Source: a virus (taxonomy: Duplodnaviria > Caudoviricetes). From it: DNA of 64,000 nt. A program made the translations under genes and the position numbers. Positions within the stretch are counted from its first letter, which is position 1. Each line of letters begins with the position of its first letter. This document shows, in pieces, positions 1-64,000 of the stretch. The DNA lies in IMG/VR virus record IMGVR_UViG_3300028888_000004, positions 1 through 64,000 of that record; one strand, given 5' to 3'. The notes under the pieces were generated by a model. That model ran no database searches. It was not told where the DNA came from and saw only the letters and a program-made list of their open reading frames with translations.

Positions 1-113
1 ACACCATGACCAACTTTCTTTTCCATGTACCCATAAAGCAGCCCCATATCAGAGCCGTCTATGAACATTATGCCTGTGAAGGCTGTTGCTATAATCTTCT
101 CCTCTTTAGTCAT
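1..113 (-). CDS. hypothetical protein (partial, runs off window)
   Basis: ATG at 113, MTKEEKIIATAFTGIMFIDG..., tightly packed after the 115..420 gene. Confidence 0.7.
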   Translation of the reverse strand, partial: MTKEEKIIATAFTGIMFIDGSDMGLLYGYMEKKVGHG

Positions 114-114
114 A

Positions 115-420
115 TTACTTCACTTTTAATCCAAGGTCTCTCAAATAAGCTATCTTTTCCATCATAATATTTTCTTCCTTTTCCTCATCCTTCTTACCTA
201 CGTTGATTCTTGCAATGGTTGCTTCTATGATGTCACAGACTATGAGTTTTTCTGTCTCTTCATCTTTTTCTATGGGTTCCTGCTGGAGAGAGTCGATAAA
301 GGACTCAAGAAAGGTAAGGCTACTTCGTGCACCTATATCAAACTGGTTTGCCTCATCATAAACATCTATCTTTAGATGCCGAATCTTAGCTTTCAAGTGA
401 TCTGCGTCAATGTATTTCAT
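115..420 (-). CDS. hypothetical phage protein, MKYIDAD family
   Basis: 101 aa; shares N-terminal MKYIDAD and FIDSLQQE with the adjacent gene. Confidence 0.85.
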   Translation of the reverse strand: MKYIDADHLKAKIRHLKIDVYDEANQFDIGARSSLTFLESFIDSLQQEPIEKDEETEKLIVCDIIEATIARINVGKKDEEKEENIMMEKIAYLRDLGLKVK

Positions 421-422
421 AA

Positions 423-758
423 CTAATCTAGTGATACTTTTGGCAAACTATCATACCATTGTCTTGCTATATTAGGGTATTGATAAAACATCCTTGCAGT
501 AAAAGCCATAGTAGCCTTAATTGTAATATTGTCTGGATGATTATATCTTGCCTTCCAAGCATCCATCTTTTGCGTAAAATTATTCAAATCTATTTCCAGT
601 TGCTCTTGTTGGAGAGAGTCGATGAATTGTTTCGCTATTTCTAATCCATCTGCCATATATTGATATTGCAAAGGACAATCTTTCTTTGCCTTCTCTGTAA
701 ACTCTTTGTGCTTTTCGTCAAGGAGTTCTTTCAGTTGGTCTGCATCAATGTATTTCAT
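423..758 (-). CDS. hypothetical phage protein, MKYIDAD family paralogue
   Basis: 111 aa; same N-terminal module as 115..420. Confidence 0.85.
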   Translation of the reverse strand: MKYIDADQLKELLDEKHKEFTEKAKKDCPLQYQYMADGLEIAKQFIDSLQQEQLEIDLNNFTQKMDAWKARYNHPDNITIKATMAFTARMFYQYPNIARQWYDSLPKVSLD

Positions 759-770
759 GGCTAAATATCT

Positions 771-965
771 TTAACGCATACCATTTACTGGTAATGCCTT
801 GTCGGTTAATACTGCTTCTTCAATACGTAAACAGTGCTTGTAGTACTTACTTTGAATATAAGATTCACACTCGTGCTTGTCTTTAGTCCAATAAGTCTCA
901 GGAGTTGTCCTTTGATAGTTGTCATCACAAACAACACGATATATCTTTTCAATGTTTACTTGCAT
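771..965 (-). CDS. hypothetical protein
   Basis: 64 aa ORF in a co-directional operon with AT-rich leader. Confidence 0.75.
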   Translation of the reverse strand: MQVNIEKIYRVVCDDNYQRTTPETYWTKDKHECESYIQSKYYKHCLRIEEAVLTDKALPVNGMR

Positions 966-975
966 ATCTTAATTA

Positions 976-1085
976 AATAAAAGGGTGTGGTGCATACTTT
1001 TACGGAGTCACCGCAATAAATCACGGTGTATGCAGTACAGCATGACCTGCTCCAATGTTTCTATTATTCTACCCACACCCTATAG
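976..1085 (-). ncRNA. structured intergenic RNA element A
   Basis: closing stem AGGGTGTGG/CCACACCCT; inner stems TGCATAC/GTATGCA and ACCGTGA/TTGCGGT; followed by TTTTATTT. Confidence 0.5.
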
Positions 1086-1190
1086 TTTATAATTTCCTTT
1101 ACTTTCTTCATGTCTGCCTATAAAGTATCCAATTAGGAATGATACTATGAGTGCAGAAGATATTACCCAAGCTATTAACTGTTCTGACAT
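1080..1190 (-). CDS. small membrane protein (36 aa, not in ORF track)
   Basis: MSEQLIAWVISSALIVSFLIGYFIGRHEESKGNYKL*, one TM helix, fills the gap exactly. Confidence 0.7.
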   Translation of the reverse strand: MSEQLIAWVISSALIVSFLIGYFIGRHEESKGNYKL

Positions 1191-1196
1191 AGTATA

Positions 1197-1274
1197 AAAT
1201 AAAAGAGTGCGTACTCAAGTAACATTAAACGTAGTATTGCGATGTTGCCCCAAACCTCTTTCCGCACCCTATAA
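1197..1274 (-). ncRNA. structured intergenic RNA element B (same frame as element A)
   Basis: TATAGGGTGCG...CGCACTCTTTTATTT with internal hairpin GCAACAT/ATGTTAC. Confidence 0.45.
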
Positions 1275-1276
1275 TT

Positions 1277-2398
1277 TTACATCAGCTTCTCCAAGTCATG
1301 GTAGAGAAGTCTTAAATTTGATTTTGTAAGGCAATCATTAGGAAAGCTATTGTAGGCATGTTTAACTGCCTCCATCTGCTCATCGCTGGGTTTCCAATGG
1401 CTATTACAATTTTTGTATGTGTCGAAGCGGATGGATTTAATAAGAGAAATATATTTCTCTTTTGGTATCCCATTTGCATCAATTGGTTTATCTATTAATA
1501 CATAGTGACTAAGGATGCTATCGAGAATTTCTTTTTCTTCTTCGCTCCATTCCTGTCTCTGTTGTGGACGGAGGGATTTGAGGAAAGAAAGGATGCGTTC
1601 TGATGACATTCCGCCAAAATACATATACCGTCCTATGTTGAGGATTAGAAGCTTCAATATCTCTTCATCTTCCTCGCTCCACTCTTGTTTTGACTGAAAT
1701 TCTCCATTGCGGAGCGCATTAAGTAGTACTACCCATCCACTATATCCTTCTTCTTTAAGGTGCTTACAGATGTCTTGAAATACCAATTCATTAGTATCGC
1801 TCCACTCTAGTTTCTGCTCTTTCTTTGCTGCTGTATATCCAGCATATCTACCAGCTAAGTAATCAAGAGAATGTTCACCAATACCAAATCCTTTCTCAAT
1901 ATCTTCTTTCATTTTCTTTTGTCCTGCGACAAACCCTTGATTATAAGATTCGGCTGAATCAAAGAATTTCTCTGCTTCATCTGCTGGCTTCTGCTCTTTT
2001 GGTTTTGCCACAATGTCTCCACAAGAAATAGTGATTCCAGCATCTGTATAATACTTAAAAGCATCTTCAAGTTCACATTCTATTGGCTTCTGCTCTTTCT
2101 GCTTTTCAGAGTCTTTACCTGCTTTAAACCCTAACTTATATTCAAGCGTGGATTCCACAGGTATTTCTTCATATCCTTCCTCATCTTTCTGCTTTTCGAG
2201 CCAACGCAAAATATCTATACAAGTAATGTCTTTGTGAATCCACGCCTTGTCTATTGAACTGAAATAGTCACATAGCCACCTTCTTATCCTTTCATCCTCG
2301 TTCTCTGCGAGTTCGGGAGCAAGTACTTCAATAATTTCCATCGTTTCTTTTGGAAGGCTCATTTGCCGTACTTTCTTTAGTGCTTCTTCTCTTGTCAT
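1277..2398 (-). CDS. modular repeat hypothetical protein (KEQKP / EWSEED repeats)
   Basis: likely start MTREEALKK at 2398; repeated EKQKEQKP and EWSEE(D/E) motifs, C-terminal WKPSDEQM. Confidence 0.85.
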   Translation of the reverse strand: MTREEALKKVRQMSLPKETMEIIEVLAPELAENEDERIRRWLCDYFSSIDKAWIHKDITCIDILRWLEKQKDEEGYEEIPVESTLEYKLGFKAGKDSEKQKEQKPIECELEDAFKYYTDAGITISCGDIVAKPKEQKPADEAEKFFDSAESYNQGFVAGQKKMKEDIEKGFGIGEHSLDYLAGRYAGYTAAKKEQKLEWSDTNELVFQDICKHLKEEGYSGWVVLLNALRNGEFQSKQEWSEEDEEILKLLILNIGRYMYFGGMSSERILSFLKSLRPQQRQEWSEEEKEILDSILSHYVLIDKPIDANGIPKEKYISLIKSIRFDTYKNCNSHWKPSDEQMEAVKHAYNSFPNDCLTKSNLRLLYHDLEKLM

Positions 2399-2399
2399 T

Positions 2400-2708
2400 T
2401 TAATTTCCAGTAAAATTGAATTTGTAAATGGTATCAGAGACACTATTTCTTGTAGTAATTATAGTATCAATCTGTGGAGGAACAGAAGTGGTAATCTCTG
2501 TTTTAGGAATACTTTTTTCATGATAGTACTCACTTGCTTTAGCTATACAAAAAAGACCAAAAACAGTCAATCCTACTCCAAATATGAACATAATAATGCC
2601 CTTTATATCTGGACCGTCAGTTTGCATATCTATTCCTGCCCAAGAAGCAATTCCAATTCCTATACAGAGGAAAAATATACAACCTGCTGTTAAAATTAAT
2701 GGTATCAT
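2400..2708 (-). CDS. membrane protein
   Basis: two TM segments; PQIDTIIT...SDTIY C-terminus. Confidence 0.8.
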   Translation of the reverse strand: MIPLILTAGCIFFLCIGIGIASWAGIDMQTDGPDIKGIIMFIFGVGLTVFGLFCIAKASEYYHEKSIPKTEITTSVPPQIDTIITTRNSVSDTIYKFNFTGN

Positions 2709-2710
2709 AT

Positions 2711-3094
2711 CTAAATCAAATTTTCAAGACAATACTTAATAGCTGCTTCACAGGCTTCTTCATATTGCTCATATAACTCTAATGAAATACTCAGTGGTTC
2801 CAAATGTGAAGTAATAGCAAACTGCCATAAACACCCTCCATCACCATCATCATCTGTTACTTGTGGAGTAATGCTAATGCAAAGTTTATGTACCTCTCTC
2901 AGCCACTTCATAACCATTTGAAGGGTTGGGGCAGAATAACATCTTGGTTCCCAAGTGGAGTTTGTTTCTCCCATAAATGAATATTTCACGTCATTAGGTT
3001 CATAATCAACATAGTAACCTATACATTCTTCATTAAACCCCTTCTCTTTCAAGAGTTTGGCAGTTTCAAGACTAACGTAATCTTCTGTAATCAT
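2711..3094 (-). CDS. conserved Bacteroidota-phage hypothetical protein
   Basis: EDYVSLETAKLLKEKGF...APTLQMVMKWLRE...YEEACEAAIKYCL motifs. Confidence 0.85.
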   Translation of the reverse strand: MITEDYVSLETAKLLKEKGFNEECIGYYVDYEPNDVKYSFMGETNSTWEPRCYSAPTLQMVMKWLREVHKLCISITPQVTDDDGDGGCLWQFAITSHLEPLSISLELYEQYEEACEAAIKYCLENLI

Positions 3095-3145
3095 ATCTCT
3101 TTCTTTAGTTGTATGATTATTCTATGAACATTCTATGCCAAAATC

Positions 3146-3403
3146 TTACTCATAGTAAAAAGTCCTATTAAGTACAGTATATGGCTTATCAGTGTAACAA
3201 TTAGGCACTTCAATTATACGATGTTCACATGGTGATTTCATCAACTCTATGTTCTGAACCATATCTTTTAAGTCATTGTCCAACGCAATTTTTTCAAAAT
3301 GCTCCACCAAATCTTCCTTATCTATTGCACCAACAATTATCTCATCAACACTGTACCCCGTAAATGAAATATCAATATTATAAACTTTGTACATCTTTTC
3401 CAT
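3146..3403 (-). CDS. hypothetical protein
   Basis: 85 aa ORF in operon. Confidence 0.75.
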   Translation of the reverse strand: MEKMYKVYNIDISFTGYSVDEIIVGAIDKEDLVEHFEKIALDNDLKDMVQNIELMKSPCEHRIIEVPNCYTDKPYTVLNRTFYYE

Positions 3404-3449
3404 GACTAACTAAATTTAAAAAGTTAAACAAGTAAAACTAACATCCATA

Positions 3450-3815
3450 TTATTTATACATATCCTCCGGTGCTTCAAGAGCCAATCCCTTTTCAATCAG
3501 CCCTCGGTAGTCAAAATGGTGTTCGTTGAGCCAGTCAAACGGTGTCCCTTGAATGGAGTAATCCCAGTCAAATGTTTTATCATACTCTTCCTTCTCTTCT
3601 TCAGTCATAGAAGACATTGGACGAAGATATGGACGGACTTCTTCCACCAATGGACAAGGACCACCGATAGATGAAAATACACTTGGCAGTAATGAAACTC
3701 TTCCGTGCCCATATCCAGTTACGAGCCATTCCTTTCCTTCATACTTTACCCATGTCTCGTACAGCAATCTTGCACTAAGGTCTTTCAATAAAAGTTGTTT
3801 TTCTTCCTGTGTCAT
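3450..3815 (-). CDS. conserved Bacteroidota-phage hypothetical protein
   Basis: LLLKDLSARL...PYLRPMSSMTEEE...DWLNEHHFDYRGLIEKGLA motifs. Confidence 0.85.
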   Translation of the reverse strand: MTQEEKQLLLKDLSARLLYETWVKYEGKEWLVTGYGHGRVSLLPSVFSSIGGPCPLVEEVRPYLRPMSSMTEEEKEEYDKTFDWDYSIQGTPFDWLNEHHFDYRGLIEKGLALEAPEDMYK

Positions 3816-3817
3816 AT

Positions 3818-3997
3818 CTAATCTGAATTTTTAGAAACAAAAGTACCTAAATTAAGAGGAAGAAGAATTGGAGCAAGTACAATCAAGCATATAATACCAG
3901 CTATTATAAGCCAAGGATTATGTTCATCACTGTCTAAAACATAGCCTATCATGAAAAATAGACTAAATACATAGTAGAATATACAAAAGAATATCAT
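3818..3997 (-). CDS. small membrane protein (59 aa, not in ORF track)
   Basis: MIFFCIFYYVFSLFFMIGYV...LAPILLPLNLG; two TMs; start overlaps the SSB stop. Confidence 0.75.
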   Translation of the reverse strand: MIFFCIFYYVFSLFFMIGYVLDSDEHNPWLIIAGIICLIVLAPILLPLNLGTFVSKNSD

Positions 3998-4359
3998 TAT
4001 AAGTCTACTTTGTCTTCGTCACCATAGTACTTTGGTAGATTACTTTCATATGGTAAATAATCATTTACAATTATGGTATTCATAATGCGCTCATTACCAG
4101 AGGAATCTATATACCTACTCTGTTTTATTCTTCCAAACAGATGTATTGTATCTCCTTTCTTGAATGGAAAATCAGTCTTGGTAGAGTAGCTGCACTGATG
4201 CCAAGTAGTCTCTACGATTATATTTCCATTCTCATCTTTATGAGAGTATTGAGTGCAAACTGTAAAGTAGATAATATTGGTATCACTTACTACAGTTGGT
4301 TTTATACTGCCGATGACACCTTTTAATACTACTTTATTAAGATATTCCATATTAGTCAT
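3997..4359 (-). CDS. ssb: single-stranded DNA-binding protein
   Basis: OB-fold SSB motifs LNKVVLKG, TTWHQC, KKGDTIHLFGRIKQSRYIDSSG; acidic tail. Confidence 0.85.
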   Translation of the reverse strand: MTNMEYLNKVVLKGVIGSIKPTVVSDTNIIYFTVCTQYSHKDENGNIIVETTWHQCSYSTKTDFPFKKGDTIHLFGRIKQSRYIDSSGNERIMNTIIVNDYLPYESNLPKYYGDEDKVDL

Positions 4360-4606
4360 ATTCTATTGTAAAGCAATCACATTCAGGACTATGCTCTATG
4401 TGCTTAACTTCATTGTCAGCATCATAGAATATAATGTATTTATGGTTGTCTACATGTACTATTTCTGTATGCACCTTGTCTTCTACTGGGATGAATATTG
4501 ATTTGCCCAGCATTGTGAGAAGAAGAGCTAGTAATACTATAACACTGATAATAGCTGCCCACAGTATAGTATTCTGCATTTTATCTAATGTAGTAAGTTC
4601 ATCCAT
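4352..4606 (-). CDS. membrane-anchored hypothetical protein
   Basis: N-terminal TM, C-terminal HSPECDC. Confidence 0.8.
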   Translation of the reverse strand: MDELTTLDKMQNTILWAAIISVIVLLALLLTMLGKSIFIPVEDKVHTEIVHVDNHKYIIFYDADNEVKHIEHSPECDCFTIEYD

Positions 4607-4607
4607 A

Positions 4608-5003
4608 TTAAATAATATCTGATAGTTTAACTCTGTTTTTCTTTATTTCAATCTGGTAAAGACCATCTTTATCAATTCTATATCCAAGACCATACATATA
4701 CTGTATGATTTCTCTTGGAGTAAAATCATCCAAAGATGCTTTCTTTTGTGGTTTTACTTCCTGAACTGTAGGAATAGAAACAATAGAAGTAGGAGATTCA
4801 GGTGTATCTGCTGTATCATTTTTAAGCAATGGCTTAATCTTTCTGCGATACACAGAGCATTTACCTCTTACATATCCATCAGATATTCCAACTTCTCTTG
4901 CTATTTCAGCATACTGCATGCCTTGAGAATGTAAATCCTCCCATGCCTTGACATCATCCCAACTAAATCTGGGATTTGCTCTGTTGTAAAGTTTATTACT
5001 CAT
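4608..5003 (-). CDS. HTH DNA-binding protein
   Basis: GMQYAEIAREVGISDGYVR helix-turn-helix. Confidence 0.75.
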   Translation of the reverse strand: MSNKLYNRANPRFSWDDVKAWEDLHSQGMQYAEIAREVGISDGYVRGKCSVYRRKIKPLLKNDTADTPESPTSIVSIPTVQEVKPQKKASLDDFTPREIIQYMYGLGYRIDKDGLYQIEIKKNRVKLSDII

Positions 5004-5090
5004 AAGATATTAAATGTTAGTTAAATAGGAGAATTAATTGAAGTAAAGAGAGAAGCCAGAGTATTACTCCTGCTTCTCCCCTCTTCCTCT

Positions 5091-5354
5091 CTAAACAGTT
5101 TCACTATCGAATTCTCTTCTTTCTTCTTTAGTCAGAAAGAATATTCTCTTAAAATCATTCTTAGATATAGTTCTTTTTGAGAAGTATACTAAGAATCCAA
5201 ACACTAATCCATGTATAAACATAGATGGTGAAGACATTTCATCTACTGTAAGAACAATATACAGAAAGTATATCAGTGTAGAGAAAAGCAATACTCCTTT
5301 TATTATAAGAGACATGAGTATAAGGTCTCTTTTCTTACTAAGACTCATAATCAT
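5091..5354 (-). CDS. membrane protein
   Basis: two hydrophobic segments. Confidence 0.7.
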   Translation of the reverse strand: MIMSLSKKRDLILMSLIIKGVLLFSTLIYFLYIVLTVDEMSSPSMFIHGLVFGFLVYFSKRTISKNDFKRIFFLTKEERREFDSETV

Positions 5355-5367
5355 CTGAATTTATTAG

Positions 5368-5441
5368 TGATTCCGTTGGGATTCGAACCCAAGACCCACA
5401 GCTTAGAAGGCTGTTGCTCTATCCAGCTGAGCTACGGAACC
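5368..5441 (-). tRNA. tRNA-Arg(TCT)
   Basis: GGTTCCG acceptor stem, anticodon arm ACAGC-CTTCTAA-GCTGT, T-loop TTCGAAT. Confidence 0.95.
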
Positions 5442-5558
5442 AGAAAATGTAAACATTGCACAATTGCATCACTGCAATCTAGTATCCATTTCCAGAAACA
5501 ATCACATATATGGCGAAAAAAGTATTCATTTTAACTATTGCAATGCTTACAATACACT

Positions 5559-5665
5559 TAGCTTGCATACTATTGCCTCACGACAGTCTATCAATATTAG
5601 CACTAAATGATTTTAAAAAGTCACGCAAAGCCAATAAAGTGAGCTTATTGATATTATGCAAGCTA
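5559..5665 (-). ncRNA. structured RNA element (three-way junction) upstream of tRNA-Arg
   Basis: 11-bp IR TAGCTTGCATA/TATGCAAGCTA, inner TATCAATA/TATTGATA, GNRA hairpin TGTC-GTGA-GGCA. Confidence 0.45.
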
Positions 5666-5670
5666 CAAGT

Positions 5671-5892
5671 CTATGAATACTGTACCTCTATGTTGATAAA
5701 GTCACCATCATTCTTATACATCAATGTTGCCTTTGTATAAGGCTTTTCAATATTGCTGTCAAAGAACTCCTGTGCTTCTTCTTTTGTGTAAAAATACTTT
5801 GTTCTTCCTTCTCCAAGATCAGACTTATATCTAAGCTTATTATTCTTAGCATACTCTATTGCCCAATCTACAGATTCTTCATAAAGTGTCAT
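5671..5892 (-). CDS. hypothetical protein
   Basis: 73 aa ORF co-directional with neighbours. Confidence 0.7.
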   Translation of the reverse strand: MTLYEESVDWAIEYAKNNKLRYKSDLGEGRTKYFYTKEEAQEFFDSNIEKPYTKATLMYKNDGDFINIEVQYS

Positions 5893-5957
5893 AATGCATT
5901 ATAATTTAAGTAGTAAAGCAAGACTATTTGTCTTACCTATGAGCAGTACAAATATAA

Positions 5958-6359
5958 TTATTTCTTGTTCATTATCCCCATGAAACTGAATTTTTTATTA
6001 TCAAATGTTATCCAGTCTTCTATGTCATTGGATTCTACTGGCTTATGACCAGGAGCTACAGCAAGAGTTATATGGCTTATCTTATTCTCTGAAGGCAAGT
6101 CAACAAGAGCTGCTATAGCATTATCTGATACTCCAAATCCTATAACATGAAACTTCACAGGGTGATGTATAATGAGATCAAGATACTTTCTTATATCTTG
6201 ATTCTTATGTGTCTTATGAAGTATTGTACAGTGGTCACAATACACTCTCCATCCTTTTAGATAAGGATTAGATAATATATCCCAGAACATTTCTTTTAGT
6301 CTTTTCTTCTCACTGTCAAGTAAGAATACTCCATAATAATTGTAATCTTTATCTTTCAT
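5958..6359 (-). CDS. 2H phosphoesterase (RNA 2',3'-cyclic phosphodiesterase-like)
   Basis: two HxT motifs (DHCTI, SHITL) at typical spacing; KPVESN C-terminal motif. Confidence 0.75.
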   Translation of the reverse strand: MKDKDYNYYGVFLLDSEKKRLKEMFWDILSNPYLKGWRVYCDHCTILHKTHKNQDIRKYLDLIIHHPVKFHVIGFGVSDNAIAALVDLPSENKISHITLAVAPGHKPVESNDIEDWITFDNKKFSFMGIMNKK

Positions 6360-6397
6360 AGAATTGTATTGTATTGTGTAACTGTTTTATCAACACC

Positions 6398-6434
6398 AAA
6401 AAAAGACAGCAAGGTGTTTATCCCTTGCTGTCTT
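6398..6434 (-). terminator. Rho-independent terminator
   Basis: AAGACAGCAAGG/CCTTGCTGTCTT stem followed by T-run. Confidence 0.85.
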
Positions 6435-7190
6435 AATCTATAAAGGCTGAGTCTTGACCTTTATTATCTTCATTTTCACCCATTGTCTGAGTTAGAACAC
6501 ACCCTTTTGAGGTAGAAGACATAGAGACGGATTCAGGTTCCGCAACCACTACACTCTGTTATATAGTCTACTCCTTTCCCAAGAACTTCTTGCCAGATTC
6601 ACAGGATGCCTCCTGCTAGAACTTTGGTACTTGTTTTAACTCATCGCAAGCCTTGCGAGCTTTTGATGTCTGCATATTACAGCAGAATAACTCTATTTTC
6701 GCAGAGTGTGCACAACACTTCTTGCAGTTAATAATTTTAATTATTAACAGATGACCTATTAGACTGTGTGGTTGTGCTTGTATGGAATGCTGCCTTTTGA
6801 GCAGTTTACCCATCAACACAGTCCTGTTACTTTCCTGCCAAGGATTTCACTACTATTACTATTTAACCTATCATTTCTGAAATCACAGTTTAGCAGACTG
6901 TGAGGTTGCTACACCTTAGGCTACAAGTATTCATTCAATGACGCTATAGACACGGCTAATGTCTTTTGGCATACATCGCACACTTCAATTGTCACTGTTA
7001 CCAGTCAAGAAGAGTTGGTCAAACCCTTCACATACTACTATCTCATCTGCCCGATGATACACCATAGTATGCTATGAAGCATGGCTTTCTTTTGGAGTAC
7101 TGTGAACCACAATACCGCAAACACACCTCTGTTAAGATGTATTTACTTTAATCCCATTGCTGGTTTATCCTATAGATGAGAAGCCCACCT
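6398..7190 (-). ncRNA. candidate large structured ncRNA (GOLLD/ROOL-like)
   Basis: ~800 nt without a credible ORF, dense nested hairpins, GNRA loop, repeated CTCAAAAGG loops, ends at a terminator. Confidence 0.55.
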
Positions 7191-7357
7191 AATAAATTGT
7201 ATTATTGCAATCACTGCAATTTAAATTTTTACTACTTCCTCATTGATGTAGTCAGTCAGTCTAGATATTTATACTCCTAAAACCTCAGAGTTGTATTGCC
7301 ATAAAGAATGACAAAAAAACACTTTTATTTATAGGGATAAGTGTGAACCCCGTCAGA

Positions 7358-7459
7358 TTATTCCTCTGTTTGCTCAAGGAATTTCTGGTATTGCTCATTT
7401 GAGTAGAACCACATTCCTTTGAAGAAGAAGAATGACTTCTCTGATGTATTGTTATCCAT
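7358..7459 (-). CDS. small protein (33 aa, not in ORF track)
   Basis: MDNNTSEKSFFFFKGMWFYSNEQYQKFLEQTEE*. Confidence 0.55.
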   Translation of the reverse strand: MDNNTSEKSFFFFKGMWFYSNEQYQKFLEQTEE

Positions 7460-7525
7460 AATAACTAGTATTTTATGGAATTGAAAGGACTCAAAAGACT
7501 CTGAAATTGTATTGCAATTCCAGAT

Positions 7526-7562
7526 AAAAAGAGCAAAGGCACCACCCGAAGATGGTGCCTTG
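7526..7562 (-). terminator. Rho-independent terminator
   Basis: AAGGCACCAT-cUUCGg-GTGGTGCCTT hairpin then T-rich tail. Confidence 0.85.
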
Positions 7563-7578
7563 ATTTCCCTGAAAGGGA

Positions 7579-7878
7579 TTAGAGGCTGAAGCCTCCAATC
7601 CTGTTGCTTTCGCCTGCTTTCATCAGGAGAAGGACATGCTCAGAGCTGCCTTCCATAACTGTGTCAGCCACAACTACTTCCGAGATGCTGAGCTGCTTGC
7701 CAGAGGCAATTTCCTCCTGAAGAGCCTTGCTGATGGCGCCCTTGGTAGCTGCACTATTATTCAGTGCAAAGAAGAGCTTGCCAGTCTTGGGATTCTTCAC
7801 AAAGTCAAGCTTTGTGGCGTGATTCCTACCGATGAATTCAACGACATTCTCCCTGGAGTTGATGGTAATGTTAGCCAT
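7579..7878 (-). CDS. conserved crAss-like small protein, first gene of the leftward block
   Basis: VKNPKTGKLFF motif; GC-richer codon usage; own terminator. Confidence 0.8.
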   Translation of the reverse strand: MANITINSRENVVEFIGRNHATKLDFVKNPKTGKLFFALNNSAATKGAISKALQEEIASGKQLSISEVVVADTVMEGSSEHVLLLMKAGESNRIGGFSL

Positions 7879-8056
7879 ACCTGTTGTTCACTTAACCTAA
7901 TCAGTGAGAGGTTCAATGGTTTATGATTCCCCCAATAATACTATGGAGACAAGAGTGTGGGGATACTCCCAATGTCTCAAGGGCTAGGGGGGGTAAGGGA
8001 TGGAGCATGTTACCTTCAAACAAACATAATTTTATTTTAAAATTTTTTATTTTTTA

Positions 8057-8098
8057 TTTTTGATTTTTGCTCAGTTTTACTTTTGATTTTTGCTCAGT
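8057..8098. repeat. direct repeat TTTTGATTTTTGCTCAGT x2 in T-rich tract
   Basis: two 18-nt copies just downstream of the G-tract at the strand switch. Confidence 0.8.
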
Positions 8099-8268
8099 GT
8101 ATTGGAAGCACTGCATAAAAGAAAGTCCCCAGAATTCTTGAGCTGAAAAGAAAACCAGGGACAGATGACTATGTCTTAAGTACGTATGACAAAGGTATGA
8201 AATATATTCTATATATCCAAATTTATTACATAACATTTTTGTCACACTAACTTTTTTATTTATTACTC

Positions 8269-8299
8269 TTGCTTTTTAATTTCTAGTTGTCTATATTTG
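8269..8299 (+). promoter_or_regulatory. Bacteroidota housekeeping-type promoter (-33 TTG / -7 TATATTTG)
   Basis: TAnnTTTG at 8292-8299 with TTG ~20 nt upstream. Confidence 0.7.
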
Positions 8300-8300
8300 C

Positions 8301-8610
8301 TCCAGATGACTATTAGGAATCTGCAAGTACTTATAGCTCTCAAGATTTCTTCTCAGTCTTCAAATAGGACATAAATGACTCTATGGAGTAGCTTTGGTAT
8401 CTGTACGTAGTATCGTTGAGGTAAATCAGATTTTAAGATATTCCACTAGGGGCTGAAAGGTGGATAACCGCCCAATGTTTGCTTCATAGAGCCACCCTAA
8501 GGCTACAGGGGGAAAGCGAGAAAATCGCAGGTAGCTCCTATTGTGATAGATTTGAGAATGATTAAATGAGATGAACATAAGGAATTAGGGAAAAATATAC
8601 CATATCTGGA
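8301..8610 (+). ncRNA. candidate ~310-nt structured ncRNA
   Basis: terminal stem TCCAGAT/ATCTGGA, 13-bp helix 8379-8391/8479-8491, AATAGGA/TCCTATT helix, several hairpins; directly after a promoter. Confidence 0.55.
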
Positions 8611-8807
8611 TGTCTTTTCATGCGGTGAGTATAATGTTGATAGTCTAAAAGTGTTATTATTTTGTGATGGTTGATAAAGGGTGAATGTCTTTTCTTGTTT
8701 GTTTAGTTGTTGATTCTGCGTATTCAGATGTGGTAAAATAAACACTATTATGCTGTGAAGTATAATAGTGTTTTCTTTATAAGTATTTTATTTCTAGTTC
8801 TAAATAT

Positions 8808-8815
8808 TATCTTTG
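8808..8815 (+). promoter_or_regulatory. -7 promoter element TATCTTTG
   Basis: TAnnTTTG 20 nt upstream of the 8835 start. Confidence 0.6.
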
Positions 8816-8834
8816 CGATATATATAATAAAGGT

Positions 8835-11600
8835 ATGGATAACTGGAGCAAACTGTCTATAAAGGATAGAGCAGAACTTATTAACTTGTATCTTGATGGA
8901 GGAGTGATGTCTATTTCTCAAATGAGAGATCATTATAATTCATTTGAAGATGGAGGATACAAGCCATCTGAGTCTATAAAGAGATACATCAAAAGCACTG
9001 AAGCATTCAGGTCTAAGTGGTATAAGGATGGAAATGGAATACCTACTGTTGGATATGGATTTACTGGAGAGTACTTCAAGAAAAAGTATCCTAATGGAAT
9101 GACACAAGAAGAAGCAGACAGAGAGTTTGAGAGGGTGATATCAAACTTTGCTTCTCTTGTTAAACGCCATACTCCAAACTATGATTCACTGTCTCAGAAT
9201 CAGAGAGACTCATTACTTTCTTATATGTATAATGTAGGGCCTGGAAACTACACAACCAGATCTCCAAAATTCCAGAGAGCTCTTAGAGAAAAGGATTGGA
9301 ATGCAGTTGCTCAGAATATGGATATTGGATATAATGACCAGAAGAATAAAGGACTGAGAAAAAGAAGAGATTATGAGAGGGCTTTATTCTTAGGTAATTC
9401 TTCATCTCCAGAGTCTCCAACACAGTATTATGATGACTACAAAGCACAAGTAGCTGCAAGTCCTAATGTACCTATGTCTGGGCAAGCTCCACCTATAGGT
9501 ATGCCTGCCTTATACTACAATACCTCTACTCACTTCAAAAAACAAGATTTTTCAACTCCTTTACCTGTTTTTGATCCAAATTCCCAATATAATCCTATGC
9601 TTGGAGTACCAAGTGGTAAGAAAAAGAGAAGGGTAGCAGAAGCTAATATTCCAAGCATTCCTTCTAATGAAGAAATTATAGGGAACCTCTTTGAAAGGCT
9701 GAATAATGAAAATATATTGGCATATGGAGGCATAGGAGAAGACGAAGATTTTATAGGTCCTGTTTTGAAGAAGCCTGTAGTAACAGTAAATAGTGATTTT
9801 AATCCTAGAATTTCTGATGTAACAAGCCAAAGATCTTCTATTGATGTTGTTCCAGCACTTAATACAATGTCAGAACAATCAATGAAAACTGCCTTTGAAG
9901 AACAAGCATTAAGAGACACATATAAAGATAAGTCTTATCGTGAAGTTCAGGAAATTTCTCCAGCTACTGTAAGTAGTAAAGTGGATACTATTGAGGGAAA
10001 TACATATGAAGATAAGAAAAAGGAATACTACAATTTAAGAGGAGATGCCGCCAAAGCCCTCCAACAAGACTTAGCTGATAATGGATATTATTCAGCTATA
10101 TTGGATGGTATGTCTAAGGAAGAAATAAAATCTTTGCAAAGAAAGCTGATAAATAAAGGGCTTTTATCTAATGCCAGAAATAGTGATGGAACTTACAAAG
10201 AAGAAGATGGTATAGTTGGAAACAAGACAAGGACTGCTTTTAATACATACTCAGTTGATGGTATTATAGGAAAAAACACAAAGTACGCTATTGAACTGAG
10301 GAATCAACAGCAAAATGGCTCTGTGGCTTCTTTTTCAGACTCATCAAAGGTAATAGCTCAGAAAGATAGGTGTGCAGCTTTTGTGGCACAAAGATTCAAC
10401 GAAGGAACTGGAGGAAAAGCAAGAGACTTAGGAGTTGGAGGGAACGCCTGGAATATGCTTAAAAATGTAGAGAATGCTGGAGGAGCAATGATTTACAATG
10501 TATTTGATAATAGCTACTTTGATGATGTTTCTACTGGAAATGTGGTAGCTAAAACAAAAAAAGCAATAGCTGCTGACCCCTTCAATGTAAACAACTTAAA
10601 ACCTGGAGATATAATTGGCATATTTAATCCTGGAACATCACATTATGCTGAAGTTCTTAAAAATGGAGATACATACAATTCTCATGTAGGAATATGTACT
10701 GGATATAAAGATGGAAAACCCATCATAGAACATGCTATAAATGGTAAAATTATTAAACAAACTGCTGATACAGTAAAGATAGCTGCAGTAGCCAGACCAG
10801 CAAATTCTAGTTTTTCTCAAATGAGCATAGGGAATTCTGAAGAACAAAAGTACTATGTAAGAGGTCAAGAAAATAACCAGCTTTTGAATGAGTACTCAAA
10901 AGGACTAAACAACTCTGCTAAATATATGAGTCAGGTATTTCCAGATGTAAATTTTGACAATATTCAGCAGATAGCCCTAAGTGTTCTCAAAAGAGAAACT
11001 GGATATATGACTAATACAGAGAAGATGCAAAGGGAAAGAAGTAAATTCAAAAACTTGGAATATGGTGCTAAGGACTTCTATAAATATAATATAAAAGGAG
11101 AATCTGAAGAGCAGAAATCAACAGATTTAGGAAAGTTCAAGTTGTCTTCATTAACATCAGGTGAAAGGCAAATGCTTGGTATTGAATCTCCACAGGACTT
11201 GGAAAACCCTACAATTCTCTCAAAGGCAGTGACTTATTACTTGGCAAAAAATTACAGCTATTTTCAAAACCTAGCTAAGAAATATCCAGAGTTAGGCTTG
11301 ACTGAGGAAGATATGGTCAATCTTACTACAATCAGTTATAATCAAGGTATGGATAGACTTAAGTCTATAGGATTTAAAAATGGTAAGATAGCTCCAGAAG
11401 AAATAAGAGCCATAAGAGATTCTGCAAATAACGATGCTGTTGTGGATGATATAAAATCAACTACTTGGGCAAGAGCTGGAAAGATAGGAGAGAAGATAGG
11501 TAAGGCAACAGGATGGTATACTAAATCTACTTCTTATTCTTCTTCTGCAAGAAGAGAAAGAGAGAATAATATATATGCACTATCAGATACTACAAAGTAA
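8835..11600 (+). CDS. multi-domain peptidoglycan hydrolase (GH24 lysozyme + PG-binding + CHAP/NlpC-P60-like + SLT-like), probable virion cargo
   Basis: E-X8-D-X5-T triad (EAFRSKWYKDGNGIPT); DGIVG/DGIIG PG-binding repeats; RCAAFV..GNAW..PGDII..SHVGI; KRETG..SYNQG. Confidence 0.85.
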   Translation: MDNWSKLSIKDRAELINLYLDGGVMSISQMRDHYNSFEDGGYKPSESIKRYIKSTEAFRSKWYKDGNGIPTVGYGFTGEYFKKKYPNGMTQEEADREFERVISNFASLVKRHTPNYDSLSQNQRDSLLSYMYNVGPGNYTTRSPKFQRALREKDWNAVAQNMDIGYNDQKNKGLRKRRDYERALFLGNSSSPESPTQYYDDYKAQVAASPNVPMSGQAPPIGMPALYYNTSTHFKKQDFSTPLPVFDPNSQYNPMLGVPSGKKKRRVAEANIPSIPSNEEIIGNLFERLNNENILAYGGIGEDEDFIGPVLKKPVVTVNSDFNPRISDVTSQRSSIDVVPALNTMSEQSMKTAFEEQALRDTYKDKSYREVQEISPATVSSKVDTIEGNTYEDKKKEYYNLRGDAAKALQQDLADNGYYSAILDGMSKEEIKSLQRKLINKGLLSNARNSDGTYKEEDGIVGNKTRTAFNTYSVDGIIGKNTKYAIELRNQQQNGSVASFSDSSKVIAQKDRCAAFVAQRFNEGTGGKARDLGVGGNAWNMLKNVENAGGAMIYNVFDNSYFDDVSTGNVVAKTKKAIAADPFNVNNLKPGDIIGIFNPGTSHYAEVLKNGDTYNSHVGICTGYKDGKPIIEHAINGKIIKQTADTVKIAAVARPANSSFSQMSIGNSEEQKYYVRGQENNQLLNEYSKGLNNSAKYMSQVFPDVNFDNIQQIALSVLKRETGYMTNTEKMQRERSKFKNLEYGAKDFYKYNIKGESEEQKSTDLGKFKLSSLTSGERQMLGIESPQDLENPTILSKAVTYYLAKNYSYFQNLAKKYPELGLTEEDMVNLTTISYNQGMDRLKSIGFKNGKIAPEEIRAIRDSANNDAVVDDIKSTTWARAGKIGEKIGKATGWYTKSTSYSSSARRERENNIYALSDTTK

Positions 11601-12261
11601 TATCTGATAGTGATATATTTTTATTAAATCTACATAAGTCAACTTTTGTACTTATACCAGATACTTTTCCAGATTCAGAAAACTGCCATATAGAATATTT
11701 ATGTTTTAATCCAGAGGCAGTAATTATTTGAGGTTCTTTTTCTCCATATCTACCTATATATAATATATGGTTATTTAGAAAAGGGCTACAGACAGTGTTA
11801 TAACTACGCTGTGTTCCGTATATTATTGGATATTTACCATACTTATCTTTAACAAGTTGCATAAACTTCTTAATGTTTTTTATGGCAGTAGCTTTATTAT
11901 AAGAAGAGGATAAGGCAATTTCTATATCCAGCATTGGTATAAGATTGAATTTGTACATAGAAACGACAGAATCAAAGTGCTTGAATTGCTTTTCTGGAGA
12001 GGATTTAGTGCTAAAGTAATGATAAACTCCTACATTCAATTTGTTCTTTAAAGCATTATTTATGTTATATTCAAATTGTTTATCTGTGTATGTAGCTCCT
12101 TCAGTAGCTTTTATATACACAAACTTAATATTTGAATCTTTAGATACTTTTTCCCAATGTATTTTTCCCTGATGGTGTGAAACATCTATCCCATCATAAC
12201 TTTGAGAAAAGCCGAGGACATTAATTAATATGCAGATAATAAAAGAAATCAACTTTTTCAT
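11590..12261 (-). CDS. GH25 lysozyme with signal peptide
   Basis: GIDVSHHQG, FVYIKATEG, GVYHYF, LDIE, WQFSE, VDL motifs; N-terminal Sec signal. Confidence 0.92.
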   Translation of the reverse strand: MKKLISFIICILINVLGFSQSYDGIDVSHHQGKIHWEKVSKDSNIKFVYIKATEGATYTDKQFEYNINNALKNKLNVGVYHYFSTKSSPEKQFKHFDSVVSMYKFNLIPMLDIEIALSSSYNKATAIKNIKKFMQLVKDKYGKYPIIYGTQRSYNTVCSPFLNNHILYIGRYGEKEPQIITASGLKHKYSIWQFSESGKVSGISTKVDLCRFNKNISLSDITL

Positions 12262-12392
12262 AAGTTCAAAATAAATTAAACTGTAACTCTATATTGTAAA
12301 TATAAGTATAATATCATAAGAAGTAAAATATTTATTGCACAATTTCAATAATTTTATTAATATTGCACAAACCAATAAATTTATAATGCATT

Positions 12393-12824
12393 ATGTCTAC
12401 AATGTCTTTTAAGGAAGGATTCATGACTTTCTACCTTCCAGCAATCATGATTGTTTGTGGCTTTATTGTAGCCGGTACTTGTCTTTCTGCAGGACCTTTT
12501 ATTCCAGTAGGTCTCAGTGGAATTATTGCACTTGCTATTATTGCTTATACTGCAGTAGCCCTTATTAAAAGAGGTAAAAAGGTGCAGGAACTTAATGACA
12601 CTATTTCTGCAGAAGAAAGCAGGGTTGAAAGTATTAACAAGAGGAATGCAAGTGATCTTGCAAAGAAGGATTCCATTATAGCTGAGCTTAAGGATACTGT
12701 TTCTGTACTTCAGAAGAAGGTGAATGATTTTGAAACAGCTGCAAAGGAGTCTACTGTCAAGGAAGAAGTAAAGACTGAGGAGAAGAAGCCTGCTAAGAAG
12801 ACAACTAAAACTACTAAGAAATAA
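12393..12824 (+). CDS. membrane protein with coiled coil and Lys-rich tail
   Basis: two TMs, coiled coil, KKPAKKTTKTTKK. Confidence 0.8.
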   Translation: MSTMSFKEGFMTFYLPAIMIVCGFIVAGTCLSAGPFIPVGLSGIIALAIIAYTAVALIKRGKKVQELNDTISAEESRVESINKRNASDLAKKDSIIAELKDTVSVLQKKVNDFETAAKESTVKEEVKTEEKKPAKKTTKTTKK

Positions 12825-12832
12825 CATTGTCA

Positions 12833-12906
12833 GGTCCCATAACTCAGTAGGTTAGAGTGCCTGACTCATAATCAGGGAGTCCAAGGTTCAAGTCCTTGTG
12901 GGACCA
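12833..12906 (+). tRNA. tRNA-CAT (Ile2 or elongator Met)
   Basis: GGTCCCA/TGGGACC acceptor, CCTGA-CTCATAA-TCAGG anticodon arm. Confidence 0.93.
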
Positions 12907-12909
12907 CAT

Positions 12910-12980
12910 TGAGGTGTGGTGTAATGGCAGCACCAGGGATTTTGGTTCCCTTAGATAGAGTTCGAGTCTCTACACCTCAA
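12910..12980 (+). tRNA. tRNA-Gln(TTG)
   Basis: TGAGGTG/CACCTCA acceptor, AGGGA-TTTTGGT-TCCCT anticodon arm. Confidence 0.92.
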
Positions 12981-12984
12981 CAAA

Positions 12985-13059
12985 GCCTCTTTAGTATAAA
13001 GGTTATTATAACTGATTTGTAATCAGTAGATATTGGTTCGATTCCGATAAGAGGCTCCA
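12985..13059 (+). tRNA. tRNA-Thr(TGT)
   Basis: GCCTCTT/AAGAGGC acceptor, ACTGA-TTTGTAA-TCAGT arm, encoded CCA. Confidence 0.92.
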
Positions 13060-13072
13060 TAAACTGGATTCA

Positions 13073-13231
13073 ATGGAAGAAGGTAGCAGGAAAATAGTGG
13101 ACATCATTGTATGTAAACACATGAGAGAAGTAGTCAATCAGATTAACTTCAATAGATTGACTAAAGAGGACATTGTGCAGATAGTGAAGGGTGATTCAGA
13201 ATGGTATATACTTTATCAGAGAAATGCCTAG
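13073..13231 (+). CDS. small hypothetical protein (52 aa, not in ORF track)
   Basis: MEEGSRKIVDIIVCKHMREVVNQINFNRLTKEDIVQIVKG...; overlaps the next start. Confidence 0.7.
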   Translation: MEEGSRKIVDIIVCKHMREVVNQINFNRLTKEDIVQIVKGDSEWYILYQRNA

Positions 13232-13436
13232 TTATGAATTAAAAGTGGAGTTGAATAATCTCCATTCAGAGTATGACAAAGAGCCTGTCTACTACTGCAA
13301 AAGATGCCTGTCACTTGCTGTGAAATCTGTTGGGCAATATGACTATTGTGACAGTTGTAGTTGCACTGACATTGGTACTACTGATATCTTCACTTGGGAA
13401 GAGATGTATAAGAATAAGTACGGTAAAGAATTTTAA
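13224..13436 (+). CDS. Zn-ribbon protein
   Basis: YCKRCLSL...YCDSCS CxxC pairs; ATG start at 13224. Confidence 0.8.
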   Translation: MPSYELKVELNNLHSEYDKEPVYYCKRCLSLAVKSVGQYDYCDSCSCTDIGTTDIFTWEEMYKNKYGKEF

Positions 13437-13444
13437 TTTTTATA

Positions 13445-13711
13445 ATGGCAATGGAAGAGAAGAAGAAACAAATGTCTTATGAAGACTTGAAGGTGAAGTG
13501 TGAAAGCCTTGCCCAAGCACTTCAAAAGGCTTATGAAGAGATTAGAAGAATAGATGCTTCTAATGCAATTCAAAGGCTCAATTACCTGTTCAAGGTTCTT
13601 GAGTTCTACGCTCATTTTAATCCTGATTTCGTAGATAAGTGTGCATCAGAAATTCAGGACATTCTTACAATAGAGGAAGAAGCATCAGAACAAACAGAGA
13701 AGCAGTCATGA
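13445..13711 (+). CDS. hypothetical coiled-coil protein
   Basis: MSYEDL...RLNYLFKVLE. Confidence 0.85.
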   Translation: MAMEEKKKQMSYEDLKVKCESLAQALQKAYEEIRRIDASNAIQRLNYLFKVLEFYAHFNPDFVDKCASEIQDILTIEEEASEQTEKQS

Positions 13712-14115
13712 TTCCCGAACTAGATATTGATAATGTAATACCCCTCTCCTCTAATATACATGACTTCTTCAAGTTGTGGCTTAAGTATATAAGACCACTT
13801 CATAATCTTACTGAAAGAGAACAGGATGTTACTGCTGCCTTTTTAAGAAACAGGCACGAGCTCTCAAGCAAGATTAATGACCAGAAGATACTTAACCAAG
13901 TACTCTTCTCTGAGCAGACAAAGAAGAAGATAATGGAAGAGACTGGGTTATCAGTTGCTCATTTTCAAGTGATTATGGGTAAACTGAGAAAGGCTGGAGT
14001 TATTAAGGATAACATGCTAAACCCTAAGATAGTTCCTCTACTGAAACCAAATGCAAAGGACTTCAAGCTCCTGTTGTTTTTTGAATTGAATGATGAGAGT
14101 TCAGAATCTGTATAA
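13708..14115 (+). CDS. winged-HTH DNA-binding protein
   Basis: LTEREQDV...KKKIMEETGLSVAHFQVIMGKLRKAGVI. Confidence 0.75.
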   Translation: MIPELDIDNVIPLSSNIHDFFKLWLKYIRPLHNLTEREQDVTAAFLRNRHELSSKINDQKILNQVLFSEQTKKKIMEETGLSVAHFQVIMGKLRKAGVIKDNMLNPKIVPLLKPNAKDFKLLLFFELNDESSESV

Positions 14116-14359
14116 TTCAGTAGCTAAGGAGCTTGGAACTTCTAGAGAAAGAGTCAGAATGCTGTATTCTGCATACTGGAACTTCATTAAAGATGGAATC
14201 AAGGAATTGGAGATTCATGATGGTATGGATACAGAAGACTTTACTGGCAAGAAATATGGGTTCTTTATTCAAAAGGTAGGAAGATTGTACTGTGACTATG
14301 GAACCTATAAAAGAAAAAATAACAGACTGTTAAAATTAAAAGATAAGAAACATGCTTAA
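14090..14359 (+). CDS. HU/IHF-like DNA-binding protein
   Basis: VAKELGTS..V..YW.FIK..I...FFIQKVGRL pattern. Confidence 0.65.
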   Translation: MMRVQNLYNSVAKELGTSRERVRMLYSAYWNFIKDGIKELEIHDGMDTEDFTGKKYGFFIQKVGRLYCDYGTYKRKNNRLLKLKDKKHA

Positions 14360-14774
14360 TATTAAGAAGATAAAACCACTGTTCAATACTATTATAACTA
14401 CTGCAGATAAGTATGAAGAGGATTATAGGACTGGTGGAATTATAGACCCCACAAAGTCAAGAGGTTCTCTCAAGGAATATCAAACAGTTGTTGCTGTTGG
14501 AAGTATGGTTAGAGACGTAAAAGAGGGAGATAAGGTAATGATAGATCCTATAAGATATGCTGTAATGAAGCATGAAAAAGGGTCATTAAAGGATGGAATC
14601 ATTACTGATAATCCTGTAGTTGGGTATAATTTCAAAACTGTATATATTAATGGGGTACAACACCTTATTCTTGTAGACGGAGATATAAAGTATGTCTTTG
14701 AGGGTGAGGAAGTTCCAGATGAACCAGATACTATGGTTCAGGTTATTAAGAAGGATATTCTGCCTACAGCATAA
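14352..14774 (+). CDS. GroES-like co-chaperonin
   Basis: IKPLFN...GGII...VVAVGSMVRDVKEGDKV...DGDI. Confidence 0.8.
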   Translation: MLNIKKIKPLFNTIITTADKYEEDYRTGGIIDPTKSRGSLKEYQTVVAVGSMVRDVKEGDKVMIDPIRYAVMKHEKGSLKDGIITDNPVVGYNFKTVYINGVQHLILVDGDIKYVFEGEEVPDEPDTMVQVIKKDILPTA

Positions 14775-15328
14775 TGCATCTGATAGAATTTAGAGATTAC
14801 ACCATTGTTCCGTCTCCTGAAATAATGCTTATAAAGCCTTTCAGGAGACTTTGGAACAATGATAGAAGTGAAAGAAAGGAGAAGTTCCTTCAGCAAGTGT
14901 CTTACTGCTATTTCATGATAGACCCAAGAAGCACTTATAGTTATATAACTGATTTGGATGAAAGAGCAGAAGAGATTATAAAGCAGGAAGGACTACCTAA
15001 AGATTTTAAGCCTTCTGAGTTTCTTCAGGAAGCTATGGACATATATCAGAAGCATTGTATAACTACTTCATCATTGCTTCTTGAAGATGTCAGGAACACT
15101 ATAGATAAAATAAGGAAAGAACTAAGAGACTTTGACATGTCTAATCTTGAAGATAAAGATAAGGCAAACTCTCTACGTACAATTACTTCAATTATATCTA
15201 TGATTCCAAAACTTGTGAAGGATCTTAGTGAGGCAGAAAAGAAAGTGACTCAAGAGATTAATGAGTCTGGAAGAGCAAGAGGTAAAACAGAAAAAGCAAT
15301 ATTTGATGATGGGTTCGATGGATTCTGA
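14774..15328 (+). CDS. conserved crAss protein, possible terminase small subunit
   Basis: helical protein two genes upstream of TerL; ARG..EK C-terminal motif. Confidence 0.5.
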   Translation: MHLIEFRDYTIVPSPEIMLIKPFRRLWNNDRSERKEKFLQQVSYCYFMIDPRSTYSYITDLDERAEEIIKQEGLPKDFKPSEFLQEAMDIYQKHCITTSSLLLEDVRNTIDKIRKELRDFDMSNLEDKDKANSLRTITSIISMIPKLVKDLSEAEKKVTQEINESGRARGKTEKAIFDDGFDGF

Positions 15329-15689
15329 TGTTAATATTATTGATATTGTAGACAGTCTTGAGAAAGTTATAAAGTCTGTTAATCCACACTTAAAAGGCAG
15401 GCTTATAGCAGTTACTGATGTTGATGGTGCATCTGAGTCATTTAAGATTATGAAAAGGGTCAGATGTACAATGTATTACTTTAATCCAGATACAAAGAAG
15501 AAAACATCTCTCCTTACTGTGCAGGAGATATTGAGAATTCCGTCTGGTGACAGTACACCAATTATGAAAGAATTCGCCAAAAGATTCTTGACTACTGCTT
15601 TTATGTGGACGTCTTCTCAAATATATAATGATCTTGTGAATGGAAAATTTGAGTGTGAACAGCCTTCAGACTCCTCTGGAGTCTCTTGA
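15318..15689 (+). CDS. hypothetical protein
   Basis: likely start MDSDVNII at 15318. Confidence 0.7.
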   Translation: MDSDVNIIDIVDSLEKVIKSVNPHLKGRLIAVTDVDGASESFKIMKRVRCTMYYFNPDTKKKTSLLTVQEILRIPSGDSTPIMKEFAKRFLTTAFMWTSSQIYNDLVNGKFECEQPSDSSGVS

Positions 15690-17928
15690 CTTGGATAATC
15701 AACCAAAGGAAGTTGAAGAGCAGTTCTTTGATTTCTTTAATAATGTTCCGCTTATAAGGTCTTTAGTTTCTCCTGATAGAAAGAGAGCTAAAGACCTTGA
15801 ACGTGATAACAGAGGCAGGATTATTGTTGATATAACTCATCCCCATATTCTTGAGGATATGGAGTACTTTCGTCCTGCTGCAAGACACTTTGAGCAATTT
15901 GGAACATACACAGACTTAAGACCTAATCCAAATCCAAATTCTGAATATGGAAGATGGATAAGGGAAGAGACAAGAAGATGCTGGGATGGATATGTAAGAG
16001 AGTCTGATGGAGAATGGATTCCAGGGGACCTATATTTCTTTTGGAACTATTGTCCCATGTCCATATCAAAAAAGGTTGAAGGAAAGAAGAAGTCACAAAG
16101 AGTCATAGGATTTCCAGCTATATGGGAAGGGCATTACTTGAAAGCACACTATCTTGAACAGGCAAGAGATAATGGTAAAATGGCTGTTGAGCTTGCTTCG
16201 AGACAGAAGGGCAAGAGCTTTTATGGGGCTGCAATGCTTGCTAAAAGATTCATATTGGGTGAATCTAAAGAGGTATGTAAAAGAGTAGTTTCCTATATTA
16301 CTGCTACAGACAAATCAAAGTTGGCTAATGGAGACCAGACTCTAGACAAGTTTCAGTATGATATTGACTTCATTGCTGAACACATGAGTCAGTGGCCAGT
16401 AAGAAGATTGTTCAACTCATTGTCTGACTTTAATTGGCAGATGGGCTATAAGGACTTGGATACTGGAACCAATAAGGGTACTCTTAATTCTGTAGTGGGT
16501 AAGTCTTCTCAGAAAGATACAGCTTCATTAATTGGTTCTAGAGGAGTTCTTTACTTATTTGAGGAAGCTGGTTACTTCTCTAACCTTCTAGGTCTTTGGA
16601 ACAACCTGCTTCCTTCAGTTATGGATAATGATGATGTCTATGGAATGCTTTATGGATATGGTACATCTGGAGATGATGAAAGTGACTTTTCGGCTCTTCA
16701 GGAAATAATGTACAATCCAGATGGATATAAGGCATACGGAGTAGACAATGTATATGATAAGGAAGGTCTTGGCAAAAAGAAATTCACATATTTCTTTCCA
16801 GGCTATCTTAACCTGGCTGGGTGTTATGATGAGAATGGAAACTCAGATGTAACTAAAGCTGTTCTTAATATACTTCTTGACAGGTATAATGTCAAGTACA
16901 ACTCTTCTGATCCAGCTACTATTGCCAAGAAGATTGCTCATATTCCTATTACTCCTCAAGAAGCTATTTTAAGAGTAAAGGGCTCTATATTTCCTACTGT
17001 AGATATCACAGAGAGGATAAATCAACTGGATAATGATTTAAAGTCTTATGATGATGTTTATATAGGTGACTTGGTGTTCAACAGTTCTGGTCAAGTTGAA
17101 TTTGTGCCTACTGATGACAGACCAATCAGAGACTTTCCTCTTAAAGATAATAAAGCAGCTGGTGCTATAGAGATCTACTCTATGCCAAAGAAAGATGCTA
17201 ATGGAAAAGTACCTAAAGGAAGATACATAGTTGGTCATGACCCTGTAGATGACGATCAAAGCAATACAATGTCATTAACATCTACATTTGTTCTTGACTT
17301 GTTTACTGATGAGATTGTGTGTGAATGGACAGGAAGACTGCAGTATGCTGATGATAACTTTGAAAGGCTTAGAAAGATATGTTTGTTTTACAATGCTACT
17401 TGCATGTATGAACAGAACAAGAAGGGAGCATTCGCATACTTCTCAATGATGAACTGTCTTTATTTACTGGCTGATACTCCTGAATATCTTAAAGACAAAC
17501 TGATTATTAAGGAAATAGGTTACGGAAATAGAGCAAAAGGAATTAATGCTACTCTTCCTGTCAACAAATATGCAGACAAGCTTACTCAGCAATGGTTGCT
17601 GAAGAGGTGCATTATGACAAAGGAAGTTGACGGTAAAGATACAGAAGTAGAGGTTCCTCAATTATACAAGCTTAAATGTAGGGCTTTTCTTAAAGAATGT
17701 CTTTTGTATGGTCCAGATATTAATGTTGACCGTGTAAGAGCATTTGGTATGTTGATGCTTTATAGAGAGGAATTCATGATTACCTATGGAGGAAATGTTG
17801 CTGCTGGACAAGAGGCACCATCAGACTACTTGGGAAATGATGACTTTTTTGTTACTAATTACGACGCTAAGAAAGAATTATACAACAATATTCCTGAGTA
17901 TGTTAAGAAAGCTATGATGATAAAATAG
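15640..17928 (+). CDS. terL: terminase large subunit
   Basis: Walker A SRQKGKS, Walker B LFEEAG, motif III GTSG, nuclease GHDPVD. Confidence 0.95.
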   Translation: MENLSVNSLQTPLESLDLDNQPKEVEEQFFDFFNNVPLIRSLVSPDRKRAKDLERDNRGRIIVDITHPHILEDMEYFRPAARHFEQFGTYTDLRPNPNPNSEYGRWIREETRRCWDGYVRESDGEWIPGDLYFFWNYCPMSISKKVEGKKKSQRVIGFPAIWEGHYLKAHYLEQARDNGKMAVELASRQKGKSFYGAAMLAKRFILGESKEVCKRVVSYITATDKSKLANGDQTLDKFQYDIDFIAEHMSQWPVRRLFNSLSDFNWQMGYKDLDTGTNKGTLNSVVGKSSQKDTASLIGSRGVLYLFEEAGYFSNLLGLWNNLLPSVMDNDDVYGMLYGYGTSGDDESDFSALQEIMYNPDGYKAYGVDNVYDKEGLGKKKFTYFFPGYLNLAGCYDENGNSDVTKAVLNILLDRYNVKYNSSDPATIAKKIAHIPITPQEAILRVKGSIFPTVDITERINQLDNDLKSYDDVYIGDLVFNSSGQVEFVPTDDRPIRDFPLKDNKAAGAIEIYSMPKKDANGKVPKGRYIVGHDPVDDDQSNTMSLTSTFVLDLFTDEIVCEWTGRLQYADDNFERLRKICLFYNATCMYEQNKKGAFAYFSMMNCLYLLADTPEYLKDKLIIKEIGYGNRAKGINATLPVNKYADKLTQQWLLKRCIMTKEVDGKDTEVEVPQLYKLKCRAFLKECLLYGPDINVDRVRAFGMLMLYREEFMITYGGNVAAGQEAPSDYLGNDDFFVTNYDAKKELYNNIPEYVKKAMMIK

Positions 17929-18019
17929 CAGCTGTTAGTGTAGTATTATTAAAGAATTTAGTATGCTTGTAATTCATAGTTTTATTCCTCATCTTTGTAA
18001 GTAAGTATAGCTAGAATGT

Positions 18020-20416
18020 ATGAAGTACTTTGAGAGGTTCCCAAGACAGCAGCTTCGTATGAGTCAGAAGACAAAAAGCTGGCGTAAGAAGCATCTTGAT
18101 TGGGCAAATACAAAGACTTTCTTTAACAGTAGTCCTGTTAGAAAGTCAGTAGTCCATAAGAAGATTAACTATGATCTTCTTAATGGTAGGCTACACATGG
18201 AAGACATGATGGCCATTATAAATCCAGAAAGCATAACTTCTGGGTTCATTCCTGATAAGATACAGCACTATCCAATAATGAACTCAAAGCTTGATGTCCT
18301 TCGTGGTGAAGAATCCAGAAGACCTTTTGAGTGGAGAGCAGTTATTACCAACCCCAATGCTGTATCAAGAATAGAGGAAACTAAGAAACAAGAGACAATC
18401 AAAAGGCTTACCAGCCTTATTCAAGACCAAAATCTTTCTGATGAGCAGTTCTCTCAGGAAATGGAAAAGTTGAATATTTATCTTAAATTCAACTGGCAGG
18501 ATTCCAGAGAGCTGGCATCTAATGAAATTCTTAGGCATTATATAAAGGAGTATAATATGCCTTTGATGTTCAATCAGGGATTTCAAGATGCAGAAGCTGT
18601 CGGTGAAGAGATATATATGTGTGACATAGTTGGAGGTGAGCCTTATGTTGAAAGACTGAATCCTCTTAAACTCAGAGTCTACAAGTCAGGTTTCTCCAAC
18701 AAGATAGAAGATGCTGATGTCATAGTCTACGAAGATTACTGGTCTCCTGGAAAAGTTGTAGATGTATTCTATGACCAGCTTTCTCCAAAAGACATCAAAT
18801 TTCTTGATGAGCTTCCTGATTTGGTAGGGCAGAATTATTCAGACAAGATGGATAATATTGACGAAAGATATGGGTTTGTCAATATGAACATGATGTCTGA
18901 TGAAATTCATTCTGATGGATTCTATTCAGATTACAGTAACCTCTTTAACGAAACTCCTAATACATCCCTTCTTCCTTATGACCTTGCTGGAAATATCAGG
19001 GTACTTAGAATGTTCTGGAAGTCAAGAAGACTTATAAAGAAAATTAAGTACTATGATGAGAATGGTGAGGAGCAGTTCAAACTTAGAGATGAGAACTATG
19101 TTTGTGTAAAAGAAAAGGGTGAAGAGGAGGAATCTATGTGGGTTAACCAAGCTTGGGAAGGAACCCTCATAGGAGAGGACATATATATAGGTATGAGGCC
19201 CAGAGTGGTTCAATACTCTTCTCTTTCTAATCCTTCAAAGTGCCATTTTGGAATAATTGGTTCCATATATAATATAAATGAGTCCCGTCCATTCTCTCTT
19301 GTAGATAGAATGAAGCAGTACAATTATTTGTATGATGCTGTTCATGACAGGCTTAATAAGATGATGGCTAGGAACTGGGGTAAGATAATACAACTTGATC
19401 TTGCTAAAGTTCCTAAGGACTGGAATATTGAAAAATGGATGTACTTTGCCAAGACATCAGGTATCGCTGTTACTGATTCTTTTAAAGAAGGAAATTATGG
19501 CAAAGCTACCAATATCTTAGCTGGAAGCCTTAATAATGCTCAGTCTGGTGTTATAGATGCTGACTGGGGTAATAATATCCAACAGTACATTAATATACTT
19601 GAGTATATTAAGACTGAGATGGGTGAAATAACTGGTATTAACAAGCAAAGAGAGGGTCAGGTATCTAACAGGGAAACTGTTGGAGGTGTAGAAAGAGCCA
19701 CTTTGCAGTCTTCTCATATTACTGAATGGTTATTTGTTACTCATGATGATGTAAAGAAGAGAGTTCTTGAATGCTTCCTTGAAACAGCTAAGGTTGCTTT
19801 TGAAGGAAGAAATAAGAAATTTGAATACATAACATCTGATAACTCAAGAAAGGTTCTTGAAATTGATGGATCTTCATTCGCAGAATGTGATTATGGAATA
19901 GTGCTTGACAATGGTTCTGGAACTGCTGAAATGAATCAGAAGCTTGATACTCTTGCTCAAGCAGCTCTTCAGAATTCTGCACTGTCCTTTAGTACTATAA
20001 TGAAGATATATTCATCTGCTTCTTTGGCTGAGAAGCAAAGAATGATTGAGGAGGATGAAAGACAAATGCAAGAGAGGCAACAACAAGCCCAGCAGCAAGA
20101 ACTTCAGCAGCAGCAACAGATTGCAGAAATGCAAGAAGAGACTAAGAGACAGCAAATGGAAGCTGAAGAGAGAAGGCATCAGGAAGACAATGAAACCAAG
20201 ATACTTGTTGCAGAAATTAATTCCAGAGCAGAGGAGCAGCGATTTGCAATTAAGTATGATGATGAGAATGATGGAATAAATGAAGTGAGTGCTGACAAGA
20301 AAGCTGAGCTTGAGGAAAAGATAAGAGAGTTTGACAAGAAGCTTGAGCTTGATAGAGAGAAACTGAAACTTGAAAGAATGAAGATTAATAAGCAAAGTAG
20401 TAATAAATCTAAGTAA
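18020..20416 (+). CDS. portal protein
   Basis: follows TerL; FPRQQL, IQHYPIM, GINKQREG, ETVGGVER motifs; Q-rich C-terminal coiled coil. Confidence 0.93.
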   Translation: MKYFERFPRQQLRMSQKTKSWRKKHLDWANTKTFFNSSPVRKSVVHKKINYDLLNGRLHMEDMMAIINPESITSGFIPDKIQHYPIMNSKLDVLRGEESRRPFEWRAVITNPNAVSRIEETKKQETIKRLTSLIQDQNLSDEQFSQEMEKLNIYLKFNWQDSRELASNEILRHYIKEYNMPLMFNQGFQDAEAVGEEIYMCDIVGGEPYVERLNPLKLRVYKSGFSNKIEDADVIVYEDYWSPGKVVDVFYDQLSPKDIKFLDELPDLVGQNYSDKMDNIDERYGFVNMNMMSDEIHSDGFYSDYSNLFNETPNTSLLPYDLAGNIRVLRMFWKSRRLIKKIKYYDENGEEQFKLRDENYVCVKEKGEEEESMWVNQAWEGTLIGEDIYIGMRPRVVQYSSLSNPSKCHFGIIGSIYNINESRPFSLVDRMKQYNYLYDAVHDRLNKMMARNWGKIIQLDLAKVPKDWNIEKWMYFAKTSGIAVTDSFKEGNYGKATNILAGSLNNAQSGVIDADWGNNIQQYINILEYIKTEMGEITGINKQREGQVSNRETVGGVERATLQSSHITEWLFVTHDDVKKRVLECFLETAKVAFEGRNKKFEYITSDNSRKVLEIDGSSFAECDYGIVLDNGSGTAEMNQKLDTLAQAALQNSALSFSTIMKIYSSASLAEKQRMIEEDERQMQERQQQAQQQELQQQQQIAEMQEETKRQQMEAEERRHQEDNETKILVAEINSRAEEQRFAIKYDDENDGINEVSADKKAELEEKIREFDKKLELDREKLKLERMKINKQSSNKSK

Positions 20417-20424
20417 TCCTGCTT

Positions 20425-21012
20425 ATGCCACATGTTCTTCATACTATATGGGTAGACAGACAAGAACCTACTAATCCTGATACTCTATGGATAAGACCCA
20501 TGAAAAAAGGTCAGTATGGAGTATATGTTTATGGTGTTCTTGGATGGACTCTGATAACTGCTGAATTCAAAGGTACTATAGGTGAACTTATAGTGTCTCA
20601 GCTTCCTGAAGCTACACCAGAAAGTAATGGTGTAATGTCTGCAGCAGATAAAGCTAAACTTGATGCTCTTGGGATATATTATGGTTCTACTGAATACTGG
20701 AATGAACAGAAATACTTTGTACCTCCTGCTGGAACCATAGTAATATACACTGATTATGAAATAGTAGAAAAAGACGGTGTTGCTACTCCCATTCCAGGAA
20801 TAAAGATTGGAAGTGGTAATTCTTATGTTCAAGATTTGGTTTTTGTTAGTGGGGGAAGAGGGAACAGTGACTTTCAAGAGCATATAGACAACACAGTAAT
20901 TCATGTATCTCAGGAGGACAGAGACAGGTGGGATAACAAGCTCAATGTTACTGACAATCCTGATCCAGATAGAGAAGTTATTGATGAGACTTTAGTATTT
21001 CACAGACATTAA
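20425..21012 (+). CDS. head fibre / fibre-base protein
   Basis: EPTNPDTLWI N-terminus, ATPESNGVMSAADKAKLD fibre repeat, IKIGSG, HIDNTVIHVSQEDR; position after portal. Confidence 0.65.
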   Translation: MPHVLHTIWVDRQEPTNPDTLWIRPMKKGQYGVYVYGVLGWTLITAEFKGTIGELIVSQLPEATPESNGVMSAADKAKLDALGIYYGSTEYWNEQKYFVPPAGTIVIYTDYEIVEKDGVATPIPGIKIGSGNSYVQDLVFVSGGRGNSDFQEHIDNTVIHVSQEDRDRWDNKLNVTDNPDPDREVIDETLVFHRH

Positions 21013-21023
21013 AAAAGTTATAT

Positions 21024-22172
21024 ATGCCTGACATTAGTAAAATTACATTGCCTTCGGGTAATACTTACAACATTAAAGATGCTGTAGCCAGAGAGGCGTT
21101 GTCTGGAGCTGTGTCTTATAATACTGCATGGAATGGTACTTCTACTCCTGTTCCATCTCAGATTCCTGAAGGAGTTACCGTTGTTTACAATGGAACTTCT
21201 TATACAGGAACATTGTCACCAGAGGGAGTTAATTCTGGGTCTTTCTATCTTGTAAAGAGTGATACTCAAAAGGATGAAAAGGATGTTTATGATGAGTATG
21301 TGGCAGTTGGAGAGGCAGGAAGTAAGACTTGGGAGAAGCTCGGAGATACCAAGATAAACCTTTCTGATTTAGGTGAGCTTGCTTACAAGGATGCAGTAAC
21401 CCTCAACAAGGGTGCTGGAGATGTAGTTCTTGGAGAAGGCACTTCTTTTACAAACAGCTCATCTGCAGTAACATTCACTGGAACTCAAACAGATAAGGCT
21501 CTTGGTTCCAATGCTACGTTCACAACAACAGTTACTCCTACTACTACAAACATAAAGGCTACTGCATCTGGTACAACAGTAGCACCCAGTGGAACTGCTA
21601 CTTTTGTAAAATCATATCCTGGAACTACATCAAAGCTTGCTACTACCTCCATTCCTAATGTGACTGGGAATACAAATGTATCTATTCCAAATGTAACAAG
21701 TGTTGGAAGTGCATCCACTTGGAACTTTGCTATGGGTACGGGCAATGATTCAGAAACTCTTATTATATCAGGAAGTAATTCAGTGGTTCCCTCTCTTGGA
21801 ACAGAGCTATCTGCATCTAAAGTTAGCTTGGGAACACCGATAACAGCAGCTACAGGTTCACTTGCATCAAATGGTGGTGGAGATTCTGTCATGACTGGCC
21901 TTGGTACTGCTACTACTGGAGATGCAGTTACTGGTGTTTCTGTGACATCACAACCTACTATTTCACTTTCACAAGGAGCAACTGCTGGAACTGGAGTAGT
22001 GTCTGTTGCTACAGGAATTACATCTGCCACAACTACTACCAATGATAAGGATGAGATTACAGCAGTTATAAATATGGGAACAGGAACAGCAGCTGCTCAG
22101 ACAATTACTGTTGGTAGTGGTGACAAGGTTACTGTTGCCAAGTATAATGACCTTTCTGCATCTGTTTCTTAA
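21024..22172 (+). CDS. Thr/Gly-rich fibre protein
   Basis: YDEYV..WEKLGDT, LGELAYKD fibre motifs. Confidence 0.7.
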   Translation: MPDISKITLPSGNTYNIKDAVAREALSGAVSYNTAWNGTSTPVPSQIPEGVTVVYNGTSYTGTLSPEGVNSGSFYLVKSDTQKDEKDVYDEYVAVGEAGSKTWEKLGDTKINLSDLGELAYKDAVTLNKGAGDVVLGEGTSFTNSSSAVTFTGTQTDKALGSNATFTTTVTPTTTNIKATASGTTVAPSGTATFVKSYPGTTSKLATTSIPNVTGNTNVSIPNVTSVGSASTWNFAMGTGNDSETLIISGSNSVVPSLGTELSASKVSLGTPITAATGSLASNGGGDSVMTGLGTATTGDAVTGVSVTSQPTISLSQGATAGTGVVSVATGITSATTTTNDKDEITAVINMGTGTAAAQTITVGSGDKVTVAKYNDLSASVS

Positions 22173-22182
22173 TTAGACTGTT

Positions 22183-23100
22183 ATGCCAGCTCTCAAAAAA
22201 GTAAAACTCCCCAATAATACTACTGTAGATATAAATGATGCTAGAGTAGTATCTGACGGCATTGTTTATATTGGTGACGAGGCTGGTTCAGCAACCTATG
22301 AAGCTGACGGAACTGTAGTTGATATTTCTGACTTCGCCAGAAAAGATTGGGTTGAGAATAAAGGATATCTCACTTCACACCAATCCATCAAGACAATCAA
22401 TAACCAGTCTATTGTTGGTACTGGCAACATCACGATTTCCGGAGGATCTGGTGGCGAAGCTAATGTTATTGAAGCCATAACTTTCAATGGCTCTGAGGTA
22501 CCTGTAACTGACAAGACTGCTGCTATCACTGCTTCAATTCCTGCAGAAGTCACAGAAAGCACAGTTTCTGGTTGGGGTTTCACGAAAAACACAGGTACAT
22601 ATTCAAAGCCATCTGGAGGAATTCCCAAAACAGACTTGGCTTCTGCTGTCCAAACTTCTTTAGGTAAGGCAGATACTGCACTTCAGTCATATACTGAAAC
22701 TGATCCTACTGTGCCTTCATGGGCAAAGCAACCTGCAAAACCAACTTATACTGCAGCTGAAGTAGGTGCTCTTCCTGACACTACATCAATACCCACCAAG
22801 ACAAGTGACCTCACAAACGATAGTGGATTCATAACTGGATATACTGAGACAGACCCTACAGTTCCTGCTTGGGCTAAAGCTGCTACTAAGCCAACATATA
22901 CAGCTTCTGAGGTTGGTGCATTGCCTAGCTCAACTTCAATACCCTCAGCATTATCTGACCTTTCAGCAGACTCTACACATAGGACTGTAACAGATACAGA
23001 GAAGTCTACTTGGAATAATAAGCAAAATGCAATAACAATTTCATCATCAGAACCTACAAATTCACAAGGTAGTAACGGAGACATTTGGATAGTGATTTAA
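22183..23100 (+). CDS. fibre protein with tandem repeats
   Basis: IKTINNQSIVG, KPSGGIPKTDL, two ETDPTVP.WAK repeats. Confidence 0.75.
   Translation: MPALKKVKLPNNTTVDINDARVVSDGIVYIGDEAGSATYEADGTVVDISDFARKDWVENKGYLTSHQSIKTINNQSIVGTGNITISGGSGGEANVIEAITFNGSEVPVTDKTAAITASIPAEVTESTVSGWGFTKNTGTYSKPSGGIPKTDLASAVQTSLGKADTALQSYTETDPTVPSWAKQPAKPTYTAAEVGALPDTTSIPTKTSDLTNDSGFITGYTETDPTVPAWAKAATKPTYTASEVGALPSSTSIPSALSDLSADSTHRTVTDTEKSTWNNKQNAITISSSEPTNSQGSNGDIWIVI
22690..22975 (+). repeat. 150-nt period tandem repeat (YTETDPTVPxWAK...EVGALP...SDL)
   Basis: copies start at ~22690 and ~22840. Confidence 0.85.
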
Positions 23101-24377
23101 TGGCAACAATAAGGCTCATACCATCAACGTATGCGGTGTCAAGTACATCGTATTTGTCTGTATCTAATGCAGCAAATATGTACCACAACACCGACAATAC
23201 TACTCATGCCACTATCACCAACACCTATGCTTCGACATCGTCAAGATATCTTTATCTAAGAGGATTTAACTTTGATGACATACCTTCTGATGCTATCATC
23301 AATTCCTTTGAGGTAAAGATAAAGGGATATGAGAGTGGGCTTTCTACATCCACCTCTTATGCCCCAAGACTTGCCAATGGTTCATCGGCAATATCAAATA
23401 CTACTGCTACTACCAACTTTGGTACTTCTACAAAAACAATAACTATCCCAACAGGTGCTTTAACCTGGGAACAGATAGTTAACTATGATAGTAATTTTAC
23501 TATCATGGTCTATGTTAGAAGAAGCAGTAGGAATACCACTGGTTACTTCTATTGCTATGGAGCTGAGATTGAAGTTGATTACACTATCCCTGTCTATCAC
23601 AATGTTACAATTACAGGTAATAATGTAATACCTACTGGGACTCAAAGTATCCTTGAGGGAGAGGGCTTAAAGATAAGATGTTCTGATACAGAAAAGCCAA
23701 CAGTAACAGACAATGGTGTAGATGTTACTTCACAGGTTGTTCAGGAAACAGAATCTGGTTCTTCCTACGATGTTACAAACATATCATCTACATATGGGTT
23801 TGCAGTAAATGGAAGTGGCTATTATGAAAGTAATAACCAAGGACATTCAAGCTCTGCTGCTGTATGTAGGATAGACTTTGATGTGCCTGTAGAAGCTACT
23901 ATCACTTTTTCTGTAATAAACTATGCCGAGTCTACCTACGACTATGGTTTGCTTTCAGACATTGATACCACATTAAGCACTAGTGCGTCTGCTGATTCAT
24001 CGAATGTCTATTGGAGTGGCAAGAATAACAATAGTTCTTCTGTGCAAACAGTGACTTATACGATGCCTGCTGGGGAACACTACATCTATGCCAAATACTT
24101 CAAGGATAATTACACTGATGACAATAATGACTCATTTCAATTCAAGGTAGCAATAACTCTGAATGAGTCTTTTACTCCTGGGACATATTGGGTTTACACA
24201 TTGTCAAATATAACAGTAGATCATACTGTTATATTCTCTTCTGGCAGTGTTTCACTGCCTATAAGAGTAAAGCAAAATGGCTCATGGGTAACTCCGTCAA
24301 AAGTTTATGTAAAGCAGTCTGGTAGTTGGGTGCAAGCATCAAAGGTGATGGTTAAAAGTAATGGAAATTGGAAATAA
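23100..24377 (+). CDS. putative receptor-binding / jelly-roll protein
   Basis: beta-rich; YAESTYDYG..GEHYIYAKYFKD domain; C-terminal VKQNGSW repeats. Confidence 0.65.
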   Translation: MATIRLIPSTYAVSSTSYLSVSNAANMYHNTDNTTHATITNTYASTSSRYLYLRGFNFDDIPSDAIINSFEVKIKGYESGLSTSTSYAPRLANGSSAISNTTATTNFGTSTKTITIPTGALTWEQIVNYDSNFTIMVYVRRSSRNTTGYFYCYGAEIEVDYTIPVYHNVTITGNNVIPTGTQSILEGEGLKIRCSDTEKPTVTDNGVDVTSQVVQETESGSSYDVTNISSTYGFAVNGSGYYESNNQGHSSSAAVCRIDFDVPVEATITFSVINYAESTYDYGLLSDIDTTLSTSASADSSNVYWSGKNNNSSSVQTVTYTMPAGEHYIYAKYFKDNYTDDNNDSFQFKVAITLNESFTPGTYWVYTLSNITVDHTVIFSSGSVSLPIRVKQNGSWVTPSKVYVKQSGSWVQASKVMVKSNGNWK

Positions 24378-24388
24378 ATTAGTATATT

Positions 24389-24625
24389 ATGGCACAAGAA
24401 ACAGCACCAATTAGATTTGTGAAGGATAAGAACGATAATGTGTTCTATCCTATCACTCATGAAAAAGCAATAAGAGATAATGATGGAGTAGTTCTGGAAA
24501 CAAAACTTGCAAGTATGATAAGAAGTTCTGATGCTAATAATATAGAAATTATGGAACAGGAAGCCTTTGATGCTATGCAAGATTTGTCAACAGACACTAT
24601 TTACATGACATATGAAGAAGAGTAA
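24389..24625 (+). CDS. small fibre adaptor
   Basis: FYPITHEKAI; EQEAFDAM..DTIY motif. Confidence 0.65.
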   Translation: MAQETAPIRFVKDKNDNVFYPITHEKAIRDNDGVVLETKLASMIRSSDANNIEIMEQEAFDAMQDLSTDTIYMTYEEE

Positions 24626-24628
24626 GCC

Positions 24629-24817
24629 ATGATTTACAAAAATGAAAACGGGAGTGTAAGAGAAATTACGGGAATATCTGTTTTAGGAAAGCAGATAGAA
24701 GCCGTATATCATGGTGCTAGACTTGTATGGAGAAGAATTGCTTCTTGTTTTGGTAGAGGCTATTGGATACAAAACTATCCTTGGCTTGGTGAAGATGCTT
24801 GGAAAAATACAGATTAA
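24629..24817 (+). CDS. small fibre adaptor
   Basis: IEAVYHGARLVW; SCFGRGYW..PW..DAWKN. Confidence 0.7.
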   Translation: MIYKNENGSVREITGISVLGKQIEAVYHGARLVWRRIASCFGRGYWIQNYPWLGEDAWKNTD

Positions 24818-24830
24818 CTTTATATAAGAA

Positions 24831-27800
24831 ATGGCAAAAGCTAATACAAATCCAATAACTAGTATTGAAACTCCTTGGGAGGGACGTGCTGGTTCTTGTG
24901 TAGAGAGATTTTTAAAAGACCAGCTTAAATCTAAAGTAGGAGCTTCGTATTTGGACAGTAATACTAATATTCTGTACTTCTTTGCTTCTACTGCTGATAG
25001 AGCTTCTTGGCTTGAAGATCCTACACAATCAGAGCTTGTTATATCATCTGCACTTATTAATGTAAACTCTAATTTGGTTTACAGGGTACTCATGACCAAT
25101 AACAATGGAACTACGGATATAAACACTGCAGCAAATGTTCCTGAATTGAATCTATCTATAGATTTTGATGTTCAGTTGTCAACACTTGGTAGTTCTGATT
25201 GGACATCTTCTGGCCAAGGTGTTATCATACGTTGTTACTCAGACCTTGGCTCTACTGGCACATTTACTGAAGTTCCAGTTGATAATAACTTCCTGATAGC
25301 TGGTCAGACATTTACTCTGAATGTCATGAAATACATGGCTCCTGGAACTAATAGATTCAAGGTAGAAATGTATGCGGAGGGCTCAAGTACTACATTTAAT
25401 TCAATTACATACTCTGTCAATGTGTCTGAGATGTATGTTGAATTGATGAACAATACTTGGTATCAGCCAGTTATTGAAGGAAATACATCATCATACAAAC
25501 TTGGTGGATTCAAGGTAGTTGGAGACCTGTCAAAGACTATTCACTTTGATGTTTATGCTGAAGGCTCTAATACTCCTGCAAAGACTTTCACAAAGCTTCT
25601 TGGCTCTGCAACTTATATTGATGCTGCATATAATTTTCTTCCTGCTGATGGTTTTAACCTGTCTGGACTTCAGTCTGGAGAATATAAGGTAGATGTATAC
25701 TTGACATCAGACACTCTTGAATCTACACATGTTACATACAATTTTATGTATGTTACTGCTTCTGATTCAAGTACTGCAAAACTCATTGTTATAAATAATG
25801 TTGCAGATTCTGCATATAACTACACTACTTCTACTCTTTGCCAGTATTCTGTATATAATGGAGGATTGTCTACTGCAGATGTTGATGTTACTGTAGCACT
25901 CACAACAGATGGTGTAAGAGAGGTTAAGGTTGACGATACTTATGAGGGTGTTACAACTGGAGTTCTTAATAACTTCACATACTCTGGAGAAATAAGCACA
26001 GAGTCTACAAACATTACTCTTGATGCTACAATAGGTATTGGAGAAGATGTGGAGTCTATTTCAATGCCATTTGACAACTCTTCTACATATCCTGCAGAAG
26101 CTGGATCAGTATTCTATATGAATGCTTCTACAAGGAATAATGCTCAGACAAACAAAGACAAAATTATAAATCTTGCAAATGACTCTGAGATTACTCCAGT
26201 ATGGAGTAATATTGACTTTGTTGACGGCATTGATGGGTGGACTACTGATGCAAATGGAAGAAAAGCTCTGTTAATTCCAGCAGGAAGTTCTGTAGAGATT
26301 CCTTATCAAGCTCTCTATCATGGTGAAGACACTACATTTGAAATTGCATTCAAGGCTGCTAATGTAGCTGATTATGATGAGAATATCATAACTGTTGCTA
26401 CTAATCCAACTCTTGCAAATTTTGCAGGAATAAGGATTAAGCCGACTAATGTAACTGTACACTCTTATTCAGATACTACTGCTACTAACGATACTGAAAG
26501 AGGTACTAACTTTAGGGATGAGGCTGTCCAGCATTTCCTTCTGTCTATAACTAAGAACTATGGTGGAAACAATGGTAAGAACCTTGTAACTGGATTCCTT
26601 AATGGTTGTAAGGCTTTCCAGTTTGATTATCTCACTGGAACAATCTGGGTTAATAATAGCAACATCAAGATTGGTTCTCAAAAGACTGATATCTATGTTT
26701 ATCTTATCAGATCTTATGAGAAGGCTCTTGGAGCAGCAGCTGCTGAACAGAACTATATTAATTCAATGCCTTCTCTTGAAGACAGAGCAATTACTGCAGC
26801 ACTTTTCCAGAGTGCAATCAATGCCAGCACAAGAGAGATATCCTATGATAAGATGATTGCCGCAAGCAGCACATACAACTTCTTTGTTGTAGATATGCTT
26901 AATGGGGCATCTATACCTTCAAGAGCTAATGGTTGGAGTAAAGACTCTAAGGGATATTCAAACTTTGAAATGCACTTTGGAGAGCACCCTGAGTGGGACT
27001 TCAAGCTTTATAATGTAGAAACTTCTGGTCAGGGTACTACATCTATGGACTACTATAGATGGAATCTCAGATTTAGAATAGATAAGAGCAACGATACCAA
27101 GAAGGTTGATGTTGCTTACTATGATGCTCCTACAACATCTGCTGGTAAGAAGAGATATAATGAGCAGCTACCTACAAGTTCAAAGACTGTATACTTTGAT
27201 GGTGGTGCAAATGGCTCTACTCAACAGCATCCTGCACTTAAGAGAATAACTGCCAAGATTAACATGGCATCCTCAATGCAGTCTCATAAGATGGGTGGAA
27301 CTGGGGCTTTCAATGCTCTGCATGATTATATGGGTCTTCAGAATGAGGCTCAGCAAATAGATCCAACAGTTTCAGTGGCTGTCTATGAGTATCCTGCATT
27401 TGGATTTGCCAAGAGAACATCAGCTACAGGAGTTGACACATATACATTTATAGGTCTGTTTACAATTGGTCCTGATAAGGGAGACAAGCCTACATTCGGA
27501 TATGACAAATCTCCTGAAACCCTTATTTCTCTTGAAGGTACTGATCACTCAAGGAAGATGGCTACATTCTCATATCCTTGGAATAGTGATGTACATTTCC
27601 TTGCTTCAAATGAATGTATTAACATTGTCAAGGGCAATAATGACTATGACAATGGACTTGAAGTAGGAAACTGTCATGACCTTTCAACAGATAAGGCTAC
27701 AGACCAAGCAAGTATTGAACTAGTTCTTGAAGAGCAATTCAAGCCTGCATATAATGTTGCTTTCCAGAATTCTACATTGATATTCCCTATAGCCCTTAAT

Positions 27801-30800
27801 GATGCTATTTATGGGGCTTCAACGGCAGCAGGAGTTCTTGCAAATATCAATGCAAACAAGACTGCGTTCCTTGCTACACAGTACAATAGTAGACTTACTT
27901 ATGCAGCAATGCAGTTCTGGATTGAAGGTGAGTATACTTTGTATTACTATGATATTGTGGCCAATGAGTTCAAGCCAGATATTAATCTTGTAACACAGAA
28001 TGGTGCTCCAACAGGTGCTACCCTTAATGAGCAAAATGAGTGGTTTAAGACTCAAAGAAGAAACAGGTTCAAGAGTGAAGCGCCTAATTATTGGGATATT
28101 CAAGACTCTATTTTCCATCTTTGCTTCTTGGTTATATTTGGAGCTACAGATAACTTTGCAAAGAACTCTTATCCTTATAAGATGGCACTTCTTGCAGATG
28201 ATGGTAGATGGAAGTGGAGACAAGATGACCTTGATACAATATTTGATATTGACAATACTGGCAGCCAGACAAAACCTTACTATATTGAGTATCTTGATAC
28301 TGCTAATGGATCAACATACTTTGCTGGTTCAGTATCTGCATTCTGGAACCTTCTTTATGAAGCTTTCTGGAATGACTATGGCACATCAATGGGTATAGAA
28401 TCCTTTGGTAAAGCCATGCTTAATGCAATGTCTGCACTTGCCAATGGTGCCAATGTCAAGGATGGATGTGTGGCGTTTATGAAGAAGTACTTCTGGGATA
28501 AAGCTCAAGAGTATTTCCCTGCTTCAACATACAACATTGATGGCCAGTTCAAGTATGAAACTGCTTGGCTTACAAATGGACAGAATGTTAATCCTTTGAC
28601 TCAGTCACTAGGAAACCACTATGAGGCTGAAATGCTTTGGGTTGAAAGAAGGGTTATATATGCGATGTCTCTGTTTAAGGCTGGTCCTTTTGGCCTATAT
28701 TCAGACACTTCCCTTGGAACTATAATGTTTGATAGGCCTTATAATCTTCCTGAAGTTAAGGTAAAGCCTATGATGTGGATATATCCTGCATTTATCGAAG
28801 GTGCTGGATCTCCTACAACTACATCTAGGACAGCTCCTGGTGAAGTTAAAACATTTATTGGACCATTTAGTACTGAAGGTCAAACCAGAACATATATTCA
28901 GGCCACTAATCAACTTTCTGAGCTTGGTAACTTAAAAGACCTTATACTTGCTCAAGGATATACTAATCCGATTCAAGTTAATGGTAAGAAACTTCAGAAA
29001 TTTGAAATAGGATATGATTCAACTGTAAACAGTTCAGATGCTGGATATGTTGCACCAAAGACAAATGTCCCTGGACTGTCATTCCCTGATAATCCTTGTT
29101 TGGAGCAGCTTTATGCAAAATATGCATCCTCACTTACAGGTTATCTTGACTTGACTAATCTTCCTAGACTTAAGGAGGCTATTCTTGGTGGCACATCATT
29201 CACCCAAATAGCATTTAAGGAAGGTAGTAAGATAGATACCATAGAGCTTCCTGACACTCTTGTTTACCTGTGGCTGTCTAATCTTCAGCATATTGAGACA
29301 ATTACTCTTCCTGCAGACCTTTCATCTATTGTTTCTCTTAAGCTTGAGAATTGCGATACCATTAATGCTCTTCAGATATTCAAGGATATCTATGATGCAA
29401 ATGGAGATCTTAAGTATATAAGACTTAAGTGGAATGAAGAAATAAGTACAGGTAAGAGTATTCTTGATGTTCTTCAGAATATAGCTAATAATTCTATTGA
29501 GGAAGTTGGGTCTGAGACTGGATACGGTGGAATAGATGCATCTGGAAATGCCACTGAGCATCCTTACATTGAAGGCACTCTTACTACTTCTGACACTGTT
29601 ACAGCTAATCAGGTTTATGATGTTGCCAAGCAGTTCCCTGAACTTAATATTCAGATACCTGATAGCCAGCAGTATATCGTCTTTGAAGATCCTGAAGTAG
29701 AGAGGATATGCCTTGCTAATTATGATACCAATAGTGATGGAGTACTACAGTTAGGTGAAGCAAAGGCGGTGACTTCACAGGTCTTTGGTAATACTGTTTT
29801 TAGAGGAAATACAACTATTGAAACATTTGATGAGCTTAAATATTTTACCGGCATGAATCACATGCCTGGTTCATCAAATTCTGCACAAGGCCCTTTTAGT
29901 AATTGTACTTCTTTAAAGACAATAACCTTACCGTCATCTATAACTAATGTTGGGCATAATTACGGTTGTAGTTTCTTTGGTTGCACAGCATTGGAAGAGG
30001 TAAAGAATTTTGGCAATGTTACAAGTATAGGATACGGCAGTTTCCAGAACTGCACTTCCTTAAAATCAATAGATTTGAGCGGTGTTACAATGTTTGACCG
30101 GAGCGGTGCTTTCTATAACTGCTCATCATTGGCAATAGAGCTTAACATGCCTCGATTAATGGGATGGGAAGGGAACAGCACTGATAGCACCTTTTACAAC
30201 TCTGGTATTACAAAGATTATTAATCTTGGTTCAACTGTAAGCCTTCCAAATACTACATTCAAAAACTGTAAGTCCCTTACTGAAGCTCATCTTCCAACTA
30301 CACTTACTACTATAGGCAATGACTGCTTTAGTGGCGACACTGCTCTTACAACTGTTACAGGATGTGAAAATGTTACTAGTATAGGTAATTATGCTTTCGC
30401 GTGCGGTTCAATTTCAAATTCATCACAAGAAAGACCAGGACATTTGGAATCTGCAGATTTTGACTTTAGTAAAATAACATCTATTGGTGAAAATGCATTT
30501 CAAGGGCAGAGACTAGATGGCATTATAAATGCTCCAAATCTGACTTTTTTAGGCAATGGTGCATTTCATGCTAATAATATTACTAAGGTTCAGAATCTTG
30601 GTTTAATAACTACGTTAAACACTTCTACTAGTACGGATAGTGGAATATTTAAATTTTGTACAAACCTTACAGAAGCACATCTTCCATTGACTGTAACAGA
30701 AATAGGCAATGGAGATTTCATGGCTTGTGCTCAGTTGGAAACCATTGATGGGTGGGATAACATAACATCAATTAAAACTTATGCTTTCAGTTATTGTCAC

Positions 30801-31334
30801 CAACTTGTAAATATTACAATTCCAGAAAAAGTAGAATCACTCGGCACGAACGCTTTTTCACATTGTAATAATCTTACAACTATTTCGTTACCTCAATCCT
30901 GTACTAGTATAGGACAGGAGTGTTTTGTAAACAGTCCTATTACCAATATAAATCTTGAATATATCGAACAGTTAGGCTCATATAATTTTAGAGGCAATAC
31001 TACTTTTAGCGGGCCAGCTATCATGTCTTCGGTAGTAAGTATTAGTACCGGGTGTTTTAGGAATTGCACCTGTGAAGAATATACAATAGGGCCAAATTGT
31101 ACATCTATAGGTAATTACTGCTTCATTGAACCTGTTGGTAGTAAAAAAACTGTTAAAATTTTAGCTACTACTCCTCCTACTCTGGGTGGTTCTAGTGTTT
31201 TTAATACAGGTAATACTACGGTAAAAATATATGTTCCTTATGGATATGCCAGTACATATCAAAGTGCTACTGGTTGGTCAGCATATGCATCAAAGATTCA
31301 AGAGCTTGATGAAAACGGTAATATTCCTGAATAA
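24831..31334 (+). CDS. giant fibre protein with CotH-kinase-like domain and BspA-type leucine-rich repeats
   Basis: DNFAKN/DDLDT motifs; C-terminal xxIGxxAFxxCxxL repeats, ATTPPTLG..IYVP..Y..W cap. Confidence 0.85.
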   Translation: MAKANTNPITSIETPWEGRAGSCVERFLKDQLKSKVGASYLDSNTNILYFFASTADRASWLEDPTQSELVISSALINVNSNLVYRVLMTNNNGTTDINTAANVPELNLSIDFDVQLSTLGSSDWTSSGQGVIIRCYSDLGSTGTFTEVPVDNNFLIAGQTFTLNVMKYMAPGTNRFKVEMYAEGSSTTFNSITYSVNVSEMYVELMNNTWYQPVIEGNTSSYKLGGFKVVGDLSKTIHFDVYAEGSNTPAKTFTKLLGSATYIDAAYNFLPADGFNLSGLQSGEYKVDVYLTSDTLESTHVTYNFMYVTASDSSTAKLIVINNVADSAYNYTTSTLCQYSVYNGGLSTADVDVTVALTTDGVREVKVDDTYEGVTTGVLNNFTYSGEISTESTNITLDATIGIGEDVESISMPFDNSSTYPAEAGSVFYMNASTRNNAQTNKDKIINLANDSEITPVWSNIDFVDGIDGWTTDANGRKALLIPAGSSVEIPYQALYHGEDTTFEIAFKAANVADYDENIITVATNPTLANFAGIRIKPTNVTVHSYSDTTATNDTERGTNFRDEAVQHFLLSITKNYGGNNGKNLVTGFLNGCKAFQFDYLTGTIWVNNSNIKIGSQKTDIYVYLIRSYEKALGAAAAEQNYINSMPSLEDRAITAALFQSAINASTREISYDKMIAASSTYNFFVVDMLNGASIPSRANGWSKDSKGYSNFEMHFGEHPEWDFKLYNVETSGQGTTSMDYYRWNLRFRIDKSNDTKKVDVAYYDAPTTSAGKKRYNEQLPTSSKTVYFDGGANGSTQQHPALKRITAKINMASSMQSHKMGGTGAFNALHDYMGLQNEAQQIDPTVSVAVYEYPAFGFAKRTSATGVDTYTFIGLFTIGPDKGDKPTFGYDKSPETLISLEGTDHSRKMATFSYPWNSDVHFLASNECINIVKGNNDYDNGLEVGNCHDLSTDKATDQASIELVLEEQFKPAYNVAFQNSTLIFPIALNDAIYGASTAAGVLANINANKTAFLATQYNSRLTYAAMQFWIEGEYTLYYYDIVANEFKPDINLVTQNGAPTGATLNEQNEWFKTQRRNRFKSEAPNYWDIQDSIFHLCFLVIFGATDNFAKNSYPYKMALLADDGRWKWRQDDLDTIFDIDNTGSQTKPYYIEYLDTANGSTYFAGSVSAFWNLLYEAFWNDYGTSMGIESFGKAMLNAMSALANGANVKDGCVAFMKKYFWDKAQEYFPASTYNIDGQFKYETAWLTNGQNVNPLTQSLGNHYEAEMLWVERRVIYAMSLFKAGPFGLYSDTSLGTIMFDRPYNLPEVKVKPMMWIYPAFIEGAGSPTTTSRTAPGEVKTFIGPFSTEGQTRTYIQATNQLSELGNLKDLILAQGYTNPIQVNGKKLQKFEIGYDSTVNSSDAGYVAPKTNVPGLSFPDNPCLEQLYAKYASSLTGYLDLTNLPRLKEAILGGTSFTQIAFKEGSKIDTIELPDTLVYLWLSNLQHIETITLPADLSSIVSLKLENCDTINALQIFKDIYDANGDLKYIRLKWNEEISTGKSILDVLQNIANNSIEEVGSETGYGGIDASGNATEHPYIEGTLTTSDTVTANQVYDVAKQFPELNIQIPDSQQYIVFEDPEVERICLANYDTNSDGVLQLGEAKAVTSQVFGNTVFRGNTTIETFDELKYFTGMNHMPGSSNSAQGPFSNCTSLKTITLPSSITNVGHNYGCSFFGCTALEEVKNFGNVTSIGYGSFQNCTSLKSIDLSGVTMFDRSGAFYNCSSLAIELNMPRLMGWEGNSTDSTFYNSGITKIINLGSTVSLPNTTFKNCKSLTEAHLPTTLTTIGNDCFSGDTALTTVTGCENVTSIGNYAFACGSISNSSQERPGHLESADFDFSKITSIGENAFQGQRLDGIINAPNLTFLGNGAFHANNITKVQNLGLITTLNTSTSTDSGIFKFCTNLTEAHLPLTVTEIGNGDFMACAQLETIDGWDNITSIKTYAFSYCHQLVNITIPEKVESLGTNAFSHCNNLTTISLPQSCTSIGQECFVNSPITNINLEYIEQLGSYNFRGNTTFSGPAIMSSVVSISTGCFRNCTCEEYTIGPNCTSIGNYCFIEPVGSKKTVKILATTPPTLGGSSVFNTGNTTVKIYVPYGYASTYQSATGWSAYASKIQELDENGNIPE

Positions 31335-31336
31335 TT

Positions 31337-31579
31337 ATGACTACAAGAATAGAAAACAATGGAATCCGTGACATCACGGTAATTACTGCGGATGAAGGTA
31401 AAGTGTTCCGCAGAAAAGGTACAGAAGACATCTTTGACAAGGAAATCTGGCTTGGACTATCTTACTACATAGGAGGAGTAAAGCAAAACCCTCCTCATCA
31501 AGATGTGCCTGAAGACTTTGAAGAAATAGATGCTCCTGTTGAAGAAGAACCTATTGAAGATGAAAATCCAGAAGGATAA
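31337..31579 (+). CDS. small protein after fibre (possible chaperone)
   Basis: ITADEGKVF...IWLG...DFEEI. Confidence 0.65.
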   Translation: MTTRIENNGIRDITVITADEGKVFRRKGTEDIFDKEIWLGLSYYIGGVKQNPPHQDVPEDFEEIDAPVEEEPIEDENPEG

Positions 31580-31796
31580 ATATCTACACTTCTTAGTGTG
31601 CCTTGGCATCTGCCTATTGCTCTACCCTCTTATTGGGTGGTGGAGCATAGGCACTGCCATAGCTACTGGGATAGGTAAAGAACTCTATGACTATAAGGAC
31701 TATGGGTTATTCTCGTGGTCTGACATAGTTGCTGACTTGCTTGGAACTATATGTTCAATACCGATAATCTTAATCATTAATTCTATACTATCATGA
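31560..31796 (+). CDS. small membrane protein (VanZ-like DK..HF family)
   Basis: DKYLHF...GKELYD...DIVADLLG. Confidence 0.75.
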   Translation: MKIQKDKYLHFLVCLGICLLLYPLIGWWSIGTAIATGIGKELYDYKDYGLFSWSDIVADLLGTICSIPIILIINSILS

Positions 31797-32056
31797 AACC
31801 ATTTATTAAAAGAGCTGGCATATTTGCCATCCTCAATGCTGTTCTTATTGAACTGCTGAAAACCGTTTCCTCTTTGACTATTGACAGTTGCATCATCTAT
31901 TGCTCTCTGTTCTGCATTGTCATTGGTATCGCTTATGAGCTCTATGATTCAATTAAGAAGGGCACAAAGCCAAGTCTCACTGAAATGGGGGGTGCAGCTA
32001 TCTTTGGATCAATAGTGGCTGGATTTATTATCAAGGCGATTTACTTTATTGTGTAA
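31793..32056 (+). CDS. membrane protein
   Basis: three TMs, YELYD motif like the preceding gene. Confidence 0.7.
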   Translation: MKPFIKRAGIFAILNAVLIELLKTVSSLTIDSCIIYCSLFCIVIGIAYELYDSIKKGTKPSLTEMGGAAIFGSIVAGFIIKAIYFIV

Positions 32057-32072
32057 TGCAAATATAAATGAC

Positions 32073-32105
32073 TAAAAGACACACTTATAGTGTGTCTTTT
32101 ATTTT
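32073..32105 (+). terminator. Rho-independent terminator
   Basis: TAAAAGACACACT/AGTGTGTCTTTTA plus T-run. Confidence 0.8.
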
Positions 32106-32130
32106 CATATAATAAAGTGTGTTATATTCA

Positions 32131-32160
32131 TTGCCTTTACAGTATATAATACTATTTTTG
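32131..32160 (+). promoter_or_regulatory. Bacteroidota-type promoter
   Basis: TTG...TATTTTTG upstream of 32179. Confidence 0.6.
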
Positions 32161-32178
32161 TAACAGTTAATTAATGCA

Positions 32179-32592
32179 ATGATGGAGTTTGGTGATATGA
32201 TGAGCTATGTTGGAGTTGCCCTGGGTTCAGGGGGACTTACACAACTGCTTAACTGGCGCATAAATAGAAAGAAGGGACTTGCTGAAGCTAAGACAACAGA
32301 AGCTGAAGCAAGTAATACTGAAGCTGAAGCTAAGAATAAAGAGATAGATAATATGCGCAAAGCAATGGAAGACTTTTATACTCCATTGGTTAAACGTCAA
32401 AATGAGCGCATAGCTGAATTAGAAGCAGAGGTAAAACAGCTTCGTGAGGAGAAAAGAGCTGAAGCAGAAGCACATGCAAAGCAACTTGCTGCAATGCAGG
32501 AACAGATCGTTGAAATTAATAAGGCTCTTGGATTACGTGCTAGATCTGCTATTAAAGAGAAGAATATTACTTTTCATAAAAAGACTCCGTAA
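32179..32592 (+). CDS. holin-like TM + coiled-coil protein
   Basis: N-terminal GVALGSGGL hydrophobic segment then long coiled coil. Confidence 0.5.
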   Translation: MMEFGDMMSYVGVALGSGGLTQLLNWRINRKKGLAEAKTTEAEASNTEAEAKNKEIDNMRKAMEDFYTPLVKRQNERIAELEAEVKQLREEKRAEAEAHAKQLAAMQEQIVEINKALGLRARSAIKEKNITFHKKTP

Positions 32593-32735
32593 TGGCAACT
32601 AGAAGAAAGGCTCCATCAAGCAAACCAAGAGCTACTTCAAGACCTTCTCTAACAAGAGTTATGAGAGCTCAAGTAGCACCACATGTAAGAACACTATCTA
32701 ATGGACAACCAAGACCCAAAAGACGTACTAGGTAA
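32592..32735 (+). CDS. small basic (protamine-like) protein, 47 aa, not in ORF track
   Basis: MATRRKAPSSKPRATSRPSLTRVMRAQVAPHVRTLSNGQPRPKRRTR*; TAATG coupling to the upstream stop. Confidence 0.6.
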   Translation: MATRRKAPSSKPRATSRPSLTRVMRAQVAPHVRTLSNGQPRPKRRTR

Positions 32736-33117
32736 ACTTGTAGTTGTTCTTAGAAAACTTACAAGGTTAGTAAAGGCAATTCCCTTTACATACCTTATTA
32801 TATACTCTATATATTTATTGCTTGGATTATTCTGTTGTGAAACAGTAATAAGCTGGCTTGATTCACTAATCATAATTTCTCCTGCTACTACAGTAACTTT
32901 ACTTGGACTGTCTAGAATTCTTAAACTATGTAAGTGGCACAAGACTGCATGTGTTTTTCCATTAACTACTCAAGCAGAATCTTTCGTAGATAATAACATA
33001 ATTCAATTTACTCAAGGTGAGATTGTTGCTATTAATCTGATAATAGCTATTGCAGTTATGTTCTTTTTAATGGCAGCATACAAACATTTTTATAATGGAC
33101 GAGAAAGAGCTCATTAA
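32701..33117 (+). CDS. multi-pass membrane protein
   Basis: VKAIPF, LKLCKWHK, 3-4 TMs. Confidence 0.75.
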   Translation: MDNQDPKDVLGKLVVVLRKLTRLVKAIPFTYLIIYSIYLLLGLFCCETVISWLDSLIIISPATTVTLLGLSRILKLCKWHKTACVFPLTTQAESFVDNNIIQFTQGEIVAINLIIAIAVMFFLMAAYKHFYNGRERAH

Positions 33118-33388
33118 TCTCACTTTGGATTTCTATAAGTATAAGGTTAATAGTGACTCTTGTACTATGGAAGAACTCAGACAAGCTTCTGAGATGCTTC
33201 AACGTGGAATAAATTGTATAGGAACTGTTGAAGACTTCTCAAAATTCTGTGATATTCCAGAAAGTCATGTAAGAAATATAATAAGCAGAAAGGTGCTTGA
33301 TAAACCTAAAAGAAGAGTTTACTACAAGTTTCTTCCCTTTCTTAAAAATATACCCGCTAATATCTTGAAAAAGAAAGAGTTAAAGTAA
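33095..33388 (+). CDS. putative HTH regulator
   Basis: FSKFCDIPESHVRNIISRK..KPKRRVYY. Confidence 0.6.
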   Translation: MDEKELINLTLDFYKYKVNSDSCTMEELRQASEMLQRGINCIGTVEDFSKFCDIPESHVRNIISRKVLDKPKRRVYYKFLPFLKNIPANILKKKELK

Positions 33389-33426
33389 AGATTTAGCGTA
33401 ATTCCATAAGCAATAGGATTAAATGA

Positions 33427-33472
33427 ACTTTGTATCAGTAACCAGTGTGTTACAGGTACAAAGTTTAATTTT
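33427..33472 (+). promoter_or_regulatory. leader hairpin upstream of the Gly-rich module gene
   Basis: AACTTTGTA/TACAAAGTT outer and GTAAC/GTTAC inner stems. Confidence 0.55.
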
Positions 33473-33486
33473 TAATTCTATTTGCT

Positions 33487-34419
33487 ATGGCAGATGTAAC
33501 CTACATTCCTGATGGAAATCAGGCAAACAACATGCTTCCTTGGATGCTTGCTGGCCAGAACAATGGTGGGCTCTTTGGAGGTAATGGTTGGGGAGGTGGA
33601 ATCCTCGGATTCTTCCTTGGTCTCCTCTTTGGCAATGGCTGGGGAGGATTTGGAAATGGATTTGGTGGCTGGGGTGGAGGCTCTGGTGCTGGATTCCTTT
33701 CAAACCAGCTAAGTAATGACAGTGGCAGAGAGCTTCTGATGAATGCTATCACTTCTCAAGGAGAAGCTGGTAGAGCAGCTACTCAGAATCTTGCTACTGC
33801 TCTTGGGCAGGACTTCAATCTTGTCAATGGAGCTATCCAGACTCTTCAAGCAAGTCTTTCTACTCTTGCTCTCCAACAGGCTGTTTCAGTTCCTCAAATT
33901 ATCAACTCTATTCAAGCAGGTGATGCCTCTCTTCAGGCAAAGCTCTGTGAGTGCTGCTGCGAGAACAGACTTCTCACCACACAGCAAGGCTATGAGTCTC
34001 AGATTCGTACTCTTGAGCAAACTAATGCTCTTGGTGGTGCTATTTCTGGTAGTGGCCAGAAGACTGTTGATGCTATTGCTGACCTCAAGACCACTATGGT
34101 CAAAGAGTTCTGCGATGCTAGGGAAAGGGACATGCAGGAGAAAATTGATGGCCTTCTTGCAGCCAATTCTACATTTCGTTCACAAATTGACAACGCTAAT
34201 CAGACAGCAGCCATTACCAGTTATGTTAATGGTCTCGTAAGTCCTATAGCTAAGGAAGTTGATGACATCAAGTGCAGGATGCCTCAGACAGTTCCTGTTA
34301 CTTGGCCAAATCTTGCTGCTGTAAATACCACTCCTTATGTGAGCGGTGGCTACTATCAGGGTGGCTTTAATGGCTTCTATGGTCCTGGTGCTGGTGGTTT
34401 TGGTGGTTTCACTTTCTAA
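33487..34419 (+). CDS. Gly-rich membrane/coiled-coil protein with CECCC motif
   Basis: GWGGG-rich hydrophobic N-terminus, LCECCCENRL, IKCRMP; high-expression codon bias. Confidence 0.85.
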   Translation: MADVTYIPDGNQANNMLPWMLAGQNNGGLFGGNGWGGGILGFFLGLLFGNGWGGFGNGFGGWGGGSGAGFLSNQLSNDSGRELLMNAITSQGEAGRAATQNLATALGQDFNLVNGAIQTLQASLSTLALQQAVSVPQIINSIQAGDASLQAKLCECCCENRLLTTQQGYESQIRTLEQTNALGGAISGSGQKTVDAIADLKTTMVKEFCDARERDMQEKIDGLLAANSTFRSQIDNANQTAAITSYVNGLVSPIAKEVDDIKCRMPQTVPVTWPNLAAVNTTPYVSGGYYQGGFNGFYGPGAGGFGGFTF

Positions 34420-34430
34420 ATCTCTAGACT

Positions 34431-34778
34431 ATGTTTGGATGCAATGTTAATGTAACGACAAATGTCAACGGCATCCCTTACCTCTCCACTAATGGAGTAT
34501 CGGTAACTGCTGAGTCCGTTGACTTTGCACTCGGATTCAGAAGGATACCTAAGATATCAGAGGTAGCCATCCGCATTACTAATGCAATACCTGATGGAAC
34601 TACTGGTACTCTTCCAGTCAGATTCACACTCAATGGTAATACCAGAGAACTCACATTCTTCGGAGGAGATCCTGTAACTGTTGCAGACCTTGCTGGTACT
34701 GGTGTTATTGAAGTATGGTATGACTGGTTCAATGGTATTTTCCAACTTATTTCAGCTCTTGCTCCAGCAACAGCATAG
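34431..34778 (+). CDS. hypothetical beta-rich protein
   Basis: AIPDGTTGTLPV, DLAGTGV. Confidence 0.85.
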   Translation: MFGCNVNVTTNVNGIPYLSTNGVSVTAESVDFALGFRRIPKISEVAIRITNAIPDGTTGTLPVRFTLNGNTRELTFFGGDPVTVADLAGTGVIEVWYDWFNGIFQLISALAPATA

Positions 34779-34801
34779 TTAATCTTTAATAATTCAAAAT
34801 C

Positions 34802-35296
34802 ATGTTTCAAGCGCTTACACAGGGCATGCCCCTTTACATACTGTATAGAAATGAGCCTAGAGTAGATGAGGCAAGAGTTATATCTGTAAATACTCATCCA
34901 CAGCAGGCTACTCCTGCTAATCCAATGGCTATACTTAATGGACCAGTAACAGATATAGTTGTATCTGTTGACGGTAAAACTCTTCCGCCATTTCAAGGAT
35001 TGCAGCCAAGTGCAATGATAGCAACATTCTCTGCAGATGGCATGTTCATAAGTGAGGATAAAAATCTCATTGATAATGAACTAAAATCTATTGAAGACAG
35101 CCATCAAAGAATAGTAGATGGCTATGAATCAAGTAAAGAGATGGTTGAAAAATGTAAGGCTCTCAGACTGAAATTGAATCCAGATAAACAGAAAGAGGCT
35201 GCACATGCACAAGAGATTGCCAGACTTCAAGGTGAGATATCAGAAATGAAGCAAATGCTTATGCAAGCGCTTGGAACTAAATCAAAGGAGGAATAG
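34802..35296 (+). CDS. hypothetical coiled-coil protein
   Basis: MFQAL.QG..YIL...LNP..KE...EI..L. Confidence 0.85.
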   Translation: MFQALTQGMPLYILYRNEPRVDEARVISVNTHPQQATPANPMAILNGPVTDIVVSVDGKTLPPFQGLQPSAMIATFSADGMFISEDKNLIDNELKSIEDSHQRIVDGYESSKEMVEKCKALRLKLNPDKQKEAAHAQEIARLQGEISEMKQMLMQALGTKSKEE

Positions 35297-35299
35297 AAA

Positions 35300-35515
35300 A
35301 TGGGACTTATAAGAATTATGGAACGTGGTGGCGATGATTATCGTGACTACAAGAAGGAACTCAAGAAAGCCAAGAAAGCCATTGATGCTCTCTGTGAAAT
35401 CACTGAAGACATGGAAAATGAGTATGGCTACAGTGAACGCTATAATGAGCGTCATGGAGACTATGAGGATATGGAAGAAAGAGGTGGAAAAAGCTATAGA
35501 AGGCGTTCCATGTAA
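35300..35515 (+). CDS. small charged protein
   Basis: 71 aa, E/R/Y-rich. Confidence 0.75.
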   Translation: MGLIRIMERGGDDYRDYKKELKKAKKAIDALCEITEDMENEYGYSERYNERHGDYEDMEERGGKSYRRRSM

Positions 35516-35522
35516 TCAACCA

Positions 35523-35555
35523 GGGGAGGGCCACTAGCTCTCCCCATTTTATTTT
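35523..35555 (+). terminator. Rho-independent terminator
   Basis: GGGGAGGGC/GCTCTCCCC plus ATTTTATTTT. Confidence 0.75.
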
Positions 35556-35562
35556 GAAAAAT

Positions 35563-35967
35563 ATGAATAGACTTGATTATTATGAGATACTGCCTGCTGG
35601 GATGGAGGCATATCTTGCAGCACATGGAAGACACTTTTCAAAGCCAATGCTTGAATGGGCTGTTGGAATGATGGAAGATAAAGATGGACATAAGGGAGTT
35701 GTAGTTGAGAAGAAGAAGTTTGATGATATAATGAAAGCCTATGGCGTAGAGTTAAAGAGGAAAGATGGCTACTATGATGGGCCTTATGTCTGGGCAATGG
35801 CTAAGAGTGATTACTATGGTACATCAATACTCGATGAACAGCATCTTGCATTGTTTGTAAAAGACTACATTGATGACATAGATGGTAATCATACAAGAGC
35901 ATTTGACGAGTTTTATATCAATTGTGTAGCAAAGGGAATAGACATTCCTTGGGAAGATCTTATTTAG
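35563..35967 (+). CDS. conserved hypothetical protein
   Basis: YL..HGRHFS, MAKSDYYG, DYIDDIDG, IPWEDLI. Confidence 0.85.
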   Translation: MNRLDYYEILPAGMEAYLAAHGRHFSKPMLEWAVGMMEDKDGHKGVVVEKKKFDDIMKAYGVELKRKDGYYDGPYVWAMAKSDYYGTSILDEQHLALFVKDYIDDIDGNHTRAFDEFYINCVAKGIDIPWEDLI

Positions 35968-35969
35968 CC

Positions 35970-36368
35970 ATGATACATGAAAGACTTAAAATAGGCAGAT
36001 GGAAAGTAGACTTTCTTTTTGCTCCTGATGGATATGATACTGAAGAAGCACTTACTTTTTTGTATGATGCAGATGCTTCTGACCACATATTAAGACAGGC
36101 TTATCATATTCTTGAGGATAATATACCCAATACTGGCTTTACTTTTACCAATCAAGAAATGAAAGAAGCTATAGTAGTAATTGGGCCTTCTACCTCTGGA
36201 GATGAATTTATTAATACCCTGTGTCATGAAATGTATCATGTAGCAGCTGCCATAGCTTCTAATTTAGGAGTGTCACTTAGTGGAGAAAAGCCAGCATATA
36301 TAATGGGAGATTCTGTTGAGGAATTAACTAGAATTATATGCAGACTAGGATGTGAAGAATGTAACTAA
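35970..36368 (+). CDS. HExxH Zn-metallopeptidase-like protein
   Basis: NTLCHEMYH...GEKPAY. Confidence 0.7.
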   Translation: MIHERLKIGRWKVDFLFAPDGYDTEEALTFLYDADASDHILRQAYHILEDNIPNTGFTFTNQEMKEAIVVIGPSTSGDEFINTLCHEMYHVAAAIASNLGVSLSGEKPAYIMGDSVEELTRIICRLGCEECN

Positions 36369-36445
36369 GACGTCATATACTAATAAGTTTCTTTTACATC
36401 TCATATAAAAATAATTATTTATTATACCTTTAAATTAATAGTTCA

Positions 36446-36453
36446 TATATTTG
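36446..36453 (+). promoter_or_regulatory. -7 promoter element TATATTTG
   Basis: TAnnTTTG upstream of the fibre cluster. Confidence 0.6.
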
Positions 36454-36480
36454 TATGCGGTCTATTAATTTAAAGGTAAT

Positions 36481-37425
36481 ATGTTTACTAAAAAACAGAT
36501 AGAAGAAATAGCTGCTAAACTGGCTGATTTAGCTATTAAAGACAGCCAGTTTGGCAATATGACTATGCCTCTAAATGGCTCTGAGAATGTTCCTATTCTT
36601 CAAGACAATGAAAATAAGCTACTCTCATTTGCTGAATTAGTAAGTATAGTTAGAGAAAGTGATGAGTCACAATTAGTAAATCTCACTTTGAAAGTAAGCT
36701 GTTCTACTCCAGGAGCCACAATAAAAATTGATGGTGAAATAAAGTCATCCTGTACTGTCTCTTATGGTACAATGGTGGATGTAGAAGTGTCAGCAACTGA
36801 TTATGTGACTTGGTTTGGTACTATAACTGTAACTAGGTCACATTCTATTTCAATTACTCTGAGTAAAGCTGGCAGTGGTTCTGGAGGTGGAGGATCTGAT
36901 GGTCATTGTTGCTGTGGAGACCATTGTGTATGTTGGGATGATGCTGATGATGATCCTAGTACAACTACATATACAGTAACTGTTACTAATCCTAGTGGTG
37001 GTGCTACTCTTATGATTAATGACAGTGCTGCTGCCATGAATAAGGCACATGTATTTAATGCTGGAGACAGAGTAGTCATAGATATAACTAAAGAAGGATA
37101 TTATCCGTATAGCAAGACTATTGACCCTATAAACAGAAGTTATACAATCAATGCCGATGAAGTTCTTGAGCCTATTGACCAAGAAGAGGATAAGCACCTC
37201 AGCTTCACAATTCCTGAGATAAATATTCCAGCAGAAAGCGACTTGACAGCTTATTCAACTGTCGATGCAAGCTCATATATATCTTGGCAGATAAGGTCTA
37301 CATCCCTTCCTGATTATGAAGAAGATACTCCTGGGCAAGATACAGTGGAGCCTGCAATAAGTGTATCTCCTGAAACTATAAGTATGACTGTTGGTGAAAC
37401 AACTAATATTACTATAAAAGCATAA
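36481..37425 (+). CDS. head-fibre anchor-like protein with PEGA-like domains and C-terminal half BACON and half Big_2 domains
   Basis: KDSQF..LNGSENVPILQD N-terminus as in crAss head fibres; ends with incomplete Ig strands. Confidence 0.75.
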   Translation: MFTKKQIEEIAAKLADLAIKDSQFGNMTMPLNGSENVPILQDNENKLLSFAELVSIVRESDESQLVNLTLKVSCSTPGATIKIDGEIKSSCTVSYGTMVDVEVSATDYVTWFGTITVTRSHSISITLSKAGSGSGGGGSDGHCCCGDHCVCWDDADDDPSTTTYTVTVTNPSGGATLMINDSAAAMNKAHVFNAGDRVVIDITKEGYYPYSKTIDPINRSYTINADEVLEPIDQEEDKHLSFTIPEINIPAESDLTAYSTVDASSYISWQIRSTSLPDYEEDTPGQDTVEPAISVSPETISMTVGETTNITIKA

Positions 37426-37427
37426 TT

Positions 37428-38618
37428 ATGGCATATAAATTTAAATCAGAATCTCCTAGTGTAGCAACAGTAACATCCACAGGAAAAGTTACAGGTGTAG
37501 CTACAGGCTCTACTAATATAGTGGTAAGTAATGAAAATGATACTCCTATTGCCAGAATACCTGTAAGTATCTCTAGTCAAAGTAGCGATGTAAGGCCTAC
37601 TGGAATATCACTCAATAAAAGGTCTGTTACTGTGTACACATCTGGTGTTCTTGCCACATTGCAGGCTACAGTTACTCCATCCAATGCTGTAAATAAAACA
37701 GTTACTTGGGAGTCTTTGAATCCAGATATAGTCAGTGTGCATCCAAGATCAAATAACAAGTGTGAAATATGGCTTGAAGAAGGAGCACATTGGGGAGAGA
37801 CCACTGAAAGTAAGACTGCTACTGTAAGAGCTACAAATGCTGAAGGACACTTTGCAGATTGTACAGTAACTATTGGTGTGAAAGGTACAATTATAGATGA
37901 CATCACAGTACTGGATGCTTCAACAAATGCCAGTGGTGAAATTCTTGTTAGTGGAAGCGGATCTACATTTAGGCTTAAGTGTTCTTACCACAATGTAGGT
38001 GATTACTATGGTGGAATTTCTCTTGAGGGTCTTGGTGATAACTTGTCATCATATTATGGAGCCAGAGAGAATGCAGATGGATACACAATAATTCCTATAA
38101 CTGTAAAAGAAAGCTTCTACAAAGAAAGGACTATGACATTTAAGGTTAGAGGTTCTGGAGCAGGAGATTCTTTTACCACATTTACAGTAAGGCAATCTGG
38201 TGGAACAAGCATGTACAGAATCTCTCATCAGAATGCATACTTCGATGCTAATGGAGAACATCATTTTGAAGATGACAAGGGTAATAAATATGACTATGCA
38301 CAAACTCTTGAATATTGGTGCAATCCAGAAGTGAGTAAGTCTATTATAAATGACGCTGCAATTACTTACAGCAGTACTGATGAAGGTGGATGGGTAGGCT
38401 TTAATACAAGTAAGTGGTATTGCTATAAGAGGACTAATGGAAGTATATCCACAATGTCTAATTCAGAGTGGAATTCATTTATACTGAACCCTCCTGCAGA
38501 TACTATGGCAGATTGTTCAATTCCTGTTACAGTTTCAAAGAATACTACAGGCAAAACAAGAACTGCTACTATTGAATTTGATGGAGGAGTTAAGTTCTAT
38601 ATTACTCAAGGTGCATAA
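37428..38618 (+). CDS. Ig-like (Big_2/BACON) protein starting with a half Big_2 domain
   Basis: MAYKFKSESPSVATVTSTGKVTGV; full Big_2; C-terminal NTTGKTRTATI..ITQ. Confidence 0.85.
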   Translation: MAYKFKSESPSVATVTSTGKVTGVATGSTNIVVSNENDTPIARIPVSISSQSSDVRPTGISLNKRSVTVYTSGVLATLQATVTPSNAVNKTVTWESLNPDIVSVHPRSNNKCEIWLEEGAHWGETTESKTATVRATNAEGHFADCTVTIGVKGTIIDDITVLDASTNASGEILVSGSGSTFRLKCSYHNVGDYYGGISLEGLGDNLSSYYGARENADGYTIIPITVKESFYKERTMTFKVRGSGAGDSFTTFTVRQSGGTSMYRISHQNAYFDANGEHHFEDDKGNKYDYAQTLEYWCNPEVSKSIINDAAITYSSTDEGGWVGFNTSKWYCYKRTNGSISTMSNSEWNSFILNPPADTMADCSIPVTVSKNTTGKTRTATIEFDGGVKFYITQGA

Positions 38619-38635
38619 TAGTAAAATTAATTAAT

Positions 38636-40888
38636 ATGACTAATTTATCACCTAATGAAAGTCAATTAGTTGCTACAGGAACTGGAGAAGAGACATTGTC
38701 TCTTTCTGGTTGGGGCACTAATGAGTCTAGGCTCGCTAGGTCTTTTAAATACAGGCTTTACGATGCTGGTAACGTTCAGCAAGACACACTAATTGTTACT
38801 CAAGCAGGAGCAGAACTTGGTATAAGAGTCAATGGAAACGCTTCAAAGTCAGCAACATCAGGCTCTTCATCAGTTACTGTTACCTTTAATGGTTACAGCA
38901 ATGGAAGATATATGAGATTTCAGAATAATAACTCAAGCAGTCAACTTGTAGTTTCGTCTGCTAAAGAGTATTCTGCATCTCAAACTGGAGCTGACTTTTC
39001 AAGCAATTTTACAGAAGTATCGTCATTTGGAAGCTGGTATGAATTTTCTGTTACAGTAAGCATCCCTGCAAATGCAAGTGCTGGTACTTACAGTTTTTCT
39101 GTCTACACATCTGATGATACTTATACCACTCAGTCTGTGACTTACTCAGTAGTTGTCTCTGAATCTGGTGGAGGTGGTGGAGATGATTATGATCCTGTCA
39201 GCTCAATAAGAGTCACCCCTCAATCTGTTGTTCTATCTACAGATTCATCAGCCAGTAATCACACTCAACAACTGAGTGTAGTAATACTACCAGAGACTGC
39301 TGATCAAGGTGTTCAATATTTCAGTGATGATGCAAATGTAGCTACAGTATCTAGATATGGAGGTTTTGTTACAGGTGTGTCTGAGGGAACTTGCACAATA
39401 ACTGCAAGAGCTGATGGAGACTATAATAAATGGGACACATGCGAAGTATCAGTATTTACTCCTAGTTGGATTACTGTTGATGCAATTAATATTCCTGGAT
39501 CTGTAAGTGATCCTTCTGGATCTGGAGCTATTAGAGCGAATAATATTGATCCAGATACATTACAATATCATTACACAAGTGGTTCTGCTCCTGATTGGGT
39601 AAATAGTGTAACTATAGATACATCTAGTTATCCTTACTATCTTAATGTAAGTGTTGATGGAAATGGCACCATTGATAATCCAGGAAGTACAAGAAGCTTT
39701 AGCCTTTATGTTACTGCTGAAGATGAGTTTGGAGAAACTGTATCCAGTGGTTCTGTAGTAGTAACTCAGTCTGCTCCATCTACAGATGATAGGCCATGCA
39801 CAGGTATGAATATCAATTTGTATGATACTACTATAGAAACACCTAATAATTTAGGTGAGTACACATGTGAGTATGTGCCACCAGCAACTACTCAACATCG
39901 TCATACTTGGTATCTTACATACAGAGATGGAAGTGCAAATCCTAGCAGTGTAAGTGAACTTGGCTCTTCTGTACCTAGTAATATAGCAGAAATAGTTACG
40001 GATGACGGTGAACATTCAGAATATGGTCAAACATGTCTCATAAGAGTAAATACTGGTGCAACAACACGCCAGAATTTAAGAGTGTGGGTCATTAATTACT
40101 ATAACTTCAGTGCCAGAGACTACGTAGATGTTGATGCTATTTATGTAGAACCTAATGGAAACATCAGTGCAAATCCTAATCCAGTTACTGTAGGATGGAA
40201 TGATACCAGACAGGATAATACAAACGGTGCTCCTGTTATAACCCTTACAAATATGAGGGATACAGTAACAAATCTTACAGTAACACATACTGGAAGTATT
40301 ACAACTGCTAGTGTTGGAGGCTCAGGAAATACTGGATATGTCATTACTGAATTCCCTGTCAATCCTACTCCTTCAGTTCAGATTGAACTTGGTACAGTTA
40401 CCTTGTCTGGTTATGATGCTGGAGGCACAATGAGAAGTTACACTATATCATATAAACAAAGTGCTCAACCTACAGTACAAAAGAACGATATACAAGTATT
40501 AGCACTTAGTGCATCATTGAATAGTGGAGAATTTGATATAGTAGCAATAGGTAATTTGATAAATAATAAATTTGCTAGTACTACCTTTAACAACATAGTG
40601 TGTAGAGTTGTGGGGTACAACTCAGCAGACCCTACCACAATTATCTCTCAAACTTCAATGAATTTGGATTCAAGCTCTATCACTATGACTGCTTCTGAAA
40701 CAACTCATGAAATAACATTTACTGGAAGAATGTCAGCGACATCGCAGTCATCTTCAGATCACGTAGATGAATTCACAGTTGAAATGTCTGCTTATTCTGT
40801 AGCTGATGGAGAGACTGTTACCGACAGACGTGAGGGTCTTGATGGTACAGATGATCCAAATGATTACTATGATGACGGTACTAATTAA
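38636..40888 (+). CDS. multi-Ig (BACON/Big_2) fibre protein
   Basis: starts with a C-terminal BACON half; SDDANVATV Big_2; several VTQ-ending domains. Confidence 0.85.
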   Translation: MTNLSPNESQLVATGTGEETLSLSGWGTNESRLARSFKYRLYDAGNVQQDTLIVTQAGAELGIRVNGNASKSATSGSSSVTVTFNGYSNGRYMRFQNNNSSSQLVVSSAKEYSASQTGADFSSNFTEVSSFGSWYEFSVTVSIPANASAGTYSFSVYTSDDTYTTQSVTYSVVVSESGGGGGDDYDPVSSIRVTPQSVVLSTDSSASNHTQQLSVVILPETADQGVQYFSDDANVATVSRYGGFVTGVSEGTCTITARADGDYNKWDTCEVSVFTPSWITVDAINIPGSVSDPSGSGAIRANNIDPDTLQYHYTSGSAPDWVNSVTIDTSSYPYYLNVSVDGNGTIDNPGSTRSFSLYVTAEDEFGETVSSGSVVVTQSAPSTDDRPCTGMNINLYDTTIETPNNLGEYTCEYVPPATTQHRHTWYLTYRDGSANPSSVSELGSSVPSNIAEIVTDDGEHSEYGQTCLIRVNTGATTRQNLRVWVINYYNFSARDYVDVDAIYVEPNGNISANPNPVTVGWNDTRQDNTNGAPVITLTNMRDTVTNLTVTHTGSITTASVGGSGNTGYVITEFPVNPTPSVQIELGTVTLSGYDAGGTMRSYTISYKQSAQPTVQKNDIQVLALSASLNSGEFDIVAIGNLINNKFASTTFNNIVCRVVGYNSADPTTIISQTSMNLDSSSITMTASETTHEITFTGRMSATSQSSSDHVDEFTVEMSAYSVADGETVTDRREGLDGTDDPNDYYDDGTN

Positions 40889-40894
40889 TAATTA

Positions 40895-40932
40895 GACTCT
40901 TAGCCATAATTACTTATGGCTAAGAGTTTTAT
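40895..40932 (+). terminator. strong hairpin (terminator or mRNA stabiliser)
   Basis: GACTCTTAGCCATAA/TTATGGCTAAGAGTT, short T tail. Confidence 0.7.
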
Positions 40933-40954
40933 TGAATTTTAAATTACATTAAAT

Positions 40955-41680
40955 ATGCCTTCATATTTCACAATAAACCCTTCCTCTGAGACTGGCACTA
41001 AGAATATTACTATTACTGCTCAGCCTAATACAGGAAGAAACAGTAGGTCTGAGACTTTCAAGGCCTATAGCACAAATGTAGCTAATCTTGAATCCTCAAA
41101 TTATCTGATTGTTCATCAAGCAGAAAAGCCAGGATTTCTTGAAGAAGTTGTTCCCAAACCTTCTCCTACAGCTACCGATACTTCTGCAACTTATAATTTC
41201 AAGTCAAATCTTGCAAATATAAAGGTTGTAGCACCCTCTAATCCTACAGCTACTGTAACTGGTGCAACTATATGTGGTGTTCAACTTGATAGTACTAAGC
41301 TTGCTAATCTTATTAGCACATCTGGGTATAATGTTGAAGACTCAAATGGTTCCCTTGATCCCGGAAAATATGCAGAATATAATATAGCTATTACATTTGC
41401 ATTTGATCGGAATCAAGGTCAGACAGACAAAACCTACTCCTTCACAGTAAATGGTACAACATATCAATTTACACAAGGACACACAGAGGTAACAAGAACT
41501 CTTGCATTCTCAAGCTCTATAAGTTCTGATAGAACAGCAGAAGGAATTGAGGTTACACTCAATGCAAGTGGTGCCTATGCTGATGGTGCTGACAGGATTT
41601 TGCAAGTTACTACAACTCCTGCTACAGGTGTAAGCTGGACAATTGATGCAGTAAGCAATGATAATACTGCACTAAGATAG
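40955..41680 (+). CDS. circularly permuted BACON-domain protein
   Basis: starts SYFTINPSSETG..NTGRNSR..VHQ (C-half), ends IEVTLNASG..ILQVTT..SWTI (N-half). Confidence 0.8.
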   Translation: MPSYFTINPSSETGTKNITITAQPNTGRNSRSETFKAYSTNVANLESSNYLIVHQAEKPGFLEEVVPKPSPTATDTSATYNFKSNLANIKVVAPSNPTATVTGATICGVQLDSTKLANLISTSGYNVEDSNGSLDPGKYAEYNIAITFAFDRNQGQTDKTYSFTVNGTTYQFTQGHTEVTRTLAFSSSISSDRTAEGIEVTLNASGAYADGADRILQVTTTPATGVSWTIDAVSNDNTALR

Positions 41681-41687
41681 ATTAATC

Positions 41688-41728
41688 AAGTCAGGCATGG
41701 AGTTCTCTGTGCCTGACTTTATTTTATT
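41688..41728 (+). terminator. Rho-independent terminator
   Basis: AAGTCAGGCATGG/CTGTGCCTGACTT plus T-rich tail. Confidence 0.85.
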
Positions 41729-41731
41729 TAT

Positions 41732-42355
41732 ATGAGTAGTCTGTATAAATATATAATAGGTATACTTCTATGCCTATGTGGAATACTTGGAGTACTTGCA
41801 GTGGTTAAAGCAAGTTCTGCAAAAAGGTATAAAGCTGAGTATAAAAGAGAGTTATCTAATATAAAGGCAGCAGAGGCAGAAAATGATTTTCTGAATGAAA
41901 AGATTTACTTTTTCGAGAACACTGTTGATGAACTTATTGCAAGCAGAGATTCTATAACTCAGAAAATGAATGAAGCCAGAAAGGAACTTAAGATAAAAGA
42001 TAAGGCCCTGAAGCAGCTTCAATACTCTCTTACTTCAGCTACAAGGACTGATACCCTTATTCTAAGAGATACAATATTCAGGAATGTGGATTTTCAAATG
42101 GATACAACTATAGGAGACAGATGGTATAATGTAAAGCTTAGGATGCAGTATCCATCAACTATAGCTGTTTCTCCTGAACTCATTAGTGAAAGGTATGTAT
42201 TTGCAAGCAATGTTAAAAAGACCATAGACAAGCCTAAGAAATTCTTTATTTGTAGATGGTTTCAAAAGAAATATACTACAGTAGAAATAGGAGTACTGGA
42301 AAGAAATCCTTATATAAAAAGTGAGAAAAGCAGATATATTGAAATCGTTAGATAA
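41732..42355 (+). CDS. spanin-like (Rz-type) protein
   Basis: N-terminal TM, coiled coil, KKFFICRWFQKK...NPY. Confidence 0.6.
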   Translation: MSSLYKYIIGILLCLCGILGVLAVVKASSAKRYKAEYKRELSNIKAAEAENDFLNEKIYFFENTVDELIASRDSITQKMNEARKELKIKDKALKQLQYSLTSATRTDTLILRDTIFRNVDFQMDTTIGDRWYNVKLRMQYPSTIAVSPELISERYVFASNVKKTIDKPKKFFICRWFQKKYTTVEIGVLERNPYIKSEKSRYIEIVR

Positions 42356-42789
42356 TGAGAATACCACTTACACTAAAAAGAGAAATATATACAGACTACT
42401 ACACAGCTGGTACTATGTATATAGACAATAAAAAGTTTGGAAGAACTTTGGAAAGGAGAAACAGAGACCTTAATCATAAGAATGCTTTTGACAATGGTGA
42501 GAAAAAAGTATACGGAGATACATGTATTCCCTTTGGAACATACAAGCTTACTGTGACTTATTCTCCTAAATTCAAAAGAAAACTTATCCTCATTAATGAT
42601 GTTCCTGAATTTTCAGGAGTTAGAATCCATCGTGGAAACTATCCTAAAGATTCCAGTGGATGCATACTTATAGCTGAGAGATTTGCTGGTGGAAGACTCT
42701 ATAATTCAACACCTTATGAGACTTGGCTTACAAACTATGTTGAAAATGAAATCAAAAGAGGAAATGAACTTTGGCTGACTATTGTTTAA
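42355..42789 (+). CDS. DUF5675-like L,D-transpeptidase-fold protein, putative endolysin
   Basis: TLER, TCIPFGTY, VRIHRGN..DSSGCIL (HxG..S.GC). Confidence 0.75.
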   Translation: MRIPLTLKREIYTDYYTAGTMYIDNKKFGRTLERRNRDLNHKNAFDNGEKKVYGDTCIPFGTYKLTVTYSPKFKRKLILINDVPEFSGVRIHRGNYPKDSSGCILIAERFAGGRLYNSTPYETWLTNYVENEIKRGNELWLTIV

Positions 42790-42851
42790 TAATATATTTA
42801 TATTGAACTAAACAGCATCTTTATTCTGTATACCTTAATAAAAGTGTTAGC

Positions 42852-42859
42852 TACCTTTG
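42852..42859 (+). promoter_or_regulatory. -7 promoter element TACCTTTG
   Basis: upstream of the scaffold/MCP operon. Confidence 0.6.
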
Positions 42860-42874
42860 TCTAGAAGTTTAAAA

Positions 42875-44029
42875 ATGGAAAGTATGAGTAACATGAATTT
42901 AGACAGCATTCTTTCTGGAGAAGACATTGAGAGCTTGTTCACTAAGGCTGCTGAAGAAACACAGGAGACCTCGCCTGAGACTGAGGAAATTGACAATACT
43001 GAAACTGAAGAAACTACTGAGGTTAATCCAGAGGATTTATTTGGAGGACCAGAGAGCGTAGGTAGTGAAGAGGATACATCAGAGGAGGGGAAAGATGCTG
43101 GAACACAAGGTTCTGGTACTTCTCCAAATAACAACTTCTACTCTTCCATTGCCAAAGCCCTGAAAGAAGACGGCATCTTCCCTGACCTTGATGATGAATC
43201 TCTTAATGCAATCCAAAGCCCAGAGGACTTTGCAAAAGCTGTTGAAGACCAGTTGTCTGCAAAGTTTGATGAAAGGCAAAAAAGGATTGATGAAGCACTT
43301 AATGTTGGTGTTGAACCCTCAAAGATTCAACAGTATGAGAGAGCCATTGACTACTATAATAATATAGGTGACTCCGACATAGAAGATGAATCTGATAAGG
43401 GAGAAACTCTTAGAAAGCAGCTCATATATCAGGATTTCCTGAATAGAGGGTTTTCTAAAGAAAGAGCACTTAAGGAAGTTCAAAAGTCATTTGATGCTCA
43501 AACAGACATTGAAGATGCTAAAGAGGCATTCAAGGATGGAAAGAAGTTCTTTGAAAAAGGCTATAGTGACCTTGTAAAGGAAGCTAAAGAGGCAAAGAAT
43601 AAAGAAGAGAAAGAGGTAGAAGAGGAGAGTGAAAGTCTTAAGAAGACTATTCTTGAGGACAAAAAAGCCTTTGGGGTTATTGATGTTGACAAGAATACAA
43701 GGAAAAAGATATATGAAAATATATCAAAGCCAGTCTATAAAGACCCTGAAACAGGAGAGCTCCTCACTACTATTCAGAAGTATGAGAGAGATAATCACAA
43801 TGAATTCATGAAGAACATTGGATTGCTCTACACTCTCACTGATGGCTTCGAGAATATTGACAAACTTGTCAATAAAGAAGTTAGAAAGAAAGTTAGTAAA
43901 GGTATTAGAGATCTTGAACACACGCTGTCTGGTACACAAAGAAATTCTGGAGGAACATTGAAGTTTGTTACAGGAGTTGATGAAGATCCAGAATCTTATT
44001 CAGGCAAGGGCTGGGACCTTGATCTCTAA
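42875..44029 (+). CDS. acidic scaffold-like protein
   Basis: highly acidic N-terminus; directly upstream of MCP. Confidence 0.7.
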   Translation: MESMSNMNLDSILSGEDIESLFTKAAEETQETSPETEEIDNTETEETTEVNPEDLFGGPESVGSEEDTSEEGKDAGTQGSGTSPNNNFYSSIAKALKEDGIFPDLDDESLNAIQSPEDFAKAVEDQLSAKFDERQKRIDEALNVGVEPSKIQQYERAIDYYNNIGDSDIEDESDKGETLRKQLIYQDFLNRGFSKERALKEVQKSFDAQTDIEDAKEAFKDGKKFFEKGYSDLVKEAKEAKNKEEKEVEEESESLKKTILEDKKAFGVIDVDKNTRKKIYENISKPVYKDPETGELLTTIQKYERDNHNEFMKNIGLLYTLTDGFENIDKLVNKEVRKKVSKGIRDLEHTLSGTQRNSGGTLKFVTGVDEDPESYSGKGWDLDL

Positions 44030-44078
44030 CCTTGAAGAAATAGAAAACACTGGTTTTATTAATTAAAGTATTAATTTT

Positions 44079-45605
44079 ATGGCAAAACTTGCGAAATTCC
44101 AAATGGTAGGCCCTACCTACTGGATGGGAACTACTAAGGAAAATCACCTTGGTAGCATTTTCCAGCTTAAGCCGCAGAAGGCTTCTGAGCTTATGGTTCA
44201 GCTCCTTGCTTGGAATAGGGGAAAGACTCTTGATACATTCCTTTCTCAGTTCCCTGTGAAGGAGTTTGAAACTGACGATGAATTTACATGGGATGTGATT
44301 GGCTCTTCAAGGAGGAATATTCCTCTTATTGAGGCACGTACTATTGATGGTACTCCTGTTCAAAAGGAAGATCCCAATGTTGGTGTGGCTACCACTCCTT
44401 TCTATCTTGTGTTCCCTGAGGCTTGGTTTGCTGATGGTGAGTACATTGTTGGTAATCTTAATGAGATTTATCAGTTCCGTATTCTTGGTGATGCAAGATA
44501 TGAGGGCACCAATGCTGTTTATAAGGTAGAGCTCGCTGGTGGAAATACTGATGGTGTTCCTGCTTCAAGACTTCAGGCTGGTGAGAAGTTCTCTGTTGAT
44601 GCAGCATATGTTGAGCACTCTTTCTCTCGTAAGGTTGGTGACATCAGATTTGCTTCTCCTGTTGCTATGAGAAATGAGTGGTCTACAGTTCGTATCCAGC
44701 ATAAGGTTGGTGGCTCCATGCTTAATAAGAAGGTTGCCTTTGGTATTCCTATGGTTAAGAAGGATGCTTCTGGTAGGATGGTCAAGTCCACAGATCCTAT
44801 GTGGATGCACTATGTTGATTGGGAGCTTGAGTGCCAATTCAATGACTACAAGAACAATGCTCTTGCCTATGGTAGAAGTAACCGTAACTCCAATGGCGAG
44901 TACATGAACTTTGGTAAATCTGGTGAGGCTATCAGAACTGGTGCTGGTCTATTTGAGCAGATGGAAGTTGCAAACACAAGGTATTACAACTCTACTCAGG
45001 GTGTTATGAAGCTTATCCTTGATGCACTCTATGAGCTTTCTGCTTCCAAGCTTGAGTATGGTGACAGGAATTTCATCATTAAGACTGGTGAAAGAGGTGC
45101 TCTCATCTTCAACAGAGAGGCTAAGGATATCACAAGTGGTTGGACTCCTATTTGGACAGGTGCTGATAAGAATCCTGCAGCTATTGAGAAGGTTCAGGCT
45201 TCCTTTGCTCCTGGAAACGCTGTGAGAGTTACTGACTATCAGGTTACTGAGTGGGTTGCTCCTAATGGTGTCAAGGTCAAGATTGATGTTGACCCTTACT
45301 ATGATGACCCTGTTCGTAATAAGATTATGCACCCAGAAGGTGGAGTTGCCTACTCTTACAGGTTTGATATATTCTACATTGGTACACAAGACCAGCCTAA
45401 TATTCAGAAGTGCCAGATAAAGGGACAGCCTGAGTATCGTGGTTATGAGTGGGGATTCCGTAATCCTTTCACTGGACAAATGGGCAATCCTTATATGTCT
45501 CATGACGAGGATTCTGCAACATTCCACAGAATGGCTACCCTTGGTATTGTTCTTCTTGATCCTACCAGAACAATGAGCATTATCCCTGCAATTCTGCAAG
45601 GTTAA
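44079..45605 (+). CDS. major capsid protein
   Basis: crAss MCP motifs ENHLG, RNIPL, GAGLFEQ, TGERG, DPYYDDP; strong codon bias; terminator after. Confidence 0.93.
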   Translation: MAKLAKFQMVGPTYWMGTTKENHLGSIFQLKPQKASELMVQLLAWNRGKTLDTFLSQFPVKEFETDDEFTWDVIGSSRRNIPLIEARTIDGTPVQKEDPNVGVATTPFYLVFPEAWFADGEYIVGNLNEIYQFRILGDARYEGTNAVYKVELAGGNTDGVPASRLQAGEKFSVDAAYVEHSFSRKVGDIRFASPVAMRNEWSTVRIQHKVGGSMLNKKVAFGIPMVKKDASGRMVKSTDPMWMHYVDWELECQFNDYKNNALAYGRSNRNSNGEYMNFGKSGEAIRTGAGLFEQMEVANTRYYNSTQGVMKLILDALYELSASKLEYGDRNFIIKTGERGALIFNREAKDITSGWTPIWTGADKNPAAIEKVQASFAPGNAVRVTDYQVTEWVAPNGVKVKIDVDPYYDDPVRNKIMHPEGGVAYSYRFDIFYIGTQDQPNIQKCQIKGQPEYRGYEWGFRNPFTGQMGNPYMSHDEDSATFHRMATLGIVLLDPTRTMSIIPAILQG

Positions 45606-45620
45606 CCAATAGATACATCT

Positions 45621-45654
45621 TGGGGGACAGTGTCCTCATTGTCCCCATTTTATT
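45621..45654 (+). terminator. Rho-independent terminator
   Basis: GGGGACAGTG/CATTGTCCCC plus ATTTTATT. Confidence 0.85.
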
Positions 45655-45678
45655 AAAAGTTAATGGAGAAGAACTTTT

Positions 45679-46680
45679 ATGAGAACTAAAAAAATGGAAG
45701 AGAGTAGTTTTGATTTGGATATGGAAGCCATCAATGCTACGGAAGAAGTAAAGGTCATTGACAAGGCTGAAAAGAAAACTGAAATTCCTGAGCAAAAGCA
45801 TGAAGTGAGGAACACCAGTATATCAGATGTTCCTAGCTGTCTGAGAAAGGAAACAGTTATAGTAAGACATGTTAATAAACAGACTGGTATGATTACCAAC
45901 CCCAGACATGTTCTTTATGGAGGTATGGCAGATACAGCTGTAAGATATTTCACAGTTCCTGTTCTTGAAAGAAGCGGGGTGCTTAAGAATGTTCTTACAG
46001 ACGATGAGAAGTCATATCTTGAAGAAGTAATGGGACTTGAGTATAATGCTCTGTCTATTTATAACAAGACAAATAACTTTTGGGAGAATTATCAGGTCAG
46101 ACTTACAAAAGCTGATAACTATCTTGATTTGTCTATTCCTGATGACTATATCAAGTATAAGGTACTGCTTGCAAATTCTGATTATATAGCACCTAACATT
46201 GAAACACTTCAGGATAGACCTAAGGCAACTTATCAATTTGTATTGATTGAAGAAGGAGCTGAAGACAAGGTTGCAAACGACAGTATTTCTACTGTTCAGA
46301 AGTGCTGGAAGGAATTTGGTAAGGTTGAGGATGATGCTGATATTCTCAGAATGGTTATTGAAACTGTAACTTCAAGACCTTTGAGTCCAAATACCAAACT
46401 TGAGACTCTCAGGGTTAAGGCTGGAGAATTGATTACCTCTGACAGTAAGATGTTCCTTAAAACTATCACAGACCCTCTGCTTAAGTTGAAGATAGTCATT
46501 AAGAAAGCTGTTGAAGCTGGCATCATTTCAAAAAGAGGTGATTACTATTATCTTGCAGAGAGTAATACTCCACTGTGTAACAACAATGAAGACCCTACTC
46601 TCACAATGGCAGCTAAGTACCTCAATGCTCCAAGAAATCAGGAAATGAGGTTTTCTATTGAAGCTAAGTTAAAAGGATAA
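45679..46680 (+). CDS. conserved crAss protein downstream of MCP
   Basis: LDLSIPDDYIKYKVL motif; synteny. Confidence 0.75.
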   Translation: MRTKKMEESSFDLDMEAINATEEVKVIDKAEKKTEIPEQKHEVRNTSISDVPSCLRKETVIVRHVNKQTGMITNPRHVLYGGMADTAVRYFTVPVLERSGVLKNVLTDDEKSYLEEVMGLEYNALSIYNKTNNFWENYQVRLTKADNYLDLSIPDDYIKYKVLLANSDYIAPNIETLQDRPKATYQFVLIEEGAEDKVANDSISTVQKCWKEFGKVEDDADILRMVIETVTSRPLSPNTKLETLRVKAGELITSDSKMFLKTITDPLLKLKIVIKKAVEAGIISKRGDYYYLAESNTPLCNNNEDPTLTMAAKYLNAPRNQEMRFSIEAKLKG

Positions 46681-46685
46681 ATGGC

Positions 46686-47393
46686 ATGACAACTGTAAAT
46701 GAGTGGAGAACAGAGCTTGATTTACTCTACAATAACATATTAAGTGATCAGGCTCCTGGTTTAAATGATTACGAAAGAAGTGTACTCTTGACACAAGCTC
46801 AGGAGGAAGTAATCATTACCCTTTACTCAGGAAGGAGACTGGAGCCATTTGAGAGCACAGAAGAAGTAACAGAGTATCTTGCCAATCTTGTGAAGCAAGC
46901 TGTACTTACTCAAGAAAAGTCTGTACCTGAATCTGAAAAGATAAACAGCAACTCTCACTTTTATACTTTGCCCGGAGACTTGTGGTTCAAGACATTTGAG
47001 AAAGCTGTAATAAGAGATAATTCTCTTAAATGCAAAGGCTCAAATGAAAGAGAAGTTATTGTAGTTCCTACTACACAAGATGAACTTGACAGAACCATAA
47101 ACAATCCATTTAAAGGGCATGGAGACAGAAGAGTGTTGTCCTTGACACCTTCACCTTACACTGCAGAACTTATAAGTAAGTATGACATAGTAAAGTATGT
47201 TGTAAGATATCTTAGAAGACCTTCTCCAATAATTCTTAGCAGTCTTGCTGGTACAGGACTTACTATAAATGGAGAAACATCTGCTAAGACATGTGAGCTG
47301 CATGAGGCTCTTCATAGAAGTATACTTGACAGAGCTGTACAGATAGCAAGAGGAATATGGGAAAATACTGTGCAATCACAGTCAAGACAATAA
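46686..47393 (+). CDS. tail ring / tubular protein
   Basis: APGL..YE.S.LLT.AQ, NPF, YLRRP.PIIL, CELH..LH..I..AV. Confidence 0.8.
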   Translation: MTTVNEWRTELDLLYNNILSDQAPGLNDYERSVLLTQAQEEVIITLYSGRRLEPFESTEEVTEYLANLVKQAVLTQEKSVPESEKINSNSHFYTLPGDLWFKTFEKAVIRDNSLKCKGSNEREVIVVPTTQDELDRTINNPFKGHGDRRVLSLTPSPYTAELISKYDIVKYVVRYLRRPSPIILSSLAGTGLTINGETSAKTCELHEALHRSILDRAVQIARGIWENTVQSQSRQ

Positions 47394-47411
47394 AATTAAC
47401 TTTTTAATATT

Positions 47412-48452
47412 ATGGCAAATTTCAATGTAAATCAAGTTAGGCAGCTTTATGTTGCTAAGACTGCTCCTGCTGAAATTACAGCTGAGACCAACATCGCCAC
47501 CACACTTGCAAATCCTGGTGACTTTGGTTACAGTGGAATGGATGCTGATGGATGCTTCTATTTCATCTCTCGTGGTGCCACTGGTGAGCTTGTGAGGTCT
47601 GACATGATTAACGCTAAGTCTATCAAACATATAACTCTTGCTGATAAGAGCACTGATGTTTATGGTCTCAAGCGTACAAAGATTCAGATGCTTGCTACTA
47701 CCAACAGTGGAAATCCTGTTGCTGGTGAGGACTACATAGTCGTTGTTAACTTCACTAATTTCCTTGGCTTTGGTGTTGAAGATACTGATGTTCTTGTTGG
47801 TTCTGCTCATGCTACTACTGGTATGACTGCAAATCAGCTTCTTGGACATCTTGCTGTTTCTCTCTATCAGAATACCGCAAAGGGAATCATCAACATCTAC
47901 TGTGGAAACACCAAGCTTACTGATACCAATGTTGCAGCCCACAATGCTGGTACAACTCCTATTACTGGTGCTTCTATCACTATTGAGGAAGTTGAGCAGC
48001 CTTGGGTTCGTGGTGTCAGATCTGCTATTGTTTATCCTTTCACTGTGACTGGAAAGTACATTAAGCAGAACAATGATGTTCTTCCTTGGGCAACTATTAC
48101 TGAGGATACTCCTGTTACCACAATTACCAACACCAAGAGAATTGCTGACCTTGAGTACTTCTGCATGGGTGAGAGAGGTGACTGGTATCGCAATGTTGGC
48201 TGGCCTCATGTTGTGCCTACTCAGTACCTGATTCCTGCTGACAGCACAGATGCTGCTGGATACAATGTCCTTACTATCCACTACAAGTATATTGGTGGTG
48301 GTGATGAGGCTGCTTCCAGGCTTTCTGTGAAGGATATCCAGATTGCTTCCACTCAAAGTCTTGAGACTCTTAAGGGAGTTATTGAGGGATATCAGAAGGA
48401 AGCTTTTGCTGGCAAGTCTGAGTCTACTGAGGAGTCTGGAAACGAGGGTTAA
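47412..48452 (+). CDS. auxiliary capsid protein
   Basis: FNVNQVRQLYVA, IADLEYFCMGERGD; high-expression codons; terminator after. Confidence 0.75.
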   Translation: MANFNVNQVRQLYVAKTAPAEITAETNIATTLANPGDFGYSGMDADGCFYFISRGATGELVRSDMINAKSIKHITLADKSTDVYGLKRTKIQMLATTNSGNPVAGEDYIVVVNFTNFLGFGVEDTDVLVGSAHATTGMTANQLLGHLAVSLYQNTAKGIINIYCGNTKLTDTNVAAHNAGTTPITGASITIEEVEQPWVRGVRSAIVYPFTVTGKYIKQNNDVLPWATITEDTPVTTITNTKRIADLEYFCMGERGDWYRNVGWPHVVPTQYLIPADSTDAAGYNVLTIHYKYIGGGDEAASRLSVKDIQIASTQSLETLKGVIEGYQKEAFAGKSESTEESGNEG

Positions 48453-48472
48453 TAAATATATTGTAGTATTAA

Positions 48473-48510
48473 GGGGGTGGTAGGTAGGACATCTACCACC
48501 CCTTTATCTT
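48473..48510 (+). terminator. Rho-independent terminator
   Basis: GGGGTGGTAG/CTACCACCCC plus TTTATCTT. Confidence 0.85.
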
Positions 48511-48524
48511 AAAGTAGAAACACT

Positions 48525-49097
48525 ATGGTAAGATTTAATGATTTGAAAATCAGTTCTGACGGTTCCTGTTTCACAGTAAATGTGTCAGTAGATAGTGCTA
48601 GCTACTATGTAAAGAGATATATTACAGGTATTTATATTGATTCTGACTCTACTTTCAACAACAGCACTACTCCTTCAGACAAGGCAGTATTTATTTCTCT
48701 AGAGGAATCTCCTCAAAAGTCATTTAGAAAAACCTTTTCTGTAGGAGAACTTTCTGGAATTCTAACATCAAAGAACTTCAAGGACCACATGATGTATGTA
48801 TTTGTGGAACTTGATGGGCCCATAACTGGAGATGCACCATGTAATTCAGACAGTGATCTGTTTCTTGGTATAGCAGTTGACTGGAATGGAATATATCATA
48901 GAAGCTTAGACTTCATGAAGCAAGTCACAAAAGATTGCTGCAGTATTCCAAAAGAGTTTATTGACTATATATTGAGAACTAAAGCACTTGAACTTGCCCT
49001 GAAAACTGGGCATTACATTGTAGCTAAGAATGTTTGGGATAAGTTCTTTAGTAAGAGAAGGAAGACCATTTCTTCTATTTGTGGTTGCAATAAATAG
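48525..49097 (+). CDS. tail hub protein A-like
   Basis: synteny; FNDLKIS, C-terminal CGC. Confidence 0.6.
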   Translation: MVRFNDLKISSDGSCFTVNVSVDSASYYVKRYITGIYIDSDSTFNNSTTPSDKAVFISLEESPQKSFRKTFSVGELSGILTSKNFKDHMMYVFVELDGPITGDAPCNSDSDLFLGIAVDWNGIYHRSLDFMKQVTKDCCSIPKEFIDYILRTKALELALKTGHYIVAKNVWDKFFSKRRKTISSICGCNK

Positions 49098-49105
49098 ACA
49101 AAGCC

Positions 49106-49474
49106 ATGTATGATGATACAACAACAATAGAAGCTTATAAGGCACTTCAAGATTACTTCAATCACTTGTCTAAGACAGGTTATATGAGGTATGACAATGT
49201 GTATAAGCTCATTGTATTCTTATATGTGGATGAGATTCTTCATACTTGCGATAACTTTGATGCTACTGAAGAAGACTATAATATCATTATGAACATGATG
49301 CAATGCCTTTATGGTACCTGTCTTCTTCCTTATCCTGAATTCAGAAAGAATCTTCCTTATGTTAACAGTGATGAAGACCTTGATAAACTCAGAAGTGTAG
49401 AGTGGGATATTCTCAGGCAAACAGAAGAAGGTGAACTTAGAGTAATAGAATCAAATACGAAATTAGCTAGATGA
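49106..49474 (+). CDS. tail hub protein B-like
   Basis: YF..LS..GY, CLYG.CL.PYP, LR.TE..LR. Confidence 0.6.
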   Translation: MYDDTTTIEAYKALQDYFNHLSKTGYMRYDNVYKLIVFLYVDEILHTCDNFDATEEDYNIIMNMMQCLYGTCLLPYPEFRKNLPYVNSDEDLDKLRSVEWDILRQTEEGELRVIESNTKLAR

Positions 49475-49515
49475 TACAATAAATCTATTCACATATCACA
49501 TAACTAGACCGTTAT

Positions 49516-49561
49516 AGCTCTTGTAATAAGAAATGTTTTGCATATCTTTGTTGCAAGAGCT
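49516..49561 (+). promoter_or_regulatory. promoter (TTG/TATCTTTG) embedded in an inverted repeat
   Basis: AGCTCTTGTAAT.../...GTTGCAAGAGCT. Confidence 0.6.
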
Positions 49562-49588
49562 TTATTTTTATATTATAAATATTGTATT

Positions 49589-50278
49589 ATGAGCACATAT
49601 AGAGAAATAGTTTACATGGTTCTGGATGAGCTTAAAGAGCATTCAGACGATGCATACTATACAGAAGACCATATTGTTTATCTTGTAAACAATATAAGGG
49701 CTGCTCTACTTGAGAAGAAATATCCAAATAATAAGAAGGACATACCTTCTGAAAACTACATAGAACTATGTCTTGACTTAGTAGAGGATAATCTCATAGA
49801 TGGTTCTCCATGTAGTGCAACTGTTCTTAAAAGCACAAAGAAGATTCCATCTTTACTGAGAGTAGGGTACCCTAAGATATATCCAGAAGACTATTTTTCT
49901 TCTGGTCATGTTACATGGGTTTCTATGGAAAGATTCAGATATGCTGGAGATGGAAACAAGTGGCTTCAGAATATGATATATGCTACAAGGGGAACGGACT
50001 CACATCTGTATCTAAGGTCAAAGAATCCACAGTTTATCTATATGACTAAGGCTAAAATACATGGAGTATTCTCTGACCCTAAGGAAGCTTATAAGATGTC
50101 TTGTGAGGATGATGGTGCTTGCGATATACTTGACAAGCAATTTCCTCTTGAGAGTAACCTGATACAGCTCTGTATTCAAATGGCTGTTTCTGAGTTAACT
50201 GGACAAAGGTATGCTCCAGAAGACAAAGCCAACAATGCAGAAGACGATCTTGCCAAAGTACAAGTTAAAAGGCAATGA
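49589..50278 (+). CDS. tail ring protein
   Basis: TYREIVYMVLDELK..SDD, FSDP, FPLE, D..NNA. Confidence 0.75.
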   Translation: MSTYREIVYMVLDELKEHSDDAYYTEDHIVYLVNNIRAALLEKKYPNNKKDIPSENYIELCLDLVEDNLIDGSPCSATVLKSTKKIPSLLRVGYPKIYPEDYFSSGHVTWVSMERFRYAGDGNKWLQNMIYATRGTDSHLYLRSKNPQFIYMTKAKIHGVFSDPKEAYKMSCEDDGACDILDKQFPLESNLIQLCIQMAVSELTGQRYAPEDKANNAEDDLAKVQVKRQ

Positions 50279-50745
50279 AAGAAATAGAGTTTTTTGATAC
50301 AAGAGATATTTACAGGGCACTTAGAGGAACCAAACTCAGAGGACTTGGAATTAAAGAAAAAGAGTTTTCTTCAGTAGTAACTGCTGTAAATGAAAAAATA
50401 GCTGAAGCAATACTATCTGGAGAGATAGTTCATCTTCCATGCTCTATGGGAACATTAGTTCCAGTACAGCAGGAGACCTTATACATAAATAAAAAAGGTA
50501 ACGTAATAGTAAACAGGCCTGTTGACTGGAAAGCCACTACAGCATTATGGAAGGAAGACCCTGAGGCAAAGAAAGATAGACTTAGAATTTATCATGATGT
50601 AGACAAGAGGTTTAAAATAATCTACAGCAAAAAAGGAGCAAACTTCAGAAATCAATACTACATAAAATTCAAGCCTATTAAGCCTTTGGCTATGAAGTTT
50701 ATTGATAAGGCAGTTAATGGAGAAATAAGTTGTTATATATATTAG
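50275..50745 (+). CDS. IHF/HU-like protein
   Basis: I.EAILSG..V.LP..MG.L, PVDW..T..LW, F.P. Confidence 0.7.
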   Translation: MKEIEFFDTRDIYRALRGTKLRGLGIKEKEFSSVVTAVNEKIAEAILSGEIVHLPCSMGTLVPVQQETLYINKKGNVIVNRPVDWKATTALWKEDPEAKKDRLRIYHDVDKRFKIIYSKKGANFRNQYYIKFKPIKPLAMKFIDKAVNGEISCYIY

Positions 50746-50747
50746 CT

Positions 50748-51470
50748 ATGGCTGAGAAATACACAAACATAGGAATTATCATGGATAGGATAAGCAGACA
50801 TCCTATGCTTAAAGATATTCCTTTTGAGACTATGGTTGATTATACTGTAGACTTTATACAGATTGTTGGATGCCCAACAATGTTTGAAGAGAAAACAGCT
50901 ATTCTTCATATTGAAGATTATAGGGCACCTCTTCCTTGTGATTATATCAATATGATTCAGGTAAGGTGCCATCATAAGCATGGACACCTTAGAGGAGAGC
51001 ATATTTCATATAGGTATGCTACCGATAGTTTTCACATGTCTAATGACCCAAGAAAGCCAAGAGTAGGAGTTCAAACTGATCTTACTTATAAGATTCAAGG
51101 CTGCATGATATATACCTCAACTAAGTGTGGTGATATTGAAATAGCATATGAAGCTATAGCTACTGATTCTGAAGGTCTTCCTTTGGTGCCTGATAATCCA
51201 GTATTCTTCAAGGCTCTGGAATCATATATAAAGAAACAGTGGTTTACCATTCTCTTTGATATGGGTAAAATTCAGGGACCTGTTCTGCAGAGAGCATCTC
51301 AAGATTATGCGTGGGCTGTTGGTCAATGTGAGAATGAATTCCACAGACTGTCTATTGATAAGGCTGAATCATTCTTCAATTCTTGGAGAACACTTATAGA
51401 AAGAGACACAGAACACAGAAGAGGATTCCTTAATGACGGAATAAAAGAATACCTTAGAGTACAACCTTAA
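50748..51470 (+). CDS. tail ring (tubular) protein
   Basis: YRAPLPCD, TD.EGLPL.PD, QDYAW.VGQ. Confidence 0.8.
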   Translation: MAEKYTNIGIIMDRISRHPMLKDIPFETMVDYTVDFIQIVGCPTMFEEKTAILHIEDYRAPLPCDYINMIQVRCHHKHGHLRGEHISYRYATDSFHMSNDPRKPRVGVQTDLTYKIQGCMIYTSTKCGDIEIAYEAIATDSEGLPLVPDNPVFFKALESYIKKQWFTILFDMGKIQGPVLQRASQDYAWAVGQCENEFHRLSIDKAESFFNSWRTLIERDTEHRRGFLNDGIKEYLRVQP

Positions 51471-51480
51471 TTAATAAGCC

Positions 51481-54400
51481 ATGCAGAATAAAGTCAGTGT
51501 CAATACTAATATAGGCATGCTGAGAGACAGGTCTATTAGTAAGACAGATAATCAATTTGCATTTGAAAACCATAATATAAGAATAACAGCAAGGGATAAG
51601 GATACTCTCTTGTCAGTTACCAACGAAAGAGGTAATAGACAGATTGTATTCAGTAATTCTGATGATGCCAAGAGCTCCAAGTATAATGGTGTATTTGCCA
51701 ATGAGATACTTGGTACTCTTCTTGGGTATGCTGTATTGAATAAGTATCTGGTATTGTTCACTACAGACAATGGCACTGACTATATCTACAGAATTCAATA
51801 CTTTGACACTAATGATGAGTGGTATCTGAGGTTGTTATATCAAGGCTCTCTCAAGTTTGATGATGAACATCCTATTGAAACAATATCATTATTTGAGACT
51901 GAAGATGTTCAGAAAGTATACTGGCTTGATGGAAAGAATCAACCCAGAGTCATCAATATTAAAAAGAATTATTTTAGACTTGAAGGCTCTAGACCAATAT
52001 ATTCTAAGGACACCATATTTGACTTTGTAACTGATTACAATCATTCTGGAGACAAAGAAATATCGGTATCTGTTGAGAAACAGCAACTTGGAATGGGTTC
52101 ATTTCCTGCAGGGACTATACAGTATATATGCACATACTTCAATCAATATGGGCAAGAGACAAATCCTGTATACATTTCTCCTATTTACTATGTCTCTCCA
52201 GAAGATAGAGGTGGAGATGCTGAAACTACCTACACATGTTCCTTTAAAATTACCCTCAGCAATGTAGATACAGAATTTGACTATGCAAGAATATATGCTA
52301 TTCTTAGAACCTCTGAATCTGGAACTCCTATATCATATGTAGTAGGAACCATTAAAATAAGTACAGAGGCTCTTTCAATAGTTGATTCTGGTCAGGGAGA
52401 TAATGTAGTAATTGACCCTACCATTCTTTTATATATAGGAGGAAGGGAAATTACTGCAGGAACATTCAGTCACAAGGATAATACTTTGTTCCTTGGAGAC
52501 TTGAAATTCACAGGCTCAAAGAATGATGCTTCTATAGGAGCAATGATTGCAGATAGCAATATCTATAATACAGAAACATATAAATCGAATATAGTTGAAT
52601 TCTTCTACACAACATCTACAGATTTAAATGCTCCGTATTATGGCAACAATGGGTTATATCCTTATGAATGTCAGCTAAACAGCTCTTCAGATAAGATAAC
52701 ATCATTTAAAGGAGGAGAAAAATATAGATTTGCAATTCAATTTATTACTTCTACTGGTCAGAGAAGCAGAGCATTCTTTATTGGCGATGCTGAAAATCCA
52801 TATTATCCTTCTATTGATACTAACTCAAATACGATAAGAAGACCTCTTCCAAGGGTTCTTCTTCCTGATGATGTAGCCAGAACTGCTTACAATGCTGGAT
52901 ATATTCAAGCTGTTCTTCTTATGGCTGAAGCTTCAGAAGGAGATAGATCTGTAGTAGCACAAGGTATTATAAGTCCAACTGTATTCAATCTTGGACAAAG
53001 AAGCAGTAATGCTCCATTTGCAATTTCTTCTTGGTACATGAGACCAAGAAATTCAATGATAAACAGCAGGCACCTTGAATCAGTCAATAATGTTACTGGA
53101 GTTTCTAAAGAAGATGGAAAGATAGTTAAAGCCAACATGTCTTTCTGTGAAATCCAAAACATAGAACCTGAAGTATCTGCATACTATAATGAAGACAGTT
53201 TCAAAACACAGTTGGTTGCCATAGCATTCAGATTTATCTCTGAGTGTGTTGATCCTGGTAGAGTCTCTGTTGGAAATCTTACAGGAAGGATGAGATATAA
53301 TCATGCACTGTATGCAGCATATAAATTCAGTGATGGTTCTTCATCAACTTGGAGAATTAAAAACAATCCAGAATCCGCAGTAGCTACTGGTTTCAATGAA
53401 AGTAACATAGAAACAATAGTAAATGACAGATTTAAGGTTGGAAGTAAAAGTAGCAATGATGGTTTTTCTCATAGAACAGACAGAGTTTCTGTAGTTCAAG
53501 GGTGGTTTAGATCTGCTGAAATACCTGAAGATGATTGGCCTGACCCTGATACAGAAATAGTACATCAAAATACAAATCCGACACTTAATCCTGTTATAAC
53601 GGGTGGAGTATTTGCTATTGGAATATCAGATTCTTCTTCACAGGCATATTACTCTAGATTGAACAGTGAACAGTTCTTCGTTGATGAAAACATTATAACT
53701 CTTAATACTCCAGATATAGATAAATTACAATCTACATCTTGGTCTGGTCTTAAATTTAGAATAGTTGGAATTGCTGAAGTAACTTCAAATATTACAGACT
53801 ATACAGTTCAAACTACTACTGGGCTAAGTACTTCTGCTGGAATATACAGAATTGATTTGAATCATACTGATTCCCAAAATATAGAAGGACTAATGTCATA
53901 TCCTCTCCTATATGATAGTAGTATAGAGTATGATACAGAAAATGAAAAATATAAGGAAGATTTAAATTCAAGGACATATCCAAGATATTTCAATATTTTT
54001 CCATTCCACAAAGAAGGGTCTATAACACATAATGAGAAGATAACTACCAAGTATTCAGAAATAGAAAGGAAAGTTTTCTCAAATCTAAGATATTGCTATA
54101 ACACAAAATTCCTTTGGACTGGAAATGGTGCTTGGAGACCATCATCATCTATTGCTATGACTACTACAAGTGGAAGTCAAAGCAATCAGTTTAAGCAAAT
54201 AAATTCTGAAGGTAGGAACTATATATACCAAGGTACGTATGACTACATGTCTACTACTGGAAATAAGCCATTTGGAATATATGCTTATGATGGAAATAAT
54301 GGACTTGAGGAACAAGTAGTAAAAGGCTCAGCAAGTGATTATGTAATAGGATCTACTGAGCCAGTAAGAATACAATTCCAAAGTCTACCACATGTGGTTA

Positions 54401-56052
54401 TAAAGTTTGGAAAGACACAAGGTAAGAATGAGCTTCTTCCATTACTCAATGATGAGTATCCTTTCTCAAAACCAGAGGATATGTATCTACCTTGGGAAGA
54501 TGCTGCAGAAACCTATCAGGCAAAACTAGAGTATTCTACCTCTTTACCTTACTATTTTATAGGAGAGCTGTACAAAGATATGTCTATAAGTGATGATAGA
54601 TATGGTGGAAATACACAGGCTGCTCTTGAAAATAACACATTCATACCAATAAGTAGTAGGTATGATATATCCCATGGTTCTGTATTACTTATTGGAACTC
54701 AGGGAGATACTTATTTTCAAAGATGGGACTGCCTTAAAACTGAGCCTTATTCCGATGAAAGTAAAAATGGAATAGTTGACATCACTTCCTTTATGGTTGA
54801 AACTCATACAAATATAGAAGGAAGATATGATGCCAGAAGAGGTCTTCTTAAGAATGTAACTACAAGCAGAGAGAATAGTAATCTCATTAATAGAGTATAT
54901 TCAAATACCAACAACTTCTTCACTTCTTCTGTTCTTAGTGACAAGTACTATCTTTCTGATTTTCCTAATCAGATTACATGGACAAAAACAAAGACTTTGG
55001 CAGAAGATATAGACACATGGACAAATGTAACAGTTGCCAATACTCTTGATTTGGATGGAGACAAGGGTTCTGTAAGAGCCATAAGAAGATTTAATAATTC
55101 TCTTATAGCATTTCAGGATAGAGGTATATCTGAAATCCTGTTCAATTCAAGAACTCAGTTATCGACTACCTCTGGAGTTCCTATTGAAATAGGAAACAGT
55201 GGCAAGGTTGAAGGAAAGAGATACATATCTGAAAAGTCTGGATGTGTAAATAAGTGGTCTATTACTGAAGCAAAGACTGGTATATACTTTATTGACAACA
55301 TAAATAAAAACATTAGTGTTATAGGCCAAGGAATACAAGATGTTTCTGGTTCCAAAGGATTTAGTTCTTGGGTAAGAAGTTACAATACTCTTGATATTTG
55401 GAATCCAAAAGACAGAAACAATTTTGTATCATTCTATGATACTGTACATAATGATATTTACTTTGTCACTAAGCACGAAGATGTCTATAATGATGACAGC
55501 TGCTTGGTCTTCAATGAAACTCTGAGTCAATTTACTTCATTCTTTGATTATGAAGATGTACCTATGATGGTTAATGTGGGTGATAGATTCTTATCTTTTA
55601 AGGATACCAAACTATGGCTGCAGAATGAGGGTAATTACAATGAGTTATTTGGTAAAAAGTATCCTTATTGGATTAAGTATAGAATTTGCCCAGACCCTTA
55701 TGGAGACAAGACATTTAATAATATAGAATACAGAGCTGATATAATTACACCAAATGATGACAGCGATGTAGTTGAGCAATCAGATTTCCTTACTGATAGG
55801 ACTTTTGATAATCTTAAGATATGGAATGAGTACCAAAATGGTACACTTGACCTTACTTATGACAATGTAAGAGTATCAGATCTTAAGAAAAAGTTTAGAA
55901 TCTGGAGAGCCAATATCCCAAGAGACTCTAAGGACATAAGAGGTCTCAATAGAATAAGGAATCCTTGGGTATATTTGCAATTGTCGAAGTATAAGGAACT
56001 TGACAATGAACGTATGGAATTCCATGATTTGTTAGTTAAGTATTATGAGTAA
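51481..56052 (+). CDS. muzzle / tail stabilisation protein
   Basis: AFENHNIRI, VYWLDG.NQPR, GDTYFQRWDCLK, KFRIWR..IPR, RIRNPW. Confidence 0.88.
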   Translation: MQNKVSVNTNIGMLRDRSISKTDNQFAFENHNIRITARDKDTLLSVTNERGNRQIVFSNSDDAKSSKYNGVFANEILGTLLGYAVLNKYLVLFTTDNGTDYIYRIQYFDTNDEWYLRLLYQGSLKFDDEHPIETISLFETEDVQKVYWLDGKNQPRVINIKKNYFRLEGSRPIYSKDTIFDFVTDYNHSGDKEISVSVEKQQLGMGSFPAGTIQYICTYFNQYGQETNPVYISPIYYVSPEDRGGDAETTYTCSFKITLSNVDTEFDYARIYAILRTSESGTPISYVVGTIKISTEALSIVDSGQGDNVVIDPTILLYIGGREITAGTFSHKDNTLFLGDLKFTGSKNDASIGAMIADSNIYNTETYKSNIVEFFYTTSTDLNAPYYGNNGLYPYECQLNSSSDKITSFKGGEKYRFAIQFITSTGQRSRAFFIGDAENPYYPSIDTNSNTIRRPLPRVLLPDDVARTAYNAGYIQAVLLMAEASEGDRSVVAQGIISPTVFNLGQRSSNAPFAISSWYMRPRNSMINSRHLESVNNVTGVSKEDGKIVKANMSFCEIQNIEPEVSAYYNEDSFKTQLVAIAFRFISECVDPGRVSVGNLTGRMRYNHALYAAYKFSDGSSSTWRIKNNPESAVATGFNESNIETIVNDRFKVGSKSSNDGFSHRTDRVSVVQGWFRSAEIPEDDWPDPDTEIVHQNTNPTLNPVITGGVFAIGISDSSSQAYYSRLNSEQFFVDENIITLNTPDIDKLQSTSWSGLKFRIVGIAEVTSNITDYTVQTTTGLSTSAGIYRIDLNHTDSQNIEGLMSYPLLYDSSIEYDTENEKYKEDLNSRTYPRYFNIFPFHKEGSITHNEKITTKYSEIERKVFSNLRYCYNTKFLWTGNGAWRPSSSIAMTTTSGSQSNQFKQINSEGRNYIYQGTYDYMSTTGNKPFGIYAYDGNNGLEEQVVKGSASDYVIGSTEPVRIQFQSLPHVVIKFGKTQGKNELLPLLNDEYPFSKPEDMYLPWEDAAETYQAKLEYSTSLPYYFIGELYKDMSISDDRYGGNTQAALENNTFIPISSRYDISHGSVLLIGTQGDTYFQRWDCLKTEPYSDESKNGIVDITSFMVETHTNIEGRYDARRGLLKNVTTSRENSNLINRVYSNTNNFFTSSVLSDKYYLSDFPNQITWTKTKTLAEDIDTWTNVTVANTLDLDGDKGSVRAIRRFNNSLIAFQDRGISEILFNSRTQLSTTSGVPIEIGNSGKVEGKRYISEKSGCVNKWSITEAKTGIYFIDNINKNISVIGQGIQDVSGSKGFSSWVRSYNTLDIWNPKDRNNFVSFYDTVHNDIYFVTKHEDVYNDDSCLVFNETLSQFTSFFDYEDVPMMVNVGDRFLSFKDTKLWLQNEGNYNELFGKKYPYWIKYRICPDPYGDKTFNNIEYRADIITPNDDSDVVEQSDFLTDRTFDNLKIWNEYQNGTLDLTYDNVRVSDLKKKFRIWRANIPRDSKDIRGLNRIRNPWVYLQLSKYKELDNERMEFHDLLVKYYE

Positions 56053-56087
56053 TATACTTAGATGTTACAAGGACTGATTTTAATGCT

Positions 56088-56095
56088 TATATTTG
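56088..56095 (+). promoter_or_regulatory. -7 promoter element TATATTTG
   Basis: upstream of the cargo operon. Confidence 0.6.
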
Positions 56096-56112
56096 TATAA
56101 ATATAACTTATT

Positions 56113-59100
56113 ATGGCAAAGAACCATATCATAGCAAGACATAGTACTCCTATAAATCTTAATACTGGAAGAAGTTTTAAGATTGAAAATGTATATGAAG
56201 ATGCTGGAGAAATAAGCAGAGGAGATAAATTAAACGGAACTTTCAGTAAAGTCGCTGGTGCTATTCCTGCATTAGGGACTGCTATAGGTGCCTATAGTAA
56301 TCTGTCTGGAATAAACACGTCTAAATATGACACAGCACTTAATACTCTTCCTCAATCTGTGTCAATAGGAAATTATGATGCTCTTGCTGATTGGAGAGCA
56401 AGTATTCCAGTACTTGAGAATCCCACAGCAAGTGATTTGGATACAATGTCTACTGCTGGTAAAATTGGTACTGGACTAAGTACTATAGGAGCAACTACAG
56501 CTGCTGGTGCACAAGTAGGTGGTTGGGTTGGAGCACTAGCTGGACTTGTAGGAGGAGCTGGAGTTGTTGGAGCTGGTCTTCTTACAGGTAAAAGAAAAAG
56601 AGAAAGACTTGCTGACGAGATATCAATGAGAAACAGTCTTGCAAACCAAAGACTGAATTCAATGTACCTTCATGAGCTTGGAGATATACAAGAAGAGCAA
56701 GCTAATCAAGCTTATGCTAATATATCAGCTAAAGGAGGAAAGATACATATTGCTCCTTCTAAAAGAGGAACATTCAAGGCTCAGGCTTCTAGAATGGGCA
56801 TGAGTGTTCAAGAAGCAGCAAGACACATATTGGCTAATAAAAACAGATATTCGCCTGCTATGAGAAAGAAAGCAGCATTTGCTAAAGCAGCAGCTGGTTG
56901 GAAACACGAAGATGGAGGAGACTTGAATCTTTTTGAATTCCCTGTGGAATACAATCATGGAGGATACTTCTCACTTCAACCAGAGCTTATAAAAATCAAT
57001 CAAGGAGGAACTCATGAGCAGAATCCTCTTAATGGTGTTCCTATGGGATTTGATGAGAATGGAATACCTAATCTTGTTGAAGAAGGAGAGACTATATTTG
57101 ATAACTATGTATTCTCAAACAGACTTGCTCCTACAGAGAAACAGCTTGCTGATGGTGGTCTCGCTACCAAATATAAAGACCATACATTTGCTGATATATC
57201 TGAGAAGATAGCCAAACAGTTTGAAGAGACTCCTGTTGACCCTATAGCAAGAGAGTCTTTCAAAGAGTCTATGCAGAGACTTAAGACTATTCAGGAACAA
57301 GTCAGAGAAGAAAATGCTGTTCCTGAGGCACAACAAATGCCTGAGCAGTCTATTGCTCCTGAGAGTATGGAATCTGTAGGTCAAGCTCCTATGGAAGACC
57401 AGATGTCTATGGAACAAATGCCACAGGAAGTTCCTCAAGAGTATCCTCAAGATATGATGGAGCAAGTTCCTATGCAACCTGAGATGATGCAGGCTTATGG
57501 AGGAAATCTGTTTGCTGATGGAGGCTCATTTTTAAAATTAGAAAATGGGAAAACAGTTGTAGACACAGCAGAGGTGGCTAGGAGAGCAAGAACGAGAGCC
57601 CTAAGAAGAGCAAAAGAAGGCACTGCTGCATACGAAGCCGTATATAAAAGAATATATGACAACATATATAACAGGGCACAAAACATTGTTGACAGGTCAG
57701 ACAAAGTAACAGATCTATATGATAGAACAAGAAAGGCTGAAGAGTATCTTATCAGCAGAGGATATACTGGTAACATTAGGTCAGTTACCTTAGATCCAGA
57801 AACAGAGAAAACATATCAAGCAATTCTTAATGGCACCAATGTACCAAATAATGAATCATTGTCATTTGAAGATGAGCCAATGGGTCCTCCTGTTGATGAG
57901 ACAATAGGACCTCCTAAACCTACTAACCCTCAAGGAAGAAAGACTGATGGCGTAGCTGGGCAAACAGTTAACGCTAAGACAGGTGCTGGAAACTCATCAG
58001 CAAGAGCTAATACTGCTCTTTATAAAGAAGGAACTACTGCTGAGCAAAAGAGAGAGCTTTGGTATAACAGTTCAGGTAAGGCACTAACTGATAATCTTAG
58101 AGCTGCTGCTAAGTCTTGGAGTGACCAAGGTCTTACAGGAGATGCTCTTACATCAGAAAGGAGAAAGTATGCTGAGGCATTAAATGCTGTACAACAAGCT
58201 TATGCTAAAGCATATGAGGCTGGGTATGACCCTACTACGAGAACATCTAATAAAGATGCTGCAGTACAAGCTCTTCAGGAACTTTGGGAAAAGAATAGTG
58301 GAAACAAGTACTTCAATGATCTTGTTAAAGCTATGAATACTCAAGGCAATTCTGGAGATAATTCTGCAAGAGGTTGGGTAGATGGTCTTTGGGGAGATAT
58401 TACCAGAAACAGGAACTGGGGACTTTCTGAGTACTTTAGTGATGCTAATAAAAATGTAGGAGACTATTATCCTGAACTTGCTCAGGCTATAAAAGAAGCA
58501 GGATTTACTTATACACCTACAACTCCTTATGGAGATGACGGGTATAAAGCTTATACATTTGGACTTCAAAGTGATAGAGAGCAGCTTATTCCAAGTCAAA
58601 TATCTAATGATAATAAACTTACCAGTATTATGGAAGACCTTAATAATGGTCTTGCAGGAAATGTTGGTTTGGTGGGAGAGAGACCTGATGTTCCTCTAAC
58701 TAAGGAACAAGAAAGAGCCAGAAGAAGAGCTCAAAGACAGCTTCAAAGAGAGAATCAAGGTCTTCCTACTTGGATGAGATATGCTCCTATTGCTGGTAGT
58801 GCACTAGGTGCTATATGGGATATGGCTCAAAAGCCTGATTATTCTGTAGCTGAAGCTGCTGAAAGAATAGCTTCTAATGTTCCCAGAGCAAGGTTTAATC
58901 CAATTGGTAACTACCTCACATATACTCCTGTAGACAGAAACTACTACCTCAATCAGGTAAGAAATCAGGGTCTTGCTACTAATAGAGGAATACTTAATGC
59001 ATCTGGAGCAAATCAAGGAGCAGCAACATCAGCTCTGTTGGCAAATCAATATAATACTCAGAATGCCATTGGTAATTCTCTTATACAACAAGAGCTTGCT

Positions 59101-59469
59101 AACAGACAGAATGAACAACAAGTAGCTCAGTTCAATAGAGGTACTGACCAATATAACTCTCAAGGTTTATTTAATGAGAGCGTATATAATCAAAGAGCTG
59201 GAATGCAAGCAGGACACTATGGACTTACAGCTGCTCAATTAAGACAAGCTGAAAGACAAAGGAGAAATGCTGCCATTTCTGCAGATCTCACTAATCTTTT
59301 CCAAGGCATTGGAGATATTGGCTGGGAGAATATGAACGCTAACATGGTAAATATGAATCCAGCACTTCAATACCAAATTAACTTAAGAGGCAATAGAAAT
59401 GCTGGAGAGACAACACATAAGGCTAAATGTGGTGGCATGTTAACCAAAAAGAAGAGTAGGAGGAAATAA
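56113..59469 (+). CDS. cargo (ejection) protein 1-like
   Basis: follows muzzle; Gly/Ala hydrophobic segment; IHIAPSKRG module; GGTHEQNPLNGV..VEEGE..VFSNR. Confidence 0.8.
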   Translation: MAKNHIIARHSTPINLNTGRSFKIENVYEDAGEISRGDKLNGTFSKVAGAIPALGTAIGAYSNLSGINTSKYDTALNTLPQSVSIGNYDALADWRASIPVLENPTASDLDTMSTAGKIGTGLSTIGATTAAGAQVGGWVGALAGLVGGAGVVGAGLLTGKRKRERLADEISMRNSLANQRLNSMYLHELGDIQEEQANQAYANISAKGGKIHIAPSKRGTFKAQASRMGMSVQEAARHILANKNRYSPAMRKKAAFAKAAAGWKHEDGGDLNLFEFPVEYNHGGYFSLQPELIKINQGGTHEQNPLNGVPMGFDENGIPNLVEEGETIFDNYVFSNRLAPTEKQLADGGLATKYKDHTFADISEKIAKQFEETPVDPIARESFKESMQRLKTIQEQVREENAVPEAQQMPEQSIAPESMESVGQAPMEDQMSMEQMPQEVPQEYPQDMMEQVPMQPEMMQAYGGNLFADGGSFLKLENGKTVVDTAEVARRARTRALRRAKEGTAAYEAVYKRIYDNIYNRAQNIVDRSDKVTDLYDRTRKAEEYLISRGYTGNIRSVTLDPETEKTYQAILNGTNVPNNESLSFEDEPMGPPVDETIGPPKPTNPQGRKTDGVAGQTVNAKTGAGNSSARANTALYKEGTTAEQKRELWYNSSGKALTDNLRAAAKSWSDQGLTGDALTSERRKYAEALNAVQQAYAKAYEAGYDPTTRTSNKDAAVQALQELWEKNSGNKYFNDLVKAMNTQGNSGDNSARGWVDGLWGDITRNRNWGLSEYFSDANKNVGDYYPELAQAIKEAGFTYTPTTPYGDDGYKAYTFGLQSDREQLIPSQISNDNKLTSIMEDLNNGLAGNVGLVGERPDVPLTKEQERARRRAQRQLQRENQGLPTWMRYAPIAGSALGAIWDMAQKPDYSVAEAAERIASNVPRARFNPIGNYLTYTPVDRNYYLNQVRNQGLATNRGILNASGANQGAATSALLANQYNTQNAIGNSLIQQELANRQNEQQVAQFNRGTDQYNSQGLFNESVYNQRAGMQAGHYGLTAAQLRQAERQRRNAAISADLTNLFQGIGDIGWENMNANMVNMNPALQYQINLRGNRNAGETTHKAKCGGMLTKKKSRRK

Positions 59470-59470
59470 T

Positions 59471-61102
59471 ATGGCTGGAGCTTATTTAACAATTGGTGCC
59501 AAGTATAGGCCATTCTCTTATGAGGAGCTCATAAGACCTGTAGCTATGGCTACAGAGATGCATAACAAGATAGATGAGCAATATGCAGCTCTTCAAGAGA
59601 AAGCTGGAGTATGGGAAAATCTGGCTAATAAAGAAACAGACCCAGAGTCATATAAAAAATACAAAGAGTACTCTGATGCTCTTAATGCTCAAGCTGAAGA
59701 GTTGGCAAAGAATGGATTGAATCCTCAGTCCATGAGAGACATGCTTAATCTTAGAGCAAGATACTCATCTGATATTGTTCCTCTTGAGCAAGCTTATACA
59801 AGGAGAAGACAGCTTGCTGATGAGCAAAGGAAGATGATTATGCAGAATCCTACTCTTAAGTTTGAGAGGGATATGAACACTACTTCTCTTGATGATTTCG
59901 TTAACAATCCTGAGCTTGATTATGGGTATTCTGTAAATGGAGCTATGATAGCTAAACAAGCTGGAGAAGCATACTCTCATCTTGCTAAATCTATTCAAGA
60001 GGAACCTCAGTATAAGCATATATTAAATGGAAACTATTATCAGTCTATGCTTAGGTCTGGTTATTCTCCAGAGCAAATACTTGCACTAGCAAGAAATGAT
60101 GAGAGTGCTCCTGCTGCTCTTAGACAAATAAGTCAGCAAATATATGATTCTACTGGAGTAGAAGACTTCATAAAGAGAGCATATCCTAATGCTTCTACAA
60201 GTGAAGGTGAGGCCCTTCAGGCTCAAGAGTGGAGAGACTATGTTAACTCTTATATTAATCAAGGAGCTTGGAGTGCTGTTGGTACTACGTCTTATGGTAC
60301 TGTTGTGGACCAAGATGCGGCACTTAGAAGATCATTGGCAATTCAAGCTGCAAAAGCAAAGCAAAAAGGCACAAGCGGTAACTCATCTGCTATACAGAGG
60401 AGGGACCAGACAATAACCATGAAGAGCACCAGCGGAAAGCGGGGATACATGCAAAAGCCTATGGGTAATATAGAAGTTGACGATGCTTATTCTAAAAACA
60501 TTATCAATCGTATATTAGCCTCTGAGGGAGTATTTGCTAGAAAGGGTGGTGTTGAAGAAGTTGTCGGAATGGAAGATAATGGTAAACTGACAACCCGCAC
60601 AATCAAGAACAAAGACTTCATTAAAAACCTGGATAAGGCCACTGTCACTAATATCAGAGTTGACTATCAGACTGGAAGTATTCTTGCGGATATTATAGTT
60701 GTCGATGGCAAGAATTCTGAGAAGCTGAGAATAAAGCTTCCTAATGAAATACTTGGTGACGATATAAGTACTCAAGATGTCCAGATATCCAAAGCGGCAT
60801 TAGATGCAGTGGAGGAAGCGAAGAAAACTGGTAAAAAAGTAAGCTTTACAGCTAATGGAGTTCCTGTGACTATCGCATATAAAGATGGTAAGGTAATTGA
60901 GTATGACCAATATGGTAACATACTTGAACAAGCTTCAGAAGAAGCGTTTAAAGGCTTCTGGAAAGACGCTATGTTTGCGGCTATTGGTGGCATAATGCAA
61001 TACACAGGAGGTTTGAATACAAATACAGATACTGGTGCCAAGAGAGCTGCCGCTACAAGTACTAGCAATATGGGTAGAATTGATGTTGAAGATTTAGAGT
61101 AG
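59471..61102 (+). CDS. cargo (ejection) protein
   Basis: PFSYEEL.RP N-terminus; synteny. Confidence 0.7.
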   Translation: MAGAYLTIGAKYRPFSYEELIRPVAMATEMHNKIDEQYAALQEKAGVWENLANKETDPESYKKYKEYSDALNAQAEELAKNGLNPQSMRDMLNLRARYSSDIVPLEQAYTRRRQLADEQRKMIMQNPTLKFERDMNTTSLDDFVNNPELDYGYSVNGAMIAKQAGEAYSHLAKSIQEEPQYKHILNGNYYQSMLRSGYSPEQILALARNDESAPAALRQISQQIYDSTGVEDFIKRAYPNASTSEGEALQAQEWRDYVNSYINQGAWSAVGTTSYGTVVDQDAALRRSLAIQAAKAKQKGTSGNSSAIQRRDQTITMKSTSGKRGYMQKPMGNIEVDDAYSKNIINRILASEGVFARKGGVEEVVGMEDNGKLTTRTIKNKDFIKNLDKATVTNIRVDYQTGSILADIIVVDGKNSEKLRIKLPNEILGDDISTQDVQISKAALDAVEEAKKTGKKVSFTANGVPVTIAYKDGKVIEYDQYGNILEQASEEAFKGFWKDAMFAAIGGIMQYTGGLNTNTDTGAKRAAATSTSNMGRIDVEDLE

Positions 61103-61108
61103 TAAAAT

Positions 61109-64000
61109 ATGGCTGAACAAGATATCACACAGACTGGTCCCGTTGGGCTACAAGGATTACCTGGAATTAATAAATCTTCAGGACAGGAGGATACTGTTGA
61201 TATAACTCCAAGAAGAAGAGGCTCAATGTATTATGGGCTAAGCTATTTTCATGACCCATACAATAGCCAAACAGCTGAATTCCATGAGTCAGAAGATGGA
61301 GAGTATGGGACAAGAAAAGTTGATCCCTTGTTTATAAATCAGGAGCAGCTTGAGAATCTTGAAGATACTAGATCTAGAAATCAATCTAACTTTTCTCAAA
61401 TAACTAATGGTATTATCAAGGGTATAACAACTACTGGAACTACATTCGCTGATGGTACTATAGGACTTGTGTGGGGATTAGGTCAGGGAATATATAATGC
61501 TCTTGACAAAGATGAGAATACATCCTTTGCTTCTGGACTATGGAATAATCAGTTTAACCAATGGATGAATCAGGCTAATGAATGGATGGAACAGGTTGCT
61601 CCTAACTATTATACCAATGATGAGAGAGAGCACCCAATGTCCCATATATTCAATGCCAACTTTATTGGAGATAAGTTCATAAAGAATCTTGGATTCACTG
61701 CTGGTGCTTTAGGTAGTGCTGTAGCTTTTGGAGGAGTATATGGAAAAATAGGGCATCTTCTTGGCAAGACTGCTCTTGGATTAGGCACTGCTGGAAGAAC
61801 AGCTGTTGGTATATCTAAAGCTGCTTCTATGGGTATTGGTGCCGTAGCAGCTGCTACTACAGAAGGCTCAATAGAAGCTTTGCAGGCTGCCCAGCAAATG
61901 GGTAAGGAAAATCAAAGACTTTATGAAGGTCTCAGAGATTCAAACATTCAAGAGATTAAGGATAATCCTAATCTTAGTGACTACGAGAAAGAGCTCCTTA
62001 TAGAGGATGAAAATAATAAGTTTAAAAAGGTAAAGGCTAAGCTTGAGGAAGACAAAGCCAAAGTTGGTAATGCCACTCTTGCTTGGAATATACCTATACT
62101 TACTGCTGGTAATATAATTCAGTTCAATAAGCTTCTTGGAGGAGGATTCAGGTCAGCATCAAGAGCAGCTAAGGTTGCTGGTAAAATGGGTGAACTGAGA
62201 CCTGGAGGATTCTTTGAAAAGACTGCTGCACAAAGAGCTGCCAAAGCTTTCTATAAATCTGGTCACACTGAAGGTAGGGAAGAAGTCCTTCAACAGATAG
62301 CTTCTGATGCATCTAACACAAGATACTCTCTTGAACTTAATGACTACTATAAGTCACTCTATGACCCTGAGGCAAACACCCAAGCCAGCGACTATCTCTC
62401 AGGAGTTGGTAAGCAAATACTTGCAACTCTTGGAAGAGAAGATACTTGGGAACAGTATCTTATTGGCTCAATGACAGGAATTATGGGTGCTCCTGTATTT
62501 GGTAAAAATAACACTCAGACAAGAGCTGATTTTGGTAAGGGTAAGAGAATAGGATGGTCTGGAGGTGTACTTGGACAGTACAATGAGATTAATGAAGACA
62601 GAGAGAGGAACCAAAGAGTAGCTGATTATCTTAATGAAAGAGCTAAAGATCCTAAGTTTAGAGACCAATATCAGCGTCTTGTAAGACACATGTACTTTCA
62701 AGATAAGATGGATGCAGCTCTTGATGAGGGACTTGAGAAAGAATTCAAGGATAGTGAGTTTGCCCAGCTTTATAATGATATAATGTGGTTCACTTATGCT
62801 GGAAAGAAAGATGTTCTTAAGGACATGGTTTCTGGAGCACTGAACAACATTACTGATGAGGAAGCTGCTGAGATAGTCAAGGATACCACAAAGACAGCTA
62901 TAAATGAGGAGGGTAAGGAAGTTACCACAGGTCCATTTATAGGTGCTGATGGTAATCCTATGACTCCTGACCAAATAAGAGAGAAGGTTGCCAAGAGTAA
63001 GCAAGATGTTCTTAACCTGATGCAGAAGATTGAGGATGAGTATGATGCATTAGACCATAATACTAATGGTAGGCTTTCTGATGAGCAACTTGAGCAACTT
63101 ACCTATATGAAGCTTCAAATAGATGATTGGAGAGAAAGAACTAAGTCTGTTGGAGAAGACATAGGTAATTTCTTTGAAGGCATTGTAAAAGAATTCCAAA
63201 CAAGGCTTGATAGCAATAAGGCTATTCTTGAGGCTTCACCTAATAATGAGACAGCTAAGCATAATGTAGAGGTTCTTGAAAAAAACATCAAAATTATGCA
63301 AGAGACTGCTACCACTCTTAAGGGATTTACTGCTCTTGAGAGAATGGGAGTAGCTGATCACCAACAAGCCAGAAAGATATTTGGACAAGCTATAAGGAAT
63401 CTTGATAAGATTGATCAAAGAGGAATTGACCAAGACCAAAAAGCTAAGGTAACTACTGGACTTCAAGACCTTATTAAGATGTCTCAGTCTTCTGAAATAT
63501 TTCAAAAGAGAAGAGACCAGTATCTTGAGAATCCTGACCTCATGCTTAATGATAGAAATGAGATTATTAAGCAGATGGAAAAGGATGAGCTCAAAGAGAG
63601 AGCAGACAAGCAAATGCAGAATCTTACCGATGCTGAGAATATAGAGGCATTTGATAAGGCTGTGAATGACTCAGATGATGATGAAGCTATGCAACAAGCT
63701 ATTGATGATTTGGCCTCATCTGGTAATACTATGGCAAGACAATATAAATCAAATCAAGCTATAGCTCAGAGACAAAAAGAGAAGGTAAGGTCTCTTATAG
63801 GCACTGAAATTCCTACTCTTAATGGAGGAACAATGACAGTATCTCAGGAGGATGCTGAAGCTGTTGAGGCTATCATAGATAATAGAAGGCTTAATACAAA
63901 TCCAGCAGAAAAGGATGGCACTTCATTCATTAATACTGAACAGATGACAAATCCATTCTTAGATGATATGAATGGACTATGGGAATCTGGTCTTGGTATT
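61109..64000 (+). CDS. large cargo protein (virion RNA polymerase cluster), partial
   Basis: open from ATG 61109 to window end (964 codons); RSRNQS, PNYYT, NLGFTAG, EG.EE..Q motifs. Confidence 0.8.
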   Translation, partial: MAEQDITQTGPVGLQGLPGINKSSGQEDTVDITPRRRGSMYYGLSYFHDPYNSQTAEFHESEDGEYGTRKVDPLFINQEQLENLEDTRSRNQSNFSQITNGIIKGITTTGTTFADGTIGLVWGLGQGIYNALDKDENTSFASGLWNNQFNQWMNQANEWMEQVAPNYYTNDEREHPMSHIFNANFIGDKFIKNLGFTAGALGSAVAFGGVYGKIGHLLGKTALGLGTAGRTAVGISKAASMGIGAVAAATTEGSIEALQAAQQMGKENQRLYEGLRDSNIQEIKDNPNLSDYEKELLIEDENNKFKKVKAKLEEDKAKVGNATLAWNIPILTAGNIIQFNKLLGGGFRSASRAAKVAGKMGELRPGGFFEKTAAQRAAKAFYKSGHTEGREEVLQQIASDASNTRYSLELNDYYKSLYDPEANTQASDYLSGVGKQILATLGREDTWEQYLIGSMTGIMGAPVFGKNNTQTRADFGKGKRIGWSGGVLGQYNEINEDRERNQRVADYLNERAKDPKFRDQYQRLVRHMYFQDKMDAALDEGLEKEFKDSEFAQLYNDIMWFTYAGKKDVLKDMVSGALNNITDEEAAEIVKDTTKTAINEEGKEVTTGPFIGADGNPMTPDQIREKVAKSKQDVLNLMQKIEDEYDALDHNTNGRLSDEQLEQLTYMKLQIDDWRERTKSVGEDIGNFFEGIVKEFQTRLDSNKAILEASPNNETAKHNVEVLEKNIKIMQETATTLKGFTALERMGVADHQQARKIFGQAIRNLDKIDQRGIDQDQKAKVTTGLQDLIKMSQSSEIFQKRRDQYLENPDLMLNDRNEIIKQMEKDELKERADKQMQNLTDAENIEAFDKAVNDSDDDEAMQQAIDDLASSGNTMARQYKSNQAIAQRQKEKVRSLIGTEIPTLNGGTMTVSQEDAEAVEAIIDNRRLNTNPAEKDGTSFINTEQMTNPFLDDMNGLWESGLGI

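Follow-up and report, generated by a model that had tools for sequence, protein, structure and literature searches.

What occupies the roughly 1.2 kb between two minus-strand genes (5958-6359 and 7579-7878) of a gut phage, where only short ORFs are found? The window, by which the whole analysed stretch of 64,000 nucleotides is meant, is part of a virus record of 102,496 bp that is complete and has direct terminal repeats. The terminase, portal and major capsid proteins of the host phage are of the crAss type, and the last of these shares 71.6% identity with its counterpart in Bacteroides phage DAC15, a cultured relative belonging to the Steigviridae (Crassvirales); the carrier is a crAss-like phage of the ruminant gut. 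An earlier note, made from the letters alone, had placed a large, densely structured RNA here, either like GOLLD or ROOL or of a new class. The stretch 7190-6440 (minus strand) is very probably the gene for an RNA of the GOLLD family, in a divergent branch that scores below the cut-off used by Rfam. (The RNA class itself is known; this branch of it is distant and uncatalogued.) The locus has the following features, all on the minus strand.

7579-7878, minus strand: upstream neighbour, a gene for 99 aa
7196-7225, minus strand: promoter-like site, sigma-70-like (TTTAAA, 18 nt, TACAAT; nine of 12 consensus matches)
6440-7190, minus strand: the whole RNA, very probably of the GOLLD family, about 750 nt (about 790 nt with the terminator), delimited by the extent of conservation in two alignments
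6403-6434, minus strand: intrinsic terminator, a 12-bp stem with six G-C pairs followed by TTTTTTT
5958-6359, minus strand: gene for a 2H-phosphoesterase-like protein of 133 aa, past the terminator, with HxT motifs at H43 and H96
5367-5441, minus strand: tRNA-Arg(TCT), about 1 kb downstream of the RNA

Limits, coding potential and transcription signals

Homologues were retrieved with degenerate patterns taken from conserved blocks, which led to five IMG/VR contigs and 33 metagenome contigs; once duplicates and partial copies had been removed, 31 sequences, that of the window included, made up the alignment set. (The first pattern scan returned mostly chance matches in coding DNA, and L014 was a false positive of the pattern search.) About 30 distinct homologues, on phage contigs from ruminants and other gut sources, are 55-70% identical to the window, and there is in addition one copy that is 97.5% identical. 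In the homologue alignments, conservation runs from about 7190 to about 6440 and the flanks are unrelated, so that the RNA appears as a discrete module; the span proposed at the outset, 6398-7190, was accurate.

Could the region nevertheless encode protein, either in a gene that an alternative genetic code conceals or in a cluster of small ORFs? Some crAss-like phages do reassign stop codons, and small ORFs of 32-67 aa are present. However, the earlier description of the region as ORF-free stands, no ORF of at least 50 aa running across it under table 11, TAG=Q, table 4 or TAA=Q, and no long frame is opened when TAG (as Q), TGA (as W) or TAA (as Q) is read as sense. Among the 31 homologues, the longest stop-free frames are short and scattered over different frames and places, no ORF is conserved, and the substitutions compensate for one another within base pairs rather than following a codon pattern. 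A coding function has practically no probability.

The RNA is instead likely to be transcribed as such. From the signals in the DNA, it would form a transcription unit of its own, reaching from the promoter-like site that ends at 7196 to 6434-6403, where the 12-bp stem and T-run of the minus strand bear out the strong terminator that had been pointed out. The -10 hexamer of the promoter-like site ends 6-7 nt ahead of the conserved start of the RNA, while in a consensus scan such promoter-like matches were not enriched over shuffles and are no better than chance expectation. The 793 nt of the stretch fold better than shuffled controls, as predicted, whichever strand is taken (20 shuffles each; z of the MFE -3.64 for the minus strand, -3.12 for the plus strand), a result that says little by itself. 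Contigs containing the stretch occur in 20 public runs, which belong to 16 studies of the gut in sheep, cattle and other sources, and in the six of these runs that are metatranscriptomic (five studies) the contigs hold 58-94% of its sampled words; because such contigs show neither ends nor strand, and because RNA libraries can carry phage DNA, their presence there is no proof of transcription.

Several smaller elements surround the start of the RNA. Palindromes of the type ATTGCA-GTGAT-TGCAAT and CAATACAAT repeats occur on the minus strand at 7202-7218, 5462-5477 and 7500-7524, shortly ahead of where the RNA and neighbouring minus-strand genes begin, and a similar GATTGCAATAA immediately precedes the RNA of locus L025. 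They are a possible phage promoter or operator; a brief look at CAATACAAT and the ATTGCA palindrome as a promoter motif gave nothing firm. The minus strand of 7285-7579 also contains two terminator-like hairpins (7561-7536 and 7524-7500) and an ORF of 33 aa (7459-7358), the latter shared with the 97.5%-identical contig L038.

Two domains, a pseudoknot and a variable linker

A search with the Rfam covariance model for GOLLD (cmscan, RF02032) aligns the model from end to end (1-416 of 416) with 6823-6444 on the minus strand, at 93.7 bits and an E value of 8.3e-25. The gathering score of the family is 150 bits, an operational cut-off and not a biological trait, and at gathering thresholds Rfam reports only tRNAs in the window and no GOLLD; a score below 150 is here read as showing that the RNA has diverged from the seed, without putting it outside the family. 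The homologues behave in the same way. Full-length matches to GOLLD were obtained in 17 of the 20 loci searched (56-96 bits, E 1e-12 to 1e-24), the match being absent at E up to 1e-4 in L023, L042 and L044, and none of 12 loci was reported as GOLLD at the gathering cut-off. With the whole branch at 56-96 bits, below 150, routine Rfam annotation misses it.

The alignment supports a detailed secondary structure. RNAalifold gave 164 pairs and compensatory double changes at 117 of them; this structure was curated by exchanging two invariant, unsupported hairpins for the long-range helix of the Rfam model and by extending the last hairpin. In the curated structure (163 pairs in 31 helices), 95.8% of cells are paired, against 74.2% after shuffling and 37-44% after sliding, and the covariation score is 0.661, against 0.230 and about 0.1, respectively. 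Double compensatory changes are seen at 123 of the 163 pairs, and none of 500 shuffles reached the observed value of any measure. The dense structure that had been predicted is thereby borne out by covariation. G-U combinations fill 784 cells and A-C combinations 46, and from this excess it follows that the RNA is the minus strand, as had been claimed. The RNA is made up of two domains, a 5' domain of 16 helices and a 3' domain of 15 helices with a pseudoknot, and covarying helices are found in both. Mean pairwise identity is 73% in the 3' core, 65% in the 5' domain and 50% in the linker. The parts of the 5' domain are these.

6826-7190, minus strand: 5' domain, helices 1-16, all 16 of which covary
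7190-7174, minus strand: 5' hairpin
7163-7154, minus strand: GNRA hairpin CCA-GCAA-TGG
7057-7043, minus strand: hairpin CATC-GGGCA-GATG
6881-6902, minus strand: hairpin of conserved shape and variable sequence, CACAGT...ACTGTG, with another stem in each homologue
6871-6880, minus strand: GAAA-tetraloop hairpin TCA-GAAA-TGA (helix 14), near the end of the domain

A TAAAGT motif in this domain is invariant, and so are the G and the last three A of the AGAAA run of helix 14, the first A being nearly so. The TCACAGTC/AACTGTGA hairpin (6902-6881), read earlier from the one sequence, is folded by every homologue with a differing stem sequence. The one proposed helix that failed is the long-range pairing of TCTCATCT (7181-7174) with AGATGAGA (7048-7041): it is 70% paired, against 67% after shuffling, and one of its positions is unpaired in 23 of the 31 sequences. 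It is thus not supported as a conserved helix, and the two segments belong to local hairpins (helices 1 and 7).

The 3' domain, in which the better-conserved part of the RNA lies, is arranged as follows.

6444-6823, minus strand: 3' domain, with the Rfam GOLLD model aligned end to end
6761-6824, minus strand: first hairpin of the 3' domain, helices 17-19, 94-100% paired, 16 of 19 pairs with double changes
6801-6793, minus strand: UCAAAAG loop of this hairpin
6772-6777, minus strand: GCACAA in an internal loop of this hairpin, pairing with TTGTGC at 6715-6710
6716-6760, minus strand: variable linker, 45 nt here, holding an AT-rich hairpin, GTTAATAATT/AATTATTAAC
6710-6715, minus strand: TTGTGC, directly 5' of helix 20, partner of 6777-6772
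6701-6709, minus strand: helix 20, 5' arm, ACACTCTGC, pairing with 6559-6551; the long-range helix of the Rfam model
6691-6696, minus strand: helix 21, 5' arm, ATAGAG, pairing with CTCTAT at 6526-6521
6588-6686, minus strand: four hairpins within helix 20 (helices 22-26), 95-100% paired, all covarying
6662-6648, minus strand: helices 23/24, with a CGCAA loop
6615-6602, minus strand: helix 25, CAGGA-GGCA-TCCTG
6551-6559, minus strand: helix 20, 3' arm, ACAGAGTGT
6521-6526, minus strand: helix 21, 3' arm, CTCTAT
6440-6520, minus strand: 3' end, helices 28-31, with a second CAAAAG loop (6511-6503) in helices 28-30
6464-6440, minus strand: terminal hairpin, helix 31, whose loop ends in an invariant CTCAGCC

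Most of what had been picked out by eye in this domain recurs throughout the alignment. The pairing of GACTGTGT with ACACAGTC is helix 17 and covaries; CTCAAAAGG, recognised as a motif that occurs twice, is found in the loop of helix 19 and again in that of helix 29. Also conserved are the AAGCTC-GCAA-GGCTT hairpin (helix 24), CAGGA/TCCTG (helix 25) and the final TAAAGG...CCTTTA hairpin (helix 31). (Helix 26 has a GGCAAG loop.) The proposed GTTAATAATT/AATTATTAAC hairpin is present too, but as part of the variable linker, and it is peculiar to this phage. Across homologues, the linker measures 39-123 nt.

The domain has two sets of long-range contacts. Helix 20 is 99.6% paired, with double changes at four of its nine pairs, and helix 21 is 100% paired, with double changes at four of six; since helix 21 crosses helix 20, the two make a pseudoknot, both halves of which covary. 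In addition, a covarying pairing of 6 bp, GCACAA with TTGTGC, closes the linker and joins two parts of the 3' domain. It is 100% paired in the 31 sequences (slid controls, 12-65%), has double changes at four of six pairs and no one-sided change, and comes in four compensating versions, GCAC:GUGC, GUGC:GCAC, GCAU:AUGC and GCGC:GCGC.

Carriers and neighbouring genes

How widely is this RNA distributed? A second complete crAss-like phage (103.9 kb, capsid protein 66% identical) carries it, and so does a complete 170-kb phage that has no such crAss-like capsid; further carriers are contigs of 152-315 kb. The part of DAC15 that was searched (35.5 kb, 64,000-99,494, including the tRNA-Arg region), on the other hand, yielded no GOLLD at E up to 0.01. 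Shared by two crAss-like phages and by unrelated phages of large size, but not found in that part of DAC15, the RNA looks like an accessory, horizontally spread phage module. No true match was obtained when the RNA and its 3' core were compared by blastn with 50,697 GenBank phage records, nor any match to a branch-specific pattern in 185,579 prokaryote species represented by one genome each, and no cultured phage with this branch of GOLLD was found. Similarly, in the searchable literature, which is incomplete, no paper was found that links GOLLD with crAss-like phages. As the branch escapes the Rfam cut-off and is carried by crAss-like and other large ruminant-gut phages, GOLLD must be more widespread than catalogued.

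The RNA keeps company with tRNA genes, which lie within about 2 kb of it in about 11 loci (the window and about ten others), including arrays of 17 and seven; tRNA arrays adjoin it in L017, L036, L015, L034, L013, L027 and L028. In L029, a tRNA-Ile(GAU) (L029:2062-2133) is situated inside the variable linker of the RNA itself. The array of L017, a 152-kb phage contig, places 17 tRNA genes in 9 kb before the RNA (L017:800-9317, plus strand), one of them read as having the anticodon CTA, and a metagenome contig that overlaps it has a partial tmRNA match (L045:1-275, plus strand).

The earlier note was also right to place a tRNA-Arg and a 2H-like enzyme downstream of the RNA in the window. The 2H-like protein matches Pfam PF08302 at an E value of 1.6e-4 and 21.7 bits, below the cut-off of 23; a phosphodiesterase acting on cyclic nucleotides or on RNA ends is a possible identity for it. 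The second crAss-like phage has a 47%-identical homologue about 590 nt downstream of its RNA (L015:11162-11485, plus strand), followed by four tRNAs. At the other homologue loci the 2H gene was not found; a search by the 2H protein brought up one related locus, which is without the RNA, and a search by the neighbouring 921-aa hydrolase brought up none.

With a gene following on the same strand, and doing so again in the second crAss-like phage, the RNA could be taken for a structured leader, or another cis-regulatory element, of the 2H-phosphoesterase gene. This is extremely unlikely, however, as a strong intrinsic terminator stands between the RNA and the gene, most homologue loci have unrelated downstream sequence that lacks a 2H gene, and several relatives have a terminator of their own directly after the RNA. 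An RNA gene that ends at its own terminator is the preferred reading, and the adjacency of RNA and 2H gene may reflect shared ancestry rather than function; outside the window it is repeated only in the second crAss-like phage, so that a functional tie is no more than possible. It is conceivable, but distinctly unlikely, that in crAss-like phages GOLLD forms one functional module with the 2H phosphoesterase next to it and the tRNA genes that come after, in which the cage would hold or shield tRNAs (or their fragments) and the 2H enzyme would process 2',3'-cyclic or 2'-5' ends, countering host anticodon nucleases or cyclic-nucleotide defence. If true, such a module would give GOLLD its first function, and the recurrence of the order GOLLD-2H-tRNA in two crAss-like phages makes it a testable lead.

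Some loci have further elements beside the RNA. A conserved element of about 70 nt, seen at L015:9720-9788 with equivalents in L019, L020, L026, L027, L031, L037 and L047, and located 3' of the RNA in L028, L029 and L032, is built of two hairpins, first CTCCCA...ACCTNTACGTGGTT...TGGGAG, whose stem covaries, and then TCC-TTCG-GGA; it is not present in the window. At the same site, other loci have hairpins with AGTGAAAT or GTCGTGAGATA loops. The element may be a processing signal, a promoter or terminator signal, or a small RNA. Finally, L031, a rumen contig, has a match to a type III hammerhead ribozyme (L031:837-895, plus strand) that falls below threshold (42.6 bits, cut-off 48.5) and precedes its GOLLD-like RNA by about 1.9 kb.

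Comparison with known large RNAs

GOLLD RNA has been known since 2009 (Weinberg et al.), and expression that rises during phage lysis is counted among its traits. It is encoded by phages and prophages near tRNA islands, many of its members exceed 800 nt, and its linker, which is variable, has tRNAs within it in some cases (Kretsch et al. 2025; PMC12286853). By cryo-EM, the GOLLD env-38 is an RNA-only cage of 14 subunits (D7) with the linker inside; it has a conserved GAAA loop, L11a, and self-pairing loops, L21a and L21b (PMC12286853).

How far does the likeness go? The first 108 nt of env-38 (Kretsch et al., Supplementary Table 4) align colinearly with the 5' end of the branch and share its order of elements: hairpin, AAUAAA, GNRA hairpin, GAUAAAGUG, hairpin, UGCG. 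By eye, env-38 could also form a linker-closing pairing, UGAUAGAC with GUCUAUCA, and it has a GAAAU...GGUAGG element where the branch has its GAAA-loop hairpin (6880-6871); these comparisons are leads rather than tests. The GAAA loop of helix 14 may correspond to L11a, and the GC-containing loops of helices 22-26 resemble L21a/L21b, a putative equivalence judged by eye. (The Bacteroides sp. entries of 183 nt that Kretsch et al. include in their supplementary GOLLD alignment are not this sequence.)

Alternatively, the RNA could represent a separate class of large phage RNA that arrived at a few GOLLD loop motifs by convergence, in which case the cage could not be transferred to it. Every member tested does fall below the gathering score (56-96 against 150 bits), and several pairs are flagged as non-canonical in the cmscan alignment. 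Convergence, however, is hard to reconcile with a match that covers the whole GOLLD model at an E value of 8e-25, with the colinearity of helix order, long-range helix, linker position and terminal CUCAGCC hairpin, or with a 5' domain that lies outside the model and whose first stretch of about 110 nt still aligns with env-38; a linker that holds a tRNA and a location beside tRNA genes are likewise traits of GOLLD (PMC12286853). A separate class is very unlikely, and of the possibilities named in the earlier note it is membership in GOLLD that the full-length match upholds, neither ROOL nor a new class.

As a member of the GOLLD family, the RNA would probably self-assemble, copies of it forming a closed multi-subunit cage without protein by way of loop-loop and A-minor contacts between them, with the linker facing the interior; the basis for this is homology with env-38, one solved GOLLD (PMC12286853). 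Since a tRNA lies in the linker of one relative and tRNA genes are neighbours of the RNA, it has been proposed here that the cage acts on tRNA or on translation during lytic growth, which is possible but rather doubtful. Finding the branch does not by itself reveal what GOLLD does. The roughly 30 diverse sequences can, on the other hand, serve to refine the family model and to test which of the contacts between subunits are conserved.

Of the known large RNAs, ROOL (rumen-originating, ornate, large), an octameric RNA-only cage (PMC12286853), resembles the present RNA in being a large, ornate RNA of rumen phages that is often near tRNA genes. It differs in sequence and secondary structure, which here are those of GOLLD; the ROOL covariance model had no match in 6200-7700 even at E up to 10, which rules out that identity, and no other large RNA matched either. 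With GOLLD, the branch has in common a length of about 0.75-0.8 kb, its carriage by phages near tRNA genes and a 3' domain that is the better conserved, a variable linker that follows the first 3' hairpin and can hold a tRNA, a long-range helix with a pseudoknot, UCAAAAG and CGCAA loops, and the terminal CUCAGCC hairpin. It departs from the catalogued family in its scores, 56-96 bits against the curated 150, and in its hosts: known GOLLD RNAs come from prophages of Lactobacillales or Mycobacterium and from lake and marine samples, whereas the carriers described here are large ruminant-gut phages, crAss-like ones among them.

Follow-up and report, generated by a model that had tools for sequence, protein, structure and literature searches.

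Organization of the locus

The DNA analysed in this study (the window) comprises bases 1-64000 of a 102,496-bp, circularly assembled virus record from a gut/rumen crAss-like phage. The 120-bp end repeat of this record ('DTR') falls inside coding sequence and is therefore an assembly overlap. TerL and the portal protein matched crAss-type PHROGs (phrog_6681 and phrog_6547, respectively), and the closest GenBank phage is cr116_1 (Crassvirales, Steigviridae), with a TerL identity of 57%. Minus-strand genes finish at 7878, plus-strand late genes begin at 8835, and the RNA locus described here lies in the gap between them (Table 1). Downstream of the RNA are the gene for a lysin (peptidoglycan hydrolase, 921 aa) and then about 58 kb of plus-strand late genes.

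Among the minus-strand features, ORF99 is a clade-restricted gene with 18 homologues at 53-96% identity and gave no Pfam or PHROG match. Its product was considered as a possible protein partner of the RNA; the AlphaFold model was beta-rich (pLDDT 78.7) and gave weak OB-fold-like matches, with E values of 0.2 or higher in Foldseek and Z scores of 3.6 or lower in VIA. Further upstream, a GOLLD-like RNA was identified by a full-model match to RF02032 (93.7 bits, E 1.7e-24), a score below the 150-bit gathering score. It lies 1.5 kb from the structured RNA, on the opposite strand, and its region is kept across the clade at 79-93% identity in L064, L069, L071, L072 and L074. Insertions of 0.5-1 kb were observed in L069 and L072 between window positions 7189 and 7310. 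The 133-aa protein encoded just downstream of the GOLLD-like RNA, near tRNA-Arg, gave a sub-threshold match to PF08302 (tRNA ligase cyclic phosphodiesterase domain, E 1.6e-4), which may point to RNA repair.

The intergenic region carries two divergent promoters, back to back, with a palindrome between them. In relatives the palindrome is perfect (TAACA-N4-TGTTA); it was found in four of the six lineages, being missing from L071 and L076, and is a candidate operator or activator site that a regulator may bind. Downstream of the minus-strand promoter, at 8125-8162, a covarying hairpin followed by a U-run was observed, which may be an attenuator or encode a very small RNA (about 60 nt). The minus promoter/hairpin element is kept by five lineages and deleted in L071 and L072.

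Near ORF99 lies a near-invariant G-rich element, more conserved than the RNA or ORF99 and sometimes called as a false N-terminal extension of ORF99 (MLHPLPPLALE). Four independent contigs (G002, G003, L076 and L077) begin within this element, which may mark a physical end of the genome, a pac site or an assembly break point. An AT-rich tract with direct repeats occupies 8030-8100, and the minimum of the cumulative GC skew falls at 7-8 kb. There is thus some indirect support for a position of the RNA near a possible genome end.

Table 1. Features of the RNA locus and its surroundings, with positions in the window.
Feature	Position	Strand	Description
133-aa protein	5958-6359	-	just downstream of GOLLD-like RNA, near tRNA-Arg
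GOLLD-like RNA	6444-6823, probably to about 7190-7300	-	RF02032 match
ORF99	7579-7878	-	clade-restricted gene
G-rich element	7958-8015		GGGGATACTCCC...GGGCTAGGGGGGGTAAGGG...
Full-consensus promoter	8221-8190	-	TTTG-N20-TACCTTTG; back to back with RNA promoter
Palindrome	8231-8244		TAACA-N4-TGTCA; between the two divergent promoters
RNA promoter	8269-8299	+	-33 TTG 8269-8271; 20-nt spacer; -7 TATATTTG 8292-8299
Structured RNA core	8303-8608	+	about 306 nt; covariance-model matches, covariation
H1	8303-8306/8605-8608	+	rod
H2	8308-8314/8596-8603	+	rod
H3	8320-8326/8585-8591	+	rod
H4	8330-8334/8577-8581	+	rod
H5	8337-8342/8567-8572	+	rod
H6	8348-8369/8536-8561	+	rod
AGUA strand of putative bulged-G module	8326-8329	+	within invariant AAGUACUU, 8325-8332
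GAA strand of putative bulged-G module	8582-8584	+	within invariant AAGGAAUUA, 8579-8587
Junction strand	directly after H6	+	CAUAAAU
H7	8376-8391/8479-8494	+	closes central domain 8376-8494
H8/H9 arm	inside H7	+	conserved bulge YGAGGKAAR
H10	8441-8452	+	hairpin inside H7
H11	8459-8472	+	hairpin inside H7
H12	8495-8510	+	3' of H7
H13	8516-8528	+	3' of H7
5' arm of candidate pseudoknot	8502-8506	+	GCUAC; H12 loop, complementary to 8531-8535
3' arm of candidate pseudoknot	8531-8535	+	GUAGC; in GGUAGCUCC, invariant in 12 of 12
3' domain	8609-8739	+	U-rich; lineage-variable, 130-230 nt in relatives
Intrinsic terminator	8740-8781	+	13-15-bp stem; GNRA loop (GUGA; GAGA in some lineages); U-run
-7 box of putative lysin promoter	8808-8815	+	TATCTTTG; lysin ATG at 8835

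Architecture of the RNA core

The core folds with its extreme 5' end paired to a segment about 300 nt downstream, which creates a long rod (H1-H6). The rod leads to a junction with H7, H12 and H13, and H7 encloses the H8/H9 arm and the hairpins H10 and H11, with 13 helices in total. An earlier note, made from the sequence of the window, had proposed a multibranched non-coding RNA of about 310 nt on the plus strand, and the covariation of the fold in six lineages bears this out. All the elements listed in that note are present in the sequence at the positions given there. Its closing stem pairs CCAGA (8302-8306) with TCTGG (8605-8609), its AATAGGA/TCCTATT helix is the top of H6 (8363-8369 with 8536-8542), its 13-bp helix is H7, and its hairpins GGTGG/CCGCC, CCCT/AGGG and GCGA/TCGC are H11, H12 and H13, respectively.

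The same note had described a promoter that no ORF follows, and indeed no plus-strand ORF of at least 30 aa occurs in 8292-8612. No ORF on either strand is conserved across the lineages, and an 80-aa ORF on the minus strand is private to the window's own sequence; a coding reading of the region was rejected on these grounds.

Phage lineages carrying the RNA

A total of 12 sequences from six phage lineages, all from uncultured material, were used for the comparative analysis. TerL-based loci yielded G001-G003, three near-identical relatives whose nucleotide identity over 8176-8598 is 81%. Further members were identified through homologues of the 921-aa lysin and the contigs encoding them, and L074 and L075 were added by a two-block pattern scan of JGI metagenomes. 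Covariance models built from these alignments scored 158-418 bits on the 12 loci.

Comparison between the lineages revealed a core identity of 62-88%, and TerL stays 88-90% identical at the protein level across the RNA-bearing lineages. Between the window phage and the L072 phage, TerL is 88% and the RNA 64% identical, which indicates selection on the fold and not on the sequence. The search for homologues in crAss relatives that the earlier note had proposed thus found the RNA in six lineages with its helices kept. In all six, the RNA directly precedes the lysin and late genes and shares their direction; four of these lineages were found via the lysin gene, which biases the constant adjacency of RNA and lysin. 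A search for a second copy in the phage's own genome found none, so the RNA is present there once.

Searches for known and distant relatives

Comparison with Rfam 15 (cmscan, 4227 families, permissive filters), a check that the earlier note had suggested, revealed no family overlapping the core at 8292-8612, and a scan at gathering score gave no match at the locus. GOLLD (RF02032) did not match within 8292-8612 at E up to 10, and ROOL (RF03087) matched neither in 5900-9000 at E up to 10 nor in the window at gathering score. Models of 6S, 6S-Flavo, Y RNA and YrlA gave no match. The Ro60 protein (TROVE) is absent from the 102-kb phage genome, as judged by a search in which the positive controls matched; a host Ro60 is possible. 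RVT_1 gave no match in the phage genome, which speaks against a retron msr-msd or a DGR template. A T-box was considered and rejected, since AAUUAGGG and GGUGG..CCGCC both occur but lie apart, and no T-box model matched.

Searches beyond the six lineages were likewise negative. Three family members used as blastn queries found no match among GenBank phages. When IMG/VR was scanned for patterns from conserved blocks, all matches apart from the three known relatives were due to chance, and a lysin-based search for relatives in IMG/VR returned nothing. In 22 distant crAss-like records (TerL at most 58%, cr116_1 included), models R1-R3 gave noise of at most 12.5 bits. Model R3 found no match in 151 sampled Bacteroidales genomes, a weak result since few candidates were scored per genome. 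A pattern scan of GTDB gave 19 matches against about 27 expected by chance (our own estimate); none of these scored with the RNA model or Rfam at the matched position, and they were discarded as chance. A full-text search of the literature found no description of such an RNA. The RNA is confined to one clade, at about the genus level.

Some observations were made in more distant phages. In L036, whose TerL is 57% identical, a 12-bit match to the RNA model was found at 4667-4796, in a 732-nt ORF-free gap; it is too weak for homology. Like the RNA, this match has a hairpin with a UGAGGUAA bulge. ORF-free gaps of 3.2-3.6 kb lie upstream of TerL in two more distant relatives (L016 1433-4618 and L023 662-4234), and in L016 the TerL match stretches over 3.3 kb (10001-13303) for 762 aa. 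Large RNAs, introns or another genetic code are possible explanations for these oddities of L016 and L023.

Covariation and strand

In the model-fitted alignment 93.6% of cells were paired and 46 of 94 pairs had changed on both sides. When the pairing was slid by 1-3 columns as a control, 40-47% of cells were paired and 4-11 pairs were double-changed, and none of 500 shuffles reached the observed covariation value. Because a model-fitted alignment leans to the model's own structure, the analysis was repeated blind to structure, with a MAFFT alignment and the MFE structure predicted from just the window sequence. Of the cells, 83.5% were then paired, and 35 pairs were double-changed; the slid controls reached 39-50% and 10-20, respectively. 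RNAalifold, run on the blind alignment, arrived at this architecture too and showed compensation in 41 of 79 pairs. H7 was among the helices recovered from the blind alignment; 8 of its 14 pairs were double-changed and 98% of its cells paired. The outermost closing stem is the weakest part of the fold (85% paired in the model-fitted and 58% in the blind alignment). The covariation check that the earlier note had proposed therefore revealed many compensatory changes and a fold kept in six lineages.

G-U combinations occupied 12% of cells across the relatives and A-C combinations 2.2%, and the alifold energy was lower for the plus strand (-55.2) than for the minus strand (-42.7); both results place the RNA on the plus strand, in keeping with the G-U pairs that had been read earlier as favouring this strand.

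Transcription signals

The pattern TTG-N20-TAT(A/G)TTTG, which we take to be the Bacteroidota (Bacteroides) promoter consensus, does not vary among the six lineages, and neither does its distance from the 5' end of the RNA, so that the promoter TTG/TATATTTG recognized in the window proved to be a conserved element. The rod starts at the predicted transcription start, about 8303-8305. Genome-wide, the promoter pattern was found 5 times against 5.2 expected by chance, and full-consensus promoters are scarce in the late region. For crAss001, the host's RNA polymerase is believed to be responsible for middle and late gene transcription (PMC8375218).

Sequence conservation collapses past about 8600, where the core gives way to the U-rich 3' domain, often closed by a long lineage-specific hairpin. 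The intrinsic terminator was found in all six lineages with several compensatory changes, and its hairpin forms in the MFE structure of all seven full transcripts folded; no alternative pairing with the terminator is conserved among the lineages. In L071, where the gene caller had set the lysin start too early, the terminator is present as well. All lineages have a TAnnTTTG box after the terminator, although the 19-25 nt from box to ATG vary; this contrast speaks for a real promoter element, presumably the lysin gene's own. The earlier view that the RNA is not a simple leader of the next gene agrees with this arrangement, in which a conserved terminator intervenes and the lysin keeps its TAnnTTTG box. 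In the block 8738-8837 (terminator, putative lysin promoter and 5' UTR), identity between lineages is about 95% even where the RNA cores share only 62-68%, a sign that this joint is either very strongly constrained or has recombined recently.

Folding energy alone is unremarkable at this locus (MFE z about -1.5 on both strands, not significant), as is the frequency of the promoter, and the case therefore rests on the relatives: support above chance comes from the compensated fold in six lineages, the fixed promoter distance and the kept terminator.

Invariant module and candidate pseudoknot

Between H3 and H4 in the rod, an AGUA strand faces a GAA strand. The blocks containing them, AAGUACUU and AAGGAAUUA, are unchanged in all 12 sequences, and the neighbouring helices covary. 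AGUA opposite GAA with Watson-Crick flanks, as found here with H3 and H4, corresponds to what we take to be the established sarcin-ricin/loop-E consensus, and the pair is a putative bulged-G module of that type.

The earlier note had also suggested a pseudoknot between the loop of H12 and a segment downstream. The complementarity is there, GCUAC facing GUAGC, and the two arms may form a pseudoknot; true covariation between them was not found among the 12 sequences. Both arms are essentially invariant, the sole variant (GCUGC in L074) retains a G-U pair, and GUAGC has an alternative partner in GGAGCU near 8449-8454, for which reasons the pseudoknot is unproven.

Proposed role of the RNA and alternative explanations

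Overall, our analysis supports well a new RNA family with 13 helices, an invariant module of the putative bulged-G type and a fold kept where the most diverged of these otherwise nearly identical phages share only about 62-68% of the sequence. As to its role, we favour with moderate confidence the view that 8269-8781 is an independent gene for a stand-alone, trans-acting RNA that serves as a protein-binding scaffold or decoy. Transcription, the RNA ends, action in trans and protein binding are all inferred, as follows. Host RNA polymerase would start at the Bacteroidota-type promoter, at about 8303-8305, and stop near 8781 at the intrinsic terminator, giving a primary transcript of about 480 nt, whose variable 3' tail is probably trimmed off or not needed. 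The folded RNA would act in trans during infection, a host or phage protein being bound via the invariant module and the junction loops.

In stable stand-alone RNAs the 5' end is typically paired with the 3' end. This pairing, the conserved promoter, the efficient terminator and the separate lysin promoter together point to a discrete, stable, stand-alone RNA, and the invariant module and junction strands look like partner contacts, which is why a protein-binding scaffold or decoy is favoured. The RNA resembles 6S RNA and Y RNA/YrlA in having a paired-end rod, an invariant internal-loop module and a variable or branched apical part; it differs from them in that its apical part is a multi-helix junction instead of a bubble or a tRNA-like module, and in that no model of these RNAs matched. 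Some points count against a stand-alone RNA. There is no obvious need for an unconserved tail of 130-230 nt before the terminator, the structural matches of the adjacent ORF99 were weak, the MFE z-score by itself is not significant, and the constant place and direction ahead of the lysin and late genes also fit a role in cis.

Such a role in cis is the main rival, and we consider it rather unlikely. The nascent RNA, alone as in HK022 put or together with a phage or host factor, would gate the late region by driving read-through of the terminator into the lysin and morphogenesis genes. The layout agrees with this, as a promoter, a non-coding transcript, a strong terminator, a peptidoglycan hydrolase gene and about 58 kb of late genes follow one another, with promoter, terminator and lysin ATG so arranged in six lineages and the position and direction of the RNA unvarying. 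In lambda PR'-6S RNA-tR' and HK022 put, too, a promoter of the host type, a non-coding transcript and a terminator directly precede a lysis-type gene and the morphogenesis genes. Processive antitermination (put, Q) is distance-independent, to which the variable spacer between RNA and terminator is suited, and the scarcity of full-consensus promoters in the late region also fits. However, the lysin's own TAnnTTTG box stands directly after the terminator, so that dependence of this gene on read-through is not indicated by the sequence, the box being recognized as a motif only. Lambda differs further in that its 6S RNA has no conserved fold, whereas here the fold is conserved and the downstream gene keeps a promoter box. 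The known put and EAR elements are 70-120 nt long (in HK022 put, two hairpins within about 70 nt), against about 306 nt with paired ends in this case. In addition, an antiterminator gene was not identified, and there is no conserved alternative pairing of the terminator, which is present in every MFE structure.

Assembly of the RNA with itself is quite improbable in our estimate. The RNA would multimerize without protein through self-complementary segments, alongside the GOLLD-like RNA. GOLLD and ROOL, phage RNAs encoded near tRNA genes, provide the precedent, as they form protein-free cages (bioRxiv 10.1101/2024.12.08.627333). The present RNA is, like them, phage-encoded, intricate, supported by covariation and located near tRNA and lysis genes, and a clade-conserved GOLLD-like RNA lies close by on the other strand. 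Several of its invariant stretches are palindromic (AAGUACUU, AGCU in GGUAGCUCC, and AAUU). Nevertheless, it matches neither model, its strand is opposite to that of the neighbouring GOLLD-like RNA, and about 306 nt is far below the 580-800 nt of GOLLD and ROOL. The conservation of AAGUACUU is explained at least as well by the intramolecular AGUA/GAA module, and intermolecular contacts have no covariation support.

A part in replication or packaging near a genome end or origin, where the RNA would prime or activate an origin in the manner of ColE1 RNA II or the T7/T4 transcripts or would act in packaging, is highly improbable. The minimum of the GC skew, the AT-rich repeats and G-rich element just upstream, the start of four independent contigs in the latter and the T-rich spacer all speak for it. 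Yet the switch in GC skew coincides with the switch in gene direction and is hence unspecific, the 'DTR' is an assembly overlap, the RNA would be released by a strong terminator, and a covarying fold of 13 helices is superfluous for a primer transcript. We found nothing in favour of the packaging RNA suggested in the earlier note. The gene for phi29 pRNA, another non-coding RNA of a phage, also has its own promoter and also lies near what may be a genome end, but pRNA is 174 nt long, against about 306 nt here, and of unrelated fold, the RNA described here has no Rfam match, and its phage has a standard large terminase and portal, for which a packaging RNA has no precedent.

Finally, a ligand-sensing riboswitch or attenuator controlling the terminator can scarcely be credited, for although a conserved fold does precede both a terminator and a gene, 130-230 nt of variable spacer lie between fold and terminator, no mutually exclusive pairing was found (the terminator forms in all MFE structures), the lysin gene has a promoter of its own and no Rfam family matched even at E up to 10.

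Implications for crAss-like phages

The immediate reach of the finding is limited by the narrowness of the family and its uncultured source. The crAss-like phages are among the most abundant gut viruses, and to our knowledge almost nothing is known of their non-coding RNAs. RNAs as large and complex as this one usually have a specific role, whether in protein binding, as a ribozyme or in assembly into larger structures. Besides the scaffold or decoy that we prefer, there is an outside chance, unlikely in our judgement, of a new RNA device at the head of the late region, either a large put-like antiterminator acting on Bacteroidota RNA polymerase over about 58 kb of late genes or a compact self-assembler that works with the GOLLD-like RNA. 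The RNA lies where the early and late gene blocks meet, a regulatory hub, with the GOLLD-like RNA next to it, and this location therefore makes it a tractable entry to the control of late transcription and to the purpose of 'ornate' phage RNAs.

Follow-up and report, generated by a model that had tools for sequence, protein, structure and literature searches.

In the chaperone-usher pili (Fim, Pap) and in the type V pili of Bacteroidia (FimA/Mfa1), subunits are held together by donor-strand complementation and strand exchange. The incomplete Ig-like fold of one subunit is completed by the next one, giving a head-to-tail non-covalent chain, and the tail fibre locus described here may follow the same principle. 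However, each partner would give approximately half of a domain (four strands, 40–55 residues) instead of one strand, and the likeness extends to the mechanism only, with a chaperone, usher and maturation protease not apparent in the fibre module. Moreover, fibre assembly would be cytoplasmic, on the virion, and the chain would probably be a defined hetero-oligomer, not a homopolymer. Fragment complementation is also exploited in engineered split Ig-like domains, e.g., SpyCatcher from CnaB2. Unlike SpyCatcher, the split reported here appears to be natural and conserved, runs across three or four genes and implies no covalent bond.

Closer to our phage, tandem BACON arrays have been described in crAss-like phages, as in crAssphage gp64 (de Jonge et al. 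2019, PMC6949934), and modular BACON/Ig adhesins are known from gut phages (PMC13370021). The locus considered here contains the same domain type, comes from the same phage group and likewise has fibre/adhesin genes adjoining tail genes. However, BACON domains of the crAss arrays are covalently contiguous, while in our locus the domain is broken at a fixed loop, where one gene ends or begins; split or half domains are not mentioned in either source (PMC6949934, PMC13370021).

In PhicrAss001, the base of the tail fibre, gp22, stands on a THA2-THB docking hub (Bayfield et al. 2023, PMC10172136; PDB 7QOJ). Residues 1–26 of gp22 and beyond sit in this hub, and gp22 holds further fibre proteins; that study does not settle the mode of their attachment and mentions no split domain (PMC10172136). 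As in PhicrAss001, THA and THB are encoded in our phage. The protein that we refer to as the anchor has an N-terminus with a modest similarity to that of gp22. Nevertheless, the two proteins are unrelated after ~70 residues: gp22 is a polygalacturonase-like spike, whereas the anchor is composed of PEGA, Big_2 and BACON domains.

Organization of the Fibre Module

The stretch of DNA analysed (hereafter, the window) comprises the initial 64 kb of a crAss-like gut phage genome, which is complete at 102 kb. Four ORFs of the window constitute the putative fibre module; their features, along with those of the tail hub genes, are summarized in Table 1.

Table 1. Features of the putative fibre module and of the tail hub genes in the window.
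Feature	Protein residues	Position in the window	Strand	Remarks
Anchor, part 1 (P0001, 314 aa)		36481..37425	+	
gp22-like N-terminus, putatively docking to the tail hub	1-71	36481-36693	+	
PEGA-type domains of the anchor				between the N-terminus and the orphan N-half
Orphan BACON N-half of the anchor	238-275	37192-37305	+	followed by an acidic linker
Big_2 N-half (P0001)	292-314	37354-37422	+	
Big_2-internal junction		37423..37430	+	TAA-TT-ATG
Anchor, part 2 (P0002, 396 aa)		37428..38618	+	
Big_2 C-half (P0002)	1-48	37428-37571	+	
Remainder of P0002				after the split Big_2: complete Big_2, BACON-like domains, C-terminal BACON variant
Putative tip (P0003, 750 aa)		38636..40888	+	
Orphan BACON C-half of the tip	1-57	38636-38806	+	
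Middle domain of the tip	up to ~170			paralogous to the shaft middle domain
Big_2 of the tip	188-259			followed by more Ig/BACON-like domains
Terminator-like hairpin		40894..40929	+	3' of the tip gene
Putative shaft/connector (P0004, 241 aa)		40955..41680	+	
BACON C-half of the shaft	1-55	40955-41119	+	
Ig-like middle domain of the shaft	56-179	41120-41491	+	
BACON N-half of the shaft	180-241	41492-41677	+	
Terminator-like hairpin		41688..41719	+	3' of the shaft gene
Tail hub protein THA		48525-49097	+	PF25724, E 2.5e-44
Tail hub protein THB		49106-49474	+	PF25711, E 1.2e-23

Purifying selection acts on all four ORFs, as follows from dN/dS values between the window and the L010 lineage (0.16 for 36481, 0.07 for 37428, 0.23 for 38636 and 0.20 for 40955). 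The anchor, tip and shaft genes are grouped not only in the window but also in lineages L002, L007, L014, L016, L017 and L013. They follow each other as anchor-tip-shaft in the window and as anchor-shaft-tip in L013 and L017. In most of the sampled lineages, a tip-like gene with an orphan C-half adjoins the shaft gene; an ORF of 62–69 aa lies between the two in L014 and L012. Among deposited phage genomes, neither blastn with the region nor tblastn with P0001 and P0004 gave a match, and a search for related loci with P0004 found nothing.

BACON Halves at the Ends of the Shaft and at the Start of the Tip

The shaft belongs to a conserved family that forms at least 20 clusters when grouped at 50% identity. 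According to the preliminary description, the shaft begins with the C-terminal half of a BACON domain and ends with the N-terminal half, and this is borne out by BACON HMMs, hhalign, approximately 20 relatives and the two-unit protein P0043. Residues 6–55 of P0004 correspond to positions 13–60 of 61 in the PF13004 BACON model (18.8 bits, under the cut-off of 25), so that coverage of this terminus is partial, not full-length. In a full-length BACON HMM of 97 positions, which was made from tandem arrays, residues 1–55 occupy positions 44–95, and the tandem BACON arrays P0012 and P0014 match the shaft C-half. The N-terminus of the whole family falls on BACON positions 38–90 of 91 (hhalign, probability 97%). 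Likewise, the long shaft P0047 and the tip of L003 match PF19190 ('Viral BACON', BACON_2) at positions 42–94 and 41–93 of 94, respectively, and the start of all family members falls near position 42 of this model. The stop-to-stop frame extends only 4 codons upstream of the shaft; therefore, no first half of BACON is hidden 5' of it.

Some 20 representatives of the family, 211–259 aa long and sharing 28–40% identity, align from end to end, with a C-half at the start and an N-half at the end. All of them start 3–10 residues ahead of the same strand and end 2–15 residues past the same Trp in the 'SWTI' strand of the first half. The core BACON motifs (NTGR..R, V.Q, SW.I) are kept in the halves across this range of identity. 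As judged from sequence comparisons, then, proteins of the P0004 type carry BACON halves, not a full domain. The middle domain is a generic Ig-like sandwich, with Z 6–8 in Foldseek and VIA-align, neither of which can align permuted domains. Most structural neighbours of the shaft in the Atlas (200–218 aa) come from viruses, with 1339 members in one of the clusters.

N-halves are recognized weakly by generic BACON profiles, and the identity of the N-half is accepted mainly because of its conservation and of a two-unit relative. Proteins P0039–P0044, each of 408 aa, are two shaft units in tandem. At the junction between the units of P0043 (residues 198–256), there is a complete Pfam BACON, covering positions 1–60 of 61 with 37.7 bits against the cut-off of 25. 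The last half of one shaft unit and the first half of another thus make up one complete BACON domain, and each column in the C-terminus of our shaft has its counterpart in the first half of this junction domain. Only the junction in P0043 is a full-length BACON; both outer ends of the 408-aa proteins remain half-domains.

As for the tip, its residues 13–169 match positions 12–170 of the shaft family profile (iE 4e-12). This agrees with the earlier proposal that the 38636 protein combines a C-half with a shaft-like middle domain and has no terminal N-half: a scan of the whole protein found no BACON N-half.

The Anchor

An unpaired BACON N-half had also been proposed for the 36481 protein. It is indeed kept, together with its linker, in seven anchor lineages (an anchor was not recovered for L003), being statistically weak against generic BACON models (16 columns in hhalign, E 7e-4). 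When this N-half was artificially joined to the shaft C-half, the score rose by 12 bits over that of the C-half alone, an anecdotal figure. For the anchor N-half, as for the tip C-half, no partner half exists in cis.

Within a set of 11 proteins, residues 1–71 of P0001 aligned to residues 2–72 of gp22, N-terminus to N-terminus (BLASTP, 29.6% identity over 71 aa, E 1e-4), and a profile of the anchor N-terminus matched gp22 at a modest 23 bits (E 4.8e-8). Against the whole PDB, 7qoj_J was the only phage match (E 0.21). When the alignment of anchors was used as a profile against PDB, only spurious antibody-linker matches were retrieved. P0001 is the only ORF in the genome with such an N-terminus, whose similarity to the part of PhicrAss001 gp22 that docks in the hub is modest. 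A weak Pfam match to Head_fiber_dimeric (E 0.025) raised head-fibre identity as another option for the anchor; a gp22-like base of the tail fibre is preferred.

A Probable Fibre Arm Held Together by Half-Domains

That cuts within the fold are conserved in many diverged relatives suggests that these proteins complete each other's halves. Most likely, separately made proteins clip together in this manner, and we consider it probable that the tail fibre is held non-covalently by half-domain complementation, as an anchor-shaft-tip chain forming one arm of the fibre. The four ORFs would be translated separately, with gene boundaries lying inside Ig-like domains (BACON twice, Big_2 once). The anchor, made of the 36481 and 37428 proteins, would dock in the THA/THB tail hub with its gp22-like N-terminus and expose an internal half-BACON, i.e., the first four strands. 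The N-terminus of the shaft would give the second half that this BACON is missing, while its C-terminus would present a new first half, to be completed by the N-terminal second half of the tip. Two parts of the anchor would be joined in the same way, through the split Big_2. While the halves, their conservation, synteny and balance in the genome and the purifying selection are seen in the sequences, we infer that halves of different chains pair, that the chain runs from anchor through shaft to tip and that an arm has a single shaft unit as opposed to an open polymer. The roles of anchor, shaft and tip assigned in the preliminary description fit the gp22-like N-terminus, the adjacency of tip and shaft genes and the two-unit fusion. 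In a complex prediction with anchor residues 228–288, the shaft and tip residues 1–180, where the shaft was the scored partner, one chain-kept control scored too close for the prediction to bear on pairing in either direction.

A protein running from a C-half to an N-half is formally a circular permutant, and the classical outcomes for such proteins are a closed monomer, a swapped dimer or an open chain. If the first outcome applied, the shaft would be a two-domain monomer completing BACON with its own termini; only the anchor N-half and the tip C-half would then pair in trans, or the shaft would have a separate role. We find this unlikely, albeit far from negligible. The AF2 monomer built on a 28-row alignment is confident (pLDDT 86.9, against 42 with a shallow alignment), and its pTM of 0.70 suggests a compact whole that is possibly self-closed; antiparallel, side-by-side packing of the Ig-like domains also appears geometrically possible, given the linkers. 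However, AF2 monomers meet family contacts in cis by construction, and the last strand (SWTID) has a pLDDT of only ~53. Furthermore, self-closure is at odds with the position of the break, which is in precisely the loop where the neighbouring orphan halves are cut, and with what lies between the halves in the family. In P0004, this cargo is one domain; in P0017, one domain and a 65-aa Pro/Thr-rich linker; in P0047, ~330 residues; and in P0043, a middle domain, a BACON and a second middle domain. The 65-aa linker, the ~220 extra residues or the whole second unit found between the halves in family members would make self-closure of the shaft costly. Variable cargo is what one would anticipate if the halves serve as connectors at the ends of rods.

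The preliminary description envisaged a pilus-like filament of variable length, in which the shaft polymerises head to tail, nucleated by the anchor and capped by the tip. It is true that the shaft carries both complementary ends and that the two-unit fusion makes a viable BACON from a shaft N-half and a shaft C-half. Nevertheless, we deem such a polymer quite improbable. Longer shafts are encoded as fusions or insertions, including two-unit forms of 408 aa and 423 aa, which suggests that shaft length is set genetically. The C-halves of shaft and tip are strongly diverged (an HMM of the shaft C-half scores them at 86 and 15 bits, respectively), as are the N-halves of anchor and shaft, which fits pair-specific joints, and nothing would limit polymerisation or cyclisation in the cytoplasm. 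At the sensitivity of our HMMs, the whole 102-kb genome contains exactly 2 orphan halves of the N type and 2 of the C type, a balance that takes the C-terminal BACON variant of the anchor as complete, as judged by eye, and that fails if this variant is an orphan C-half. Equal numbers (2:2) agree with a defined chain of anchor, shaft and tip. In place of a free filament, we favour a crAss tail fibre, one arm of which these proteins would form on the tail hub.

Complementation between chains might also not occur at all, the half-BACONs being remnants packed in cis on a middle or PEGA domain, with any association made through other surfaces. The confidently modelled position of the C-half beside the middle domain and the poor recognition of N-halves by generic profiles would agree with this. 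Still, it strikes us as very unlikely, in view of the canonical core motifs retained at 28–40% identity, the contiguous, canonical BACON that the same halves form in P0043, the conservation of the break point to within a few residues and the side-by-side encoding of both polarities of orphan half.

A Split Big_2 Domain in the Anchor

The preliminary description did not spell out that one Big_2 domain is divided between the end of 36481 and the start of 37428. Residues 4–33 of P0002 correspond to positions 37–66 of the 79 in Big_2 (PF02368), and residues 3–43 of the second anchor part in L014 to positions 38–78; at the 36481/37428 boundary, the domain is not full-length in a single chain, its first half ending the preceding ORF. 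In the fused anchors of L002, L007, L016 and L018, Big_2 is contiguous, and the two ORFs of the window represent a single anchor gene cut within this domain. Three lineages have a cut in the same Big_2 loop; the spacers measure 2, 12 and 19 nt, the frame relations are -1, 0 and +1, and the start context is conserved; the window has the 2-nt spacer and the -1 change, beside an A4 run.

In 2006, Fraser et al. reportedly described phage structural proteins to which Ig-like domains are added through programmed frameshifting. As in those cases, Big_2 is located here where the frame changes, close to the 3' end of a gene for a structural protein. Unlike them, the break falls within the domain, there are three frame relations with a conserved ATG, and the junction (ACT ATA AAA GCA TAA) has no X_XXY_YYZ slippery heptamer. 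Reassignment of stop codons was also considered and rejected: with code 11, the ORFs can be read in the ordinary way, and at the breaks a TAA stop precedes a new ATG.

The idea that sequencing errors, pseudogenisation, a programmed frameshift or readthrough account for the ORF breaks, the real products being fused proteins, draws on the A4 run with its -1 change and on the fused anchors of relatives; it can hardly be credited, as the TAA-TT-ATG junction recurs unchanged in three further independent assemblies, three spacer and frame geometries in three lineages make recoding unlikely, the heptamer is absent, dN/dS is 0.07–0.23, and the BACON halves are not collinear in the anchor-tip-shaft order, with terminator-like hairpins after the tip and shaft genes.

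Implications for crAss-like Phages

Even the PhicrAss001 atlas does not resolve how crAss-like phages attach their many fibre proteins to one another. It is tempting to suppose that half-BACON and half-Big_2 domains represent a plug-and-socket code across many gut phages, with separately made fibre modules snapping together through an Ig fold rebuilt between chains, with tips and extension units exchanged by recombination at the borders of genes and with additional shaft copies giving fibres of variable length; we regard such a general scheme as rather unlikely. An Ig-like domain split between two polypeptides would in itself, if true, be a simple principle of attachment that is predictable from sequence. 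It would explain why fibre genes start and end in the middle of domains, and the composition and order of fibres could be read from genomes. For protein engineers, it would provide a natural, non-covalent split Ig connector. Finally, for the phages themselves, it would account for the easy swap of receptor- or glycan-binding tips.

Genomic setting of the module

The window constitutes the initial 64 kb of a virus record that is 102,496 bp long and bears direct terminal repeats. Since genes downstream of the four-ORF module (anchor, tip and shaft; see the table) match gp27, gp30 and gp31 of PhicrAss001 at 39-53% identity, the module occupies the position of the tail-fibre genes gp22-gp26 of that phage. 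Between the window and the related locus L010, dN/dS was 0.16, 0.07, 0.23 and 0.20 for P0001, P0002, P0003 and P0004, respectively; therefore, all four ORFs are maintained. The leucine-rich repeat protein encoded upstream of the module is probably another fibre or adhesin. An ORF with GIY-YIG-like motifs, probably a homing endonuclease, is located between the portal and anchor genes of L002.

Features of the window and of related loci (locus named where outside the window)
Feature	Coordinates	Strand	Length (aa)	Basis
Large terminase, crAss-type	15640-17928			PHROGs and Pfam
Portal, crAss-type	18020-20416			PHROGs and Pfam
BspA-type leucine-rich repeat protein	24831-31334		2167	PF13306, 2.3e-69
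P0001, anchor	36481-37425	+	314	
Cys-rich insert of P0001 (residues 141-152)	36901-36936			
P0002, anchor	37428-38618	+	396	
C-terminal domain of P0002 (residues ~300-396)	38330-38618			
P0003, tip	38636-40888	+	750	
P0004, shaft	40955-41680	+	241	
Major capsid protein	44079-45605			PHROGs and Pfam
Auxiliary capsid protein				PHROGs and Pfam
Tail hub protein THA	48525-49097			PHROGs and Pfam
Tail hub protein THB	49106-49474			PHROGs and Pfam
GIY-YIG-like ORF	L002:3132-3893		253	
Fused anchors with 'DMG' Met	L007:2227-4320, L016:7755-9848, L018:4912-6830			
Tip/shaft spacer ORFs	L014:5803-5991, L012:1468-1677		62-69	
P0043, two-unit shaft	L003:8001-9227		408	

Half-domains of the shaft

The preliminary description had P0004 opening with only the second half (C-half) of a BACON domain and closing with only the first (N-half), and both ends held up under partial HMM coverage, family alignment and comparison with two-unit relatives. 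Residues 6-55 correspond to positions 13-60 of 61 in Pfam BACON, and residues 1-55 to positions 44-95 of 97 in a full-length BACON HMM that we built from tandem arrays, that is, to the second half only; by hhalign, the N-terminus of the shaft family falls on BACON positions 38-90 of 91 (probability 97%). Only four more codons of open frame precede the P0004 start, and terminator-like hairpins follow both the tip gene (end 40888) and the shaft gene (end 41680). An exhaustive HMMER search gave about 20 shaft representatives of 211-259 aa, alignable end to end at 28-40% identity, all starting 3-10 residues upstream of the C-half and ending 2-15 residues past the conserved N-half Trp. Structural neighbours in the ESM-Atlas were mainly viral and 200-218 aa long, one cluster numbering 1339 members.

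The C-terminal segment of P0004 is weakly recognised by generic BACON profiles, and the main evidence on it comes from P0039-P0044, relatives of 408 aa representing a tandem pair of shaft units. Where the two units meet (residues 198-256), Pfam recognises a full BACON domain, which scores 37.7 bits with the cut-off at 25; the outer ends of these proteins are still half-domains. Because the P0004 segment lines up with the first half of this junction domain (alignment A4), we read it as an N-half.

The material between the halves varies widely: P0004 has a single domain, P0017 (302 aa) has one domain and a Pro/Asp/Thr-rich linker of 65 aa, P0047 (423 aa) has about 330 residues, some 220 of them extra, and P0043 has a second whole unit (mid-BACON-mid). 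Such variation would be expected of connectors placed at both ends of a rod. For the shaft, the AF2 monomer was confident (pLDDT 86.9, pTM 0.70); its last strand was weak. That P0004 closes on itself seems unlikely to us, such routine self-closure being weakly opposed by the variable material between the halves.

The anchor

Within P0001, residues 238-275 (HLSF...ISWQI) form an internal N-half, after which comes an acidic linker. The unpaired half noticed earlier in this protein is real, and it is kept in seven anchor lineages, that of L014 being matched by the shaft N-half HMM (3e-4). Residues 1-71 share 29.6% identity with residues 2-72 of PhicrAss001 gp22, a tail-fibre base protein. A profile of anchor N-termini singles out gp22 among eleven head/tail candidates (E 4.8e-8), and in a PDB-wide search gp22 (7qoj_J) was the sole phage match (E 0.21); a gp22-like N-terminus was found in no other ORF of the phage genome. 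Trimeric gp22 has its N-terminus seated in the THA2-THB hub and carries further fibre proteins (Bayfield et al., PMC10172136). These similarities moderately support the anchor as a tail-fibre base of gp22 type. Downstream of a Gly-rich linker, P0001 contains a Cys-rich insert, GHCCCGDHCVCW, which is missing from the L002, L007 and L014 anchors and could bind metal or form disulfides.

A Big_2 domain is also divided, its first half ending the 36481 ORF and its second half starting the 37428 ORF (P0002 residues 4-33, Big_2 positions 37-66 of 79), which broadens the initial observation on split BACON domains. The anchors of L002, L007, L016 and L018 are single ORFs of 676-697 aa with Big_2 intact. 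In the window, the junction reads TAA, 2 nt, ATG in the -1 frame, and three further assemblies, each from a different sample, have the identical junction; in L014 the break falls within the same loop, the TAA being in frame and the spacer 12 nt long, and in L017 it comes with a 19-nt spacer in the +1 frame. These three frame relations, the conserved ATT-ATG start context and the absence of a slippery heptamer at the junction argue for separate translation of the anchor parts rather than recoding. Three fused anchors have a Met ('DMG') at the precise point at which the second ORF of split lineages starts; this Met might serve as an internal start site or be left over from a re-fusion.

The tip

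P0003 had been described as starting with a C-half, followed by a shaft-like middle domain, and lacking a terminal N-half. Our searches agree: its residues 13-169 match shaft family profile positions 12-170 (iE 4e-12), and no N-half was found across the whole protein. In the short tip of L003 (307 aa), residues 3-57 cover BACON_2 positions 41-93 of 94. Tip-like genes starting with a C-half adjoin the shaft gene in L002, L007, L003, L013, L016 and L017; between the two genes of L014 and L012 lies an ORF of 62-69 aa. This spacer ORF is small and hydrophobic, and the window holds only a terminator hairpin at its position.

Proposed assembly of the fibre

Half-domain HMMs built here detected two N-halves (anchor, shaft) and two C-halves (shaft, tip) in the 102-kb genome. 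P0002 ends in a BACON-like domain without the first Trp strand and with a ~45-aa insertion. Judged by eye, this domain is complete; were it an orphan C-half, the 2:2 balance would fail. Split domains are not described in the crAss BACON-repeat paper (PMC6949934), the PhicrAss001 atlas (PMC10172136) or a 2026 adhesin paper (PMC13370021), and a full-text literature search found no case of phage split-domain complementation.

The most economical reading of gene boundaries inside Ig-like domains is that such breaks alone would keep the pieces together: a half-domain, unlikely to fold alone, would be completed by a half on another chain. Because the orphan halves are balanced, they suggest a chain from anchor (N-half) through shaft (C-half to N-half) to tip (C-half). 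In L013 and L017 the genes follow this order. The preliminary description envisaged a shaft polymerising head-to-tail to variable length, which we consider improbable, as longer shafts exist as encoded forms and the joint sequences are strongly diverged. Its interpretation finds support in part: joints made by complementation between chains would be a likely feature of this tail fibre.

Follow-up and report, generated by a model that had tools for sequence, protein, structure and literature searches.

Two adjacent genes of a ruminant-gut crAss-like phage divide a Big_2 domain between the proximal and distal parts of a probable tail fibre

The locus lies in the first 64 kb of an IMG/VR virus record of 102,496 bp with direct terminal repeats; this whole stretch of 64,000 nucleotides is referred to as the window. 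Near-identical DNA is present in sheep, bovine and rumen gut metagenomes, and a blastn search of the locus against GenBank phages found no match. The phage is a crAss-like phage of the ruminant gut. Two closely spaced genes on the plus strand, designated ORF1 and ORF2, contain the following features, listed with the evidence for each.

36481..37425, plus strand: ORF1, 314 aa, predicted proximal tail-fibre protein or anchor (PEGA match and family homology)
36481..36645, plus strand: N-terminal segment of ORF1, of approximately 55 aa, that shares homology with crAss001 gp22 residues 1-56 (family profile)
37348..37422, plus strand: C-terminal tail of ORF1, aa 290-314, corresponding to Big_2 strands 1-2, putative donor hairpin (Pfam and the P0004 model)
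37423..37430, plus strand: junction, consisting of the TAA stop codon, the spacer TT and the ATG of ORF2 (A4 run at 37416-19 just upstream)
37428..38618, plus strand: ORF2, 396 aa, predicted distal fibre protein (Pfam and strain variants)
37428..37577, plus strand: N-terminal 50 aa of ORF2, corresponding to the remaining five Big_2 strands, putative acceptor (Pfam and the P0004 model)
37596..37877, plus strand: second, intact Big_2 domain of ORF2, at about aa 57-150 (Pfam and a match to the Big_2 domain of 7quz)

ORF1 ends with VGETTNITIKA and a TAA codon at 37423-25, which is separated by the 2-nt spacer from the ATG of ORF2 at 37428. ORF2 begins with MAYKFKSESPSVATV and is read in the -1 frame relative to ORF1. 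Ahead of its ATG, the ORF2 frame can be followed back no further than 37407, through codons for YYYKSII, and the two frames therefore overlap by 21 nt. Readthrough of the ORF1 stop codon in the window was rejected: the zero frame soon reaches a TAG past the TAA, and ORF2 is not read in that frame. Transcriptional slippage, which needs a run of more than four A residues, was rejected as well, the run being just 4 long. A programmed -1 frameshift on A_AAA at 37416-19 would yield, besides ORF1, a fused protein of approximately 712 aa. The 21 nt ahead of the ORF1 stop contain no stop codon in the -1 frame, tRNA-Lys could in principle re-pair on A_AAA, and the product would be colinear with the fused homologues described below. 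Arguing against such an event is the lack of a slippery heptamer, an observation of the preliminary description that was borne out: no X_XXY_YYZ sequence is found in the zero frame of the overlap, where A_AAA is the only site. Nor is there a downstream stimulatory hairpin or pseudoknot (MFE -17 kcal/mol, z -0.45, with 64 of 200 shuffled sequences folding equally well).

In a Pfam comparison, residues 4-33 of ORF2 match positions 37-66 of the 79 positions of the Big_2 profile (PF02368); ORF2 therefore starts in the middle of a domain. When the last 25 aa of ORF1 are artificially joined to the N-terminal 50 aa of ORF2, the concatenate aligns with positions 5-66 of the Big_2 profile in a single stretch with 31.3 bits (cut-off 22.8, E 2e-7), which confirms the initial observation that a Big_2 domain is cut at the gene boundary. 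The cut falls exactly in a loop of the domain. The preliminary description had also claimed that the joined halves match the intact Big_2 domain located later in ORF2. This claim was not sustained, as the pairwise score was 28, compared with a mean of 33.9 for shuffled sequences. Because the internal match does not rise above that of shuffles, the assignment of the split domain to Big_2 is based on the profile and on the homologues.

If the A4 run were one A longer, ORF1 and ORF2 would form one frame, and the arrangement could in this way reflect an assembly indel in that run or a recent inactivating mutation that gave rise to a young pseudogene. The possibility of an indel was addressed with contigs from four runs belonging to four independent studies (records 1, 4, 8 and 15), compared over 36400-38700. 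Each contig bridges the identical junction with 0 gaps while differing elsewhere by 2-27 substitutions, roughly 0.3-1.4%, and no substitution is listed between 37347 and 37478; as these are assembled contigs, a minority fused variant could escape this comparison. Strain differences argue against a pseudogene. Among 40 listed differences, to which 57 further ones exist, ORF2 contains 25 synonymous and 3 non-synonymous changes and ORF1 contains 7 synonymous and 5 non-synonymous changes. Because of the 25:3 distribution among the listed variants, ORF2 is regarded as being under strong purifying selection, and the synonymous excess suggests that both frames are translated. In addition, L012, the closest relative, has its cut at this loop as well, but its spacer (10 nt) and frame offset (+1) differ from those of the window. 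An artefact or recent inactivation is thus close to refuted.

An exhaustive phmmer search with ORF1 among 1.84 billion representative sequences revealed homologues of two length classes, approximately 660-710 aa and approximately 258-300 aa. To the longer forms belong P0003 (712 aa) and P0004 (697 aa), which are colinear with ORF1, the junction and then ORF2; together with P0014, P0015, P0018 and P0025 they make up a set of fused homologues of 663-712 aa that continue colinearly through the junction. The locus encoding P0003 (L002) has the gene order of the window, with a single gene in place of ORF1 and ORF2: the shared order consists of genes for proteins of 308, 114, 164, 67, 134 and 161 aa, the fibre gene and a gene for a Big_2 protein of about 700 aa. 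Proteins of the short class are approximately 35-45% identical to ORF1, and all those inspected terminate a few residues past a common 'vG..t.q.' strand. Eight further loci (L004-L009, L011 and L012, with approximately 35-55% identity) are split like the window, with the ORF1 stop at the same loop. The stop codon is TAA in seven of them and TAG in L011; it is followed by a spacer of 0-20 nt composed solely of A and T, and then by the ATG of an ORF2 that opens with the motif '..y.s.nPsvAtV..nG.vt....G.t.i'. The split seen in the window is therefore kept in relatives, and split and fused forms both occur among the homologues. A search of IMG/VR with one family alignment yielded a single locus, L014, which encodes a fused form of 697 aa. 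The same database searched for loci with ORF1 or ORF2 alone (P0001, P0002) revealed no relatives, and a homologue search with ORF2 residues 1-56 returned only its own cluster and four weak Big_2 proteins, a result uninformative on the spread of the split.

The relatives also bear on the frameshift. In the nine split loci, including the window, the ORF2 frame offsets are -1, -1, 0, -1, +1, +1, 0, 0 and +1, and the spacers measure 2, 20, 12, 20, 4, 10, 6, 0 and 10 nt. The ORF2 frame of L004 becomes open only 3 nt before the ATG and 17 nt past the ORF1 stop, such that no overlap exists in which a ribosome could change frame. In L011, the TAG directly abuts an in-frame ATG; should TAG be decoded as an amino acid in this phage, the locus would encode a fused protein. 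Because the offsets vary, the spacers extend to 20 nt and L004 has no overlap, frameshifting cannot be the mechanism of the family. Moreover, every ORF2 starts at an ATG of its own, which follows a spacer made up of A and T alone. A/T-rich leaders are the usual start context in Bacteroidota, and independent initiation on such leaders can explain the pattern of frames and spacers. Hence, comparison with the relatives led to the rejection of the -1 frameshift, which is considered very improbable for the window.

The fused homologue P0004 was modelled with AF2. The model derives from a shallow alignment of six sequences and is poor overall (mean pLDDT 57.5), but the mean pLDDT of 10-residue blocks reaches 70-87 over residues 271-340, which form the junction domain. 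In the model, this domain is a sandwich of seven strands, located at 276-281, 284-286, 296-300, 306-309, 312-315, 319-327 and 333-342. The first two strands are equivalent to the tail of ORF1, the head of ORF2 corresponds to strands within 296-342, and the position equivalent to the cut, 289-294, forms the loop between strands 2 and 3. Accordingly, ORF1 would contribute the first two strands as a hairpin, and the remaining five would belong to ORF2.

The preliminary description had proposed that the two halves complement each other in trans. Complex prediction with ORF1 residues 228-314 and ORF2 residues 1-152 yielded ipSAE values of 0.40, 0.42 and 0.40, whereas each of the three controls scored 0.00. 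At least 86% of the contacts are common to the runs, and the partner pLDDT is at least 75. In a calibration, 58 of 80 solved complexes attained the mark applied, as did 2 of 110 mismatched pairs. Passes at 0.60 or under comprised 7 of the 80 solved complexes and both passing mismatches; in this range, a pass is wrong more often than it is right, except where the pairing was already likely. The inputs were shallow custom alignments of 7-10 sequences, and halves of a split domain may pass through likeness to known folds. The prediction of the predicted joint, 0.40 against 0.00 for the best control, lends weak support and is a small addition to the case for binding of ORF1 to ORF2. What stands of the original proposal is the cut in a loop, which is real, and reassembly as the best explanation of that cut. 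Both checks that the preliminary description had set against its own proposal turned out to favour it: the four independent assemblies show no indel, and not all homologues are fused.

A maximum-likelihood tree of the ORF1 part, comprising seven split and six fused rows, shows split and fused forms intermingled. On the best tree the state changes 3 times, and well-supported branches require at least 2 such changes; the exact place of the window is unsure because its branch is long. The cut lies in a surface loop where fusion and splitting are both tolerated, and changes from one state to the other have taken place more than once among the lineages.

A real split does not by itself imply that the halves meet. 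The ORF1 tail might be a tolerated remnant or serve another role, and ORF2 might be attached elsewhere on the virion or act alone with an incomplete domain. The weak outcome of the complex prediction is compatible with such an arrangement, as is the tolerance of some Ig-like domains for the loss of an edge strand. Several observations oppose it. The cut is maintained at the same loop in nine loci, including the pairs L005/L006 and L008/L009, whose members share a split yet are deeply diverged. The tail is at least as conserved in the split as in the fused forms: mean pairwise identity is 0.27 with a BLOSUM62 score of 1.20 per column in the split forms; the corresponding values are 0.19 and 1.00 for the equivalent tail of the fused forms, while the acidic linker next to it has 0.20 and 0.69. 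In ten ORF1 proteins of the split type, G305 does not vary and V304 hardly does. The tail is neither decaying nor relaxed in the split forms. The two genes are always adjacent, 0-20 nt apart, in all nine split loci. Furthermore, from what is generally understood of Ig folds, loss of two of the seven strands would be expected to expose the core of the sandwich. Separate fates of the two halves are therefore unlikely, albeit a more serious contender than a frameshift. Because the same cut recurs in distant relatives, the halves most likely rejoin by rebuilding the domain.

ORF1 consists, in order, of a gp22-like N-terminus, a PEGA domain (residues 69-127, 25.8 bits, cut-off 20.8), a second beta domain, a conserved beta segment with the conserved residues F242, S265, W269 and I271, an acidic linker and half of the Big_2 domain. 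A profile of the first 65 residues constructed from 36 family members matched residues 1-56 of crAss001 gp22 with an E value of 3e-12 (34.9 bits), whereas gp21, gp23, gp24 and gp29, the others of the five crAss001 proteins compared, gave no match. ORF1 is the only protein in the genome with a gp22-like N-terminus, and this module heads dozens of other database architectures. In the virion structure of crAss001, gp22 is a trimeric tail-fibre protein, residues 1-26 of which are seated in the collar of the tail hub (PMC10172136). According to the cryo-EM structure, the trimer sits in the THA2-THB hub, and other fibre proteins, themselves unresolved, are attached to gp22 (PMC10172136). The similarity is confined to the N-terminal 55 aa, the part of gp22 that includes the hub-docking residues; beyond it, the proteins are unrelated, and gp22, with 832 aa, is annotated as a polygalacturonase/tailspike for which no split Big_2 domain has been described. 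By this homology, ORF1 most likely docks in the tail hub via its gp22-like N-terminus.

ORF2 consists of the second half of the split Big_2 domain, the intact Big_2 domain, a middle beta region and a BACON-like C-terminus, the last with a sub-threshold score. Sequence searches of the PDB with phmmer gave nothing useful for ORF1 and a generic Big_2 domain (7quz) for ORF2. The domains of the two proteins are typical of glycan-binding phage appendages, and the distal part of the fibre probably binds a host or mucus glycan. In the preliminary description, ORF2 was taken to be a side branch attached to the anchor. Because ORF2 is the linear continuation of ORF1 in the fused relatives, it is instead read as the distal part of the same fibre. 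The related idea that the split Big_2 domain forms a second, orthogonal joint on the same anchor was not upheld either; it relies on a neighbouring BACON joint, and in one quick test Pfam returned nothing for the sequence obtained by joining ORF1 residues 239-270 to the start of the 750-aa protein.

Based on these observations, it is concluded that ORF1 and ORF2 probably constitute a real two-gene tail fibre in which the Ig-like domain at the start of ORF2 is made complete by the hairpin at the C-terminus of ORF1. According to this model, ORF1 would be anchored in the tail hub through its gp22-like N-terminus and would expose at its C-terminal end the two-strand beta-hairpin that represents Big_2 strands 1-2. 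Translation would halt at the TAA at 37423 and restart at the ATG at 37428, the start of ORF2 probably being coupled to the termination of ORF1. The short spacer of only A and T suggests that such coupled synthesis would supply the two proteins in roughly equimolar amounts. The ORF1 hairpin would then insert into the five-strand part of ORF2 and complete the beta-sandwich. The resulting non-covalent joint would link the anchor to the distal part, made up of the second Big_2 domain, the middle domain and the BACON-like end, such that the fibre would consist of two chains.

A broader proposal, for and against which our confidence is evenly balanced, is that the B-C loop of Big_2 serves as a plug-and-socket connector in the tail fibres of crAss-like phages. 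The hairpin of the hub-docked anchor would lock onto the five-strand acceptor of a separately made adhesin, coupled translation would aid assembly, and lineages would switch between the fused and the split form, the latter allowing distal receptor-binding modules to be exchanged as whole genes. If the halves reassemble, a rule readable from the sequence would predict which fibre proteins of crAss-like phages attach to which, a question left open by the crAss001 cryo-EM structure because the fibres are too flexible to be modelled. Annotation would also improve, in that such split genes would be regarded as neither pseudogenes nor frameshifts and would not be merged or flagged as broken. The joint would mark points at which host-range modules are swapped, and protein engineering would gain a small pair of halves from a naturally split domain. 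Since fused and split orthologues exist side by side, a ready-made experimental control is at hand.

The closest solved precedent is found in phage Tuc2009, in which a C-terminal hairpin of BppU of about 25 residues completes the beta-sheet of domain 2 of BppA to form a composite that resembles a titin Ig domain (PMC4742702). The likeness lies in the completion of the partner's beta-sandwich by a C-terminal hairpin. Profile coverage and the model of the fused homologue point to the same features here, namely a C-terminal hairpin on ORF1 and a sandwich in ORF2 that lacks those strands. The systems differ in that the acceptor here is the N-terminal domain of the product of the next gene, the fold is Big_2, the host phylum and the phage type are different and fused orthologues exist; in addition, the joint is predicted here and solved in Tuc2009. 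Homology to BppU or BppA was not found, since phmmer searches of the PDB with ORF1 and ORF2 yielded no phage fibre or baseplate protein. By analogy, the relation to BppU-BppA is one of working alike and not of family membership.

In chaperone-usher pili and in the type V pili of Bacteroidia, strands of a neighbouring subunit complete an incomplete Ig-like fold, which results in a very stable non-covalent joint. The donor-strand principle is common to these pili and to the proposed joint between ORF1 and ORF2. In the pili, one C-terminal strand (G) is missing, many identical subunits polymerise, and a chaperone and usher or a protease is needed, whereas here the N-terminal strands 1-2 would come from the C-terminus of the preceding protein in a single defined heterotypic joint, with none of these helper proteins in evidence. 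Donor-strand complementation in the strict chaperone-usher sense was therefore rejected, as the missing strands are N-terminal and not the C-terminal G strand. Another arrangement is that of Ig-like domains added to phage structural proteins by frameshifting, such as those of the T7 10A/10B type, with which the locus shares a Big_2-type domain situated where a structural gene ends and the frame changes. It differs from this type in that the offset is variable, a slippery site is lacking, the cut lies inside the domain and not before it, and ORF2 has a start of its own.

A search of the literature on split Ig domains, donor strands and gene fission in phage fibres found nothing on a Big_2 domain split between adjacent phage genes, and the passages retrieved by keyword from a 2026 paper on gut-phage adhesins (PMC13370021) include none on split domains. 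Relative to the systems compared, what is new is the predicted Big_2 version of the joint, the comparison of fused with split forms whose varying frame offsets remove the frameshift reading, and the identification, by homology, of the upstream partner as a probable hub anchor of the gp22 type.

The N-terminus of the proximal tail-fibre protein (ORF1), its Cys-rich insertion and the regions flanking the fibre genes were characterized from the following features:

36481-36645, plus strand: gp22-like N-terminal module of 55 aa, at the N-terminus of ORF1
36895-36933, plus strand: Cys-rich insertion DGHCCCGDHCVCW, ORF1 aa 139-151
33487-36368: region 5' of the fibre gene, compared with the relatives' loci L005, L007 and L011
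24831-31334: 2167-aa protein with PHROG matches
38636-38830 and 40955-41140: heads of a 750-aa and a 241-aa protein, downstream of the fibre genes

The gp22-like module, named after the crAss001 tail-fibre protein, occurs once in the genome of the window. In the representative library, more than 30 distinct protein architectures begin with it, and the shortest protein that it heads has 69 aa, whereas the longest exceed 1300 aa. The 55-aa module is predicted to be an exchangeable hub adaptor.

The Cys-rich insertion lies in the Gly-rich linker C-terminal to the PEGA domain. It is missing in relatives of approximately 35% identity and found in the closest relative, L012. It might bind metal or form a disulfide clasp linking fibre chains. 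The ORF1 homologue of L012 contains an in-frame TGA (L012:443-445, ..DCC*PNGRCVCW..), because of which it is called as two genes. The TGA coincides exactly with the last of the three consecutive Cys residues (CCC) in ORF1 of the window. The codon could be recoded or specify selenocysteine, or it could stem from an error or mark the gene as broken. In L011, another locus with a split fibre gene, the ORF1 stop codon TAG directly abuts an in-frame ATG (L011:3368-3373, spacer 0). The two would constitute a fused gene if the phage decodes TAG as an amino acid; the genes adjoining L011 ORF1 end with TAA.

Upstream, a conserved block of six genes (about 310, 115, 160, 70, 135 [DUF7841] and 133-161 aa) precedes the fibre gene in the window, L002 and L004. 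In L005 and L007 the portal gene is followed directly by the fibre gene; in L011 the two are separated by a single gene of 238 aa. The 2167-aa protein matches phrog_24896 (E 1e-91) and phrog_14959, PHROG families of unknown function, and is probably another large appendage protein.

In silico fusion of ORF1 residues 239-270 to the head of the 750-aa protein yielded no Pfam match. The 750-aa and 241-aa proteins share an N-terminal motif (..G.G...l.i......R...f.....l.vtQ) that is also present in their counterparts in L002, L004, L005 and L007 and resembles the second half of the BACON domain; the 241-aa protein head aligns with positions 13-61 of the 61 positions of Pfam BACON at 23.4 bits, under the cut-off of 25 bits.
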